Assembly (NCBI RefSeq): GCF_964204645.1
Contig: NC_134025.1
Location: 21,618,299-21,682,298 of the forward strand
Direction of reading: 5' to 3'
Length of the DNA: 64,000 bases
From: Tubulanus polymorphus
Lineage: Eukaryota > Animalia > Nemertea
The translations under genes were made by a program, and so were the position numbers. The stretch's first letter is position 1. Every line of letters begins with the position of its first letter. A model generated the notes under the pieces. That model saw only the letters and a program-made list of their open reading frames with translations, was not told the origin of the DNA and did no database searches. Shown piece after piece: positions 1-64,000 of the stretch.

Positions 1-556
1 AATCAACCGAGACAAATTTGTCTTCTATGAATTTGTTGGTCCTCTTGACTTATCATGCTGCGCTGGAACGTCCTTTGCTATGGTAACCATCTTTACCATT
101 GCAGAATTGAGCTCGACGTCGCATTTCCTTCACGGAATTTTGATACAATTCATTCGGCATTTCCGCAAAAGCTGTTAAGATCCGAACTCTTAAGTCCTCG
201 ATCGATGCTGATTCGTGTTTAGAATACCTCGGATCTTACGAATCTCCGCCGGAAGAAATCGCGACGAGTTAGGTCCGGAGATCTTGGTGACCATTCCCGA
301 GTATGCCCAAGTTCGATAAAACGGTCAACGAAATGGTGTTCACGAATTGTATAACAAATCGGTGAACACTATGGTGCTCCATTTTGAATCCACCGGAGTC
401 GAACAAACGTTTCATTGATGGATTGCAATAAGTTCAGGTATTTCAGAGAAATTTTGAATTTGAAAGTAGGCTTCCTCCATTAAAACGAAACGGCGTTCAC
501 GATTTGCAACTATAAACCGGAGAACCATGGTGCTCATCTCTTTCAACGACATGGTA

Positions 557-944
<388 letters not shown>

Positions 945-3900
945 TTATTTTTCATTTAACTACATTTCCACGATTAAGGACAATACAGAAAAATTGAGTA
1001 AAGTTGAATGCAACAAGTTCATGTATTGCGAAGTTATTTTACATTTAAAAGTAGGCTACCCCCATTATCATTACCAGCAAAAAAGGTATCAATAAACTAC
1101 ATAATAGGTGTATATACATGTATATTGTTACATCACCAATCAAATATTACGTTAAACAGTCCCCCTGTACCAACACCATTATACACGGATAGAAAGCGGT
1201 TGGAATCAGAGATATATATCATATAAATATTATATTCGTTACTATGTCGATTATTGCTATCCGCAGAATGATAATTATTGACTGTTTTGTGTCGAGAATA
1301 ATTTATCCCCGGAAAGCATCACCAACACCTGTCGACCAATTAACGTATCCCATTCATAAATCATATTAACTTCTGCCCGATTTATCATATCCTTTAATAT
1401 CGTATTGAAAACATTTATATCGAATACTTTATTTACTGCTGGCTGCGCGATAGATACTTTTATCGTTGTTTTCGTATTTGAAAAATCGCTAGAAATTTCG
1501 GTTTATCTGTAATGGCGTGTGCATTATCACAGCGGTTTAACACGGTTGGTATTTTTAATTAGGCAATTCACAGTCACACTGTAACCACATGGGTATGTGT
1601 TATTAGTTGGATTTTGATACGACCGTAACCAGCCGATGAAGCGGGGTGTTTTTCGACCTATCGCATGCGGTCGATTTTCCGCGCGCACGCGCAGACCCAA
1701 GGGCAAATAACTTCCGGTTTATGTTTTGTATATAAACGATGGTTATCATAAATATCCTTTTTTATTGTACCCTTGACGCGGTGTGAAAACAAAGCTTGGC
1801 TCCTCTGCTTCCCAACTTGCCATTTACCATCCGGTTTCCATGGAAACGCGATACGCAATCCTATCCATCTATGAGACCATTGCAGTCTGCACGTATACAG
1901 CGATGTGAGTTCCGTTACTGCGAAAATGGAGGGATATTTAGTCAATATTTTAGCGAATGATTAAAATTCAGTCGTTATTTGTATATCTGCCCGTCGAGTA
2001 ATCGCTTGTTCTCAATAAGCTCCACCATATTTCGAAAAAGGTCAATTGTTTATCGTATATTACGCATTTCTGTTTGTAAAAAACACCATGATGAACTCAT
2101 GACAATGTGACGATCTAGATATCGCCCACCCATATGCTTTTTTCACCGGACCACTGCATATGGTCAATAAAATGCGAAGTTACATACCTAAAATTTGGAA
2201 ATGGCCATATCATCTTTTCTATTAAGTACGGCAAGGATCCACCACTAAACTATGACGTCACGAGCATGATCTCTATACAGTTACAACATATAATACAACA
2301 GAATCGGCACAGGCCCGTATTAAGGGGCTTGGGGTCCGCCTCCTGCTTATGGGTGAAGTTCAATCCTGGATATCAGACTAAGGGAAACCTGAGCATGGGT
2401 TTAAAAAAAAATTAGTCACTCATTTTGTCACACGATTTGTTAGTCCTCGGTCAAAATCGGTTCGAACCTTCCTTAATTCGAGGCCAAAAATGAAGTAAAA
2501 CCTTTTGGAAAATCAAGTGATTTGAAGAACGAAAGGTATATATTTCACCCATTTCCAACCCAATGTACGAGAAGCCGTGAAAAGTGCTCCTCGTTTTATC
2601 TGATTTGTGAAGATTTCCCGGGGAGCTCCACGCGCCTTAGGTTGCGTTTGCACATCATATAAGTTCCTTTTGATGAACGTCGACCCCCTCCCCCCACCCC
2701 CACAAAATGTATATAGGGCTGGATACGAGCCAGTGGTAGCGTAACAAATTCCGTGATCATTCAAACAGAAAGACCTCGGAGAAAAGGATGTTGTTGATTG
2801 AGGCTGGCCGTGCCGGCGAGCTGAGTTCAACAGCCAGCCGTTCGACGAATTATTCAAGATTCGAATCTATATTCGCAGTAGATTTTTCTTCCGCTGAAGT
2901 CGAACGCGGATCTTTAGAGAGTTACGACGGGTAATGGTTCATTAACGCCCATATAGAGCACACAATACCGTCACTGATCACACGTTGCATGTGAGGCTGA
3001 TTTGATTAAAATCCCATCCATGCCATACACAAATCTTCATTCTTTTAGATTTGAATTTCAACCTTTTCTCTGAACCACGTTCTGTTTCCCAGAAGGTTTG
3101 CATGGCTTTTTAGATAATAGTGGTAGATGCCTATATAGGTCTCACGACGAAAAAGAATCGCGTAGGAAAACTGTTTATACGCATATACGACAAGCTGTAT
3201 GACCACTGGCCAAGTGGCGGTAATTCCAGTTATTGGTTTACTGGTTAGCACGCTTACTTCCTACGTGCGAGACTCTGGGTTTTATATGCTCGTTGAATGC
3301 GCGTATGTTTCATCTAAATCGAAAACTCGAGAATTTCTCTACATTTTATTCATTGTAACAACAGTCAACACATCATCGGATACTCCGTGATAACATCAAT
3401 GGCCCTACGCATAAGAAAAAAGGCGGTATCACATGTCATTTTTGATTAGTAATTCTTGAAACTTGGAATATATTTTATGTACATATACACGATTTGGTCG
3501 CGGAAGCTTTCAGCGTCTGAATACAATTTATATAGGAGACAATTCTGTGTGATTCTTATTGATCCGCAAACTAAACAAAGTTCCTAGATGAACGCAATAG
3601 ATGACATCCTATTCATATTTGAAGCAAAACGCTCAGGCCTATCCCATATACGCTCCGATATTCTGTCTGACTAAGATTAATTGAATTGCATTGAGCGGAA
3701 TTGACCAAACTAAGATCAGGCAATGATGAGTCATATATCCTATGTGCCATTCCATCACAGGATACAAGAGATGAATTAATCGAAATAATAGTCGCCGTAT
3801 CGATGTATATGCAACACGTCATCTTGCACTGACTATTCATAATCTGATGCGCTGATAATCAGTAATTATCAATCTAGAGAATCCGCAGGGTTCGAATTCT

Positions 3901-4669
3901 AAGGGATACAATGTTCATGACCGAACTAATTGTCACCCGGACTTTGGAGTTTAACGACTGTTCTAGTATACAGCCGTGCATAGTCATCACCCGAATCTAG
4001 TAAATGTTAATCTCGGTAGAAATCAAATTATCAGGCGCGAAGTTAAGCGACACCGAATCTCATATTTATTCGAATTAGTAAACCGTTTCGGCTCAGGGTA
4101 GAATTAACCGGCTAGATTTTACTTCGGAGCCGCGCAACACGCACGCGTTGTAGACTAAGATTATAAGTTAAACGCCTTGATGACTGAAGGGATTCAGCCT
4201 GTTCCCTCTGCCTATATGTTATGCAAAGGTAATAAGCGTATATCCTAATCTCAAAAGAGGCATCTCATCAAACATTTATCGAATAGAGGCAAAGATGGCG
4301 AATCCATTGGCTCTACAGATTAGCGTGCTGGCAATCAAAAGGTTCGTTTCGTGCGCGTGTTCTTGTTCTGTGTGCCTCTCACGGTAGCAACCGACGAAGA
4401 CAATATAGTTTTTAACACTGAGGTTAGAAGCTACGTAGCAAAATCATAGAAACGATTGGCTCTTGGTTGTTCGATGCGGGTGCCATCATGTTTAGCAGGC
4501 GATGGATCCTTTCCGTATCGCAGTGACTCGTTTCTTTTCTTTTTCACCGATTTGTCGATAACTCATTGGGCGTCGATAGAGGCTTTATGAGGATAGAGTG
4601 GTCGGTTCATTCAGCACAAAGTGTGCGGTGTCAGCGGTGTTTTCGAGTTAGGGCTGCGGAAGTTGACAG

Positions 4670-5400
4670 ATTGAAATTGAAATTTATTTTCATTAAAATG
4701 TAAAATGTTTCTACATTATTGGACGGTGTTACAAATATAAGTTAAGGAAGAAAAATGTAACAAGATAATGGAGCTATATGGAGAGGCTGAAAGTCTACTT
4801 GGGCCGTATCACCCAGAATCATCCATACCACATTCATTACACTCACACATCGTGCACACAATTAATAAACAGACGAATGAAAACAGAACATGTTTACGCA
4901 TTTTATACATCAACATAGGTTCGTGTAGAATGATATTTACAAAGATTGTATAATGATTTTATATAAGTACGCTTGAAGGCAGGAGTATTCTATCATTGTA
5001 TTTATTTCGTCAAAGTGATACGAGACCAGTTATTTTGACAGAAATTTTCTAGTTAAACTTCTGAAATAAAGTACTCTCGGTTTAAATATATTATGCGTAG
5101 GTTCATTGCAAACTTGGTAATTGAACTTCAGATAGTTTTTAAAGGTTCTGGGTAATTTTTAATTGACGATGTTATGTACAAAAATAGCTAGTTGGAGATT
5201 GCTAATATTGTCAGGAATGAACCTATTTAAGGCCCCCTATCTTTACCCCAATTACCAACTGCCTTGACCCAACAGGTGAATGCAACCATCAATATTCTGG
5301 TAATGAACGAGGTTTAGTTAAGCAGCAGATAATTCAAATCGACAGTTACCAGCAAATTGATCCACTTATACCATCAGCGCTATACATATGATACTGTTTT
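4670..5400 (-). mobile_element. Degenerate non-LTR retrotransposon 3' remnant (tentative)
   Basis: Minus strand ends in AATAAA plus a short (TTTCAA) repeat at about 4671-4688, with AT-rich decayed coding-like sequence upstream. Boundaries approximate. Confidence 0.35.
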
Positions 5401-6277
5401 GATGTGTCTTTTCTTATCGCATTTCTCCGACAAGTGCTACCATGAGATTATCATCGAGCTAACGGTATATTTTGGTCCAGTTGTTTGACAACAAAATAAC
5501 CTACGCCAATAGAATAAAGCTGACGTACGTATCGTCCAAACCGACGGACATTCGGTTTCGTTCGGAACCCATTCAATGGAAAATGTTGATGAATATGAAT
5601 TTTTAGTATGATCGGCATTCATTTGAAACTGTCGCCAACACGGCAGACACTGATTCGTATGTTTTTTGTTTGTTATATCATATACACTTGAACATGCAAT
5701 TTTACAAATTATGCACGCATGATGTTCGTGTTTAGAACCAATATGTGTAGACGATTACGTTTTCGCTAGAAGAAGTGCCTGTTTTATGGGGCCATTAGTA
5801 CAACGGATCTTTTTATCTTTATGCAACATTCGTCACGGCAATCTTTGTCCCCACTGGGTGTCACACGTAACGTCGTTCCGTCAAGCTGTCGGTAAACGAC
5901 AGTTTTTGGCTCCATTTGCCCCTTGCGCCCCGACTACGTAATGAATAGAACCGGTTAATAGATGTCATTAACCGTTTATTGCGTTTTGGTATCGCGTGAA
6001 AAGTGTACACGCGCGGGCGCCAGTTCCTCTGTAAGCTGATCTGGTTCAATCTTCCGGCATTGCAGTTGCGGTGTCGCTCGACGCAATTAGCTAATATTAT
6101 GACCAAACAATAATATAATATCGATTCAACATTTTCAGGCACGACCTATCAACGGGAAGGAAGATATTTGCCAATTATATACTTTGTGTTTCGTTTGTGG
6201 ACCGCGTATGTTTACCTGTGGACGTTATCACTTCAAAACCCGCTTCTATTCCGACCGGCACCGTTTGTCCTTAGAAA

Positions 6278-6354
6278 CCGGAACATCCATGGGGGGAAGT
6301 TTTCACCCTGCTTATCATAAGCAGGGTGAAAACTTTCCCCCATGAATGTTCCGG
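6278..6354. repeat. Near-perfect 77-bp palindrome
   Basis: CCGGAACAT..GTTTTCACCCTGCTTAT-C-ATAAGCAGGGTGAAAAC..ATGTTCCGG. Confidence 0.9.
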
Positions 6355-7379
6355 CGCATTATCATTTTCATATATAGAGAAACTCATGCTGTATAACCTT
6401 ATAGTAATCTTCTGGAATAACGATTTAACAAAAATATCAGATATGTATTCATGTATGCCAAGAACAAAGAGACAAATTAAGTAATTAGGAGTGAGGCAAA
6501 CTAGTTTGCTTCATAGTATTTCGCAAATGATTCATGCAATACAATTCCATTTTTAAAGAACAGACAGCTAGTTTTTTTAGGGTTAACATCATGAATTAGA
6601 TATTTAGCCTTTGTCTTTTCTAAATCTTATACGAGAAGTTTATTGTTTGATTTCGTCGCGTGTATTTTGCCCCGAGGACAGATAACGAAAATTGTTATTT
6701 AACATCAATATCCCGACACCGTGTCGACGATGAGAGGGACGATTTTGTCACGCGGCCGTGGCCTTATCCACTCGAACTTTCCAATGACACCCCTGGAGGA
6801 CGGATTCCATTTCCTCGACGTTAGCAAAATCAGTTTTAGTTGTTTTGAATATTTCAGCGCGATAACAATTTCGCAGTCATCTCTTCCTCGAAAAAATCAC
6901 CGAACGGAAATTGAAATGTTACCTTCGTATTTGCAGATGAAACAAACCGCTGTGTCATCTGATTCCGCCGACGAACTGACGACAAATGCTTTGACGTTTC
7001 GGATGCGTAATTATCATATTCGGTAGAATATGAAAACTAAACGAATCTCCGATTCTTATTCGTATTCATATATCATCTCACTGATTTGTAGTAGAGACAT
7101 TTATACATATGACCCAAAAATAAGTATACATCACAATCGTTGAAAATCCATTGAAGCAAAAACAATAAAAATCTCATTTTCTTATGAGTATTCTAGCAAA
7201 GGTTTTCGCGAGTTGTATTTTCCCCTCTTCAGGCATAGCGAAGATCTAGTAATACACCTCAATCCATCCATAATAACAATTTTCATTATGTGATTTTAAT
7301 TCTGGAGCCAAACGTAACCGATACGGTACAAATTTTGGTATATCTATATTTTTCAGCGCATCAATGATAACAATTATAT

Positions 7380-7520
7380 AATATAATTTATTTTTCATAT
7401 AAAATTTATGAATAAACTATGTACATTAAAATTGTAACATTAGATGAGGGGCTGTTTTTGAAGTAACAGTTAGCTTGTTGCACAAGAAACGGCCCAAAGG
7501 AAGAACCAAATATAATAAGA
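7380..7520 (-). mobile_element. Dispersed repeat, LINE-like 3' end; second copy at about 33385-33530
   Basis: Both copies share TTAGATGAGGG..CTG.TTTGAAG.AACAGTTAGCTT...ACAAGAAA. Each has a minus-strand AATAAA next to a short tandem tail. Confidence 0.55.
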
Positions 7521-8284
7521 TTAAGAGGAGTTAAGAATTGAATAGGAAGGAAAGAAATTGTCAAGACGATTTATCTTCATTTTCCTTTACAATTGCCATT
7601 CCACTTTTATCTCTCAGTGGTGGAGAAAACTTACAAGTTCATTCAATGACGCTTAAGAATTTACTGAAAATTACAGATTCGATGGGGATTGAAGCGAGCG
7701 AATTTTCCGGTTCCCTGGCGAGTAGATTATATATTTGCTACAATATTCAACAGTATATGTAGCCGCAATTCTGGACTGTCGCTTCAGAATCAACGATGAA
7801 ATCAGTCACCAAAGAACTTCCCCCGAGAGTTGTGAGAACGACTATAGAATAGTGTGCAGCGGATTTAAGACTTATGCATATATAGAATAGGACGTTATCC
7901 ACGGAGTGGAATAAACGGGCATGTACGTCACGCGATATACAACACAGGATTCGTTTTTTTAAAGTGTATGCATAGTCCATGGCATGTCAGCCAACGCAAG
8001 GATAGTTTCGGTGTGCGTGGAATTGTTTTCTCTGCCAGAGAGCAATGGATTAAATATTTATGTTCGCTGCAGCTTCTTGCATTTTACGTCGTCCCAGCAC
8101 GCAGTGGTGATAAGCATTTATTGGGGTCACGTGCACATATATGAGTTAACTTTATGCGCTCCGCCTTCGCATAATTTATTCAAATCTTAAGGGAAATTGG
8201 TGCTGAAAAAAATCAAAAGTCCAAAATCGTTATCATCCGCGTAACACAGCTCGATTATTCTGCTACCCCGTTCCGTCTACAATC

Positions 8285-8474
<190 letters not shown>

Positions 8475-8902
8475 AAACGATCACGAACCCAGACAGCCGA
8501 CTACGCGACGAAATGAATTTCTAATGTCTCCTGAAATATGACTTATATCGATTTATGTTTGTGGAAACGTTTTCGATCTCATTAAAAAGAATCGGAAAGG
8601 CCCATGAGATCTAATACAAATTTAACGCGCCTTCGAGAATCAAACGTCGCTTTATCGTGACGCACAGACGTTCGGAAAAAGTGCTGTCGCTGACGTTCGT
8701 CATAATAATGTTGAATAATGTACATTAATTACGGATAGGACAGGCACAATATATAGCAATTGAGACTATATGACGGCCAGATATCAAGACAAGATCGCCA
8801 TAATATCGGAAACTAGCTACTAAAGAGCCACTTCCAAGAAATCGCCCAACGACCAACGCCTGAAAGGAACCCGACTCGAATACGTAATTGCCGACATTGA
8901 AT

Positions 8903-9090
<188 letters not shown>

Positions 9091-10450
9091 ACGGGCATGC
9101 TGACGATCGAACACTTATCATTACCAACAGAGCCGGATCGGTGCGAGAGAAAATACTATATACATATCGAATTAATCGCACAGGATCGTGTATGGTATGA
9201 AGATTGATACGACGTAGGAGATATATAAAGATACATAACATAACATTTCAGCCAAAGCGTAGAAATTGTAGAATTAGTAGAATCGCAATACATATATACA
9301 TATATAAACCCCCGCCGTCTCGGTAATTATTCATTCGAGCGTAGGTAGCGTAACGCGGCCCTTTCGCCATTTCAAGTCTCACAGGCGGAATTTATATGTA
9401 AAATTCGATGGTTCGGTTGAAGCTCAAGTCGGCCAATTATCGCTTTCGCACGCAATTCCGTCATCAAGCATGCTTCGGAACATTATGGATGTAATCTACC
9501 GTAGAAAGAGAACTGACCATCTTGGCTGTTTTTAACCGTCCGACTGAAACGCGTTTTATCGTTCCTCCGACTCCGTGTACGTTTGGCCAGTTTCGACGTT
9601 GCCATGGAAACCGTATCGATGAGACTGCGTCTGCGAGATGCCAAATAACCGTATGCAGGCCTAAGAAGTCAAGCACGAAAACTAATGAAAGATTAAAAGC
9701 TATCTGCTTCGATAACTGTCCATTTACGAACTAAAAGACTACTTATTCGTGCCATGCCCGCGATACCCCCTGTTCATCCCCAAACTTGGAACGAAGAGCT
9801 TCGAAATCTAAACCAAACGCTTTCCAGGCCTAAGTCAGTTTGCGACGTTCGTATAGTTCCTAGAAAATAAATTGGCGCAGCTATATAGTTGGCCCATTTC
9901 TCATATTTCCACTTTTTCGGTGCAGCCACTCGACGGGCTAACGATCTGATTTACTTGGCGAATAGTGAAACGTGCGTTTCCATGTACTACTGGGATCTTG
10001 TTACTAACCGCTGCGGACTACTGGTGTTGATTATCCGATGTGAAGTGGCACCAGTCGGCGTATAAGAGGAAATATCCCGAGATAAACACCATCTTCGAAT
10101 TACAGAAAAGGTCTAATAGCCGTGGCCATGACGGACAAAGAATTCCGTTTCGAACTAAGATAATCGCATATTGACAAACCTATATTTGATCCAATGCGAT
10201 GTACAGGCATAGATTCTGGTTACATCCTTTGCAGTTTGCAGTTTTTGGTTGTGGCAGGAACTCATGTTTAAATGGGGTTAAAGCAATCAAGGCCTAGCAA
10301 GAACCTTTTACGGTTGGTTGAACATATAGTTTAGAAAAAAATTTATAATAGCGATAATAAGTTTTCTGTGTTAGTGGTTACTCACTCCGTAGTCCTGGCG
10401 GCAGTTGAATTACTAATTATGCCGAACGGCAAGTTGCACATGTGCCTATG

Positions 10451-11352
10451 CAGTGGCGGATCCATGGGGAGGGGGGCGCCGCCGGCGCGCGTCCCTCCCT
10501 TTTTCGCAATTTTTTTTAAATCGCAATTAAAAGTACTTTCGCGTCGGTATTGTATATAGGCAAGAGCAGCAATCACATTGGTGATGACTAGGCCAGCGCG
10601 GCGCCTGTTCAACTGTTTAAACTTTTGTTCTACCCGGTACCAGACATGCCGCAGCCACGTGTCATGCCACGTGCGCGGACTACACTGATGAATACGGTTT
10701 TGGCAAGTGAGTTTTATGATCCGTCTGGTACTGGCATCCTCGCTTGCCAGGGGTCCGGTATCGCTCCCGAACTCGCTTCCACCAGCCCCCTGGCCTCACG
10801 AAGCGTGATTTCATTACTGGCGCTTTTGCGCATGACGTCGTATATCGACACGCGACAATACTTCCGCGTTCACTACGTATTCGCTGATTGGTCAATTTAC
10901 CGGGAAATTCCATGGATGTCTAATGTCGTTTGTAACAAGCGCTGTGATTGGCCCGACCTGATTCTGGTCGGCTAGTAACGACTCCAACGACTCGTGAGGT
11001 CAAGGGGTTCGGGAACAGCTTTAGCGTAGTGGGTTCGAATCCCTTGACGGGTGAAGATGGGTACTGGTTGCCGGTAGTGAAATAAGAAAATGTCTTTGAT
11101 TGTAGGACAAGCGCCCTTTTTATTGTAAATAAACACACGCAGAACCTTCGTACTTCGTAGTTTATTACCTATGTAAAAGATTTAAAAGAGAAAACGGTCA
11201 GTTTTTCGGACACATTATTTGAATTTTGGGTCTTTAGATTGTCTCAGAAAGAGTCTGAGAAGCAAAAACTTCGAAAATTTCGCGCTTCGGCCAGGTAAGG
11301 AGATTATCGAGATGGGCGCCCCCTCTTTCCTAGAATCCTGGATCCGCCCCTG
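10451..11352. mobile_element. Non-autonomous DNA transposon (CAGTGGCGGATCCA...TGGATCCGCCCCTG termini)
   Basis: Terminal inverted repeats; CTATG on both flanks. Related elements at about 21131-21398 and 45287-45559. Confidence 0.7.
10735..11059. mobile_element. Nested MITE with 8-bp target-site duplication
   Basis: GGTACTGG at 10727-10734 and 11060-11067. Imperfect TIR CATCCTCGCTTGCCAGGG / CCCTTGACGGGTGAAGATG. Internally deleted copy at about 18486-18580. Confidence 0.8.
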
Positions 11353-12656
11353 CTATGTACCAAGTGACGCTTTATAAAATAAAAGTGCTGCATTACACTC
11401 AAGAAAAACTGAAAATTTACGCTCCCTTCAAGTGTTAAGAATAGGGAATAGCTGCGTAGTTGTCTTTTGAGATTAATAATAGATTCTGCAGATGGCGTTA
11501 CAGGAATACCATTACTTACCCAGTTAACCATTGTACCATTACAAACACTTTGTCAAGGGCCACAGAACAAAACTGAATAATAGTAATAACAATCAAGGGA
11601 ATAATAATAGGGTTTTCTGCTGGACGGACAGACACCCAAGTAATTCTACGATCTAAATGGAAAATGTCGAGTCGTGAGACATTGCACACGTTTACTTTTT
11701 GCTTGGTTTTCTACAAGTCTTCAAATATTTCCTCAAGTTAACCCGGATCCACATACGTCATCAATCTAAACGCTTAGTCGAAAGTATCAGTATTCGGCTA
11801 TGTAGAAACCAAACGTAACTTCTATCTTGATGGTGATGATCATGGCTATCACCTCATTCATTTGTCAAAGGTTTAACTATATGGTGTATCTAGAGTTGAT
11901 CGTGATTTATTTCGATGTCATTGGATCATGGTGATCGGTATTAATCTATGCGTAACTAGGCTGCTCAAAACAAATGACACTCCCAAGAAATCGTTTTTAT
12001 AGTGATTGTTATCTCTCGAAAACCTGCGGGTCAAAAAAGATCATCGAATCATCGAATTTATGTATTCTCCAAAAGACCGTCGCAGTCTCTCGACTTTCAG
12101 GATTCTTCTATAAAATCACGCGGCTTATGTTCTTGTTTGGACTTTGAAATGATCTTTAAACGCGCAATGTCGCAGCGGATGCAAAGTCTATAACGGCGAG
12201 CGATGCAAGAATCTCAAATGATAATCTTCGCAGTGCAACATCTAAGCTTAAGTACTGGTGCAGTGACGATCACGTCCCCGCGACAGAGTGCGCAATGAGT
12301 TAATACATGGTAAAACCTTTGGGATTTGCATCCGTTGATCAATAATGGCAATTCACTTTTCGTATGCCGTTAGCCGTGCAGCGCTGCCTGGGTCCGAGAG
12401 TTGAAGCAAAAATCATCCGGTTCTGCGCATGACCTGCCGCCGCCGCCGCCGCCGCAGCAGCAGCAGCAAACGCGGCTGATAGCTATGAGACGATACTCGG
12501 CTATGCGTGCCGCGCACAGCAGCAGGTGGACGACTGAGTTACGAGTTCAGATAAGCAAGGAACGCGACACATCGCCAGATAATATACAAGCGAGAGGCAT
12601 TTCAGGCGCAGGAATATTGACATCATCAATTTGGAGATAAGTACCGCGCGTAACAA

Positions 12657-12775
<119 letters not shown>

Positions 12776-15363
12776 CGGCCATGTTGGCCAGCTGATGGAG
12801 GCTGATCGTCTAAACGCAACGAGGTTATATTGAATGCGGATTAATAGATAAATGCATCCCTGGTTTTTTATCGTCGGATGCATTAATTCTTATTGTGCCG
12901 TGGTGGTCGTCCGTATTGTACTAATATTGCATTCAGTTTTTCTCTAAAGACGCGCAATTGTTCTCGAGAGAGGTCGTTAACTTTTGATGTCACACAGTTA
13001 ATGGCAATGCCACGAAGAATTTCAGAGAAATCTCCCCATAATTTTCATCAGCCATTGGCCGAACCGGTATAGAAGCACTGGCAAATGTCATTATCCGACG
13101 CTGAATGTATTGTTTCCCAACTCACTGATGTAATTAGGTGCGCCAACGGTACCGTGTATGGACCATATGCATCGTGGGATCACGATTTACATTAAGTTGC
13201 GATCGTTATTGAATTAAATGCTCTTCGAATAAGTCGCGGGGAACAACTACTCTGCATTTACCGAAGTATCCTATCTATCTAGCTCTCCGCTGCTGCAACC
13301 GTTTGCTATCAGAAATCGCAATCATTTTTACGTGATTGATATCTTAGCGAATCGTTTGTATTGTTGCCATTTGATTCTCGACGCGGGGAGGCTTCGGCGC
13401 GAACGTCTCGGAGAACCTGTTCGTGATAATCTCGTGTCGGATTTAATAATTGCCGGATTGTATACAGGATAACGAAGATCAAATCTTACTGTCTCCAGTC
13501 AGCTAGTGTGTGCGTGTGTGACGATTCGTCGTGCAGACTACGCCCATGTTACCCGCCAGCGATCTACTCGTTGCGTATTTACAGTCGCATTAGATTAACC
13601 AGCTATCAAAAAGGAGTTTACGGCACCGGCTTGTTGAAAATCGGTATACTGGTCAATAATTGTCGCAGCTCGTACTGATATTCAGACGACGGCGGGATAA
13701 AAAAAAAGATTCGATTTCGGCGACAAATCGTTGAATATTTCTTTTTAAGAAATTCTATGCTCTACGAATCGAATGCTCTACATACTTCGTCAATAATCCA
13801 ATCTTCGTCCCAGGAAATAAAATATGAATGCGCACATTAGGTGACCAAGGCCAAAATTAGATGCATGCAAGTAGGTAAGCATTTAGCGTTAATGTCGGAT
13901 TGAAAATGTAATTGTAATTTTGGAACGTCGGCTGCCGGATAAAAACGTTTTGACAAATATCCTAATGATGATTACGATTTATATTTCTCGCTTTGACCGA
14001 GTAAAAACCAGTCGGTTAACGCCGAGTGTTCGCTATTCTTGACGTCATCGCGCAGACGTCCTTCCGGTCGGCGCGCGTTACACAACAAGCGTTAAGGACG
14101 AATTCCCTAAATTCGATTTCGCCGGCTATTTTACATCAAGTATAAAAATGAAAACATTTTGGAATCCACGAAATAAATACATTCATATGCATATAATCAT
14201 CGTGCTATCAGATTGGCTTAATTAGAATTGCATTATGTGTGCTTGTAATGCGTATGAAAAAGCATTACACTAATTGACTTACTCCGGGCCCAGGGCTTCG
14301 GAGATTGTTTATGTATACGAATTCCAATAATTCCAATTCTGTTCGTACCAAAAAAACGAAACAATATCTGATGTATCGATCGTATGTCAGAACGGCTACA
14401 TGTACGTCATCTGGCAGGCAAAGAAGTAAATTATATCTCTTGTCAAGTTTGCCTGCAAGGTTTGTAACACAATACATCCTTGTGGGATAAGACGGCCCAC
14501 GCCTTTCTATCCAGTAATTGCCATGAATATTTAACCAGTAAACTCGGATACAATACGCAATTGCATGTAATAACTACTTGTCCACTTGTGGTCGTATAAA
14601 TATGGACGAACCATTATGTGGACGATGGCGATATCTAGGTGGGACTGTATATAAAAATCGAACATAATAAGACAGGCTTGTGAATTTCTAACAAAAAGAC
14701 AATTCTTAACTAAGTCGGCCCGGGCCGTTTTTACGAACAATTACCTTTAATTTGATTAAGGTGATGATCCGAATTAAAAGTAGCCATTTAAGTAGCCGTT
14801 TGGGGACTATTTAGAACACGAAATTTCAATTCATTTATTGTATGATCTATATTCTGGTTTCGTGATAAAATTTGTAAAAAATCCCAATGTAAACATATCA
14901 CAAACAGTAGAGGGACGCACGGCTTCTTGTATGACGTATAGCTTCGCCGGAATATTCATTTGCAAATGATAGATATATGTGGAATGCTCTTCCAGTTTGT
15001 CGCTTCTCCCGTTTATCGAATTCGAGTTTTTATTGACATTTCACTCATCGTGTACATGTCACTATCGGTTCCCCTTAAAGAATCTTCAAGTGTCTATGCA
15101 TGCATTATTTATGTAGGTCAAGATGAGATTCGCGCACGCGGAATATGGTCACCATATTATAGAGATTACGGAAAATACTCTTTTCAGACGTTTCCAGCTG
15201 GAAATCCCCGAAATTCCCGACAAAAGCAGAATGTACTTTTTATGGCGTCAGTAGAAATCAAATACGAATTTTAATGGAAAAACTCGTCGATAAAATTTGC
15301 ATATTGAGAGATTTGTCATCATCATCGGTCACAACTTCAATCAAGTCAATATTTTTTTTTATT

Positions 15364-15601
<238 letters not shown>

Positions 15602-16069
15602 GCAAGTCACTTGGCTTCGCGAGCGCGTAAGTGAAACGGCACTGAAGGAGATTCCATGTTTGAGATGGCGGTTAATAATTCCATTCGCAACTGTTAATAG
15701 ATTCTGAACACACGAAGAAAGTGTTGGCAGCAAATTCCCAAATGAGCACCACCGCCATGTAATAACCATAAACATGAACATTCTGCTACCAGTCGTTCCC
15801 AATAATCCGATCACATTGCGATTAATTAAAGGTTTCATGAAAAACAAGTGCCCTAGAAGCCAGCTGCGTCGATCGTCTGCTTATACAACTGTGGTGTACT
15901 TGAACGTTTTCGTCACTAAATTACGTTAAGAGACGACTCGAGAAATGATCTTCATCGTATTAAAAGCATGTGATGCATAGGAAAAAACTATTCGGTGAAT
16001 TATCCGCTGTACAATTCACCTGCGATTGAATGCGATATTGGCACCCCCGAATGTCGCAACAAAATACTG

Positions 16070-16335
16070 GGTCATTCGTAGTGAAAATCCATTAATTTTC
16101 GATGAAATTTGAACTTAATTTTTAGGCTGCCAAATCCAAATATTATCAAACAACTCATCGAATATATGACTTTCCCACTCGGCGTATGGTTCAGATTTCA
16201 CTGAACATTGCTTACTAATGAGAAAAATACATTCGAATTTGATTGAAATGTAGAAGGAAATTGTAGTGCGGTAACCCAGTGCCACTAGCGATCCTGGCGG
16301 ATAATCGCTGAATCCTCGCTTGCCACAGTAGCATT
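16070..16335 (-). repeat. Dispersed repeat; inverted copy at about 21885-22155
   Basis: Shared GCTAGTGGCACTGGGTTACCGCAC and TTTGGCAGCCTAAAAAT.AAGTTCAAATTTCAT blocks in opposite orientation. Confidence 0.8.
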
Positions 16336-17264
16336 GGCGGTATCCCATTCGGGAGACCAAGGTTGCGGCGAATTCGGCAATTTTTTCGCAAATTCATTCG
16401 CATTGGAGGTATGTAGACACGCTGGGCGAATTTGGCCGATCTACAGCATGTTTGAGTCGATTCGACAACAAGGAAATTCGCATCGCGTATAAATGTATAT
16501 GCAAAATTCGGTGCAAAATCGATTCGCCGATGAAATTCGCCAAGTTTGTCACGGGCTTTGGATATCGATCCGACCGCGGCTTCCCCTATGCCTTGATATT
16601 GTGGCCTCAGATTCAAACAAACGAACACAAAATAAATTTTGATCCCAACTGTAAATCTTGTTCTGAAATTGAAATAAACGACTTAACGCAGTAAAAGTAC
16701 CCTTGCTTAACTCATCGTTGGCAATGTTCGAATAGGGAGATTTGCCGTGCGTAATTTCCATGGACACTATTGCGTCGAAGGAAACATTTTCGCGACGACG
16801 ACGACAAGGCAGCGTGTGACGTCAATGAAGCTATTTTTAACCGGAACGTCGTTTAGACACACGGTGTACCGACCGATGCTATTTATGGTTGTAATCGGTA
16901 AGCATTGAGCGCTCGCGATTATATTCAATCAAACTGAGATATACACTGGATGCACGTCTTCTGATTAACGTTTCACACGACATGAGTTTTATGTGTCGTA
17001 CATGTAGTGCACTGGGTGTGTATGTGGCGGATTTATCAATAACATCATATAAGATTGAGTACGAGATGACGTGAACACTGATAACCGAGTTGGATGCTGA
17101 TGCTGAGTCCACGTTTGATTGATTTCGAGGAACGAGAGAAGCAGGAATCGGGGATCGGTACCGAAATCCGAAGTCCAAAAATAAGACCGGTTTCATAATC
17201 TGTTAGACTAGAGGATGAAGTAGGCCTATAAAACGACTAGACTCTGGTGCTGCATCGTGATTAG

Positions 17265-17490
17265 TTTCGTTTAGTTTAGTCTAGTAGAGTTTTACGGCCT
17301 AACTGCAAGTTACAGTGTAACCCTAGTAGGTCCTAAGATACGGCCAGGGCCTTTTATTCGTCATATTACTCACAACCTGACTAAGTTAACAGAGCTTAGC
17401 CCGTGTATGCGTCTTGACAGCCGACGCCACAGGTGATGGTTTCGAACCAGGGACCTCTTGGTTCCCAGTCATCCACAGTCCTCCATTAGA
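17265..17490 (-). mobile_element. tRNA-derived SINE remnant
   Basis: Minus-strand B box GGTTCGAAACC near 17438-17448 and a short tandem tail near 17265-17285. Confidence 0.5.
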
Positions 17491-18009
17491 AATAAGAAAC
17501 GAACCAGACAAACTCTCGACAAACTTCCCCACGTAAAAAATTCAGTCCGTGTAGATCAACTGTAAAGTGATTTTCAATCAACACCATATATAAGTCGTCT
17601 CTTTCGGTTATAGTTTTTTATTGTATTCAAAATATATGCTACTGCTGCCGTATGTAATAGGAATTTTCACTGATTGGATCTCGAAGAACTTGACTAATAG
17701 CATGATCGATTGGTTATGGCGGTTTTGCTATAGTTGCGTGTTTCTTTATTTGGTCGATATATCAACGCGATATTTCTCCATTTAAACATTCCGCCACATA
17801 ATTTCCTATCTATTTCCGGGTGCGCGAGAGTCTATTCGAGTCTCTTATTCTGGATACGCGTGTCTTATCTAAAGCTAGCCACGCCAGACGGATGTGATCA
17901 AGTATGACCGTTAAATTCAAATCGCCGTAGACCCATCTACGCGAGATGGTGGCCTTCTAATTCCTCTGTTACATTGTCCAATTGCAACATGACCTGTAGA
18001 CTCAACCAG

Positions 18010-18400
18010 AAACAGGAAAACTTACTTGGAAGTTTATTGACGCCTTGAGAAATGACACATATATTGCTTAATATTGTTGACAATAGATGATATGATATAA
18101 ATTATACATTATCAATGACCTATAAAGTTACTTTGGATTTTTATATCGATAATTGATTTGCAACCAGTCTATCCCCGATATATTGATGACGTAGAGCACA
18201 TCCTCTCAAAAATAATTATCAGTAATTATTAAAAACAAGAGTTATGAAATATAACGACAAAATTCACATTTTATTTCGAAACGCCAATATGGATGACTTA
18301 GTGCACATCTACTCACACAGAACCCCTTATATAATGTATCCTAGATATTAATGTATAGTAGCGGCTTTCACGGCGTCAAAAAAGCTGTGAAAAGTCTCAA
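18010..18400 (+). repeat. Dispersed repeat of about 400 bp; further copies at about 36855-37470 and 40608-41005
   Basis: Shared GAAAACTTACTTG.AAGTTTATTGACGCCTTGA, GCAACCAGTCTA.CCC and GACGTAGTGCACAT blocks. Confidence 0.8.
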
Positions 18401-20474
18401 TCACTATAAGAAATTTGATGATGTAATGGGACTATGGGAATGGAACGGTCCACCTCTTCTGTTTGACTCGATGACTACTACATTCATCCTCGCTTGCCGG
18501 GGGTCCAGCATCTCCCCAGAGCTCGCTTCCACCAGGTCGGGGAATTGGCCTTAGCTAATTGAGTTCGAATCCCTTGACGGTTCACTACAAGATACATTCT
18601 AACAAGCTTCAGTAAGGTTTCCTATACGTATAATTGTGTATATAAATACGAACAACAATATACCGCGGTCCCTTTCTTAACCGACACTTCGTCGCACGTC
18701 ACGAGACCGATTTTCAGCATGCGTGGATGCGTTAGATAAAACGGTAATATATGAAAATCAAATGAACGTAATTGATTCTACAATGATGTGATGCTGCCCG
18801 TTTTACTTGCATCCAATTTCACGGTTCATATCACTGGGGAGTTAATTAATCAATTTTTACTAGTGCTGTAAATTTGTTTACAGCGCCTAATTTGTCGCGG
18901 CCGATTTCGTTATTCATTAATCACGCGATGGCTGAAACAACGTTTAAACTGTCCTTCTACGGCTTGATTTACAGGTCAGAAAGTAACCTATACGAGCTGT
19001 CAATTGCACGACGACTAATGCGGGAAAGCGTAATCAAAATTGATATAATTGATACAATCTCAAGATCACGCATATATACATACGTATATGTATATGTGTA
19101 TATTTATTCCCAAGGATCTTGAATCTGTAAGCACCTCGTTGAATCTATAATCGCTGCGGCGTGTGCTCCTGACCTTCGGTCCGTCGGTATGTCATATCGA
19201 GTTTTACCGAGTTCTCGCCCAAATCTCGTATAAAGATTGGCGACAAATTGAGTTATACGACGAATATTTTATTTTAGACGTCCTCGTCTGTTTGGATTCC
19301 AAATCCCATGATTCAGCATCGAATTGATGGCGAATATACAGATCGATATATACGGTGATGTTCTCACGCTCGATCTCAACTTTAGGTGTATGTGAATCAC
19401 GCTTAATGTGAACGATGGCAGTGGTTTTCGATCTATAATAGCGATCGAACGTCTTGGATTATGGGAGACTGGTTGCCGGTCTCTATATTCAATTAGCGAC
19501 CGGTTCAATTCAATTAAATTCAATTCTATTGATCCATTCTCCATTTCACATTTTCGGTGCATGTCAAACATGTCATGTAACGAGCGACTTCCGGATAAAG
19601 ATGGCGTCTCGTCGAATCCACTTCGTGGTAGGCCATGTTACATTATTCACGTGATGTAATACTGAAATCTGATTGGATCCGTATATTCCGCGTAAGATGG
19701 CGGACGGACTGTCGTATTCTGGGCGAACTTTGGTTATCGGAGTTAGTCGACTATTTGCGAACTAAGTGAAACCGAATGTCAGTTAGTCGGGAGAATGGTC
19801 CGGAAATAGTCGACCAACGGGATTGAACACGGGCGCTGTAGTTCGGGCCTATTACCAAGACTTTAGTGCGGTCAGTTATTAGTTCCACGCTAGTCGACTA
19901 CGAAAACCGAAATTCGCCCCGACTGTGAATACAGGTGGTGCAGAATTCGACAGGCAACATTCTTAGGCCCACATGCCTGATATAGATTGAAAAATGTTTA
20001 GAAACGCTATGTGCAGCCGAGAAAATATCGATAATGGTATAGGTATTCAAACCATCTGGCACCAACTCTAGATGGAGATTTACGCCGAAAGATGCATAAA
20101 ACGGATGATTTTTTTCAAGCTCGCAAATTCGTCAATTGCTGTGGACTGATGCAGCAACAAAAGTGAGCAGTTAGTCAGTTTGCATTCATATCACGTCCCT
20201 GATCGATAGTTTTATTTCTGCATGAGAAACCTATATTGCCAAAACGTCAACTTCACTCCAGTGGGTGTAGCATTTGCAAGTTTATATCTATCGTATATCC
20301 ATATATCACGTGACGTTTTCGATGGGCCGCATTTTTAATGAATCCGGCAGCTTTGGCTTTACGATGAATATAAAATAGGCCTACATGTATGTGTGACTGC
20401 CTGTGGTCTGGCTAATCTATTTCACCAACTCCACGGCATTCAATTACTACTAATGACTTAAGCAATTCGTCCTA

Positions 20475-20664
20475 TGAGTACAAATCCCACAATAAATGAA
20501 TTGATCTAAAAAGTTTATTTAGAATATTAGACATATTTCGGGTGGTTGCTACCACCGTTTTTCAGTCCAAAAGAAACATTCATTTTAGACTGAAGAAGGG
20601 TGGCATAGCAACCACCCGAAATAAACTTTTTGGATCAATTCATTTATTGTGTGATTTCTACTCA
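20475..20664. mobile_element. Palindromic Penelope-like pLTR remnant with degenerate hammerhead-like cores
   Basis: Long inverted arms; the plus arm reads CTGAAGA-A-GGGTGG...CCACCC-GAAA. Confidence 0.55.
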
Positions 20665-23600
20665 TCGGATATTGTGATCCCCAACTTATTCAATTCGGCT
20701 CATGCCTAACACACGTTAAGTCCAATTGTTAATTTCTCTTTTACTTTACGTAATCAAACTGAGTTAATTCTACTGATATATATGCATACGAAATTCCGTA
20801 TGGAAAACCGATGATCTGAAAGATGATTCGCTTTGTACAGTCAAACACGGACAAATGACGTAATTTGCTAAGCGATATACATGCCGCAATATATTGCCAT
20901 TTTATTCGTAGCCAAGAAAATATAAACGCTCGTAAATTTGCGGCTCTAATGAAATATTGCATGCCACTACAGTTTTACGTTCAATTTGTAACGCCATAAG
21001 CTTCGGCGAATTTATTTTTCCAACCAATGTTAATTTCAAAATGAAAAACCGCGCAAGAAATTATTAGTCGAGCGCTTTTTACTGATCAAGGTGGTTAACT
21101 GCCCTTGCGACGAATTAGGGCTTCCCGGCGTAGGGGCGTATCCAGGGCGATTTCAGGGTGTCTAGAATACCCCTGAAAAAAAATTTATTTTTCTTTTAAC
21201 ACTGCTATTCCAAATGATTCTAATAAAATATGTAACTCCTTCGTCACCGAATGTTAAATTCCACTAGTAAAATGCAGGAAAATGCATCTGGAGGCTTTTA
21301 TTTTTCATAGAAAAAAAGTTGGTGCTTGGCACTTGCCACACTGCTGATTCATTTTAACCTTTGAATCCCTCCATGCCTAATCCTGGATCCGCCCCTGGTT
21401 GAGACGCAATCAGAAAGTAATTTTTGGGGGAAAAATCAAATATTTTCGCCTTATTTGGGACTAAATACATACATTTATAGAAGGATTTTGATATATTTTC
21501 GATATCGAAATATAATTATCATTTTGGCCTACAAGTGACTTTATGTAGATGCGCGTGTAATCAGATAGATTTGTACATGTCTGGCTATGTGTATATACAA
21601 GCGGTTTAAGTAAATATTGGGATGCACAAGGACTATACAGCTTTATATCAACTAACGATTCATCATTGATAGACCTGATTTGCATAAGCGTCCTCGCATT
21701 ATTAGGCTTGATTTGCATTTATGTATTACAAAATCAGTTGATGGAACATTGAGACCATACCAGTTAGACTAACTGATAAAAGGTACATTAATTGATAAAC
21801 ACATCCGTCGCAAAATTTATGATCAAACTATTTCAAGACAAGTGTACGTGGGCCTACCTTGTAATTTTACAATAGGATAACAGCAGCGCTACAGTGGCAA
21901 GCGAGTATCTGCCAGGACCGCTAGTGGCACTGGGTTACCGCACAATTTTCTTCTACATATCAATTGAATTCGAATCAATTTTTCTCATTAGTAAATCAAT
22001 TTTCAGTGAGATTTATACCATACACTGAGTGAGAAAGCGGATCTTATATCTCTCCGGTGACTTGTTTGATAATTTTCGAATTTGGCAGCCTAAAAATCAA
22101 GTTCAAATTTCATTTAAAATGAACTGATTTTCACTACGAATAACCCAGTGATTGTTGCGCCATCTGATGAGTGCCGGAATCTCATTGATATATACAATTT
22201 GAAATTCATTTAGGCTCATTTAAGGTTTTTTATTCACGTCTAATATTTATCTGGTTTGAATGGTTAATAGTTTAGACGTCTGGAATTAACACTCCGAGGT
22301 GTAGCATAACCTTATAAATACACAAGGGTATGCAGTATCATTTCTCATACGCAATTGTCAGAGCGAGAGAGAGAGACGCATCGATAACAAGCGAGATGAA
22401 GAAGTTTCGGTGATGGATTATAGTTTAACATATTCCTATTCGAGCACTGGTACTGTGCCTCTCGTGAGTTGGCGAGAAACGTGGTAAACATGCAGATTCA
22501 AGAGGGAGACAGCACATTATATCATCCATCATGTCGTATGTGTGTATTTCACAATATCAAAGTACTTAATAAAATCACCAGAATTTTCATCGGTTGCACG
22601 CGCCGCGCGGGGCTTTATCCCGTGCAGCTAATGGTCGAACTCTTTCTTTGCGAGTGCGCAGCTATGGTGATTAAGCGATTAAACTTGAAGTCCAGGAATT
22701 GACTTAGATACTTACCCTGGTAAATGCGTCTGAAGCCGCGATTACTCGGGAACGATTTGGTCCGGTTCAGGCCCGAGTCAAATTCAGCCCGTGCACTAGA
22801 GAGCGCGTTCACGCGTAAACCACTCACGCGAAAAAGTGGGTTTCACACGCGATAATTTGGCCCGATGCTGAAATTTGGCGCGGGCCTGGTCCGACGTTAT
22901 TTGGTCAACCGTACAGGCACTAGCGAATCTGGTAACGCTCGAAAGTCTCGTCTGTGCAACAACCCCCCTGGAACTGATTCCGAAGTCAAAACGAATCTAT
23001 TCTCAATCTGTCTCAGTCTGTCAGACTTTGTAGTATTCAATGAGACGACTCTTGATAACGGGATTCTGCTCATAATTAAAATACCTTGCAATGTGTTTTA
23101 ATTATGCTCTTCACAAAAGATTTCACGAAAAAAAATATTCACCTGAAACCAAAATCGACCAATCAATCGATTATAGATATATAGTTTATACGAATCATCG
23201 ACTGCCATAAAGGGTTGAAAAAATCTCCATATCGAAAAGAAGACATTGATCCGGTAACGCTTGAGGATGATTTCAATCGAATCCGGAAGTGGTCTCGAAA
23301 ACCTTGACATTCATATTATTATTACCCCTTTGCCGTTGGTTAGTAAGGATTCTTTTCTACGGGTTTTTAGAACCGTTTTCGGTAGTTAGGCGAATCGATT
23401 TGCAGCTGAATAAAGCACGCACTTTCGCCGAATAATTTCCTGTTTTGACCACCAAGTTTTATGATAGAATCACTCGGCGTACAGACTTAATTGCATCATC
23501 ATCTTGGATGGATGGTACCGATGTATTTCTTCGCTGTCTACTTCTATCAACGCAATCCTCTTTACGCGTAATCTGCTCTGTTATCAATGCTGATGCATGA

Positions 23601-26600
23601 ACGCGGCGTATATCATATCGGCCCTCAGCTATTTTGCAAATGCTACTTCCTAAATTAAAAAAAGACTATAGTCTATGCTATGCTATACATACTACTATTT
23701 TGGGCAACTTTGAATGTGTTGCGGAATTTCTTCTTTCTGCGTAGTTAATTGGATGCGCCAGGAATCGATGGATGTCGCATTGCAAATCATTTGTTTAATC
23801 AAATCAATGCAATTGGTGGGCCGGAAGTTGTTAATTTGATTCTCTTTTCGGCGGCGTCGGACTGGAGAGATCTTGCGCGGAGTGACGTCGTTTTTGCGGC
23901 CGCTGTGATATATTCTCGCAGGATGATGCACCGCCGCCGCCGTATCTTCTGGCAATTTCGATCGACGCAACGCATTCGAATGCATAGAAATTGTGCAGCC
24001 TATCGATTATGGATATTGCTGCGCCTAGTTTGGTCCCTAGTCACCTATCGCAGCGACCGAATGTACGTGGCACCAGAGCCGCTGCAAAATGAAGCAAAGT
24101 CCCTTGACAATTGTCTGCGCATATTTCGTTTTCCATTAATGGATTTGTACGTAATTTTATACTGAATAGACATTAGAATTCAATACACGCATATATATGT
24201 ATGTATATATGTAAAGCAATGCCTAGTTGTCATAGTGAACCCACGAAGCCGATGATATTCGTACTAAAGTCTACGTTTCGATATCCGATACAACCATCGA
24301 GTTGATAGTTATTCTGTTTAAACGCCGTAGAAGCCCGCGCGCCGTTCGCACGCTCAAATCGGTCTTAATACCGTCGATCCGGCGGTTAATTTAGTTACAC
24401 GATACATTTATCACGATATGTCATAAATGCTTTTCTAGATGTATACGTCGATGCAGTTCTATCAAATTGAAATTATAGCCCTCGTCCACTGACGGAATTA
24501 GCGCCAATGATTCGAGTCGGCCACGTACCAGGTATATCGGCTACTATGCCAGGCTATCGTCTGCAGCAGCACCGGTGCAACTTCGCGTGGTTTGTCGTAA
24601 ACGAAACGTGGTCGTCGACCGGAAGTAGTCGGTACGGAGACGACTTTCTTCAGGTTGTTTGTTTCTACGTGTTCACGCACCGGCTAGCAAGCAGACCGGG
24701 GCCTGATAGATTATCCTTCAGCCTTGTTACCGCGCGCTATGCAAACCAAATGTCAGACTTGTGCAAACAGCGAGGATAATCTCGCCGTACAGTTAATGTT
24801 CGGACTTACAGCGTATCGTATCGTGTCAACATTTAATGTAACGGTAGTGCATCGGTTGATGTTGATATGATTGTATCGCTATTTCGTATCCACCTCGGCT
24901 TCTGAATACATCGCGCATTGGCGGAGAAACTGTTATGAAAAAAAAACCGACGAAAAAGAACGAACAAGTAGAATCAATTTACACCATACCCATCGTGATC
25001 GTAAAAATTGAGGATCAGAGAAAGAAGCCATACGGGACGTGCTTCCATAATCTCAACCAACTGTGTTACAATCAGTACTCATCCATATGCATATAAATCA
25101 TTACATCAGCTTTGAACCGTACACCGCAATCCATTACTTAATAATCGTTACCTCTTAATTGCACTTGCTTAGAAACGCTTTTTGAATTCATTATCGGGAC
25201 CTAATCTAGTTTTTCTCGGAAATCTCGGAAAGATTCATTCGATAAAAGATTTCAGAGCTCTCCGGCTACGATAGTGTGGTATGGAATTCTTCAATATGAC
25301 ATTTTCCTTCATTTATGTCGCAGGTGAAGTCCTGAACACCTGTGAAGCCTGGACGGCCAAAATGGGAATAGGAAGGGTTAATCAAGGAAACGTGACAAAT
25401 GTTCAATTCACATTTTACATATATACGCTGTTACTCGGTGCAAGAATATGAAACACTCAGTCACTGAAATGACAGCATCCCCAGCAGTCCGTATCAAAGT
25501 GACATTGATAACATCTTTATCAATTTCATGTCGATATGCCTCTTATCTTCGCTTTATATTAGATTGGACATCGTATTCCCATATTTATTACCGAATGTAA
25601 CCAATCATGTTGTATACGTCGAAAGCCAGAATCGACCAATAACTACACGTCTTTCTCTCCTTCCGCGTGCCCAGCTGCTAATTTCCCACGACAACTGCGG
25701 TAAATTTGAGAATCCGATCCGCTTTCGCCCGGAATAAGAAACCGTATTTACTCGACATGTAAATCTGCGAATATATATGTGTACGTATGTATATATACCT
25801 CATTTCAATGCCGGTTGATGTGTCTGTTTGCCGTTTGAGAATCTTTATCAACCAAAAGACGGCCGCGACGACGAATGCGCAGGCGGAGGGGATCGATCAT
25901 ACGAATGGCGAAATGCAAATTCACTGATAGGATCACTTCTATGGCTTGGGAGACGTATAATTGCTCAGTGTTTACCAATAATTCATCACGTAAATGCGAA
26001 CGTTTTCGGCGATATTCGTTTTTCATTACTTGGTCTGATGGGATATCAAATATCGGTAGAATCACCAGATGGAATGCTTCATAGGACTTAAAGTTGTATG
26101 CCAATACATACGTATATATACATGCATGTGCATTCGCGTTCATGCGTGACATCGGAAAGATTCGCAAAAATGTTGTAAATATTTTATTTTTAGATAGCAA
26201 ATTAATACTCATTCAATCGAACAATCCGGAAACATACGCAACTCAATCGATGAAAAGTTACGAAAGTTTTATGGAAAAAAATTGCAAACTGTTCAAACTG
26301 ATCTTCTAATGACATTTCCATGCTAGAATCATCGGAAGTGATCACCGAATAGTCTACCTTATCCATTAAAGAGGGCATTAGACTTCAAGAAATCGAAGAT
26401 TCGGGAACGTTTCTAAAACTATTAATATTCTAAACGGATTTAGGCCTACGCAGAGCAAAGTTTGAATTATTTTCTTTTGATTTTCACTAACGATCAAGTT
26501 ATCGAACCAAACTAATGGTCGATCGGCCTAGTGGATAAAGATGTATATAATATACGTATGGAATTTCTTTGATCGTGAAAATGATAAACGAAATGAATAC

Positions 26601-28077
26601 GTTATATCTTCTTTCAAAGTCATAGGTTTTCGCAGAGCATCCGTAAAGGTTATTGAAAACGTTTCGACGGACTTATCGATTTGTGCTTGAGAGAATGTAC
26701 ACGTGCGTACATGTACGTATATATATATATATATATATATACATATGAACGAATCACAGAAGATTTGAATAATAGAGTATTCAAAGCAAGGATCAATCCA
26801 TCCCCAGAGCTTCGGCGTTCGCCCTCGTGTTGTGTGCGGATGCTGAACTTGTGTGCAACAAAATAACAAAACAAAAAGCCCCTGCCACTGGGAAATTTCC
26901 ATAAACCAATTTCTGTAACTAAGATATATTATTCATCCACCGGAGTTGGATCGTGTATCTGCCTACGAAACATTCGATTTTGTCGACTGCTGGTCTGTCG
27001 ATATACTGTTCTCTGATCTCCCGGGCTTTTTCGAATTGATTACCTCATTAGTTTTCCGATGTTGGGGTTAAGTGCAAAGTTGTCAAATTATTATCCTCTT
27101 AGCAATCACTGTTAGCCCCGACTAAAGCTCGCAAAAATGAAACGTATAAACAAAATTTGAAGATAGGAAAGCAAGCCAGCCGTTCGTCTAATCGATTGAT
27201 ATTTGAATATCGCTGCACGGTGTCTATCGCAAAATTCTTGAGCAGGAAATTTGTATCACTTCCGCCATAGCTGGAGTTCATATCTCCAATGGCGTTTGCT
27301 TGTCTGATCACAAAACATCTTTTAAGATATTAGCAATCGTCTGTTTTTAAGATAGTAGCAATTGAATATAGGGAGCAATTTGTCCGGTGAATTCGGATAT
27401 GGTCCAAAAATCTATCGTGGTGGGGGAAAATTCACTCCGAATGTTTTCTCGTTGTAACTGCATTCGATTAGCCAATATATTAGCATATTATATAATTACG
27501 CTTTATCATCATATTGGCCCGATTTTGCTTTAATAGCCCGGGTCCTGACAGGTATGCACGACATGTTAAGTATTAATGTCTACTTTATACGGCCGTCTAC
27601 CATGACTGACTTACTAATGAGTTCACATTTTCCAACATGAGCGAACACTGTCGCCTAGCTACCGTACTAGCTATAAATTGAAAACCGTTAACTCGGAACA
27701 GCGGACAAAACGTACTGCAACATAGATACGACCAATATGCAGGTTGTGTTTGGGATTTCTCAATTGAATTCCAACGTAATAATATCTTTAGATTTCCCAA
27801 GGGTTAACTGTATATAATATTCGGCGTGCGAAGCAAATTGGAGACGAATGAACAATTTTGGATGCGTGTTATTTGAGTATTAAATGACGTCCATCGGGAT
27901 TGAAACCTTATTAAAACTCACAGTTTGAATTATATTTTGCTCATACGCAATATCATAGATGTACAACATTTGAAATTGCATAAATAATCAATCTGCGGTG
28001 GCACTGAAATTCATGAGTAAAAACGGTTGTATATAGAATTACATTTGCTACAATTTCACGAGCAAATACACCCGCGT

Positions 28078-28445
28078 AACAGTAATAGTAATAGTAATTT
28101 ACTTTCTATAGCGCCCTTTTCATTGTGATGCAACGTTCAACGACGTATGTATAGGAGTTTCCATTAAATTGATACTATTACCCCTAGCCTATAAATCTAA
28201 CCATCTATCAGTAATCTCTCCCTAGGGAGAAGTAACATTCGAGCAGCTGCTAGGCGCTCAGAAGTCATCTATCAGACCAGGTACCCATTTACTCCTGGAT
28301 GAAGAGAGGCAATGAGGATAAGACTTATCCTCATTGCCTCTCTTCACTTAAGAGTCTTACCCGGTGACACTACGGTAATGTACGAGCTTCGAACCCGCGA
28401 CCTGGCTTCGCAGAGTCGAGCGCTCCAACGCCTCACCCACACCGC
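28078..28445 (-). mobile_element. tRNA-derived SINE with a conserved central domain (MetaSINE-like)
   Basis: Minus-strand tRNA head with B box GGGTTCGAAGC near 28386-28396, central CAGGTACCCATTTACTCCTGG..GAAGAGAGGCAA motif, and (TTACTA)n tail at about 28080-28098. Confidence 0.65.
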
Positions 28446-31400
28446 TGTCAAATCTATCACTGTGATTTAGCTCTTGCTGCAGTGGAACTGAAAAAGTAAA
28501 TTTTCCGTATAGTAAACCCTTTATCTGTACCGGGGGGATAATGAATATCTAATACAATGAAATTGTTCTGAATGGGAAAACGCGCAGATCACCAGAAAAC
28601 CGAATACACACGTTCGCTTGGATGCGAACCAATCACCGATTCAATCTGCATAAAACAACGAGTTTAAATGTTGTCAATTTCTGCTAAATCCTAGACAATT
28701 TCCTGTGTAGCGAACAGATAATACGACAATAAACATCGAGCTCATCTTTCACAGCGAAATACGACAAATGCCTGATTATAACAGATATTCGTAATGATTA
28801 TAATGATCTACTATTTTTGGTGACGCTGATTTGGATTTTACGATGCACTTACTATAGGAGTGACGTCACGCGTAATCGTTCGCATGCGTCATACCGCTGA
28901 CCATCAATTTGCAGTCGTCTTTGACGACATTTTCGACACCATAAAACCGTTACAAAGATACATAATTTACTGGTGGCGAATGAGCCGATGTGCACTACGT
29001 CATCAATATTGGCGTAACAAAATGAAAATTATAACTGTGTATTTTGGCGGTTATTTCATGGCTCCTATTTTGCATTCAACGAATTTTTATGTCTTTGTAA
29101 TAACCGTTTGATTGATTTTGAAGGCGATTAGGGTGATGTGTACTACGTCATAAATATTGGGTTAGACTGGTTTCCGGTCATACCTAAGGTTGTAACAGAC
29201 TGGGCGGATTTCCTCGGATGCTTGGTTCGTTCTTGGAGTAATCAGAATGGAGTAATCAGTGTGATTCGAATAAGGTTCGTTCAAATCGATGAACCGGTGG
29301 AAATTCGCATCGCATCCCTCAGGACACTATGATAGCTTGCAATAGACCAGGTGGGTTTCATCGGTGAATCCATTTTAGCCGAATATTGCATCGTACATAC
29401 ACAATTTTCTAGTCGACTCACACGAATCAGACATACGATCATGGAATTCTTAATCGGCGACCGACAGCCAAATCCGCTTTTACCGAATTCGGCAAAAAAA
29501 TACATACTGAATCATGTTATCACTTTTTCGTATCGAATTCTAAATGCATCAACCTAGTGGTCTACCGAATTCGTTCGCACGTATTACACGACGAATAACC
29601 ATTGGTGAAACACTATATCCGTGTTGGGACGATATATAGAGACTTCATCGGACTTCATCTTTCGTTAAATTAGTGCGGGATTCTCTATACACGATGAACG
29701 ATTCGCGAAGAAATTAGATAGGTCATAAGCTTTGGCAAATTTCATTGATCCTCGCCAGACGGACAGGGTTTCATTATTCGTTCACATAATGGCCGAATTC
29801 ATTATTAGTGACGTCTTTGAATTTCATGTGCGGGAATAAAGATTTGGTTTTGTACGTTTGGATTTCTATGGAGATTCGATGCAAAAATCACTGACACACG
29901 CTAACTGTGGACGAGGGAGAAGATCTTGGTATAAATAAAGTTAAAACTGCCACTCTTGAGTATGCAAGGTATTGCTCAGACTGAATGTCACATTATCCAA
30001 TGCCGCTGTTAGTCAAAAACTTCTTTTAGTATTAACGTGTCTGCATATTTCGCTTTCTAAATTCGTATTTAAGCGCAGTTAACTTCATACTTGAGCTGAT
30101 CTTCAGCCTGGTACTCGCAGAGATAATTCGACTTTCCAAGTGACGCGCAAGTGAACGATTATCCCGTATACAATCCTTTAATGTAAAAGACGCCTCCGTG
30201 TGCGCGCCAGTGAGCCGACGGAGACAATCCCGGCTCCGAGGGAAAATTCAAAAATCATCGCATTTATCTTATACTATACCTACCGGCGCGCGTGCGCACT
30301 GAACATTCGTCTGATCTCTTGACGGGAAAAATGGCTGATGAATATGCCGTGCGAAATGAGCGAAGACGTTTGATGCCTGATTACGATTCGGTCGATATAT
30401 GCAAATGAATCAATCCCGGTATAGCTTCCATCATCGCCACCACCATATCGTTCATACATATTTAGAAACGACAGCGTTATATGTATCTATTTCAATTAAA
30501 CTTGTAAATAATGCGTCGCGTTTGTAGTAGACATAAGTAAATACGTGTGACTGCGCAAACATTCATTAATATAAAGCAGTTAAAGAATGTTTGATTTGCA
30601 TTTCATTCATCGCGTTAGTCGGCGACTGAGAGAGAATTGAAATGATCATAGGCTGACTGACTACTGTGTGTATGGTTCAGGCGAACAAACACTGCTTGAC
30701 ATTTAAAATGAAACGCAAATTTAGACCAACTGGTGACATTTTCTAGAATTCGACTTAATTATGCTCTGCGCGTTATTAGGGAGAAATACAGCCGACTCTA
30801 TTTCATGAATGCATTGTTATTTGCTTCGTGCTTTTCGATGCCTGGCGTATCTTGATAATTGCATACGGTTTTAGTTCACTGATACCTACGCCGATAACTT
30901 TGGCGGTTTTTTGTATAGACAAGACGTAGGTCTATAATAGAACGAGTCGATACATTGATTACGTACCCAACTTGATTAATCTGAAATCTGTAACGATGCG
31001 TATACATCTATGAATTGACGCACGGTTGTAAATGTGCTATTTCTTCATATGTTCCTAAATACATTCGGCTTAGCTGGAAAAATGTCACGTATTCCGTGTG
31101 AATACTTTTTATCAATATCGCCTAGTCGTGTATCGATCTCTCGTTCTCACTCCCTCTCCCTCCCTCTCTCTCTCTTATGAAATTGATATTCTATTAAATT
31201 ATGTTGACGGGCGTGAAAGCTGTCGATGGCATGATTGGATCCCAAGCTCAGGTTGGCAATAAGTATTGTACTCCATATATGTTTCGTTGAGTCCAGAAGC
31301 GAATTCACGAAAACGAAGACGTTGGTTAGTTCTGTCGGTAGCATAGAAATGCACTTCGGCTTAAACTAGAAGGTTTAGTAAGTTTTCTTTTATAAAGGCG

Positions 31401-32984
31401 AGAGGCTCGCGTACTGCTGCAGGATATCGATACACTTTTAAGCTATTTCTAACGACAACCTGAATGGGAAATGCACCGTAAACGAACGATTATAGGTGAA
31501 CCCTTGAAGTCGTATCACTCCAAGGTGAACCCTTCTTCTATCAAAGCTAATTTATAGTTATTATATTCATTCCATGGTGTTCAGATCGAATATGATTAGG
31601 TTCGCTGCTGCGGCTCAGTCAGTTGATGTGCACCACCGACCGGCGTCTGATGCTCATGAGGTCAATTCGTGTGGAGTACGTCATTTTCTGAGATACGAAT
31701 GACACTGCGTCTACTTGACGTATTCACTGAAGATAACGTGATTTCGCTTATACTCCAGCTCGCTTCCCTTCGCAGCGATTCGAATCCGAAGACCTCGCGA
31801 GGCGCAGCTACCGTATATAATACCGTAAAGGCTGGCTTATGTCGACAAGCGACTCTATGCCTACTGACTCCTACCCATGAGGGCGCAACCACGATCACAG
31901 CCCAGCTTATGTCGACTGCGCTCCGATTCCCAGCAACTGAGGCCGACTAGCGGGATACGAGATCCGCCCAGTTGCTTCCCTGCATATGTCGGTTACGATT
32001 ACTAGCAACTGCAACGGCACAGAAGGTCACGTAATAAGTATTTTGACAATAATTTAAATTATTTCGTATATTGGGAAATAAGGCAACCGTGACAGGGAAG
32101 ATCACGGTCGTTCAAGAGTAAGGGCGCCCCCACATTTCTGCCGTGGGATGATCGTCTTATATATTCACGTATTTTTATATGCGATCGTTCCAATGAGCAG
32201 GTGATTCCAACGAACATAAAGCCATTAATTCCATTAACACGCAGGCATTACTGGTGTCTGCCGACGTATTTACATCCCATCGACCGACCTCGCATTCGCC
32301 TTTGATATTCAGCCCGCGATGCGCGTATTTCTAGGGTTTTTCTTTAGATAGAACCGACGACAACCCACGCTCGATTTATAGATGAAATCTGAGAATTCAT
32401 TCTTTCCATTCACTCGTATTTTCAACATGCAAATGACTAGCGCATACGTCACGCAAAATATCGAGACGGATTTTTTTTCTGTTTATAAGTTTCGGCGTAT
32501 AGTCGATTATGTTTTCAAATGTAGATTCAAAACTTCATTGTTAAGTAACACGACGATTCATATTGTGATGCCGTATATATTTTCGGAAAAATCAATCCTC
32601 GATTGTAACGCCCACAAACAACAGCACGAACGAAACAAATACGATTTTTGCCTGGTTTGAGGGTGTCATTACATAACTACAATCGCGTAACGATATAATC
32701 TTTTTCAATCGTCTCAACTATTTGTCTCAATATTATTTTCGGCCTTAGGTCCTCGCCGTCTTTACCTGTGTAAGATGAACACGTGTAAATCACACACGTC
32801 ATGTAAAATAGTATCGAATATACAAAACGCATTGTCGTAATTTGTCTTCGAACAAAACAACGAATACACTTTTTGAGTATTGTTTTTAACTGTCAGTCAA
32901 AATATACACTCGGTTGTATGACTCGGAGCTATGATCTCGGCGGAGATAATTCGAATGAATATTTCTTGCGCGATGGCGCGGTGT

Positions 32985-33047
32985 AAAAAAAAACTACCCG
33001 CTCGTTTTTCAGGGCGTCACCTGTAAAACGAGCGGGTAGTTTTTTTT
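32985..33047. repeat. Short inverted repeat/hairpin
   Basis: A(n)CTACCCGCTCGTTTT..CAGG-loop-CCTG.AAAACGAGCGGGTAGT(n). Confidence 0.85.
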
Positions 33048-33841
33048 GGTGCGCGCTCGAGTCCCCGCTGGAAAACGTCATGCTATGTTATATTACGCTG
33101 AAGTTCACGCTGATTTTCAATTAATATACACATCTATTCATATTCTACGAGCTCGTCGCTCGTCGTCAAATATATGCACCCCACCGAGCAGAGCGAACAG
33201 TTTTTTACTCACTCTCCGTGACCGGACGTTTTTATGGAATGCCTCCGGAACGGAGACTCTGCAGACAATGCGATGCAAATGTTGTCGAAGACGATCGTCA
33301 TTTTTTTTACGTCTAGTGACAGATGCTCTGAACTCGGAATACGCTCCTATATCTACCATCGGACTAAATGTGAACAACTTCACTTGATATGATATGATAT
33401 GATTTTATTTTCATGTAAAATTTTTACAGAATTAATGGATAAACAAATTTAAAATTGTAATAATATTAGATGAGGGACTGCTTTGAAGCAACAGTTAGCT
33501 TATACAAGAAAGCAGCCCTAGAAAAGAAAATATATAAAATGAAATGAAATTACTTATTACTGTTCATCCAAAAATTAAGCAAGCGATCAATTAAGCAATT
33601 AATCAAGCAAGCGCAATGCGCCATACATGGCTTTAACGGAAGTTATGAATATACAATGTATATGGTGCTCTGAAAGACCAAAAATTGACCGGTTGGATCA
33701 GCGACGCATGATCATCAAATTCCTTAATGAAAATCAATTGTACATCCAAACTGCACAAATGAAAAAATATATATGAATATATGTCTATCTTTTCAGCCTC
33801 GGATCAATGATCAACTCCAGTGTCACAGTAAGTCGTGACCC

Positions 33842-34198
33842 ATGGATAATACAGGTGGTGGCCGTTTCCGTTTATTTACTAAAGAATCACTGGCCAGAAT
33901 TGAACAACGCATAGCGGAGCTCAAAGAGAAACAGATAGAAAAAGAACTCAGAGAAAAGGAATTAAAAGAGCAAAAAGAGCATGGCGCGCAAAAATCTCCG
34001 TCGGACGTACCAACGGAGGCGTTATCCGGATTCGAACATGATCATATTCACGATGAACATGAACACGAACATGCCCCGAAAGAGAACCCAAGTATGGAAG
34101 CGGGTAAAAAGTTGCCGCCATCGTTATCGGACTATTTTCCGCCTGAACTGGCGGGAAAACCCCTCGAAGACTTCGATGAATATTACGACGATAAGAGG
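33842..34198 (+). CDS. para: Nav1 coding exon 1 (N-terminus, [21 protein letters not shown]...[11 protein letters not shown])
   Basis: ATG in cccATGG context. Conserved FRxFTxESL and PLEDxDxYY motifs. Phase-0 GTAAGT donor at 34199. Confidence 0.93.
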
Positions 34199-37100
34199 GT
34201 AAGTTTAAGTGAATCATACTACAGACAAAATCGGTACCGGCGGCCAGCAGATGGTGCGAATTACAGTCGGTTTCAGAAGTGGCCTCGGTAGCTCAGAGTA
34301 CTCTGAGCTACCGAGGCCAAAATAATTTGTTTTCTCGCCCGATATATTTGTTTTCTTGCGTTAATATTTGTTTTTTCGCTATAAAATTTGTTTTCAGATT
34401 TTTCAAGTTCGAATCTCGCCCAAAATATTTGTTTTTTCGCATCAATATTTGTTTGGCGGGACGAGAAAACGTAATGCCGTTGCTTTTCGCTTTCGGTACT
34501 CAGTGACAAGTGGGTTCGAGTCCTGCTAGCTGCGTACAGTGCGGACAACACTTCAAAGGCCGCCCCATCGTGAGGTTTTCAAAATAGAAATATTACCAGA
34601 AAATACGAGCTTCCAATTCAACATCTTTATATAGACTTTTCTTATTGTGTCTGGAATATATTTTCATTAGATTTGTTGCGTTGAATTCGCATACACTTCT
34701 ATGATTGTAGAAAGCCGATTAAATTGCTTGCAAACCCGTGGATCTTACTGGAATCCTCGATTGTGATGTGTAACATTGGTGATTGACGAACATACTTTTT
34801 AAACTATTGACCACTTTTAAAATGTGATGCGCGTGTCTTCTCTGTGGAATATAGTATTGGATTAATCGTATCATTCATCAATATAATAATTTTCCAATTT
34901 CCGGTAGACTTTAGGGTGCGATTGAAAGTGTTGTTTCCTTGAACACTAACATCCCTGGAGATATACGTTCATCATTCCATCGCTTAATGACATCTAAGAT
35001 AATAGATCTAATAATATATACGTATAATCGTATTGACTCAATCAAAATCCCATCTTATGAGATAACACGGTTAATGCCCACTTATGAATAACCTTAAACC
35101 TCATACCCGCACTTGTACTCGATACTTGTCTGGAAGTCATAATACGATGAACCTAGGGGTTCTTGGTGAGGCTTTAATGTTCTGCAGCAATATTGAATGC
35201 AGATTGGGGTTCTTCAAGACATTAAGGTTCTTGACAAGAACCTTAAACTGGTTAACATTGTCAATTAAGAATTTAGTAGACCTGCCTCAGGTAATATAGT
35301 ATAGCCGATGATTAAAGCCGATTTTCTATGTGGTGTAGGTCATAATGCAAAACACTAGCCACCGCGCAAAGGTTCGCATCCAGACTTATTACTCCGATGT
35401 CCGTATTGCTATGAGTCTCAAAATCCGACCATCTTTCTCTCGCCCCTTCAACCGACATAGTGAAATGTACAACCACGCTCGCCTCTCGGTCATAAATCGA
35501 CATGAATGCATTCATATAATTTTGGTTACGCGCGCACACCACCGATAGACACGCGATTCCAGATAACTTAAGTGTCATGTAATGACTGTATTGCCGCATA
35601 AAACTGTCTTCAACATGATAGGAAATTGTTTATTTCCCGTCAGTCAACTTGCAATACCCAGCCGACGACATTGGCATAAAAACCTGAAATGTCTTCATAA
35701 GCAAGCGCTACGTATACGGCAGCCTGACACTGTTTGCTAGACGCGCTTCGTTCGATAACACCAGTCATGTTCTGCTAAATTGCTATTTAAAGTAGCCAAG
35801 CCTTATTACAAGAACACATCGCATTCCGATAAGACAATGCAGGTCATCGACACGAGTCGGGCAAAAGCAATTTCAGGTAGGCTAATCATGCCGTCCTTGA
35901 CGGCAGTACGCGCTCACCACATCATCGAATGGCGAATGAATAAGCCAACTCAGCTGGAAAATGATGTCTGGCTTAGCGCGTAGATGCGCTGGCGGAAAAC
36001 CTACATTTAATACAAATGGTACGCGATTGATATTGAATAGAACTCGGGATAACTACGTGAATAATGCTTCATTCCTCATTTTAAGGCGACTTTCCTACGT
36101 CAAATCAAAAATAAGCCACGACTAAATACACAAAATGTCAGTTCGTTCGTCACGAATGGTAAATATCTGTCTGCAGTTTCAGTCTCTGCAATCGATGAAA
36201 CGAGATAATTTCTCGGCGGTATAGAGTGACGTCAAAAGTCGCGATTTTCGCTGTTTACTTATCGATAATAGCGAGGTTTAAACTCATATCTATTCACACT
36301 CGGGATCATTTGGAAGAAATATGTATCAAAAATCGCGGGTAAGACCAACTCGCCGGTATAAATCAAATGGCGAATCGTTTAGATCGTCTCATAGATAAAG
36401 CGTTGTTCGATAAGGTTTTCGTTCTGTAAGAATCCTCGCCGTAAATGAGGCATCGCGGTGGATCGCTTTCGTGAAGATGGCGGCGGGCGTCGTGTATGTA
36501 TACGTTCTTCTTGTGCAATCAAAGAGCGAATATCAAATTACCGCCTGCGTTTTTTTTTCCGCGCGTGTCGTACCTTATTTTCCCGGCGTAGTCGCTATAC
36601 GGCGTTCCGCGACTCGGGGCGTTCATTAGCAATTATTTCGCAATTGTTTTTTGCTCGTGTCAATAATAACGACGGCTCCTTAATGCCTAGAAGTGAGTCT
36701 GACGACACTGCATATAAACGACCGTGTAGGCAAACATTAAAAAACAATATTCCAACCGTTGTTATGTACGTTAATCAGTTCGAAATCTTAACAATATCGA
36801 CAATCATCCTTGTGAAAATGAAAAAGGATATATCGCTTATATGGCAGGACGGAAACGAACAAGAAAACTTACTTGAAAGTTTATTGACGCCTTGAAAAAG
36901 AATCAATGAAGTTTATCTGAATTTCCATATATCAACAAATGAATTGATTTGAATTGACCGGCAACCAGTCTAACCCGAATATTTGAGATGACGTGGTAGA
37001 CTGGTTGCTGGACTCTATTTCAATAGACTGGTTAGATGCCGAATTATGTGCCGAGTGAATTCGCAGTCAGAATTTTTCAATTGAAACTGGTAACCAGTCT

Positions 37101-40100
37101 ATTCATGTTTTTTTTATGCCATTTTGACTGCGAATATTTCAGGTGGTGCAGAATTCGCCAGGCAAACCATCTAACGACGTAGTCACTCACACAATATTCT
37201 AATTCATTATCAAAATTGCATGAACAATTATCCAATCGAAAATAAGGGTCATAAACTTGATCAATTACGAAATAAACGCCAATTTTCAGAATTGTAATTG
37301 TTATTTTGTAACGTCAATATTGACGTAGTGCACATTGACTCACACAATGCTTATTTAAAACACCAATATTGATGACGTAATGCACATCGTCTAACTCAGT
37401 ATCCCCCAAATAACGCATAGTAAATATCAATGTATGAAAATGTTATTGTAACGGTTTTTATGACGTCAAAAAAATTGTGTTGCGGTCTTTACGACAATAA
37501 GAACCTAGTGTATATATGCATAGAACTATAAGCGAAAGGGAAAGCCAACTCCGTGACGTCACTATACATTGTTTATTGCCACCGGTGAGGGCGCAGAACA
37601 AACCACAAGATTACTAGCGGTGCCTAGCGGATTTTTGAGGAGTCGGCCTTCCCTTTCGCTTATAGTTCTATGATATATGTAAGCTATACGTAGGCTGAAC
37701 AAAGAATGCCGCGTAGCAGCCGATTGGAAGTCATTACTGTAATATAGACGCTAGGCTAGTATTTGATTCAATCAAAAATGTGATCGGATTATCCTTTCAG
37801 TGAAAACTCGGCTAGATTATCGAAGCTATTTGATTTCGACGACTCTCGCCAATAAACGATCAAAATTAGAAAAAGAAACGCGATGTCCCCGGCGCGTTCG
37901 TTTGTGTGTTCGTCTGCGGGGGTCGAGTTCATTTTGCCTGATAAGATTACGGTTGGAAATCGTGTGCTGAACGTCAACACAAGCATATCCGCACGCTCGA
38001 TCTGTTATTACGTCTGAATCGATGATTCCAGAATTAGGCAGCGCTGCGCATTCGATATTCGCGACTGTATTAGCCAGTTCTGTAGATCGAAGCGTTTCCC
38101 ACGAAACCCTTTTAATACTAGTGACTGGCACGAACGGCCTACGGATATGCCTTCAGATACAGTACAAATTTTTCAAGATACTTATCAAACATTTTATATA
38201 ATAATCAAAGCGAATAGTAGATTTTTGCATTCCATTCGTCGATTTTGGTTTCAAATGTACTTGTCGTAGGCCGCTCGTAAACAGCCATTTATTACGGAGG
38301 GTAGCAGTAATCTATGGTGCCTCCGGGGTTAAAACTGCATCGTAAACTTGTTGTCGCTGGCTTGTAAGACCGACAGTCTGAGTCTTAATGGGGTTTTTCA
38401 TAGATGATATACATGTATGTCACCAGGTACAAAACAAGGCAATTATTACATGCTAATGTAACGATAAATCTCCCGACTATTCCCTTACTGTGTTATTAGC
38501 CTGCATCCAATCAGTCAGAAAGCGGTCTCCCCTGTAAAAGTAATGTTAAGATATTCATCACGTCGAACATATGCTATATATTGCAGCGAATGCTGAAGAT
38601 TTCGGGAGAGGTGCGTGCGTTATATTTGCCCCTTCTTTCTTTTTGCAGACATTCGTTGTTGTATCGAAGGACAAGACAATCTTCCGGTTTAGCGCCACAT
38701 CTGGAATGTTTTGCCTCACACCACAGAATATCATAAGACGGGCAGCGATATATGTTTTAGTCCATCCATATCCTTTTATTGAAAAACGAAATTCATCGTT
38801 TTTCCGGGTACATGTATTATGTTCTTTCTAAAGGCCGCAGTGCCCACACTACCGATTTCGTCAGTTCGCTTGGCCGAGTCATTAGGCTAAAAAATTGTAA
38901 ATACCTGGTTTCTCCTTTCTGCCGAGCCTAAAAGTTGATCCAATCGGCTGCCTATCTACCAAGTACAATACGCTTTTTTCTTTTAAATCATGATCAAGCT
39001 AACAATAACAGGCGACCCGGTAGTTATATTATAAACTGATTACAAATTTCATTGCAGTTTACAGAATGCTCCGGCCGATTATGCGAAACAAGGTATCATT
39101 TTTAGCTTCATGTAGCCGGTGATCCGAAAAAAATCGGGAAAGTGTGCGCCGTCGGATGCCTGGGTCGGATGATATGAAATATGACTACGACTACTGGTCG
39201 TAAAGGTGTGGCGGTGATCAGCCCGCAAAAAACGAACCGATAGATAGCGAATCAAACGTATTCCGGTTTAGGAATAGCAATTCCGGATTACAAATCTTCT
39301 ACCTGCCTTCCATCAGGTTTACAGATCGTGCTATTCTGGAAGTGGTACAGGATGAAATCTGGTCAAAAGGAAAGCGCTATTGAAAAGTATTCCCGAATCG
39401 AGAGACCACTCGAAACTTGCCTTATCTACAGAAGTCGCTTGATTGTACTTCATAGTGTGATCAGGCTTGGAGTAAATCAGTGCGTGATTTCTCCAAGGAT
39501 CATGCTACTAGATGATAGCGAAGGGGGTGTGTCGTATAGGTATGCACGGAACAAACCAACTCGGGCTCGCCGGCCATCGCCGGTGCACTGTCTATCAGAG
39601 TATATACCTTTCAACACGCCATTACGGATATTATCCATTTTCACTATTCCCAATACGTGCATCATTCTATATCAAATGTTCGATTTCATGGTGTCATTTC
39701 GAACGGCTAGGTGTTCTTCTTGCTTCCATGACAAAGTGATTTATTTTCTAGAATGTGATCAGAGAACGGTGTGATATATAGATGCGTGTTAGTGCATGCT
39801 GAGTGTCTGTGTTTTAAGAAGTCTTACACATTACGTATATATAAGTAGTTGGGGAGGGGGTGGTTCAAGACGGTACCATACCCGTTAAAACATATAGAAA
39901 TTAGCCAAAGCCTGACAAATGCACATACGAATTACTTTCAATTAAAGGAGATTATTATGACAGAGTTCGAGGGCGTCAATATGATTTCTCGTTCCTCAAC
40001 ATTACATGCGAGCTGTGGCATAGTACGTAACCAGCTTATTCCTCGTGACAGAGAAAATCAGTTATTTTAAGACGATTGCTCCATGGGACACAGGCGAACT

Positions 40101-43100
40101 ATTTTGTGACAAGAATTGCCTCCGTGAAATTACACAAAGCGGCTTATTCTTGATTTATAACGTTATATTCTAATGACGTTTTGATTCGTCAAATATTTCG
40201 TTTTTATATAAAAATTATGTTTTTTGTCTTATGTTATTCGCGCGTAGGCGGTTGCCGATAGAGTACCTCGAAGATATTAGTGCGTGTAGATTTCAGTCAC
40301 AACAAGGGTGGATCTAAATTTCTACTAGAATTTCCATGAAACCTGTCGCGACTGTTTTCGATCATTATACAGTAGACTTAGCTCAAGTCGGATCTTTTGG
40401 GACCGTAAAAATGTGTCCGACTTGAGGGATATCCCATCTTATTCATTCCATCCGATCTCATTCATTCTGTTGGATCTTATTCATTCCATTAAAAGTGTCC
40501 CAAAAATATTTTAAAAAGCGTCCGAGTTGAACGGTTATCGGGTTGATCAGATCCGACTTGGCCGATTACACGGGACAAAATTTTCGACAAGGTTGGCGCT
40601 ACTTAATCAGAAAACTAACTTGAAAGTTGATTGACGCCCTGAAAAATAGCACATTGCTTGATTATGTCGACAATATTCAATATGATATAATAGTAAGGAT
40701 TAGTAAAGTTATTTTGAATTTGAATATATCGAAAATTGAATTGAATTGACCGGCAACCAGTCTAGCCCCGATATATCGATGCATAGTGCACATACATCCT
40801 CTACAAATAATAATCATCAAATTTATCAGTAAATATGAGTTTTAAGATATGTTTAGTTACAAAATTCACAGTTGTAATTGTTCTTTCCAAACGCCAAGAT
40901 TGATGACGTAGTGCACATCGACTCACAGAGAATCCCTTAAATAACGCATACTAGGTATCAGTGAATATAAACATTATTGAAACGGTTTTTACGGCGTCAA
41001 AAATCATCGTAACTAAACATATAGCCACTAATCGGTTAGCTCTCGATTAAGACGTGATCTTTTCAGGGCGTCATAGCAAGACATGCGATGCATTTCGATA
41101 TAGTTTTCGTTCTAGATTTTTGTTTCACTGCATGGTGTGGTGTGTGTGTGTTTCAATGTCTGTTAGTTGATCAATGACGTCATGTGCACCGTGTATAATG
41201 AAACAAATATACGAAAAGAAAGAACCGTGCGTGCGTGCAACGTAATTCTTATCCGGACCTCATCGAGATCGAGGTGGACGGAGCAACCGTGTTGTGGTTT
41301 TTAGTCTTTAGTATCAGCTGTGCGTTCCTTAACCCCATGTTCACATTTTTTAGTTTATTTGTCATGCTGACTATTCTTGTCAACTGTGTGTTCATGGCAA
41401 TGCGGGAGAAATCCAATTCCATGACCAGTAAGATATCTGAGTAAGTAGGACCCCGAAACCTTTCATCAAAACGTCTTGGGTACTGGGAAATTGCGCACTT
41501 TCTGGATTTTGATCTTAATTCCTTTCGGGCTGATTATTCATGAGTTACAGATAAATCTCATTTCTGGAGATATTCCGTAACCAGCGAAGGGATTATCAAC
41601 ACCCGAGTCGAACATCAGAAAGTGCTATGTCCTACCCGGCTTTTTAGAATATTTCATCATTTTTGAAATTTTTTCATTCTTTTTGCACGATTTTGAGTGT
41701 CGCCTTATAAAGCAGTTTCGATTTTCAGGGTTCTTGCCTTGCTCATTTGTGAACACTGGCGAGGCCGCAATAGGAAAAAAATCAACAATCGAATCCCAGC
41801 CAATGGTCGATCCGATTGGATCCCGTTGCGGTTAGCCATCAACCACGGGCTTACAATCAACACAAATGAGCAATTTTTTTCAGATTTTTCATGCACAATT
41901 TCATATTTGCTTCGAATAGCGTCGTTTAACATTTTTTCTAGTTTTCATCTGATGTATTTTTCTGATCACACAAAGTATTCTCCGGTGAGAGTCTAGCATT
42001 TTGTGCCAGAGTTCAGTCGTTTAACCTTGGGATCGACGGCGATGGATTTAGCTTCTGAATCGTTCACCTTTTTTCTAAATCGTCTTGCCTTTTCTTCGCT
42101 TTCCTTAACTTTTTTACATTATTTAGTTTGTCTGTTATGGTGACTATTCTTGTGAACTGTGCTTTTATGGCCATGAGGGAATCCCCAAATGATAAAACTA
42201 GCAAGATAGCCGAGTAAGTAATCTATATTTAGCGGCATCGGGAAAACGTGGTTTATTTCCTATTCGTGCGTGTCGAAAATGATTGACATTTTTTTTCGAG
42301 ATCATATTCGAACTATCTTCGACCGTCATCGTGTAGATATAAGGTTTTATCGGTTCATCGCATCTATAGGAAAACCACGTTTAAAGATGCTGCGCGCGTA
42401 GTGATGAAGTAATTAAGTGACAGTTTCGCATTTACAAGTATTAGTGCATTAGTCTTTATTAAGCTGGGCGTAGGTCGTCCTTGCGACTGCCAGCTACGCG
42501 TTGCGACGCGGTGTTGCAAAGACCCGTCGCAAGTCGCAGCGAGTCGCACACGCGCTACTTTCTGTACCCACGCTTGCCAGGGTTTGATTGCCTCCCGCCG
42601 TAGCCCACGCCAACACTAACCCTGGCCGCAGACCCTTCATTGGTGTATTACACGGCCTAGTTTCGGGCGGACGGGTTGCCCATCAGCAGCCACCTATATA
42701 TCTAGACAATCATGCGTTGCATTGATAGTACGAATCTGTGAATAACAAGGCATCTGACTGAGACTGGTGGCCGTTATGGACGGCAGGCTGTCCGCCTAAG
42801 AAGTCTTGGGCGGTGTAATAGACCAATGAAGGGTCTGTGGCTCGGGTTTATGTGTGCTACGACGGGAGACAATCAAACCATGGCAAGCGAGGATGTACTT
42901 TCTGAAACGCGCCAGTTGTAACCGATCGCGTCGCGTCGCTGTCGACCTACACCTACCTCATTGCAATCCGTGTGCGTCAAAGCACCCAACTCTAAAACAC
43001 TATATAGTATACGTCCCTTTGGACTGCGCTGTCGTAGTAGTAGCCTATAGGCTAATATGATATGAAACTCGTCGTGTATACGTCCGATATGTATGTACAT

Positions 43101-46100
43101 AAATTTGAAAACCAATGGTAACGGGAAATCAGTGAAATTAGCATGGCCGTTTCATTTTTATGTATGGAATTATCGGTTAAAGCGGATTTTTTTCGGGGGT
43201 TTTCAATCGCGTTGCACCCGCTTTGCTTTCAGTTTTTGCAAGTTTTCATCATTGTTGTTTTGAGAATTTGACTTCGTTATGATTTTCATATCGTGATTGT
43301 ATAAGCAAATCGATTGAAAAAATATGTATCACTTTTCAATAGGATCTCTGTCTTGAATTCTAAAGCGCACAACACGTTTTTACAGCGTTTCCTCATCTTC
43401 GAATCCACAACTTAGAAGTCAATTTCGTCTATATAGCCGATGTATATAACGTATGGTGATAATTCATAATGTTCGATTAAAATCAGCGGGTGCCTAAACT
43501 GCGATATTGTCATGAAGACAAACTTTTTAGACATGCATTATCAAATTATATTATGTTATATTCAACAACCAAATACTGTCAAATGTGATCATCCCTAGCG
43601 CACAAAACACGAAATTAAGCAAATAGATTTATGGTTCGAAAATGCCTTTAGAATGCTCGTAGATTTGTTGTTTGAAAATTTAGAATCAGCTGTTTGTCCT
43701 AATTGATAGAATGAATTTCTACTGTGTCCTATGTTGTTTCAGGCCCGTATTTACGGCAATTTACACTGTAGAAGCCTCGACTAAAATCCTTGCGAGAGGT
43801 GTCATTTTGGCGGAATTCACGTATTTACGGGATGCATGGAACTGGCTTGATTTTGCGGTCATTTCTTTAGCGTAAGTTTGAAATTATGTGAAAACGATTG
43901 AGTATTCCGAATATTTTTTGCCAACTGCGGTCGCGTGATCATCTCACCTCATGGCGAAGGTTAACGGGTTCGAATCTTCAAGGTCATGATAGGGTTGTTT
44001 AGTGGTCGTTGGTTGAAAGACAAACGAAAAATAACATGTTTCTTTTATCAATGAATATATCGGAGAATTTTCTTCTCGCCTTTTGTTGCAGATATTTGAT
44101 GTTTCTTGTTAAGAACTTAGGCAACCTTTCGGCACTTCGTACATTTAGGGTGCTTAGAGCACTGAAGACAGTAGCTGTAGTACCGGGTATGTATACGGTC
44201 TATACTCTAGGGCCGATAACGCTCAGAAAACATATCCGATAGTTTCGATTGACGAATGATATCAAATTTACTGAACCTCGTGTTTTTGTTGATCTTATCC
44301 GGTATCTGTTTTTAATGACGGGCGCATTCTATAGAAGTCGTCATTACGCAGACAATCCTATTTACTCGCGAAATCTTGCATAGAATAAAATATCAAACAA
44401 GTATTCTAGGGGTTGTCCATAAAAAATGGCCACACAAAATTGCAAAATTTTGACCCCCTCCCCCATATCCACTGAATGCCAACGTTGTACCTACCCCCTT
44501 CCCCCTGTCCATCGGACAAACAAGCAATTAAAGACATCAGGTATCCATTCATGCAAAGTAATGTTTTTTTTAATTTCACTTAATCGTCTATCATACGCTC
44601 TGGACTACAGTTTGTTATTCCAGACGTCATCTTGAAAACATATTTGAACTATTTCTCTTCTTATTCGAAATTGAATAACCCGAATGAACACATCCAAACA
44701 ACCACCCTCCCCTTTGTCCACAAAATTCCAAAGTTCCCAATCCCCTCCCTCGACCTTAGACGTCTTTTATGGACAGCCCCTTATACGATTACTATTCTCA
44801 ATCAGGAGTTTCGTACTTCGTCGTATATATAATCTGTCTCCTGAACAAAATCTAGATCAGTGGAGGGTCGGCGAAACGCATCGATTCCTGTGATGTATAA
44901 TGACTCAGATTACAAAAGAATTCGCTTAAAAATAAAATCAAAGGCGATCGTTGACTTTATTCTCGTTTATTTCAAACAATATTCAGGATTGAAAACTATC
45001 GTTGGCGCCTTGATGGAAGCCGTGCGCCGGTTACGCGATGTGATGATCCTGACTTGTTTCGTCTTGTCTATATTTGCATTGATCGGCTTACAAATTTATT
45101 CGGGTAGTTTATTACAAAAGTGTGTCAGAGATCCACCGGAGGAATATAACATAACGAAGGAGAACGACACCGATCCTGGCTGGCTAGCTTGGATCGAAGA
45201 TGAAAGTAAGTTACATATCAAACCCTTTTTCTTTTAACTCATCAAAATGTTTGATATATTGCGCCTTAACTTGCAACCATGGACATCAGGGGTGGATCCA
45301 GCGATTTGAGCAGAGGGGGTCAAGCGTAGTGTCTTCCCATTCAATGAAAAACGTATTCTCCTGAAATTTGACGATCAAACTTACAAAATGTGTGCATTAT
45401 CCACCTACAGTTATTTCTGGCAGACGCAGAAACAGCAGTCGATAAAAATTTGAATTGTGGTTAGTTTCATATTGATTGATATATCACAATCAGAAAATAT
45501 CGGAATACAGAGAAGGGAGTCGAGACCTCGTAACCCCCCCCCCCCTGAATCCGCCCCCGAATATGATGTTTTATTTCTTACTCACAAAATAGTTCTATTC
45601 CAGTAAACATGAAAACCGTGATAGAAATTGTCCATATATTTACCTTGTTTTTAGGTAACTATTACGAATACAATGGAGCCTATACGGGATTCATGGTCTG
45701 TGATCATGCTAAAAATGGCGGGTAAGGTGTAAGGCTGTATTTTGCATACTTCTGAAATTCATGCCAGTATACATGTCGAGATATCAAATAAAATGTATTC
45801 TTTTTCAAATATAGCGACCTTTTGGCAATGATAGTGTACTTGCGTTTTTGCTTGTACGTAATATAAGTGAAATTCCCGAACTTTTATGTTTCACATATGT
45901 GTATCCTATCTAAGATGAAATACTTAATCAAATAGAAAATATTGAATACGATAGCAAAGGTGATATACGTTCTTTTTCCGTTTAGATTGTGTCCACCTGA
46001 CTACACGTGCGTTAGAAACGTCGGCGAGAACCCAAATTTTGGATATACAAATTTTGATAATTTTGGCTGGGCTCTGCTCAGTTCCTTCAGACTCATGACG

Positions 46101-49100
46101 CAAGATTATTGGGAAAACCTCTATCAATTAGTGAGTATGGCGTTTAATTCTTTCTAATTGCGGGGAGAAAAATATTCAATAGAAAATAAAGCATCACACG
46201 CTTGTTCTATTAGTCGATAGACTCCATCCATTAAAGATGGAATGTGCAACAGTTTTCTGATAATCATCTCGACTCCTGTTCCCCTCGAATAACTATTTTT
46301 TAACTGATTTATAAAAGGGGATTGAGACCTCGTCAACCGGCCGTAAGCTTTTGTAAACTAAAACGCTAACGCACACTACGATTGCGTAACAAATACCAGG
46401 CCCGTGATCGAATAAAATTTTCAAAGCGCCTTTCAAAAAGTCAGTGTCGGAAAAATTCGGGCCAAGATTTTTCAACATTTGGATACAATTTCTTTGTTTT
46501 GGGAAAAGGTAAACTGTAAAGAGTGAAACTGTTTAAGCATTCCATAAAAGTTTTCACTTACTTGTAAATATGTTATTTTCTAATATTGGCGATATATATT
46601 ATAAACTTATAACCCAATAAAAATTGTTAATGAGACGTTGTTAAAGTGAAGGTTATCGAATAAGATCATAAGATCTCTCCTTTTTCGATAGGAAAGTGCC
46701 CATTTTTACGTTGAAAAATGCCCTATCTCTTGAAATGGAACTGCCCCTCAAAAAATCTCGGCAATGTATGCATGCGTTGTTTCTGAACTGTATCTAACCT
46801 CATCGAAATTTACAGATAATTCGTGCGAATGGGCCGTGGCATATGTTGTTCTTCATGCTTGTTATATTCCTGGGATCGTTCTACCTCGTCAATTTGATTT
46901 TGGCCATTGTCGCCATGTCCTACGACGAACAACAAAAGCAGGACAAAGCGGACGAAGAGGCGGAGGAGTTGCTGCGAAAGGTATGATACACAAAGTCATA
47001 GTCTGCGCAAAACTGTGTAGGCAACTGGTTTGCGAACGGCCGGATTGATTGATTCCCGATGCTTAGACTAGTCGCGTCGCAATCATCGTTATATTGTTAA
47101 TCGCTAAGAAATAAATAGTATCTGCTATTCTGAAATATTTCGATATCATAGTCGGCCATATTTACTTTAATATTTTTCTATATACGTATGTTTTATTCTC
47201 TCTAAGAACCTTTCATTACTTTTTGCATGCTCGAATATACTTTCAGTATACATTTGTTTATGCAATCTATCCTGATTTTGAAGAGTATGTTGTGCGATGA
47301 CTTTAAATCCTTTCCTTAATTGTCGTAAATCCTTCTCATATAGCTTGTATATATTGCTTTCTCGACGAGGAACTGATTAGACTTTGTCCAAAGATTTTAC
47401 GGTCATGCCTTTGACGGTGTTAAGGGCCGCATCGCTTTTCCATTTTCTTCATTTATCAGCTGTGCTTCGTTGATTATCTCTCAGAATATTGAGAACCTGA
47501 TTTTAGCATGCTCACCTTTAGATCTTTCCAGCAAAGACGGCCGATTCCGCGCCCTATATGAAATCTCTTATCACAATGGCGACGTTTATCAAATTCCACT
47601 AACGCTCGACGCGCTTGGCATTGCGAAACCCCTGAAACGCGAAACGAAGACTTTTCTTCTTCGAAACAGCGAAACAAGCTTCGCGCTTCGGCACTTAGTA
47701 AAGACAATAGGGTAAAATGCCGTTTGTTCCTTCGTGTTTCGCTGTTTCGCACTATTTTGTGTGGGGCTTTAATCGAGCAATTTGTTCGTGCATTATTTGA
47801 TATTAAGTGATGCCGCAAAGACCACCATCTCTTAACAAGCAAAAACCCACAGTTGATATTTCATAAGTTTGTTGTCTGACAGTTTCTGAGTTTATTCTAA
47901 ATCCATCATCAGAGAAACCAAAATGTTATAATGATGATATAATCATTACGTCATTTTGGTTTCTCTCTGATGATGGAGTTCAGATAAACTCCAAGCTGGC
48001 AGACAATAATCGCCTTAAATATCACTCGCGGGTTTTTACATGTTTACTCTAAATACGGAGATCAATATCAGTCCTTCACTTACGACCATCCTTTCTGGAA
48101 GGATCTAATAACTATTTTATCTATAGTTTTCGTGCCGGATATTCATATTTAGAACTTGTGATACAAGACGATGGCTGGTAATCGAGCAAACGCTCGGTTT
48201 GTTAGGTTTTTATGATTTCGAATTATTTTTCTGCTATTAAATTTGGCTTTTGTGCCTTGATCCCGTCGCTTAGGATTCCTTCTATTCGTTGGCGGAGTCT
48301 GGATTCGGTGGTACAGAGAATGTATGTAGGTCCTCCATGTTGGTTCATGTTTGATATATATACGTAGCCACCACGAACATAGTCACCAAAATATCGAACA
48401 TTTATCGATCGATGTTTATATTTCGTATGTTTCCGACGTCCTCGAATGCCAGTAACATTTTCCGACGAAATCGAACACAAAATATGGCAATCGGGGACGC
48501 ATAAATCGGATCGAAAATTCGTGATGAATTTTTGATTGGAACACGCGGTATTTGTATTTTTTTGATGGTTGTTGCGAGATTGTGTTTCTGACCGATTTCA
48601 TTTATTGCTTTTGATTAGTGTTCCAAAATTTGAAACAGTTATAATACGACGTACGTGTAATAAAAAGAAAAGCATTCGTTAGAAATTAAAGCATGATTGA
48701 CTTTGATTTTGTACTCGTTAAGTTAGCTTTGGTTTTAATCTCTTGTTTAAAACGGTTACGTTTTCAACTTCCCAACTTTTATTTTCGTTTATCGACCAAG
48801 TTGCATTTCTTATGTCGTTTCCCCCCTGATCACCGTCCACTTATAGCTGAATCGTACACGGGAAGACACGAAACCGAACCGAGACTTTCACTTCACTCAA
48901 AATAGCACGTCGAACATCCTCACCTTTTTCACGGATCACTATACGATGCATACTCATCACTTAATCACGCATAACGCATGATGAGAATTCTTATTCATTC
49001 AAAGATTATTCGCATTAATATACGTCTCTAAGTCTAAGTCTATACGGTTAAGTTGATGATATTGATATAATGATCCAACACTGTGTTTGGTACAATGACT

Positions 49101-52100
49101 ACTTCTAAGTGGAATAAGATTAAATCTATCTATCATATTTTGGTGCGAGTGTCATTAAAGACGACCGAAACCCGCCCAGGCGAATAAGTAATAATTCCGA
49201 TTCTCCGCTTAACAGGAGGAAGAAGATCGTCGAGAACGCGAAGAGGCAATGGATGATCAGAAGAGTCCATCGGTCGGTTCCTGTACGAGCATAGAGCTGT
49301 ACTTGAGTCGGCAGAAGCCGGATCGAGAGGATAAAGAACGGATTAGTATTAAATCGGATTGTTACGGATCTCAGGATAAAACCAGACGTCGGCTGAGTGT
49401 TCTAAACGGCAAAGTGAAAAAAGTAAGTCGTTCACGGCCGTATTAATATTTCTTATCATTCGTATTTGATTACTCGCAGAATCGGCTTTTATTGTCTGTG
49501 AATTATTGCTATTCTGGTTTTGCAGCCAAGCCTCAGTCTTCCAGGATCGCCGTTTGCGCCTAGAAGAGGCAGTCGAGGCAGTCAGTTCAGTTGGAAAAGA
49601 CCGAAACAGCATCACCATCCTCACCTACACAGAGGCGCCACGGATAGGACGCCGCTTGTTTTACCTTATATAGAAAACATAAACTTACCGTACGCTGACG
49701 ATTCAAATGCTGTGACGCCTTCGTCAGAAGAACTATGCACATTACAACATTCTCACCCCAACTTTCTGCAGGCACGACGTGCCAGCTTTTCATCCCACCA
49801 TAGCCGAGTATCCCACCTAGAAACGAACGGTCGAGCACCACCAGGTTCGCGTAGGAGTAGCTTCTCGTCGCAAAGAAGCAAACTATCTGCTCGACACTCT
49901 TATAGTTCACCTGCTGATGCCCCGAGTAAAACTAAAGAACTAGCAGCTCGGAGCAATAAAAACCGCGAAAATCGGGCAACGCATCCACTTTTACCTGAAG
50001 TAATCGTAGATAAACCGAAATCCGACGATAATGTAAGTTTAAGGGTAACTATCATATCTTCTCTTCTCGATTGACTACTTTGTGAGTACCCAGTGTTTCT
50101 TTTCGAGTACAAGGAGTCCTCGAACATTACTAAAGTAGTCGCGATTTCCTTTTCCCGCTTGTCATTGCTGTTAACTTAGATATTTCGATACTGGTACCTT
50201 CTTGTTCGTATATTCGACATTATCAAACTATGATCTTAACTCGATGGATTCGCCATGGACATTTTAGAGTCCACGAGCTAACTGAATGAATGCGCAGTTG
50301 ACATATAGATTAAAGAAGTCCCGAAATATAAGTATTTCAATAATATTTTTGAGCTAACAGCAGTCACTTGAGCTAACTTCTCGCTTCGTAGTCATAGCCT
50401 ATGCATTCAGTGTATTCATGATCAAAAATGAAATTTTACCTGTTTTATAACGTTAAGTAGAAACTGATAAAGTAAAGGGGTAAATGGGGTTTATCGAGCT
50501 TTCTTGAGAAAAACCGGACTCGTGACATTCTTTGACTGAAGCATATCGAACTATCATTGTCCTTTTACGTCAATGAATTATTCTATGTACCATAGATACA
50601 ACGAGACAAGGTCGACTATTCTATTTTGACGCACGAGCTCGTGCGTCACATAAAATAGTTAACCTTTACTAACCTGTACTACTCGCCTCATTGTATTCAT
50701 TATAGGTTTAACACGGCTCCTCTACGAATCTATGTACCAGTATTTCGTTGTATTTCCATCTTACTATGTAATTGAGAAAAAATAACTTGTTCACACTGTA
50801 AATTAGTGAGCGCATTTCCATCGACCGATGTATGCATGATATCACGTTTGCACGTTTCAGGAGTCTTCCAGTAGTGGGTCTGAATGTGATACGGTTAAGC
50901 AGAAACTGTTCGCGGACAACCCATTCATATGCCGAACCCCTAGCCAAACAGTCGTTGATATGAAAGGTTAGTTTTTCCTGACCCAGGAACTTCGGCGAGC
51001 ATCCTATATGAGACCACCGGTTTTAATTATATTGATTGGTTTCGTGTGATTTCAATCATTTGACCAACTGACCAAAAAACTATGACATCCGTTTTCTCCC
51101 CGTCCTAATTCAGTCGTTTAAAATCGAACGTAATAAAGGAAACAACATGGGCGTCACCAGACGATCCCCTTTTTAAACCAAAGTTCCGCATTTTTAAATC
51201 AAAAGATTTTGGTTTTTTCACTTTCCGGAAATTTCATAAATATTTTATCTCAAAAGTTCCGGAAATCGTCTCTCTCAAGCTTCGAATTTCAAAAATTAAG
51301 ACTATCTAAGAACATTGAAACATTCAGAAATGCTGGTTTGTCTTCGGCGCTTGGTGGATACGGTGCAATGTATGGAATATAGTTCTGCGTCTAATAATAT
51401 TTTACCCCTCCTTATAAAAATCCTGGTGACGTCCTTGTGAACAAGTTCGTAAAGAAGTGAATAAGAAGGAAAAGATGTAATTAAATCGTAGAATCTGTCT
51501 ATCAAGTTCCAGTATAATTGGAGGTGTAACATTTCATTATCTCTGGTACGATGCATCGAAATAGCCTGTTTCTTACATTCAATAAACCATATGTCTGATT
51601 TGTTAAGTCCGTAGTTTTCTGATCTATAAACTAAGTGACTTGTCCTTTGCGTGGTTGGTCGATAACCAATGTTTTTTCCGATCGTGGCCTGGAATCTCAT
51701 AAATTGCTTTCAAATGTCGTTCAATTAATGTGTTTTGCTTTGCATATGTAAACAATTTTCCTTTTCATGTTACAGATGTGATGGTTCTCAAAGATCTTAT
51801 TGATCACGCAGGAAAACGAAGGAGTACGTATATATACAAGATTGAGTATGAAACAAAGCCCTGTCGTCGCTTAGAACTCGCCATCGTTCTAGCCGCAGAG
51901 ATGAAATTATTGCGAACATTATCATTCCGTGAAGCATTTTTGAACTAAAAACGAGCTAAAGAACTCGAGCCATTGATGACACGGTTTTCAAGTTGTGAAT
52001 GCCAGGGGCAGATCCAGACGGGAGCACAAGGTGGCACGTGCTCCCGCAGTTTTACCGTGCCCTTTAGAAATTGCGATTGCAATATTTTTCTGCCTGCTAC

Positions 52101-55100
52101 TAACAAAACAGCGGTCCGCAGCGCAATTCTTAGCTTATGTTATCTAGAAATTGTATGAAAATGCATTGAAATTTTGAAATTTTGCAGACCCTTGTTTTGG
52201 CTGCGCGGATACTTAACTTAAAAGGAGTCAAATCTTAACTTACAACTGTGGAACTGGGTCCAGAATTGTAAAGATAAATACGGAAATGTGTGCATTTCTA
52301 TCCGAATAATATGTAAATGCTTTTTTATGTCTTTTTATGTCTTAGGTTTTATGAAAGAAGAAGGAATGGATAGAAAAGCATATTACAAAGCGAAAGCAAT
52401 CCATTGGTTTTGTACCTGGGACGTTCCAGACTGGTTTAAAACGGTGGAAAAAATATGCCAGTTTATCATACTGGATGCGTTTGCTGAAGTGTTTATCATT
52501 CTGTGTATTTTAGTTAACACTCTTTTTATGGCCTTGGATAAATATCCAATGGACAAAGACTTCGAACGGTCATTGCAAATAGGAAATTACGTAAGTACTA
52601 ACAATCCGGCGATCGGAATTTAATCAGGGTGGCCACTGACCTGGAAAACTCAGAGTATCGGAAACATCTAGAAGAAATCAGAGAAAACTCAGGGAGTTGG
52701 ACAAATTTATCGTTATCGACCATGCGTTTCTTATGAATATGTAACTCATTAAAGGTGAATGAATTGTAAGATTTTAAACCTAGAAACTCATCGGACTTAC
52801 TCGGGGAAAAATAAGGGAAAACTCAGGAGATTTGTAAATGAGCGGAAAGTGACCACCCTGTGAATAAGTAATTCCCTCTTTCATTCAGAGCGGGTATGAT
52901 GATGATTATGATCCGTGACCCGTTAACCAGTAGATCACGATATTTTACGTTGCTTAGATAGCGCTATGAACTGTGAAGTTTTTCGCGTTTCACTTGCAGG
53001 TGTTCACCGGGATATTTGCCGCTGAAGCGACTCTCAAAATCATAGCGTTGAATCCGAAGAACTATTTCACGGACGGATGGAACATTTTCGATAGTATAAT
53101 CGTCTTTCTCAGCTTCCTTGAACTAACGCTAGAAGGTGTACAAGGCTTGTCTGTTCTTCGTACTTTTCGATTGGTGAGTGGTGGAACCTTCCCTCGCCTT
53201 ATATTATTTTATTGAGTTGAAACGAATAGTACTTTATAGGTTAACTAGCTTATTAAACGCACGAGCTTTCGCTTCTAGTGTATAGTAGCTTCGTCAGGTG
53301 AATGATGAAGTACCATATATACATGTATGCGAAAGTGATAGCTCGTGCGACTAATAAACTAGTTAACCTTTAAAGTGTTCATCTCGTTATATCTATTCGA
53401 CACTAGGTTAACACGGCTTTTCTACAAATCTTAATTGTCTTGAAATTGGCAATATTGTATAAGGTGATGTTTTTTACCTTGATTTATACTACGTAATCAC
53501 CTATTCCTTCTTCATTCGTAATTTCAGTTGCGTGTTTTCAAATTGGCGAAATCCTGGCAAACATTAAATCTACTCATGGGAATCATTGCACGGACTATTG
53601 GTGCATTAGGAAACCTTACTTTTGTGCTTGGGATTATTATTTTTATATTCGCTGTGGTCGGTATGCAATTATTCGGACAATTCTACGATAAGGAGGAAAA
53701 TTGGCCCGGTGGTGATATTCCGCGATGGAACTTTTGCGACTTCTTTCATTCTTTTATGATAGTATTTCGTGTGTTGTGTGGAGAGTGGATCGAATCTATG
53801 TGGAACTGTATGCGAGTAGTAGATCCTAGTTGGCCTTGCGTTCCATTTTTCTTGTTAACCATGGTCATAGGAAATTTAGTGGTACGTATCGACGTATTTC
53901 CCGGGAGCATCTTCTGCGCTTCGTATAACGCAACCCGTGTCATTAAGCTATTGACCCTATTGCAGTAGACTCCGCTCAAGTCGGATCTCTTGGGATCGTA
54001 AAAATGAGTCCGACTTCAGTGATATCCGAGTTGGATGTTATGTATTTCGTATAGTGTCACAAAAATATTTCAATAACATCCGAGTTGATCGGATCCGACT
54101 CGGGCGGAGTCTATTGCAGTAAATAAACGAAAGCCTGTCGAACATTTTCAGGTATTATACACTCATTAGATTTTCTCCGTATATATGAAAGAATCATTTT
54201 CAGGTGCTGAATTTGTTTCTTGCTTTGCTGTTGAGCTCGTTCGGCGCAGAGAGTCTTCAAGCATCTCAAAGTGCTGATGAACCGAACAAAATGCAAGAGG
54301 CTGCCGACCGTGTCAGTCGGTTCCTAAACTGGGCCAAGGTTAAGCTCAGCCAATGTTTCAAAGGAGTCATCAAGAAAAAACGAGCGATTCCGCCGTGCGA
54401 AGAGGACCATGTCACTAAAACTGAAAACGATATGATGTTGGACGGAGACGGCCCGATGAGAAATGGCAGATTATGCGATACGCAAGACTCGCCGGGAAAT
54501 GAAGATAGAAAGAGCTGTGGCTCAGCAAACAAAGAAAAGGTTTGTTCATTTATATTGCATGTGTACATACTTCCATATCCAGGAATAAAGACACTCTAAA
54601 TATTTGGATGGATATATGAAAGCTGTGGGTACTGGAGTGTGTAATGAGTAGTGTAGTGTGATCTGTGTGCATTTGTGGCCAGCACACAGATCACATTGTT
54701 CATTGGGGTTTGGTCCAGGACTCGCGAGATTTTCAACAACACGGAAATAACGTGTATCAAATGATGACTTGAATTGCATGACTACCTAACCACCCCTCAT
54801 TATTGTTGGAAAACTAAACGTTCGGCACTGACTAAAAATTAGTAATAACATTTTAGAAATGGCCAGAATTTTAACTTAGGTTCTATCTCATTTTTATTTT
54901 ACAATTGCGATTGGTATAATCTTTTTTAAACGGCCGTTAAGGCTTATATTGTGCCTTAAAACCCTATACAACTTATATTGTGCCTTAAAACCCTAACAGC
55001 CGAAATAATTGAAATGCACACACGATTTCTATCATTGAAAATTGAGAGAGTGGCCATGTTTGTGTTTGCTGCTTCGCGTAAATCCCGCTCGGTGGCGCAA

Positions 55101-58100
55101 CCGCGCGGAGTGGGGCCGATACGTCCAGCAGAACGTTACGGGGTTCATATCGGTCTTTAAAAGTCCTAAAAAGTACTTAAATGGGAATGAACTTGAACTT
55201 AAACTTTAATTTTATTGCTCCATATAATATACAGGTTACATAGGAAATGACAAGCAATAAAATATTAACATCATAACACAGGAGAAACAGTACAAAAGTG
55301 GACATACATTCATAATGGAGGAATAGAAAAACATTTGCAAATAAAATATGCGAAATGTAGAAAAAAATATAATACATATACAGCAAGGAAACTAAGTGGC
55401 GATACAATCAAGTGAATAGAACATAAAAGCATCAAAGTGTTGAACGGAGGGCAAATAAAGAGTTAACTAGGTTACTCACAAGGCTGGCAATTTCATATAG
55501 TCTCCATTGTTATATATAAGACATCAAAAATAAGAATTTATCATAAACACAATAAGACTCAAACTCTGTAAAACATACAAGTGAGGACAAAATAGAAACC
55601 CTGGCAGGATGAAGCGAGGGACACACGAGTAAAAAGTGGGATTCGTCCTCAACGACTTTATTAGCAGTACAGTTGAGGCAAAATCTTTCATTAGCTGGTA
55701 ACAATGGACGACAGTGACGCCCCGTCTCGATTCTAAGACGGTAGGAACCGAGACGCAGTTTGGAGAATTCGCGTCTTTTAAGGAAAGAGTTCGAAACTAT
55801 ATATTTTTTTAGTTCAAAACGTTTTTTAAAAAGTTTATAGGTTCTTAATTTGGGGTTGGAATTACTGTCGTTAACTTGAAGTAGCCACGATGAAGAATAT
55901 AAAAGATGCATTTTAGACTGAAGCACTGAAGGTAAATTCAAGGCATTGAATAACATGGAATGGTCTCTAAACTCCTTAAATCATTGCCATAGTCCTTGAA
56001 TGGCATCGCCTCACCACACGATTACAATTTGAAACTTTTGGTCACATTATATCAGGTGGGGTACATTGTTGGTATTGTTAGGTCCAGTACAGTAGTCTGA
56101 TGGATGAACCCAATGTAAGTTGGAAATCTTGAACATCTTATGAAAAAAGCCCTGGTATCGGGAGTCGAAAAGGTCCTTGAATCAGATCGTTATCACATTG
56201 CATCATTCAATTCATCACCTTTATTATGGTTGAGAACAAAGGGAACAAAGTATTTATAATGTATTAGATATCATAGATGCCATGGAAGTAGACAGTATTC
56301 ATTCTGCAAAGGTCTATCAATAACTGCATGAATCCTCTTTGCCATTTTGCCATTTCAGGAGGAACCTCCAACTAGACCAGCGAGTGTGGATTCACTATGC
56401 AAGTTGAAGAAATCCACCTCAAGGGATAGCGGGCAGTCAAGTAATGGTAAAAATGGAAATAGCGAAGGAAAGGATAGCAAGTCAACGGGCAAAGGCCGAG
56501 ACGATGTGGATTCAGATATTGAGGGCAGCATTGATGGTAAATCTGAAGAGAATAACGACGGAGAACCAAGAGAAGTCGAGGTTGTCTATGTTGCGTACCC
56601 CGATGACTGCTGTCCAAATATATGCGTACGAAAAATTCCGATTTGTACGACTTTCCTGCAAACAAAACCGGGCAAAGCATGGTGGAAAGTCCGCTGTTAT
56701 ATGTTCAAATTAGTCGAACACAAGTACTTCGAGATGTTCATTATCACCATGATTCTTCTCAGTAGTGTATCTTTAGTAAGTATGCGCTAATCGTTACCAA
56801 CATAGAAGGAAAGCATCACCCATTACTTAATACTGATATGGTTCAAAATAAAGACTGTGCAATCTGCGCAACTTTTTACCTAACATTAAAGTCAGTTGCA
56901 TCATCATTTTTGTCCCGAATCAGCCACCATAAAATATACCAACTATGTTCAGTTTATACTTATTGTCGAGATATAAGATTCATTAATAACTTCACTGTGT
57001 TATTTCATCTGTATATGTACAGGCCTTAGAAGACGTTAACCTTCCTGAAAGAAAAACATTGAAGGAAATCTTAGAGTATGCTGATAAATGCTACACGGTT
57101 ATATTTGTTATGGAGATGGTGATCAAGTGGTTGGCGTTTGGTTTCAAGAAATATTTCACTGACGCCTGGTGTTGGTTAGACTTCATCATTGTCGCTGTAA
57201 GTGTTGTACTAGCACTTGATACGTGTTTTCACGTTTTACGTTGGAGTAAAAGTATATATCTAGGCCTGGGGCTGGGTGTGGGTTCTATGGAACATGTGTC
57301 GGGAACAGTAGTTCTGGAAAGCTCTATTCTCTCTTAACAGTGCATTAGCATAATCTACTAATCTCAAAGCAGAAAACGTGTAGACAAATGATATCTAAGG
57401 TTAATTCGATTTTATTTAAAAGTAAAAGTAAGAACAATATTACTTTGACTGTTAACGAGATTTTATTCGAACTACGAGCTTTCGTTACTAGCGCATAGTC
57501 GCTTCATCAGGTAAAAGGGCTCATCATTACCCGATAAAGCTATTATATGCGCCAGTAATGAAAGCTCGTACTTCGAAAGAAAATCTAGTTAACTATCAAT
57601 GTAATAATTTTCGTCGCATTTACTGTTCCTCCACACGAGACAAGATTAGTTGTCAACTTGTCAATTCAGTGTACATGGGTTCGAATCCTCTAAAAGCTGA
57701 GTTTCCTGCTGAAGGCCTTTCCCCTGGAAACACGCCCTAAACTGCATTCTGTGCACAGGGAATTAAAGCATTGCAGGAGGCTTTCACGAGCTGGGGAGGG
57801 GTATCGGAGATGATCTCGGACCATTTTCGGACAATAATCCTAACTGTGCTCCAGTGATTTAATTCGCACTAACAACGATTCAAATATTTTGTAGATATCT
57901 ATCATAAGCATTGTTGCTAAGGTTGTCGGATTGGGAAATATCGGACCGTTTAAGGCCATGAGGACGCTACGTGCCTTACGACCTCTCAGAACAGTTTCCA
58001 GAATGGATGGCATGAGGGTAATTCTGTTTTAACTTTCAATGACACGATGAGCCTATCAGGATTCAGTTCCACTGTTGTGAGTCAGAGTTGAGCTCATTTT

Positions 58101-61100
58101 CAAAAAGTTAACTCATCAAAGAGTTAAATCTTAACTCACAACTGAGGCGCTAGGTCCTATCGAATATCTAATTTTTCAACGACATTCAACGCTCAGCTAC
58201 GATTGAATACGTGCCTATTGTATGTCACGGCATACGTAATACATATCAAGACTTAAAGCTGAGCTGCATCTTTCCTCAATGGAGTTGTAATACGGACCAT
58301 TCAAAAAACACGCTCCGATTATCCCTTGGGCAAATTGTGTGATCTGATTGAGTTGTTGATTATTTCGTAGGTTGTTGTAAACGCACTCATACAGGCTATC
58401 CCATCAATCTGTAACGTATTGTTGGTGTGTCTAGTCTTCTGGCTAATATTCAGTATCATGGGTGTCCAACTATTTGCCGGTGGATTCTGGAAATGCAAGT
58501 GGAAGCACAACGATACACTTCTTCCGGTATCCATGGTCGATAACAAGACTGAATGCGAAGGTTTGCAATCCGAGGGTTATAACGTCACATGGGACAATGC
58601 TCGAGTGAATTTTGACAATGTTATGAATGCGTACCTCGCCTTATTCCAAGTGGTATGTAAATTTCGTATTCGACTAGCGTTAAAACTAGCAAAAATAGTC
58701 GAACATTTAATGCGATAAAATGATTTCCTCTCGCTTTTAGGCAACGTTCAAAGGTTGGATGGTCATCATGCAAGATGCGACCGATTTTAGAGGGGTATGA
58801 AGTTTTGTCTTCAAATTGATATACATGTACTGCCATCTACGCCGGCATTTGGCTTAACTCGCTGTCAGCGGGTTCAGACTATTTGAAAAAAGTGACAAAT
58901 TGCGACAGAGAAACATAATAGGGATTTTCCATCATTCTGAAATTGACAACATAACAAACATACCAAAATCAGTTTTTGTTTTTCTCTTACAGAAAGAGAA
59001 ACAACCAGAGCGGGAATATAACGTATACTTCTACGTGTACTTTGTCCTATTCATTATATTCGGGTCTTTTTTCACTCTCAATCTGTTCATTGGTGTGATC
59101 ATCGATAATTTCAACGTACAAAAGAAGAAGGTAAATTTCCCGTAATTAATATCTTTCCCTTTTCGAAATTCCAATAACGTTTTCGAAATAGTTTCCTTCG
59201 GTGCGAAGCGTAGACAAAATACGTACCTGTGGTTTCATCAAATTTTTCTGATATCTTATTTCTAACTATTTACCATTGGCAGAAGGTGATTTTCAATCAA
59301 TAGTTGTACAGGGTTTGCTGTGTGATTGTACATTTTATCATGTGTGTGATTGAACAATCGGTTAGGTGATTGGAATAGCTTCTACCGCACTCGGGGTCTG
59401 AAAAAAGTTTTTCTGTAAGAAGTAGCCAGTCACCGAACCTGAGCACTGCTGAATATGATACCACACGTGTGACAAGTAGATTACGTCACATATCCTCCAC
59501 GTGTAGGGATTCGAACCTGATGGCTCGAGTTCGCAGCTTTATGTGCCGCTTAGATGATGCCATCATTCAGTAGCCAATCAGAAATCCTGTTTTATCTTAG
59601 CCTGGGTTTTCCAGTCATAATTTATCTGTGAAATTTTCCTTAGCCATTATACAACGAGCAATCTAATTGGTGCCGCAGGTTTTCTAGCGCATGTACCTGC
59701 ACACCCGGTTTTAAGTGGCAGGGTTTTGTGTTGTGGCAAATCTAGCGATGCCATCAGTTTCGAATCAGTGCCGTGGGCGGATGCATATATACATTTTATA
59801 CATTCAACGATTTTCAGTTCACAGCCGATCAGATCATTTACGTATAAAATCACTTGTTCGAAGTAGTTCATTCGTATATAACCATAATTAATTCTTAAGA
59901 GTGCACTACAGAGATATGGGATTACGTCTTGTCTTCGCGCACAATGCCTAGAAATTCACAGAAAAGATTCGTGATTATATTGAAGAGAAAACCCACAATT
60001 ATGAAAAAAATGAAGAGAATCTTGACGTTTTGACTGTATGAATAAATTCTATGTGCTATTTTCAAAACTTCTTCAGCTGTGAAAGCTCGCTCAGCTTCAT
60101 AAATCGTGGGTTTATCCTTTAGTTGAATTTTAGGCAGTCACTTGTCAATGGAAATCAACTAATCCATGATTTGTCAAAACACCAATTATTCATGATTACT
60201 GCACTCAGCATCGAAATGAACTTTGACAATAAGTTGAATTAAGCACATATCCGTTCGAGGTCATAAAGAGTTGATGTTTTCAGGCATTATTTTCTGATCT
60301 TGTTTACAGGCTGGCGGGTCTCTGGAAATGTTTATGACCGACGACCAGAAGAAATATTACAACGCTATGAAGAAATTAGGATCCAAGGCACCGCAGAAAC
60401 CGATACCAAGGCCACGGGTAATGAATATATCGAGTGGAAGAAATTGCTCAACTGAAAATGTTCTTTTTCGTTACTTTCGGATGAAAATAAAGTTCCGGTT
60501 CTATTCTGTAAAATTTATCTTGAATTCATGACTGATTTTCATGAACTTTTATTATATTAAGTCTTCTCCGAACAAAAGCCGATTCGCTGAACTATTATCA
60601 TCAAATAATGCAGTATTACCATTGATGTACTGTACTAATATAGAGACACTGGCTTGATAGCAATGAAAATGACGATATAATCATCATGCTGGGGGGATGC
60701 TGCTAAAAACGTATTACACATACCATCTGACCTTTAGTCTAATGTATTTGGCGGTTGTACCCTAGGGGTAGCCGAGATATCGTCTGGTTGTTTAGACTAG
60801 ATCAACCCATCAAAGACGACTCCGTTCTATTTTCTAGTTCAAGATACAAGCGTTCTTCTTCGATCTAACGACGAACCAGAAGTTCGATATATTCATCATG
60901 ATATTTATTCTGCTGAACATGGGAGTGATGGCGGTCGATGCGCATGGTCAAGATGAAGCTGTCAGGAGTGTCTTAGAGAAAATTAACCTCGCTTTTATAT
61001 CGATTTTCACGTGTGAATGTGTTATGAAACTACTTGGTCTGCGTTGGTATTATTTCAAGCAACCTTGGAACGTATTTGATTTTGTCATTGTGGTGTTTTC

Positions 61101-62700
61101 TTTAGTCGGTAAGTATATCATTCATATAACACCACGGCCGCACGCAACTCCGATGAATTTTTGTTGGAAGCAGTTTAAGCTATAAAGCCGCGATCACACG
61201 GCAAATAATTTGGCCCGGGCCAAATTTGTATGGATCAGGCCCGAGTCTAATTTGGCCCGGGCCTAATTAGAGAGCGCGTTCACGCGTAAACCATTCACTC
61301 GATCGAAATGAGTCACTTATAGGACCAGTTGCAATTCACGCAATGATTTGACCCGTACTAAAATTTGGCAAGAGCCTGGTCCGACGTTTTTGGTCGGGCC
61401 AAATTTAGCACGGACCAAAAACGCTCGTGTGATCGCGGCTTATGTACTAAATTTGTAACAAAACACAGCTGCCCCTAGCATAATCATAGATATACATCAG
61501 CTGCAATTAATTGCCTTAGATTATAATTCGCATTCGCAAGATGTTGATATTAAGGATCATAAACTTTGATTCCATTTCATTTTCTTTTTTTATTTTTTAG
61601 CAATTGGCCTGCAAGACATTATGTCAAGCTTCCCGATATCGCCAACCCTGATACGTGTCGTACGTGTGTTCAGAGTCGGTCGTGTGTTACGTTTAGTCAA
61701 ATCGGCTAAAGGGATTAGAACCTTATTGTTTTCTCTTGCCGTATCATTGCCTGCCTTGTTCAATATTGGATTACTGCTATTCCTGGTTATGTTCATATAC
61801 GCCATGTTCGGTATGAACTTTTTCTCGAGGGTCAAACACGCTTCGGGAATCGACGATCTGTTCAATTTCGAAACGTTCGGTAAAAGCGTCATAATCCTGT
61901 TTCAAATGTCAACATCTGCTGGCTGGGACGGAGTTTTAGACGCGTTGATGAACGACCATCCGCCTCTGTGTAACGACACTCGCACTGAATACAGCGAGAA
62001 CGGAGACTGCGGTAACGGCACGCTTGGTATCATTTTCCTATCATCGTATTTAGTAATGAGCTTTCTGGTGGTTATAAACATGTACATTGCTGTGATTCTG
62101 GAAAACTTCACTCAAGCGACCGAGGACGTTCAACAAGGGTTGACGCAGGACGACTTCGATACGTACTACGAGAAATGGGAAAAATACGACCCGGAGGCCA
62201 CTCATTATATTCATTTCGAAATGCTTTCGGATCTAGTCGACGATATTGAGGAGCCGCTTCGTGTGCCAAAACCCAACTACTACAAACTCGTATCGATGGA
62301 TATACCAATCTGCAAAGATATGCGCTTGCACTGTGTTGATATTCTAGACGCTTTAACGAAGAGTTTCTTGGGAACGAGTGGCACGGACGGTGATTTGCCT
62401 GCACCGCAAACCGGACCTCAAAAACCGCCAGATTACGAAGTGGTCACCTCAACCTTAAAATTGCAACGCGAGTTATACTGCGCGAAAATAGTTCAAGCGG
62501 CTTGGAGGAATTATCGCAAACGGCGACCCAGCGTACCGATAGCTACGATCGTGAAAGTCGACGAAACGAACACGACCGGTGGCGACGCGAAAGACGGCGA
62601 TAAGGATAAGGATAAGAGTCCGGGAAATAGCATCTCAACGCCGGCGATACCTGACAGCCGAACAGTAGAACTACGCCCGGAAAGCGGTGTCGTTGCGTGA
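33842..62700 (+). CDS. para: Voltage-gated sodium channel alpha subunit (Nav1, para/SCNA-type); spliced gene with 26 coding exon positions, exon 3 duplicated; about 2011 aa
   Basis: The exons below join in frame to 6036 nt. Four 6-TM domains with Arg-rich S4 segments. Pore loops TQDYWE, CGEWIE, FKGWMV and SAGWDG give DEKA. MFM inactivation particle. Several exon sizes (129, 174, 123, 282, 54, 138, 271 nt) match the conserved vertebrate SCN exon structure as I recall it. Confidence 0.97.
34280..34319. repeat. Perfect 40-bp palindrome with tRNA-5'-like arms
   Basis: TGGCCTCGGTAGCTCAGAGT|ACTCTGAGCTACCGAGGCCA. Confidence 0.9.
37519..37672. mobile_element. MITE with 7-bp target-site duplication (P-element-like CATA...TATG termini)
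   Basis: TIR CATAGAACTATAAGCGAAAGGGAA; ATATATG at 37512-37518 and 37673-37679. Confidence 0.85.
38649..38767 (+). CDS. para: Nav1 exon 2 ([17 protein letters not shown]...YVLVHP)
   Basis: TTTTGCAG acceptor. Ends at CC|ATATCCTTT, a U12 AT-AC donor. Confidence 0.95.
38768..38776 (+). other. U12-type (minor spliceosome) AT-AC 5' splice site
   Basis: ATATCCTTT is the U12 donor consensus. It lies at the position of the AT-AC intron 2 of vertebrate SCN genes. Confidence 0.95.
41325..41344 (+). other. U12 branch point and AC acceptor for exon 3a
   Basis: TTCCTTAAC at 41325-41333, followed by ...TCAC| with AC at 41343-41344. Confidence 0.92.
41345..41440 (+). CDS. para: Nav1 exon 3a (DI S1 and S1-S2 loop; [33 protein letters not shown])
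   Basis: 96 nt, phase 2 at both ends, open frame, GTAAGT donor at 41441. Confidence 0.92.
42101..42117 (+). other. U12 branch point and AC acceptor for exon 3b
   Basis: TTCCTTAAC at 42101-42109, followed by TTTTTTAC| with AC at 42116-42117. Confidence 0.92.
42118..42213 (+). CDS. para: Nav1 exon 3b, alternative duplicate ([33 protein letters not shown])
   Basis: 96 nt paralogue of exon 3a with the same phases and an open frame; GTAAGT donor at 42214. Not in the ORF track. Confidence 0.9.
42618..42848. mobile_element. MITE-like fold-back element in the intron after exon 3b
   Basis: CAGACCCTTCATTGGTGTATTACAC pairs with GTGTAATAGACCAATGAAGGGTCTG. Confidence 0.8.
43743..43871 (+). CDS. para: Nav1 exon 4 (DI S2-S3; [19 protein letters not shown]...[14 protein letters not shown])
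   Basis: TTTCAG acceptor, GTAAGT donor, 129 nt. Confidence 0.95.
44092..44186 (+). CDS. para: Nav1 exon 5 (DI S3-S4; [23 protein letters not shown])
   Basis: TTGCAG acceptor, GTATGT donor, S4 voltage sensor. Confidence 0.95.
44409..44780. mobile_element. PIF/Harbinger-like MITE
   Basis: TIR GGGGTTGTCCATAAAA / TTTTATGGACAGCCCC, flanked by CTA and TTA. Confidence 0.75.
44987..45205 (+). CDS. para: Nav1 exon 6 (DI S5; [13 protein letters not shown]...)
   Basis: TTCAG acceptor, GTAAGT donor, in frame. Confidence 0.95.
45655..45721 (+). CDS. para: Nav1 exon 7 (DI turret; [21 protein letters not shown])
   Basis: TTTTTAG acceptor, GTAAGG donor. Phases 1 and 2 bridge exons 6 and 8. Contains the turret Cys. 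Confidence 0.85.
45986..46130 (+). CDS. para: Nav1 exon 8 (DI pore loop; ...[13 protein letters not shown])
   Basis: TTTAG acceptor, GTGAGT donor. Selectivity Asp codon at 46104-46106. Confidence 0.96.
46816..46980 (+). CDS. para: Nav1 exon 9 (DI S6; [36 protein letters not shown]...)
   Basis: TACAG acceptor, GTATGA donor. Confidence 0.95.
47875..47915 (-). ncRNA. Minimal type I hammerhead ribozyme motif within a palindromic repeat (47835-48045)
   Basis: Minus strand reads TCT-CTGATGA-TGGATTTAGAATAAACTCA-GAAA-CT-GTC^AGA: full core, GUC site, stem I TCT/AGA. Confidence 0.65.
49216..49422 (+). CDS. para: Nav1 exon 10 (I-II linker)
   Basis: AACAG acceptor, GTAAGT donor, phase 0-0, open frame. 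Confidence 0.9.
49526..50032 (+). CDS. para: Nav1 exon 11 (I-II linker; [28 protein letters not shown])
   Basis: TGCAG acceptor, GTAAGT donor. Motifs shared with insect para; several RRxS PKA-type sites. Confidence 0.93.
50861..50966 (+). CDS. para: Nav1 exon 12 (I-II linker; ...[17 protein letters not shown])
   Basis: TTTCAG acceptor, GTTAGT donor. Matches the para DNPFI...QTVVDMK motif. Confidence 0.9.
51776..51823 (+). CDS. para: Nav1 exon 13 ([16 protein letters not shown])
   Basis: TTACAG acceptor, phase-1 GTACGT donor. Matches para DVMVLNDII. Confidence 0.85.
52346..52590 (+). CDS. para: Nav1 exon 14 (DII S1)
   Basis: CTTAG acceptor, GTAAGT donor; FCTWD...[13 protein letters not shown]. 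Confidence 0.93.
52625..52860. mobile_element. hAT-like MITE
   Basis: TIR CAGGGTGGCCACT / AGTGACCACCCTG, with internal GAAAACTCAG repeats. Confidence 0.75.
53000..53173 (+). CDS. para: Nav1 exon 15 (DII S2-S4)
   Basis: TGCAG acceptor, GTGAGT donor, 174 nt. Confidence 0.96.
53238..53430. mobile_element. Palindromic Penelope-like pLTR remnant with a hammerhead-like core (53260-53300, minus); relatives at 50608-50732 and 57450-57593
   Basis: Inverted arms AGGTTAACTAG...CTAGTTAACCT. Minus strand reads CAC-CTGACGA-A-GCTACTATACACTAGAAGC-GAAA-GC-TC^GTG. Confidence 0.6.
53528..53881 (+). CDS. para: Nav1 exon 16 (DII S4-S6, pore CGEWIESMW)
   Basis: TTTCAG acceptor, GTACGT donor. Selectivity Glu codon at 53783-53785. 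Confidence 0.96.
53963..54116. mobile_element. Tc1/mariner (Tigger-like) MITE; second copy at about 40370-40565
   Basis: TIR CAGTAGACTCCGCTCAAGTCGGATC / GATCCGACTCGGGCGGAGTCTATTG. Confidence 0.8.
54204..54539 (+). CDS. para: Nav1 exon 17 (end of DII S6, II-III linker)
   Basis: TTTCAG acceptor, AAG|GTTTGT donor; [13 protein letters not shown]. Confidence 0.92.
55190..55956 (-). mobile_element. 5'-truncated non-LTR retrotransposon (ORF2 C-terminal Cys/His region plus 3' UTR)
   Basis: ORF 55510-55956 has KLRTY...[15 protein letters not shown]...ERFCLNC...[18 protein letters not shown] plus an (AAGTTY) tail at the 3' end. GGAATG duplicated at 55184-55189 and 55957-55962. Confidence 0.88.
56359..56775 (+). 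CDS. para: Nav1 exon 18 (II-III linker to DIII S1)
   Basis: TTTCAG acceptor, GTAAGT donor; YPDDCCP...[18 protein letters not shown]. Confidence 0.93.
57023..57196 (+). CDS. para: Nav1 exon 19 (DIII S2-S3)
   Basis: TACAG acceptor, GTAAGT donor; ALEDV...[15 protein letters not shown]. Confidence 0.96.
57895..58017 (+). CDS. para: Nav1 exon 20 (DIII S3-S4; ...[23 protein letters not shown])
   Basis: TTGTAG acceptor, GTAATT donor, 123 nt. Confidence 0.95.
58371..58652 (+). CDS. para: Nav1 exon 21 (DIII S5 and turret)
   Basis: TCGTAG acceptor, GTATGT donor, 282 nt. Confidence 0.96.
58741..58794 (+). CDS. para: Nav1 exon 22 (DIII pore; [18 protein letters not shown])
   Basis: TTTTAG acceptor, GTATGA donor, 54 nt. 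Selectivity Lys codon at 58750-58752. Confidence 0.95.
58993..59130 (+). CDS. para: Nav1 exon 23 (DIII S6; ...[20 protein letters not shown])
   Basis: TTACAG acceptor, GTAAAT donor, 138 nt. Confidence 0.96.
60310..60417 (+). CDS. para: Nav1 exon 24 (III-IV linker with MFM inactivation motif)
   Basis: TTACAG acceptor, GTAATG donor; [26 protein letters not shown]. Confidence 0.96.
60838..61108 (+). CDS. para: Nav1 exon 25 (DIV S1-S3)
   Basis: TTCTAG acceptor, GTAAGT donor, 271 nt. Confidence 0.95.
61186..61440. mobile_element. PIF/Harbinger-like MITE; related copy at about 22733-22910
   Basis: TIR AGCCGCGATCACACG / CGTGTGATCGCGGCT; shared TAGAGAGCGCGTTCACGCGTAAACCA block. Confidence 0.8.
61601..62700 (+). 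CDS. para: Nav1 terminal exon 26 (DIV S4-S6, pore TSAGWDG, C-terminal domain with PPDY and IQ-like motifs)
   Basis: Long pyrimidine tract with TAG acceptor; TGA stop at 62698-62700. Confidence 0.97.
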
Positions 62701-64000
62701 GAAATAACAGCCACTATTAAAGCTCAAGTTCGATCACATATTGTGCTGTGTGTTTTCATTTCATTTCATGTCAATACTGAATGCATACACCACGACTGCA
62801 TCACACCATTTTCTGATTCAACAAATAGTTGTAAACGTGTCATCAGCCATCTGAATATTGTATAACTATTACTAGTATACACGTATGTACTTCCAAAATA
62901 TTTCATTTTTGAATGGCATCAATAATGTATCAAATAATAACAATAATATCGACGATAATAATAATGATATTAATAATACCGTTTTTCAATCACGTCATTA
63001 TGTGACATTGACCATAAACGATGTTCCTTCGTGTCTTTCAAAATACGACTTTGGACGATTATTTTTCTATCTTTGTAATGTTTCATTTGATGCAACAACC
63101 ACCAAGGGGTGAGCGAACAAACAAACCAACCAACCAACCATTGTACCATAGCCGCGTCGTCCCAGTTGCTACTGATGACAACGTCATGAAAATTTGCGTT
63201 AGGTGCAAAGATAGTATTCGGGCCATTCATAAATTATTTATTTTTATAATAATTTATTGGTTATAATACTAACTACCTTTCGCACCACCTTAGTCACCAT
63301 GAGTTTGCGTATAGTGCCGCTTGTAATAGATAACTAATACTGTGTCCTGTTATTTAAGGCTTAAGTTTACGGCACATTTTACTGCTCTGAAGCGTCCAAT
63401 TGTCGGTTCTATATTAACGTTTTTTCTACATTTTGCCAGAAGTTTGTTGCAAAAAATGTGTATAAATTAAAAAAGACATAATGTTTTTTGTGTCTCGAGT
63501 TGCAAAAGATTGATTGTTTGATTGTTTTACACCTAAAATTTGTCTTCCTAAATTATAGGGATTTTCTATTCTACATGTTTTTATATGGTGGTACATGTAA
63601 CGCTCGAATTGACGACGTAAACGTAGTGTATAGATATTTAAAGAAATATAGTACTTGAACCAGAATTTCCAGGTTTATTCGCCCAACAAACCGACTGTGA
63701 ACATCTTTATCATAACCAATCACGAAAATGATTTCAGTCGGAAGGCTCTTTGGCATCTTCGCGAACCAGGGATTCGAACCTGCACAATGTTTGTATTCCG
63801 TAGCGTTGGATCGAGTCCCTGATGTGCGACGACGTGATTGGCCTTTGTCAACAGTTACGTCACTTAAAAATTGCAAATCGCCATTCAATCGATCCTGTAG
63901 AGCCATTCTGCGCGAGAGGCTCGTCTCGTGACCGAGGAATTCTGGTATCATGCACGTCTGTAGGTAAATTACTATCTTTCCCTTTATCACAAACACACAT

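Follow-up and report, generated by a model that had tools for sequence, protein, structure and literature searches.

A duplicated exon 3 in the Nav1 gene of Tubulanus polymorphus, predicted to be mutually exclusive through U12/U2 incompatibility

The coding region of a para-like sodium channel gene, Nav1 of Tubulanus polymorphus (RefSeq XP_074640062.1), lies on the + strand at 33842..62700 of the 64 kb window, which is the whole stretch of DNA that was analysed. The whole protein was mapped exon by exon and the last exon is 100% identical to P0001. Exon 2 (38649..38767, + strand, placed by this mapping) ends in phase 2 directly before segment S1 of domain I (DI S1). It is followed by a single U12 AT-AC 5′ splice site, ATATCCTTT (38768..38776, + strand), which is an exact consensus and the sole + strand match to [AG]TATCCTT within the gene. 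Two paralogous 96 nt exons then share this donor, exon 3a (41345..41440, + strand), which carries the DI S1 helix and the S1-S2 loop and is absent from the RefSeq model, and exon 3b (42118..42213, + strand), the copy used by that model through the junction 38767-42118. The two are equal in phase and length, both intact and in the same open frame, and each is followed by GTAAGT (41441 and 42214).

Ahead of each copy there is a U12 branch point and an AC acceptor. On its + strand, the window contains the branch point TTCCTTAAC twice, at 41325 and 42101. In exon 3a (41325..41344, + strand) the AC is at 41343-44 and the branch A is 12 nt from the intron end, and in exon 3b (42101..42117, + strand) the AC is at 42116-17 and the branch A is 9 nt from the intron end. 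Both spacings fall within the range of about 8-15 nt for U12-type AT-AC introns. The 677 nt intron between the copies (41441..42117, + strand) is therefore a hybrid with ends of different spliceosome class, a U2 donor GTAAGT at its start and TTCCTTAAC with AC at its end. Its donor, that of exon 3a, scores 9.3 bits, within the 4.4-11.8 of the gene's real donors, one GC site apart. The intron after exon 3b (42214..43742, + strand) is an ordinary U2 intron, with a donor of 9.6 bits and a normal AG at 43742 of 10.7 bits, before exon 4 (43743..43871, + strand; DI S2-S3; exon mapping). All of these coordinates and signals, including the anatomy of the hybrid intron, had been given in the preliminary description of this DNA and were found again here. 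The pattern TTCCTTRAC-N5-12-AC is matched three times over the two strands, where 0.46 matches would be expected, and two of 100 shuffles also reach three, so that by itself the number of matches is weak evidence. Chance does not account for the position of two of them, exactly at the in-frame starts of paralogous exons.

Exons 3a and 3b are identical at 70 of 96 nt (73%), with agreement at 16 of 31 third codon positions and at 25 and 26 of the other two. When the 27 modelled exon pieces were compared with the exon-masked window, exon 3 was the sole duplicate (E 6e-11; next match E 0.015). The predicted proteins differ at eight of 31 residues, four on the variable face of S1, as assigned by a helical wheel calculation, and four in the outer S1-S2 loop. 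Under a codon model, omega between the copies is 0.11 (profile interval about 0.02-0.3; p=3e-5 against omega=1), a pairwise value that is compatible with a very recent loss of 3a, and dS is about 1.6 and does not fall below about 0.8 anywhere in the profile interval. The S1 part alone gives omega 0.12 (p=0.004), and a counting method gives pS 0.74 and pN 0.16. In a Nav S1 profile built from 46 distinct segments, 3a scores 64.0 and 3b 59.5, and only three natural segments reach the score of 3a. The two unusual residues are also found in natural orthologues: among 26 distinct U12 exon 3 contexts, position 1 is Phe in 18 and position 5 is Ser in seven. Sequence evolution thus supports purifying selection between the two copies and a function for both, and the unannotated 3a does not look dead.

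The AT-AC intron at DI S1 is ancient. Its position is kept in 18 of 27 complete animal loci, absent in eight and unclear in one, and the distance of the U12 branch point in orthologues is 9-15 nt (n=26). This is the same intron, in position and signals, as the U12 AT-AC intron reported to be conserved at DI S1 in Nav and Cav channels (PMC6259924). There it is known as constitutive with one acceptor (PMC6259924), whereas Tubulanus Nav1 has two. No exon 3 duplicate was seen in any of the 27 loci with exons 2-4 complete, nor in the 40 with exon 3 visible; the loci surveyed were the best 80 of 220 confirmed, were redundant, and included 40 without exon 3 in view. Likewise, annotated isoforms show no alternative exon 3 in 14 octopus-group rows (12 with S1), two of which differ at the junction residue only, in 10 Mercenaria rows (nine with S1) or in two Lineus rows. 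The exon 3 pair is known so far from one species, Tubulanus polymorphus.

Judging from this arrangement of splice signals, U12/U2 incompatibility is likely to be the lock that makes 3a and 3b mutually exclusive, since the intron that separates them starts like a major-type intron but ends like a minor-type one, and neither spliceosome is predicted to remove it. Exon 3 would have been duplicated in the Tubulanus lineage along with its U12 3′ end and its U2 donor. U11/U12 at 38768 would then pair with either branch point, the two being separated by 776 nt, and definition of the exon so chosen would be helped by U1 at its donor, which the major spliceosome would next connect to exon 4. Splicing of 3a to 3b would call for a GT donor to be used together with an AC acceptor, and a product that lacks both copies for an AT donor to be used together with an AG acceptor of the U2 type. 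AT-AC introns are described as poorly recognized by the U2 spliceosome whatever the context (PMC10853781), and AT-AG and GT-AC combinations as disfavoured, with a best branch distance of 11-13 nt (PMC3584512). In an SCN4A construct, the minor intron is reported to be enhanced by U1 at the downstream donor (PMC8034651). Splicing of U2 donors to U12 3′ ends is itself on record, in GT-AG cases (CENATAC, MAPK12; PMC8329584), a precedent which counts against a strict lock between 3a and 3b.

Other kinds of lock were considered and set aside. A steric block is not supported, as the 677 nt of the hybrid intron are far above the 50 nt limit in use (PMC5740500). RNA pairing is not supported either, there being no unusual fold near either exon (z 0.10 and -0.96) and no clear repeat of a shared partner. 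The products with 3a only, with 3b only, with both and with neither are all open frames; NMD therefore cannot enforce the exon choice, since joint inclusion and skipping stay in frame, as had been argued earlier from 96 being a multiple of three.

The alternatives to this lock concern the second copy itself, its use, or the tightness of the block. That one copy is an assembly artefact, with the other haplotype placed in tandem, is very improbable. Haplotype copies would be near-identical, flanks included, but the changes between these copies fall mostly at third codon positions, the stretch common to both is 108 nt only, and their 300 nt flanks are unrelated, with alignment scores of 18 and 20 against 18.4 and 18.8 for shuffled sequence; the dissimilar flanking introns had already been put forward against an artefact. 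It is also unlikely that 3a was functional for a long time and is now dead or almost unused, with splicing of 3b only. RefSeq, which lists a single protein (cluster of 1), has the 3b form only, and no 3a-type protein was found in protein searches. A 40-residue frame over 3a gave no match, although P0001 and P0003, which share several five-residue words with it, were also missed, so such negatives are weak. A search with the DI S1-S3 region against shorter proteins gave 41 matches, none named as nemertean, and one with 3a against 1.84 billion representative proteins gave one match, a moth protein, and no protein with the 3a loop. However, some other junctions of the RefSeq model are doubtful (33981-34070 and 51869), and the model may therefore rest partly on protein alignment. 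Branch-point spacing favours exon 3a, at 12 nt compared with 9 nt in 3b (orthologues 9-15 nt), and 3a also has an equally strong donor and a helix closer to the consensus. In simulated neutral decay of 0.3 substitutions per site, frame, similarity and signals were all retained in one of 20,000 runs, and at 0.5 or more in none of 20,000. For a dead 3a, a period of more than about 0.075 substitutions per site is improbable (P<0.05), although after one of 0.02 all features are still intact in about 56-70% of cases. Of the time that has passed since the duplication, only roughly the last 10-20% would be open to such a loss.

The third alternative keeps both exons in use but lets the lock leak. The major spliceosome would join the 3a donor to an AG within 3b, and exclusivity would come from regulators or from removal of misfolded two-helix channels. 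The preliminary description had held that neither spliceosome should remove the hybrid intron; the mismatch of its ends stands, but an in-frame U2 AG, 9 nt into exon 3b (42125..42126, + strand), had been missed. This AG at 42126 has a middling score of 6.1 bits, higher than six of the 24 real acceptors of Nav1 and among the best 4% when the 1504 AGs of the gene are ranked. It is preceded by a pyrimidine-rich stretch (0.80 over 40 nt), is 18 nt from the branch A and gives a product with an open frame, so that a U2 route to joint inclusion of 3a and 3b is possible on paper. Where minor splicing is weak, cryptic U2 sites near minor introns are reported to be common (PMC8329584, PMC6717393). However, the AG is a by-product of coding, as 21 of the 26 orthologous exons from single-copy genes also have it, although these genes are no control for a leak because they have no U2 donor just upstream. 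Two other AGs of the hybrid intron (41550 and 41647) have similar scores, so that a score of this size is not selective, and the acceptor of exon 4 is far stronger. A leak of this kind is considered improbable.

Under the preferred reading of a lock by spliceosome class, two versions of the Nav1 channel would result if both copies are used. A more tentative proposal, possible but doubtful, is that the minor spliceosome chooses between the two AT-AC acceptors, which lie 773 nt from each other, in a regulated way that depends on tissue or stage and is not backed up by a frameshift. The domain I voltage sensor would thereby be switched between two forms unlike in gating or in their response to toxins that bind the sensor. 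If true, this would be the first ion channel with isoforms picked by selection of a U12 3′ site, at the oldest Nav/Cav intron, and DI S1 with the S1-S2 loop would be a new site of Nav diversification by exon duplication. Alternative splicing of U12 introns is described as almost absent, and alternative U12 3′ sites as possible errors (PMC3584512), whereas in Nav1 two apparently selected, perfect AT-AC acceptors would compete for one donor. Tubulanus Nav1 is a homologue of SCN4A, which was used to show cross-exon help from U1 for a minor intron (PMC8034651), and could serve as a compact natural minigene for how U11/U12 selects a distant branch point and for whether spliceosome class alone separates in-frame exons. 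More exons of this kind may be hidden, because annotation pipelines miss them. A link to tetrodotoxin resistance was dropped, as the published nemertean changes are in the pore loops and not in S1 (PMC12732450).

Human SCN pairs are the nearest comparison by gene. As in the Tubulanus pair, a tandem exon duplication (5N/5A) diversifies the domain I voltage sensor, but the human exon is 92 nt, not a multiple of three. Human SCN 5N/5A exons lie between U2 introns. In the validated set, all 12 SCN rows are this S3-S4 exon and not S1 (Dataset EV4, PMC5740500). No U12/U2-incompatible exon pair in a Nav gene was found described in the literature searched, nor any Nav precedent for an exon pair at DI S1, in agreement with the preliminary description.

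By mechanism, the comparison is with exons 6a/6b of vertebrate JNK (MAPK8/9/10), where a U2-U12 hybrid intron was reported (PMC1874599). That this mechanism is known mainly from JNK, as had been stated, holds as to the precedent, but the opposite polarity of JNK had gone unmentioned and TMEM87A/B is a second published case. JNK and Tubulanus Nav1 share a tandem duplicate exon beside a minor intron, a hybrid intron between the copies and an exon length that is a multiple of three (72 nt and 96 nt). In JNK the hybrid combines a U12 5′ site with a U2 3′ end, and the major spliceosome therefore picks the acceptor; in Nav1, with a U2 5′ end and a U12 AC 3′ end, the minor spliceosome would have to pick between two acceptors. 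The JNK pair was seen in RNA, whereas the Nav1 pair is known here from DNA sequence. Exons 11/11a of TMEM87A/B are likewise equal-length mutually exclusive exons around a minor intron, reported as RNA-validated and tissue-specific and having the JNK polarity, of which Nav1 is the mirror image (PMC6717393, PMC8329584).

The polarity of Nav1 is probably shared by human MAPK14 (p38-alpha), which the preliminary description had left out. The start of its 80 nt mutually exclusive pair matches the end of the JNK exons in residue and phase (Dataset EV4, PMC5740500), the JNK minor intron is reported to follow the duplicated exon (PMC1874599), and MAPK14 has a U12 intron (PMC8883539); from these exon positions we infer that this intron precedes the pair. 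With 80 nt rather than the 96 nt of Nav1, exclusivity in MAPK14 is backed up by frameshift. No description of MAPK14 as an acceptor choice by the minor spliceosome was found in the literature, and the Nav1-type polarity may already have been published for one among five human U2/U12 clusters. The principle is known from JNK and TMEM87, there in the opposite polarity, and the Nav1 pair is a variant of it in one species.

On the + strand, a single U12 donor (ATATCCTTT, 38768) lies ahead of both copies of Nav1 exon 3, which are 96 nt each and open in one common frame (3a, 41345-41440; 3b, 42118-42213). The U12 branch points (TTCCTTAAC) are at 41325 and 42101, with no other occurrence on this strand of the window, the AC acceptors end at 41344 and 42117, a GTAAGT donor directly follows each copy, and an AG acceptor precedes exon 4 (43742). 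All of these elements, listed in the preliminary description, are present in the sequence. The branch-plus-AC pattern has three matches against 0.46 expected on both strands of the window, a count of modest weight by itself; two of these matches lie at the starts of in-frame paralogous exons, and both 3a and 3b can be matched to DI S1 in Nav channels of solved structure. The exon pair is a real feature. Two more U12-like donor motifs, at 1387 and 1752, lie well upstream of where Nav1 begins.

RefSeq XP_074640062.1, the Nav1 protein of the palaeonemertean Tubulanus polymorphus, matches the last exon at 100 % identity; it maps across 33842-62700 and takes 3b via the AT-AC junction 38767-42118. 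The cluster of this protein has one member, therefore 3a is unannotated in the protein collection searched. The model has two doubtful junctions away from exon 3 and is therefore not accepted as proof of a transcript. In exon 1, 30 His/Glu-rich codons are left out of the RefSeq protein by a 90-nt gap (33981-34070), whose ends are AT..AC and carry short direct repeats but which lacks U12 signals; it is probably an annotation artefact or deletion allele. At 51824-52345, the model relies on a very weak GC donor (51869, -8.4 bits); similarity to Lineus stops at a GTACGT at 51824, which may be the true donor, and the model may lack a small exon. When second copies were sought for the 27 modelled exon pieces in the exon-masked window, none was found except for exon 3.

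Two observations concern DIII. Vertebrate channels have Asp at the position after the outer-ring Met; in the Tubulanus pore loop (58741-58794) Val directly follows this Met, which may be relevant to tetrodotoxin sensitivity. The DIII pore exon, the site of intron 21 in vertebrate SCN4A, is 54 nt, and both flanking introns are GT-AG (58653-58992). SCN4A intron 21 is reported to be U2-type AT-AC (PMC2831892).

The two copies are identical at 70 of 96 nt, with 25/31 first, 26/31 second, and 16/31 third codon positions the same. The flanking introns had been described as dissimilar, and the 300-nt flanks indeed score at shuffle level. A codon model gives an omega of 0.11 (about 0.02-0.3; p=3e-5 against neutrality) and a dS of about 1.6 (at least about 0.8); a counting estimate gives a pS of 0.74, inflated by multi-hit codons, and 9 of the 19 degenerate codons encoding the same residue differ. 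Because one pair cannot place selection on a single branch, profile and decay tests were added. Against an S1 profile built from 46 distinct S1 segments, 3a scores 64.0, equalled or beaten by 3 natural segments, and 3b scores 59.5, equalled or beaten by 25; at S1 positions 8 and 15 the Lineus protein has the residues of 3a, unlike 3b. When 0.3 substitutions per site of neutral decay were simulated, 1 of 20,000 runs preserved the frame, the similarity, and every signal. On the assumption that shared or outgroup-matching residues are ancestral, P<0.05 applies to dead periods exceeding about 0.075 substitutions per site. The decay, profile, and codon tests argue that selection acted on 3a over most of the time since duplication; 3a may have been lost very recently, the sole alternative remaining after these tests. 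Both copies are very probably functional.

The predicted protein forms differ at 8 of 31 residues. Four differences are in S1 (positions 1, 5, 8, and 15), on an 80-degree arc of the variable helix face, which points away from the invariant Ile, Asn, Cys, and Met, a tightness matched by 2.7 % of random four-position sets. This face is probably lipid-exposed, and at three of the four positions the side chain is smaller in 3b. The remaining four differences lie in the outer S1-S2 loop, and here an Asp and a Pro are present in 3b but absent from 3a. A modest shift in gating, trafficking, or ligand binding between the predicted forms is plausible.

As the preliminary description had argued from exon length, the frame does not enforce a choice: exons 2-3a-4, 2-3b-4, 2-4, and 2-3a-3b-4 are all open, therefore NMD cannot sort the single, skip, and double products. 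Steric blocking is ruled out, since the hybrid intron between the copies (41441-42117) is 677 nt. No unusual RNA fold was found around 3a or 3b. The intron after 3b holds a long imperfect inverted repeat (42568-42892) that resembles a small foldback element; its 54- and 45-nt arms are 80-84 % complementary.

The likeliest mechanism, and a reasonably probable one, is predicted exclusion by spliceosome class. Mixed AT-AG and GT-AC termini are reported to be disfavoured, with a best branch distance of 11-13 nt (PMC3584512), AT-AC introns to be poorly recognized by the major spliceosome (PMC10853781), and a minor intron in an SCN4A construct to be enhanced by U1 at the downstream donor (PMC8034651). 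U11/U12 would couple the donor at 38768 to one of the two branch points, U1 on the chosen exon's donor would assist this pairing, and the major spliceosome would then finish the join to exon 4. The U2 donors of 3a and 3b are strong (9.3 and 9.6 bits, from a matrix of 24 Tubulanus Nav1 introns). Branch spacing is a typical 12 nt for 3a and 9 nt for 3b, the shortest seen (shared by 1 of 26 orthologues from the best 80 of 220 loci), and the pyrimidine tract is richer for 3b (0.80 vs 0.68 for 3a); these differences could set the balance. Exclusion would leak if U2 splicing joined the 3a donor to the AG inside 3b (42125-42126), giving a 3a-3b product that stays open. This AG has a pyrimidine tract upstream and a distance of 18 nt to the branch A, and at 6.1 bits exceeds 6 of the 24 true acceptors; GT-AG cases are reported in which U2 donors reach U12 3′ ends (PMC8329584). 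An AG at +8/+9 is present in both copies as a by-product of Phe-Ser codons, and 21 of 26 orthologues from the best 80 of 220 loci have it.

A metagenome scan with exon 4 yielded the best 80 of 220 confirmed animal Nav loci. Among these 80, exon 3 is in view in 40 loci, single copy every time. In the 27 with exons 2-4 complete, 18 have the AT-AC intron at the identical base, 8 do not have this intron, 1 is ambiguous, and no exon 3 duplicate was found. The scanned loci are redundant, with 26 distinct U12 contexts, and the Tubulanus S1-S2 loop occurs in none of them. The AT-AC intron is already known from Nav and Cav genes as their minor intron at DI S1 (PMC6259924). By our own count the loop is 12 residues in both Tubulanus copies, without equal among the proteins compared, and 19 in Lineus; no second exon 3 appears among the isoforms annotated for octopus, Mercenaria, and Lineus. 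Exon 3 was presumably duplicated within the Tubulanus line or near relatives. In the DIII-DIV linker exon, a pair of substitutions spaced 17 residues from each other distinguishes two Lineus longissimus Nav1 isoforms (P0003 and P0121) and hints at a mutually exclusive pair there; the Tubulanus window has one copy of this exon. A predicted channel fragment of Chilo suppressalis (P0164, CAH0401392.1; 272 residues) has three tandem S1-like repeats, which reflect either a separate duplication around a DI S1 exon or an error in the gene model.

The preliminary description knew of no earlier account, and the literature searched, which covers few subscription papers, likewise describes no Nav gene in which the DI S1 exon is duplicated; a text search of two nemertean Nav1 papers (PMC8472881, PMC12732450) found neither 'splic' nor 'exon' in the text available. 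Regulated use and a functional difference between the forms, if true, would raise the weight of the finding. Published spliceosome-incompatibility pairs are JNK 6a/6b (PMC1874599) and TMEM87A/B (PMC6717393, PMC8329584), both with a hybrid of U12 donor and U2 acceptor. The likeness to JNK drawn earlier holds for the working principle, but not for hybrid polarity, which is the mirror image of JNK and of TMEM87A/B. A human survey that screened introns on both cluster sides reports five U2/U12-incompatible clusters (PMC5740500); in its Dataset EV4, MAPK14 exons begin where JNK exons end, and a U12 intron is reported for MAPK14 (PMC8883539), therefore p38-alpha probably shares the Tubulanus polarity. 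All 12 SCN rows of Dataset EV4 represent the S3-S4 exon, whereas the Tubulanus duplicate is the S1 exon. The incompatibility principle is already known; new here is the mirror polarity with AT-AC ends and without frameshift back-up, and Tubulanus Nav1, in one species, is the first candidate for such a pair in a Nav channel.
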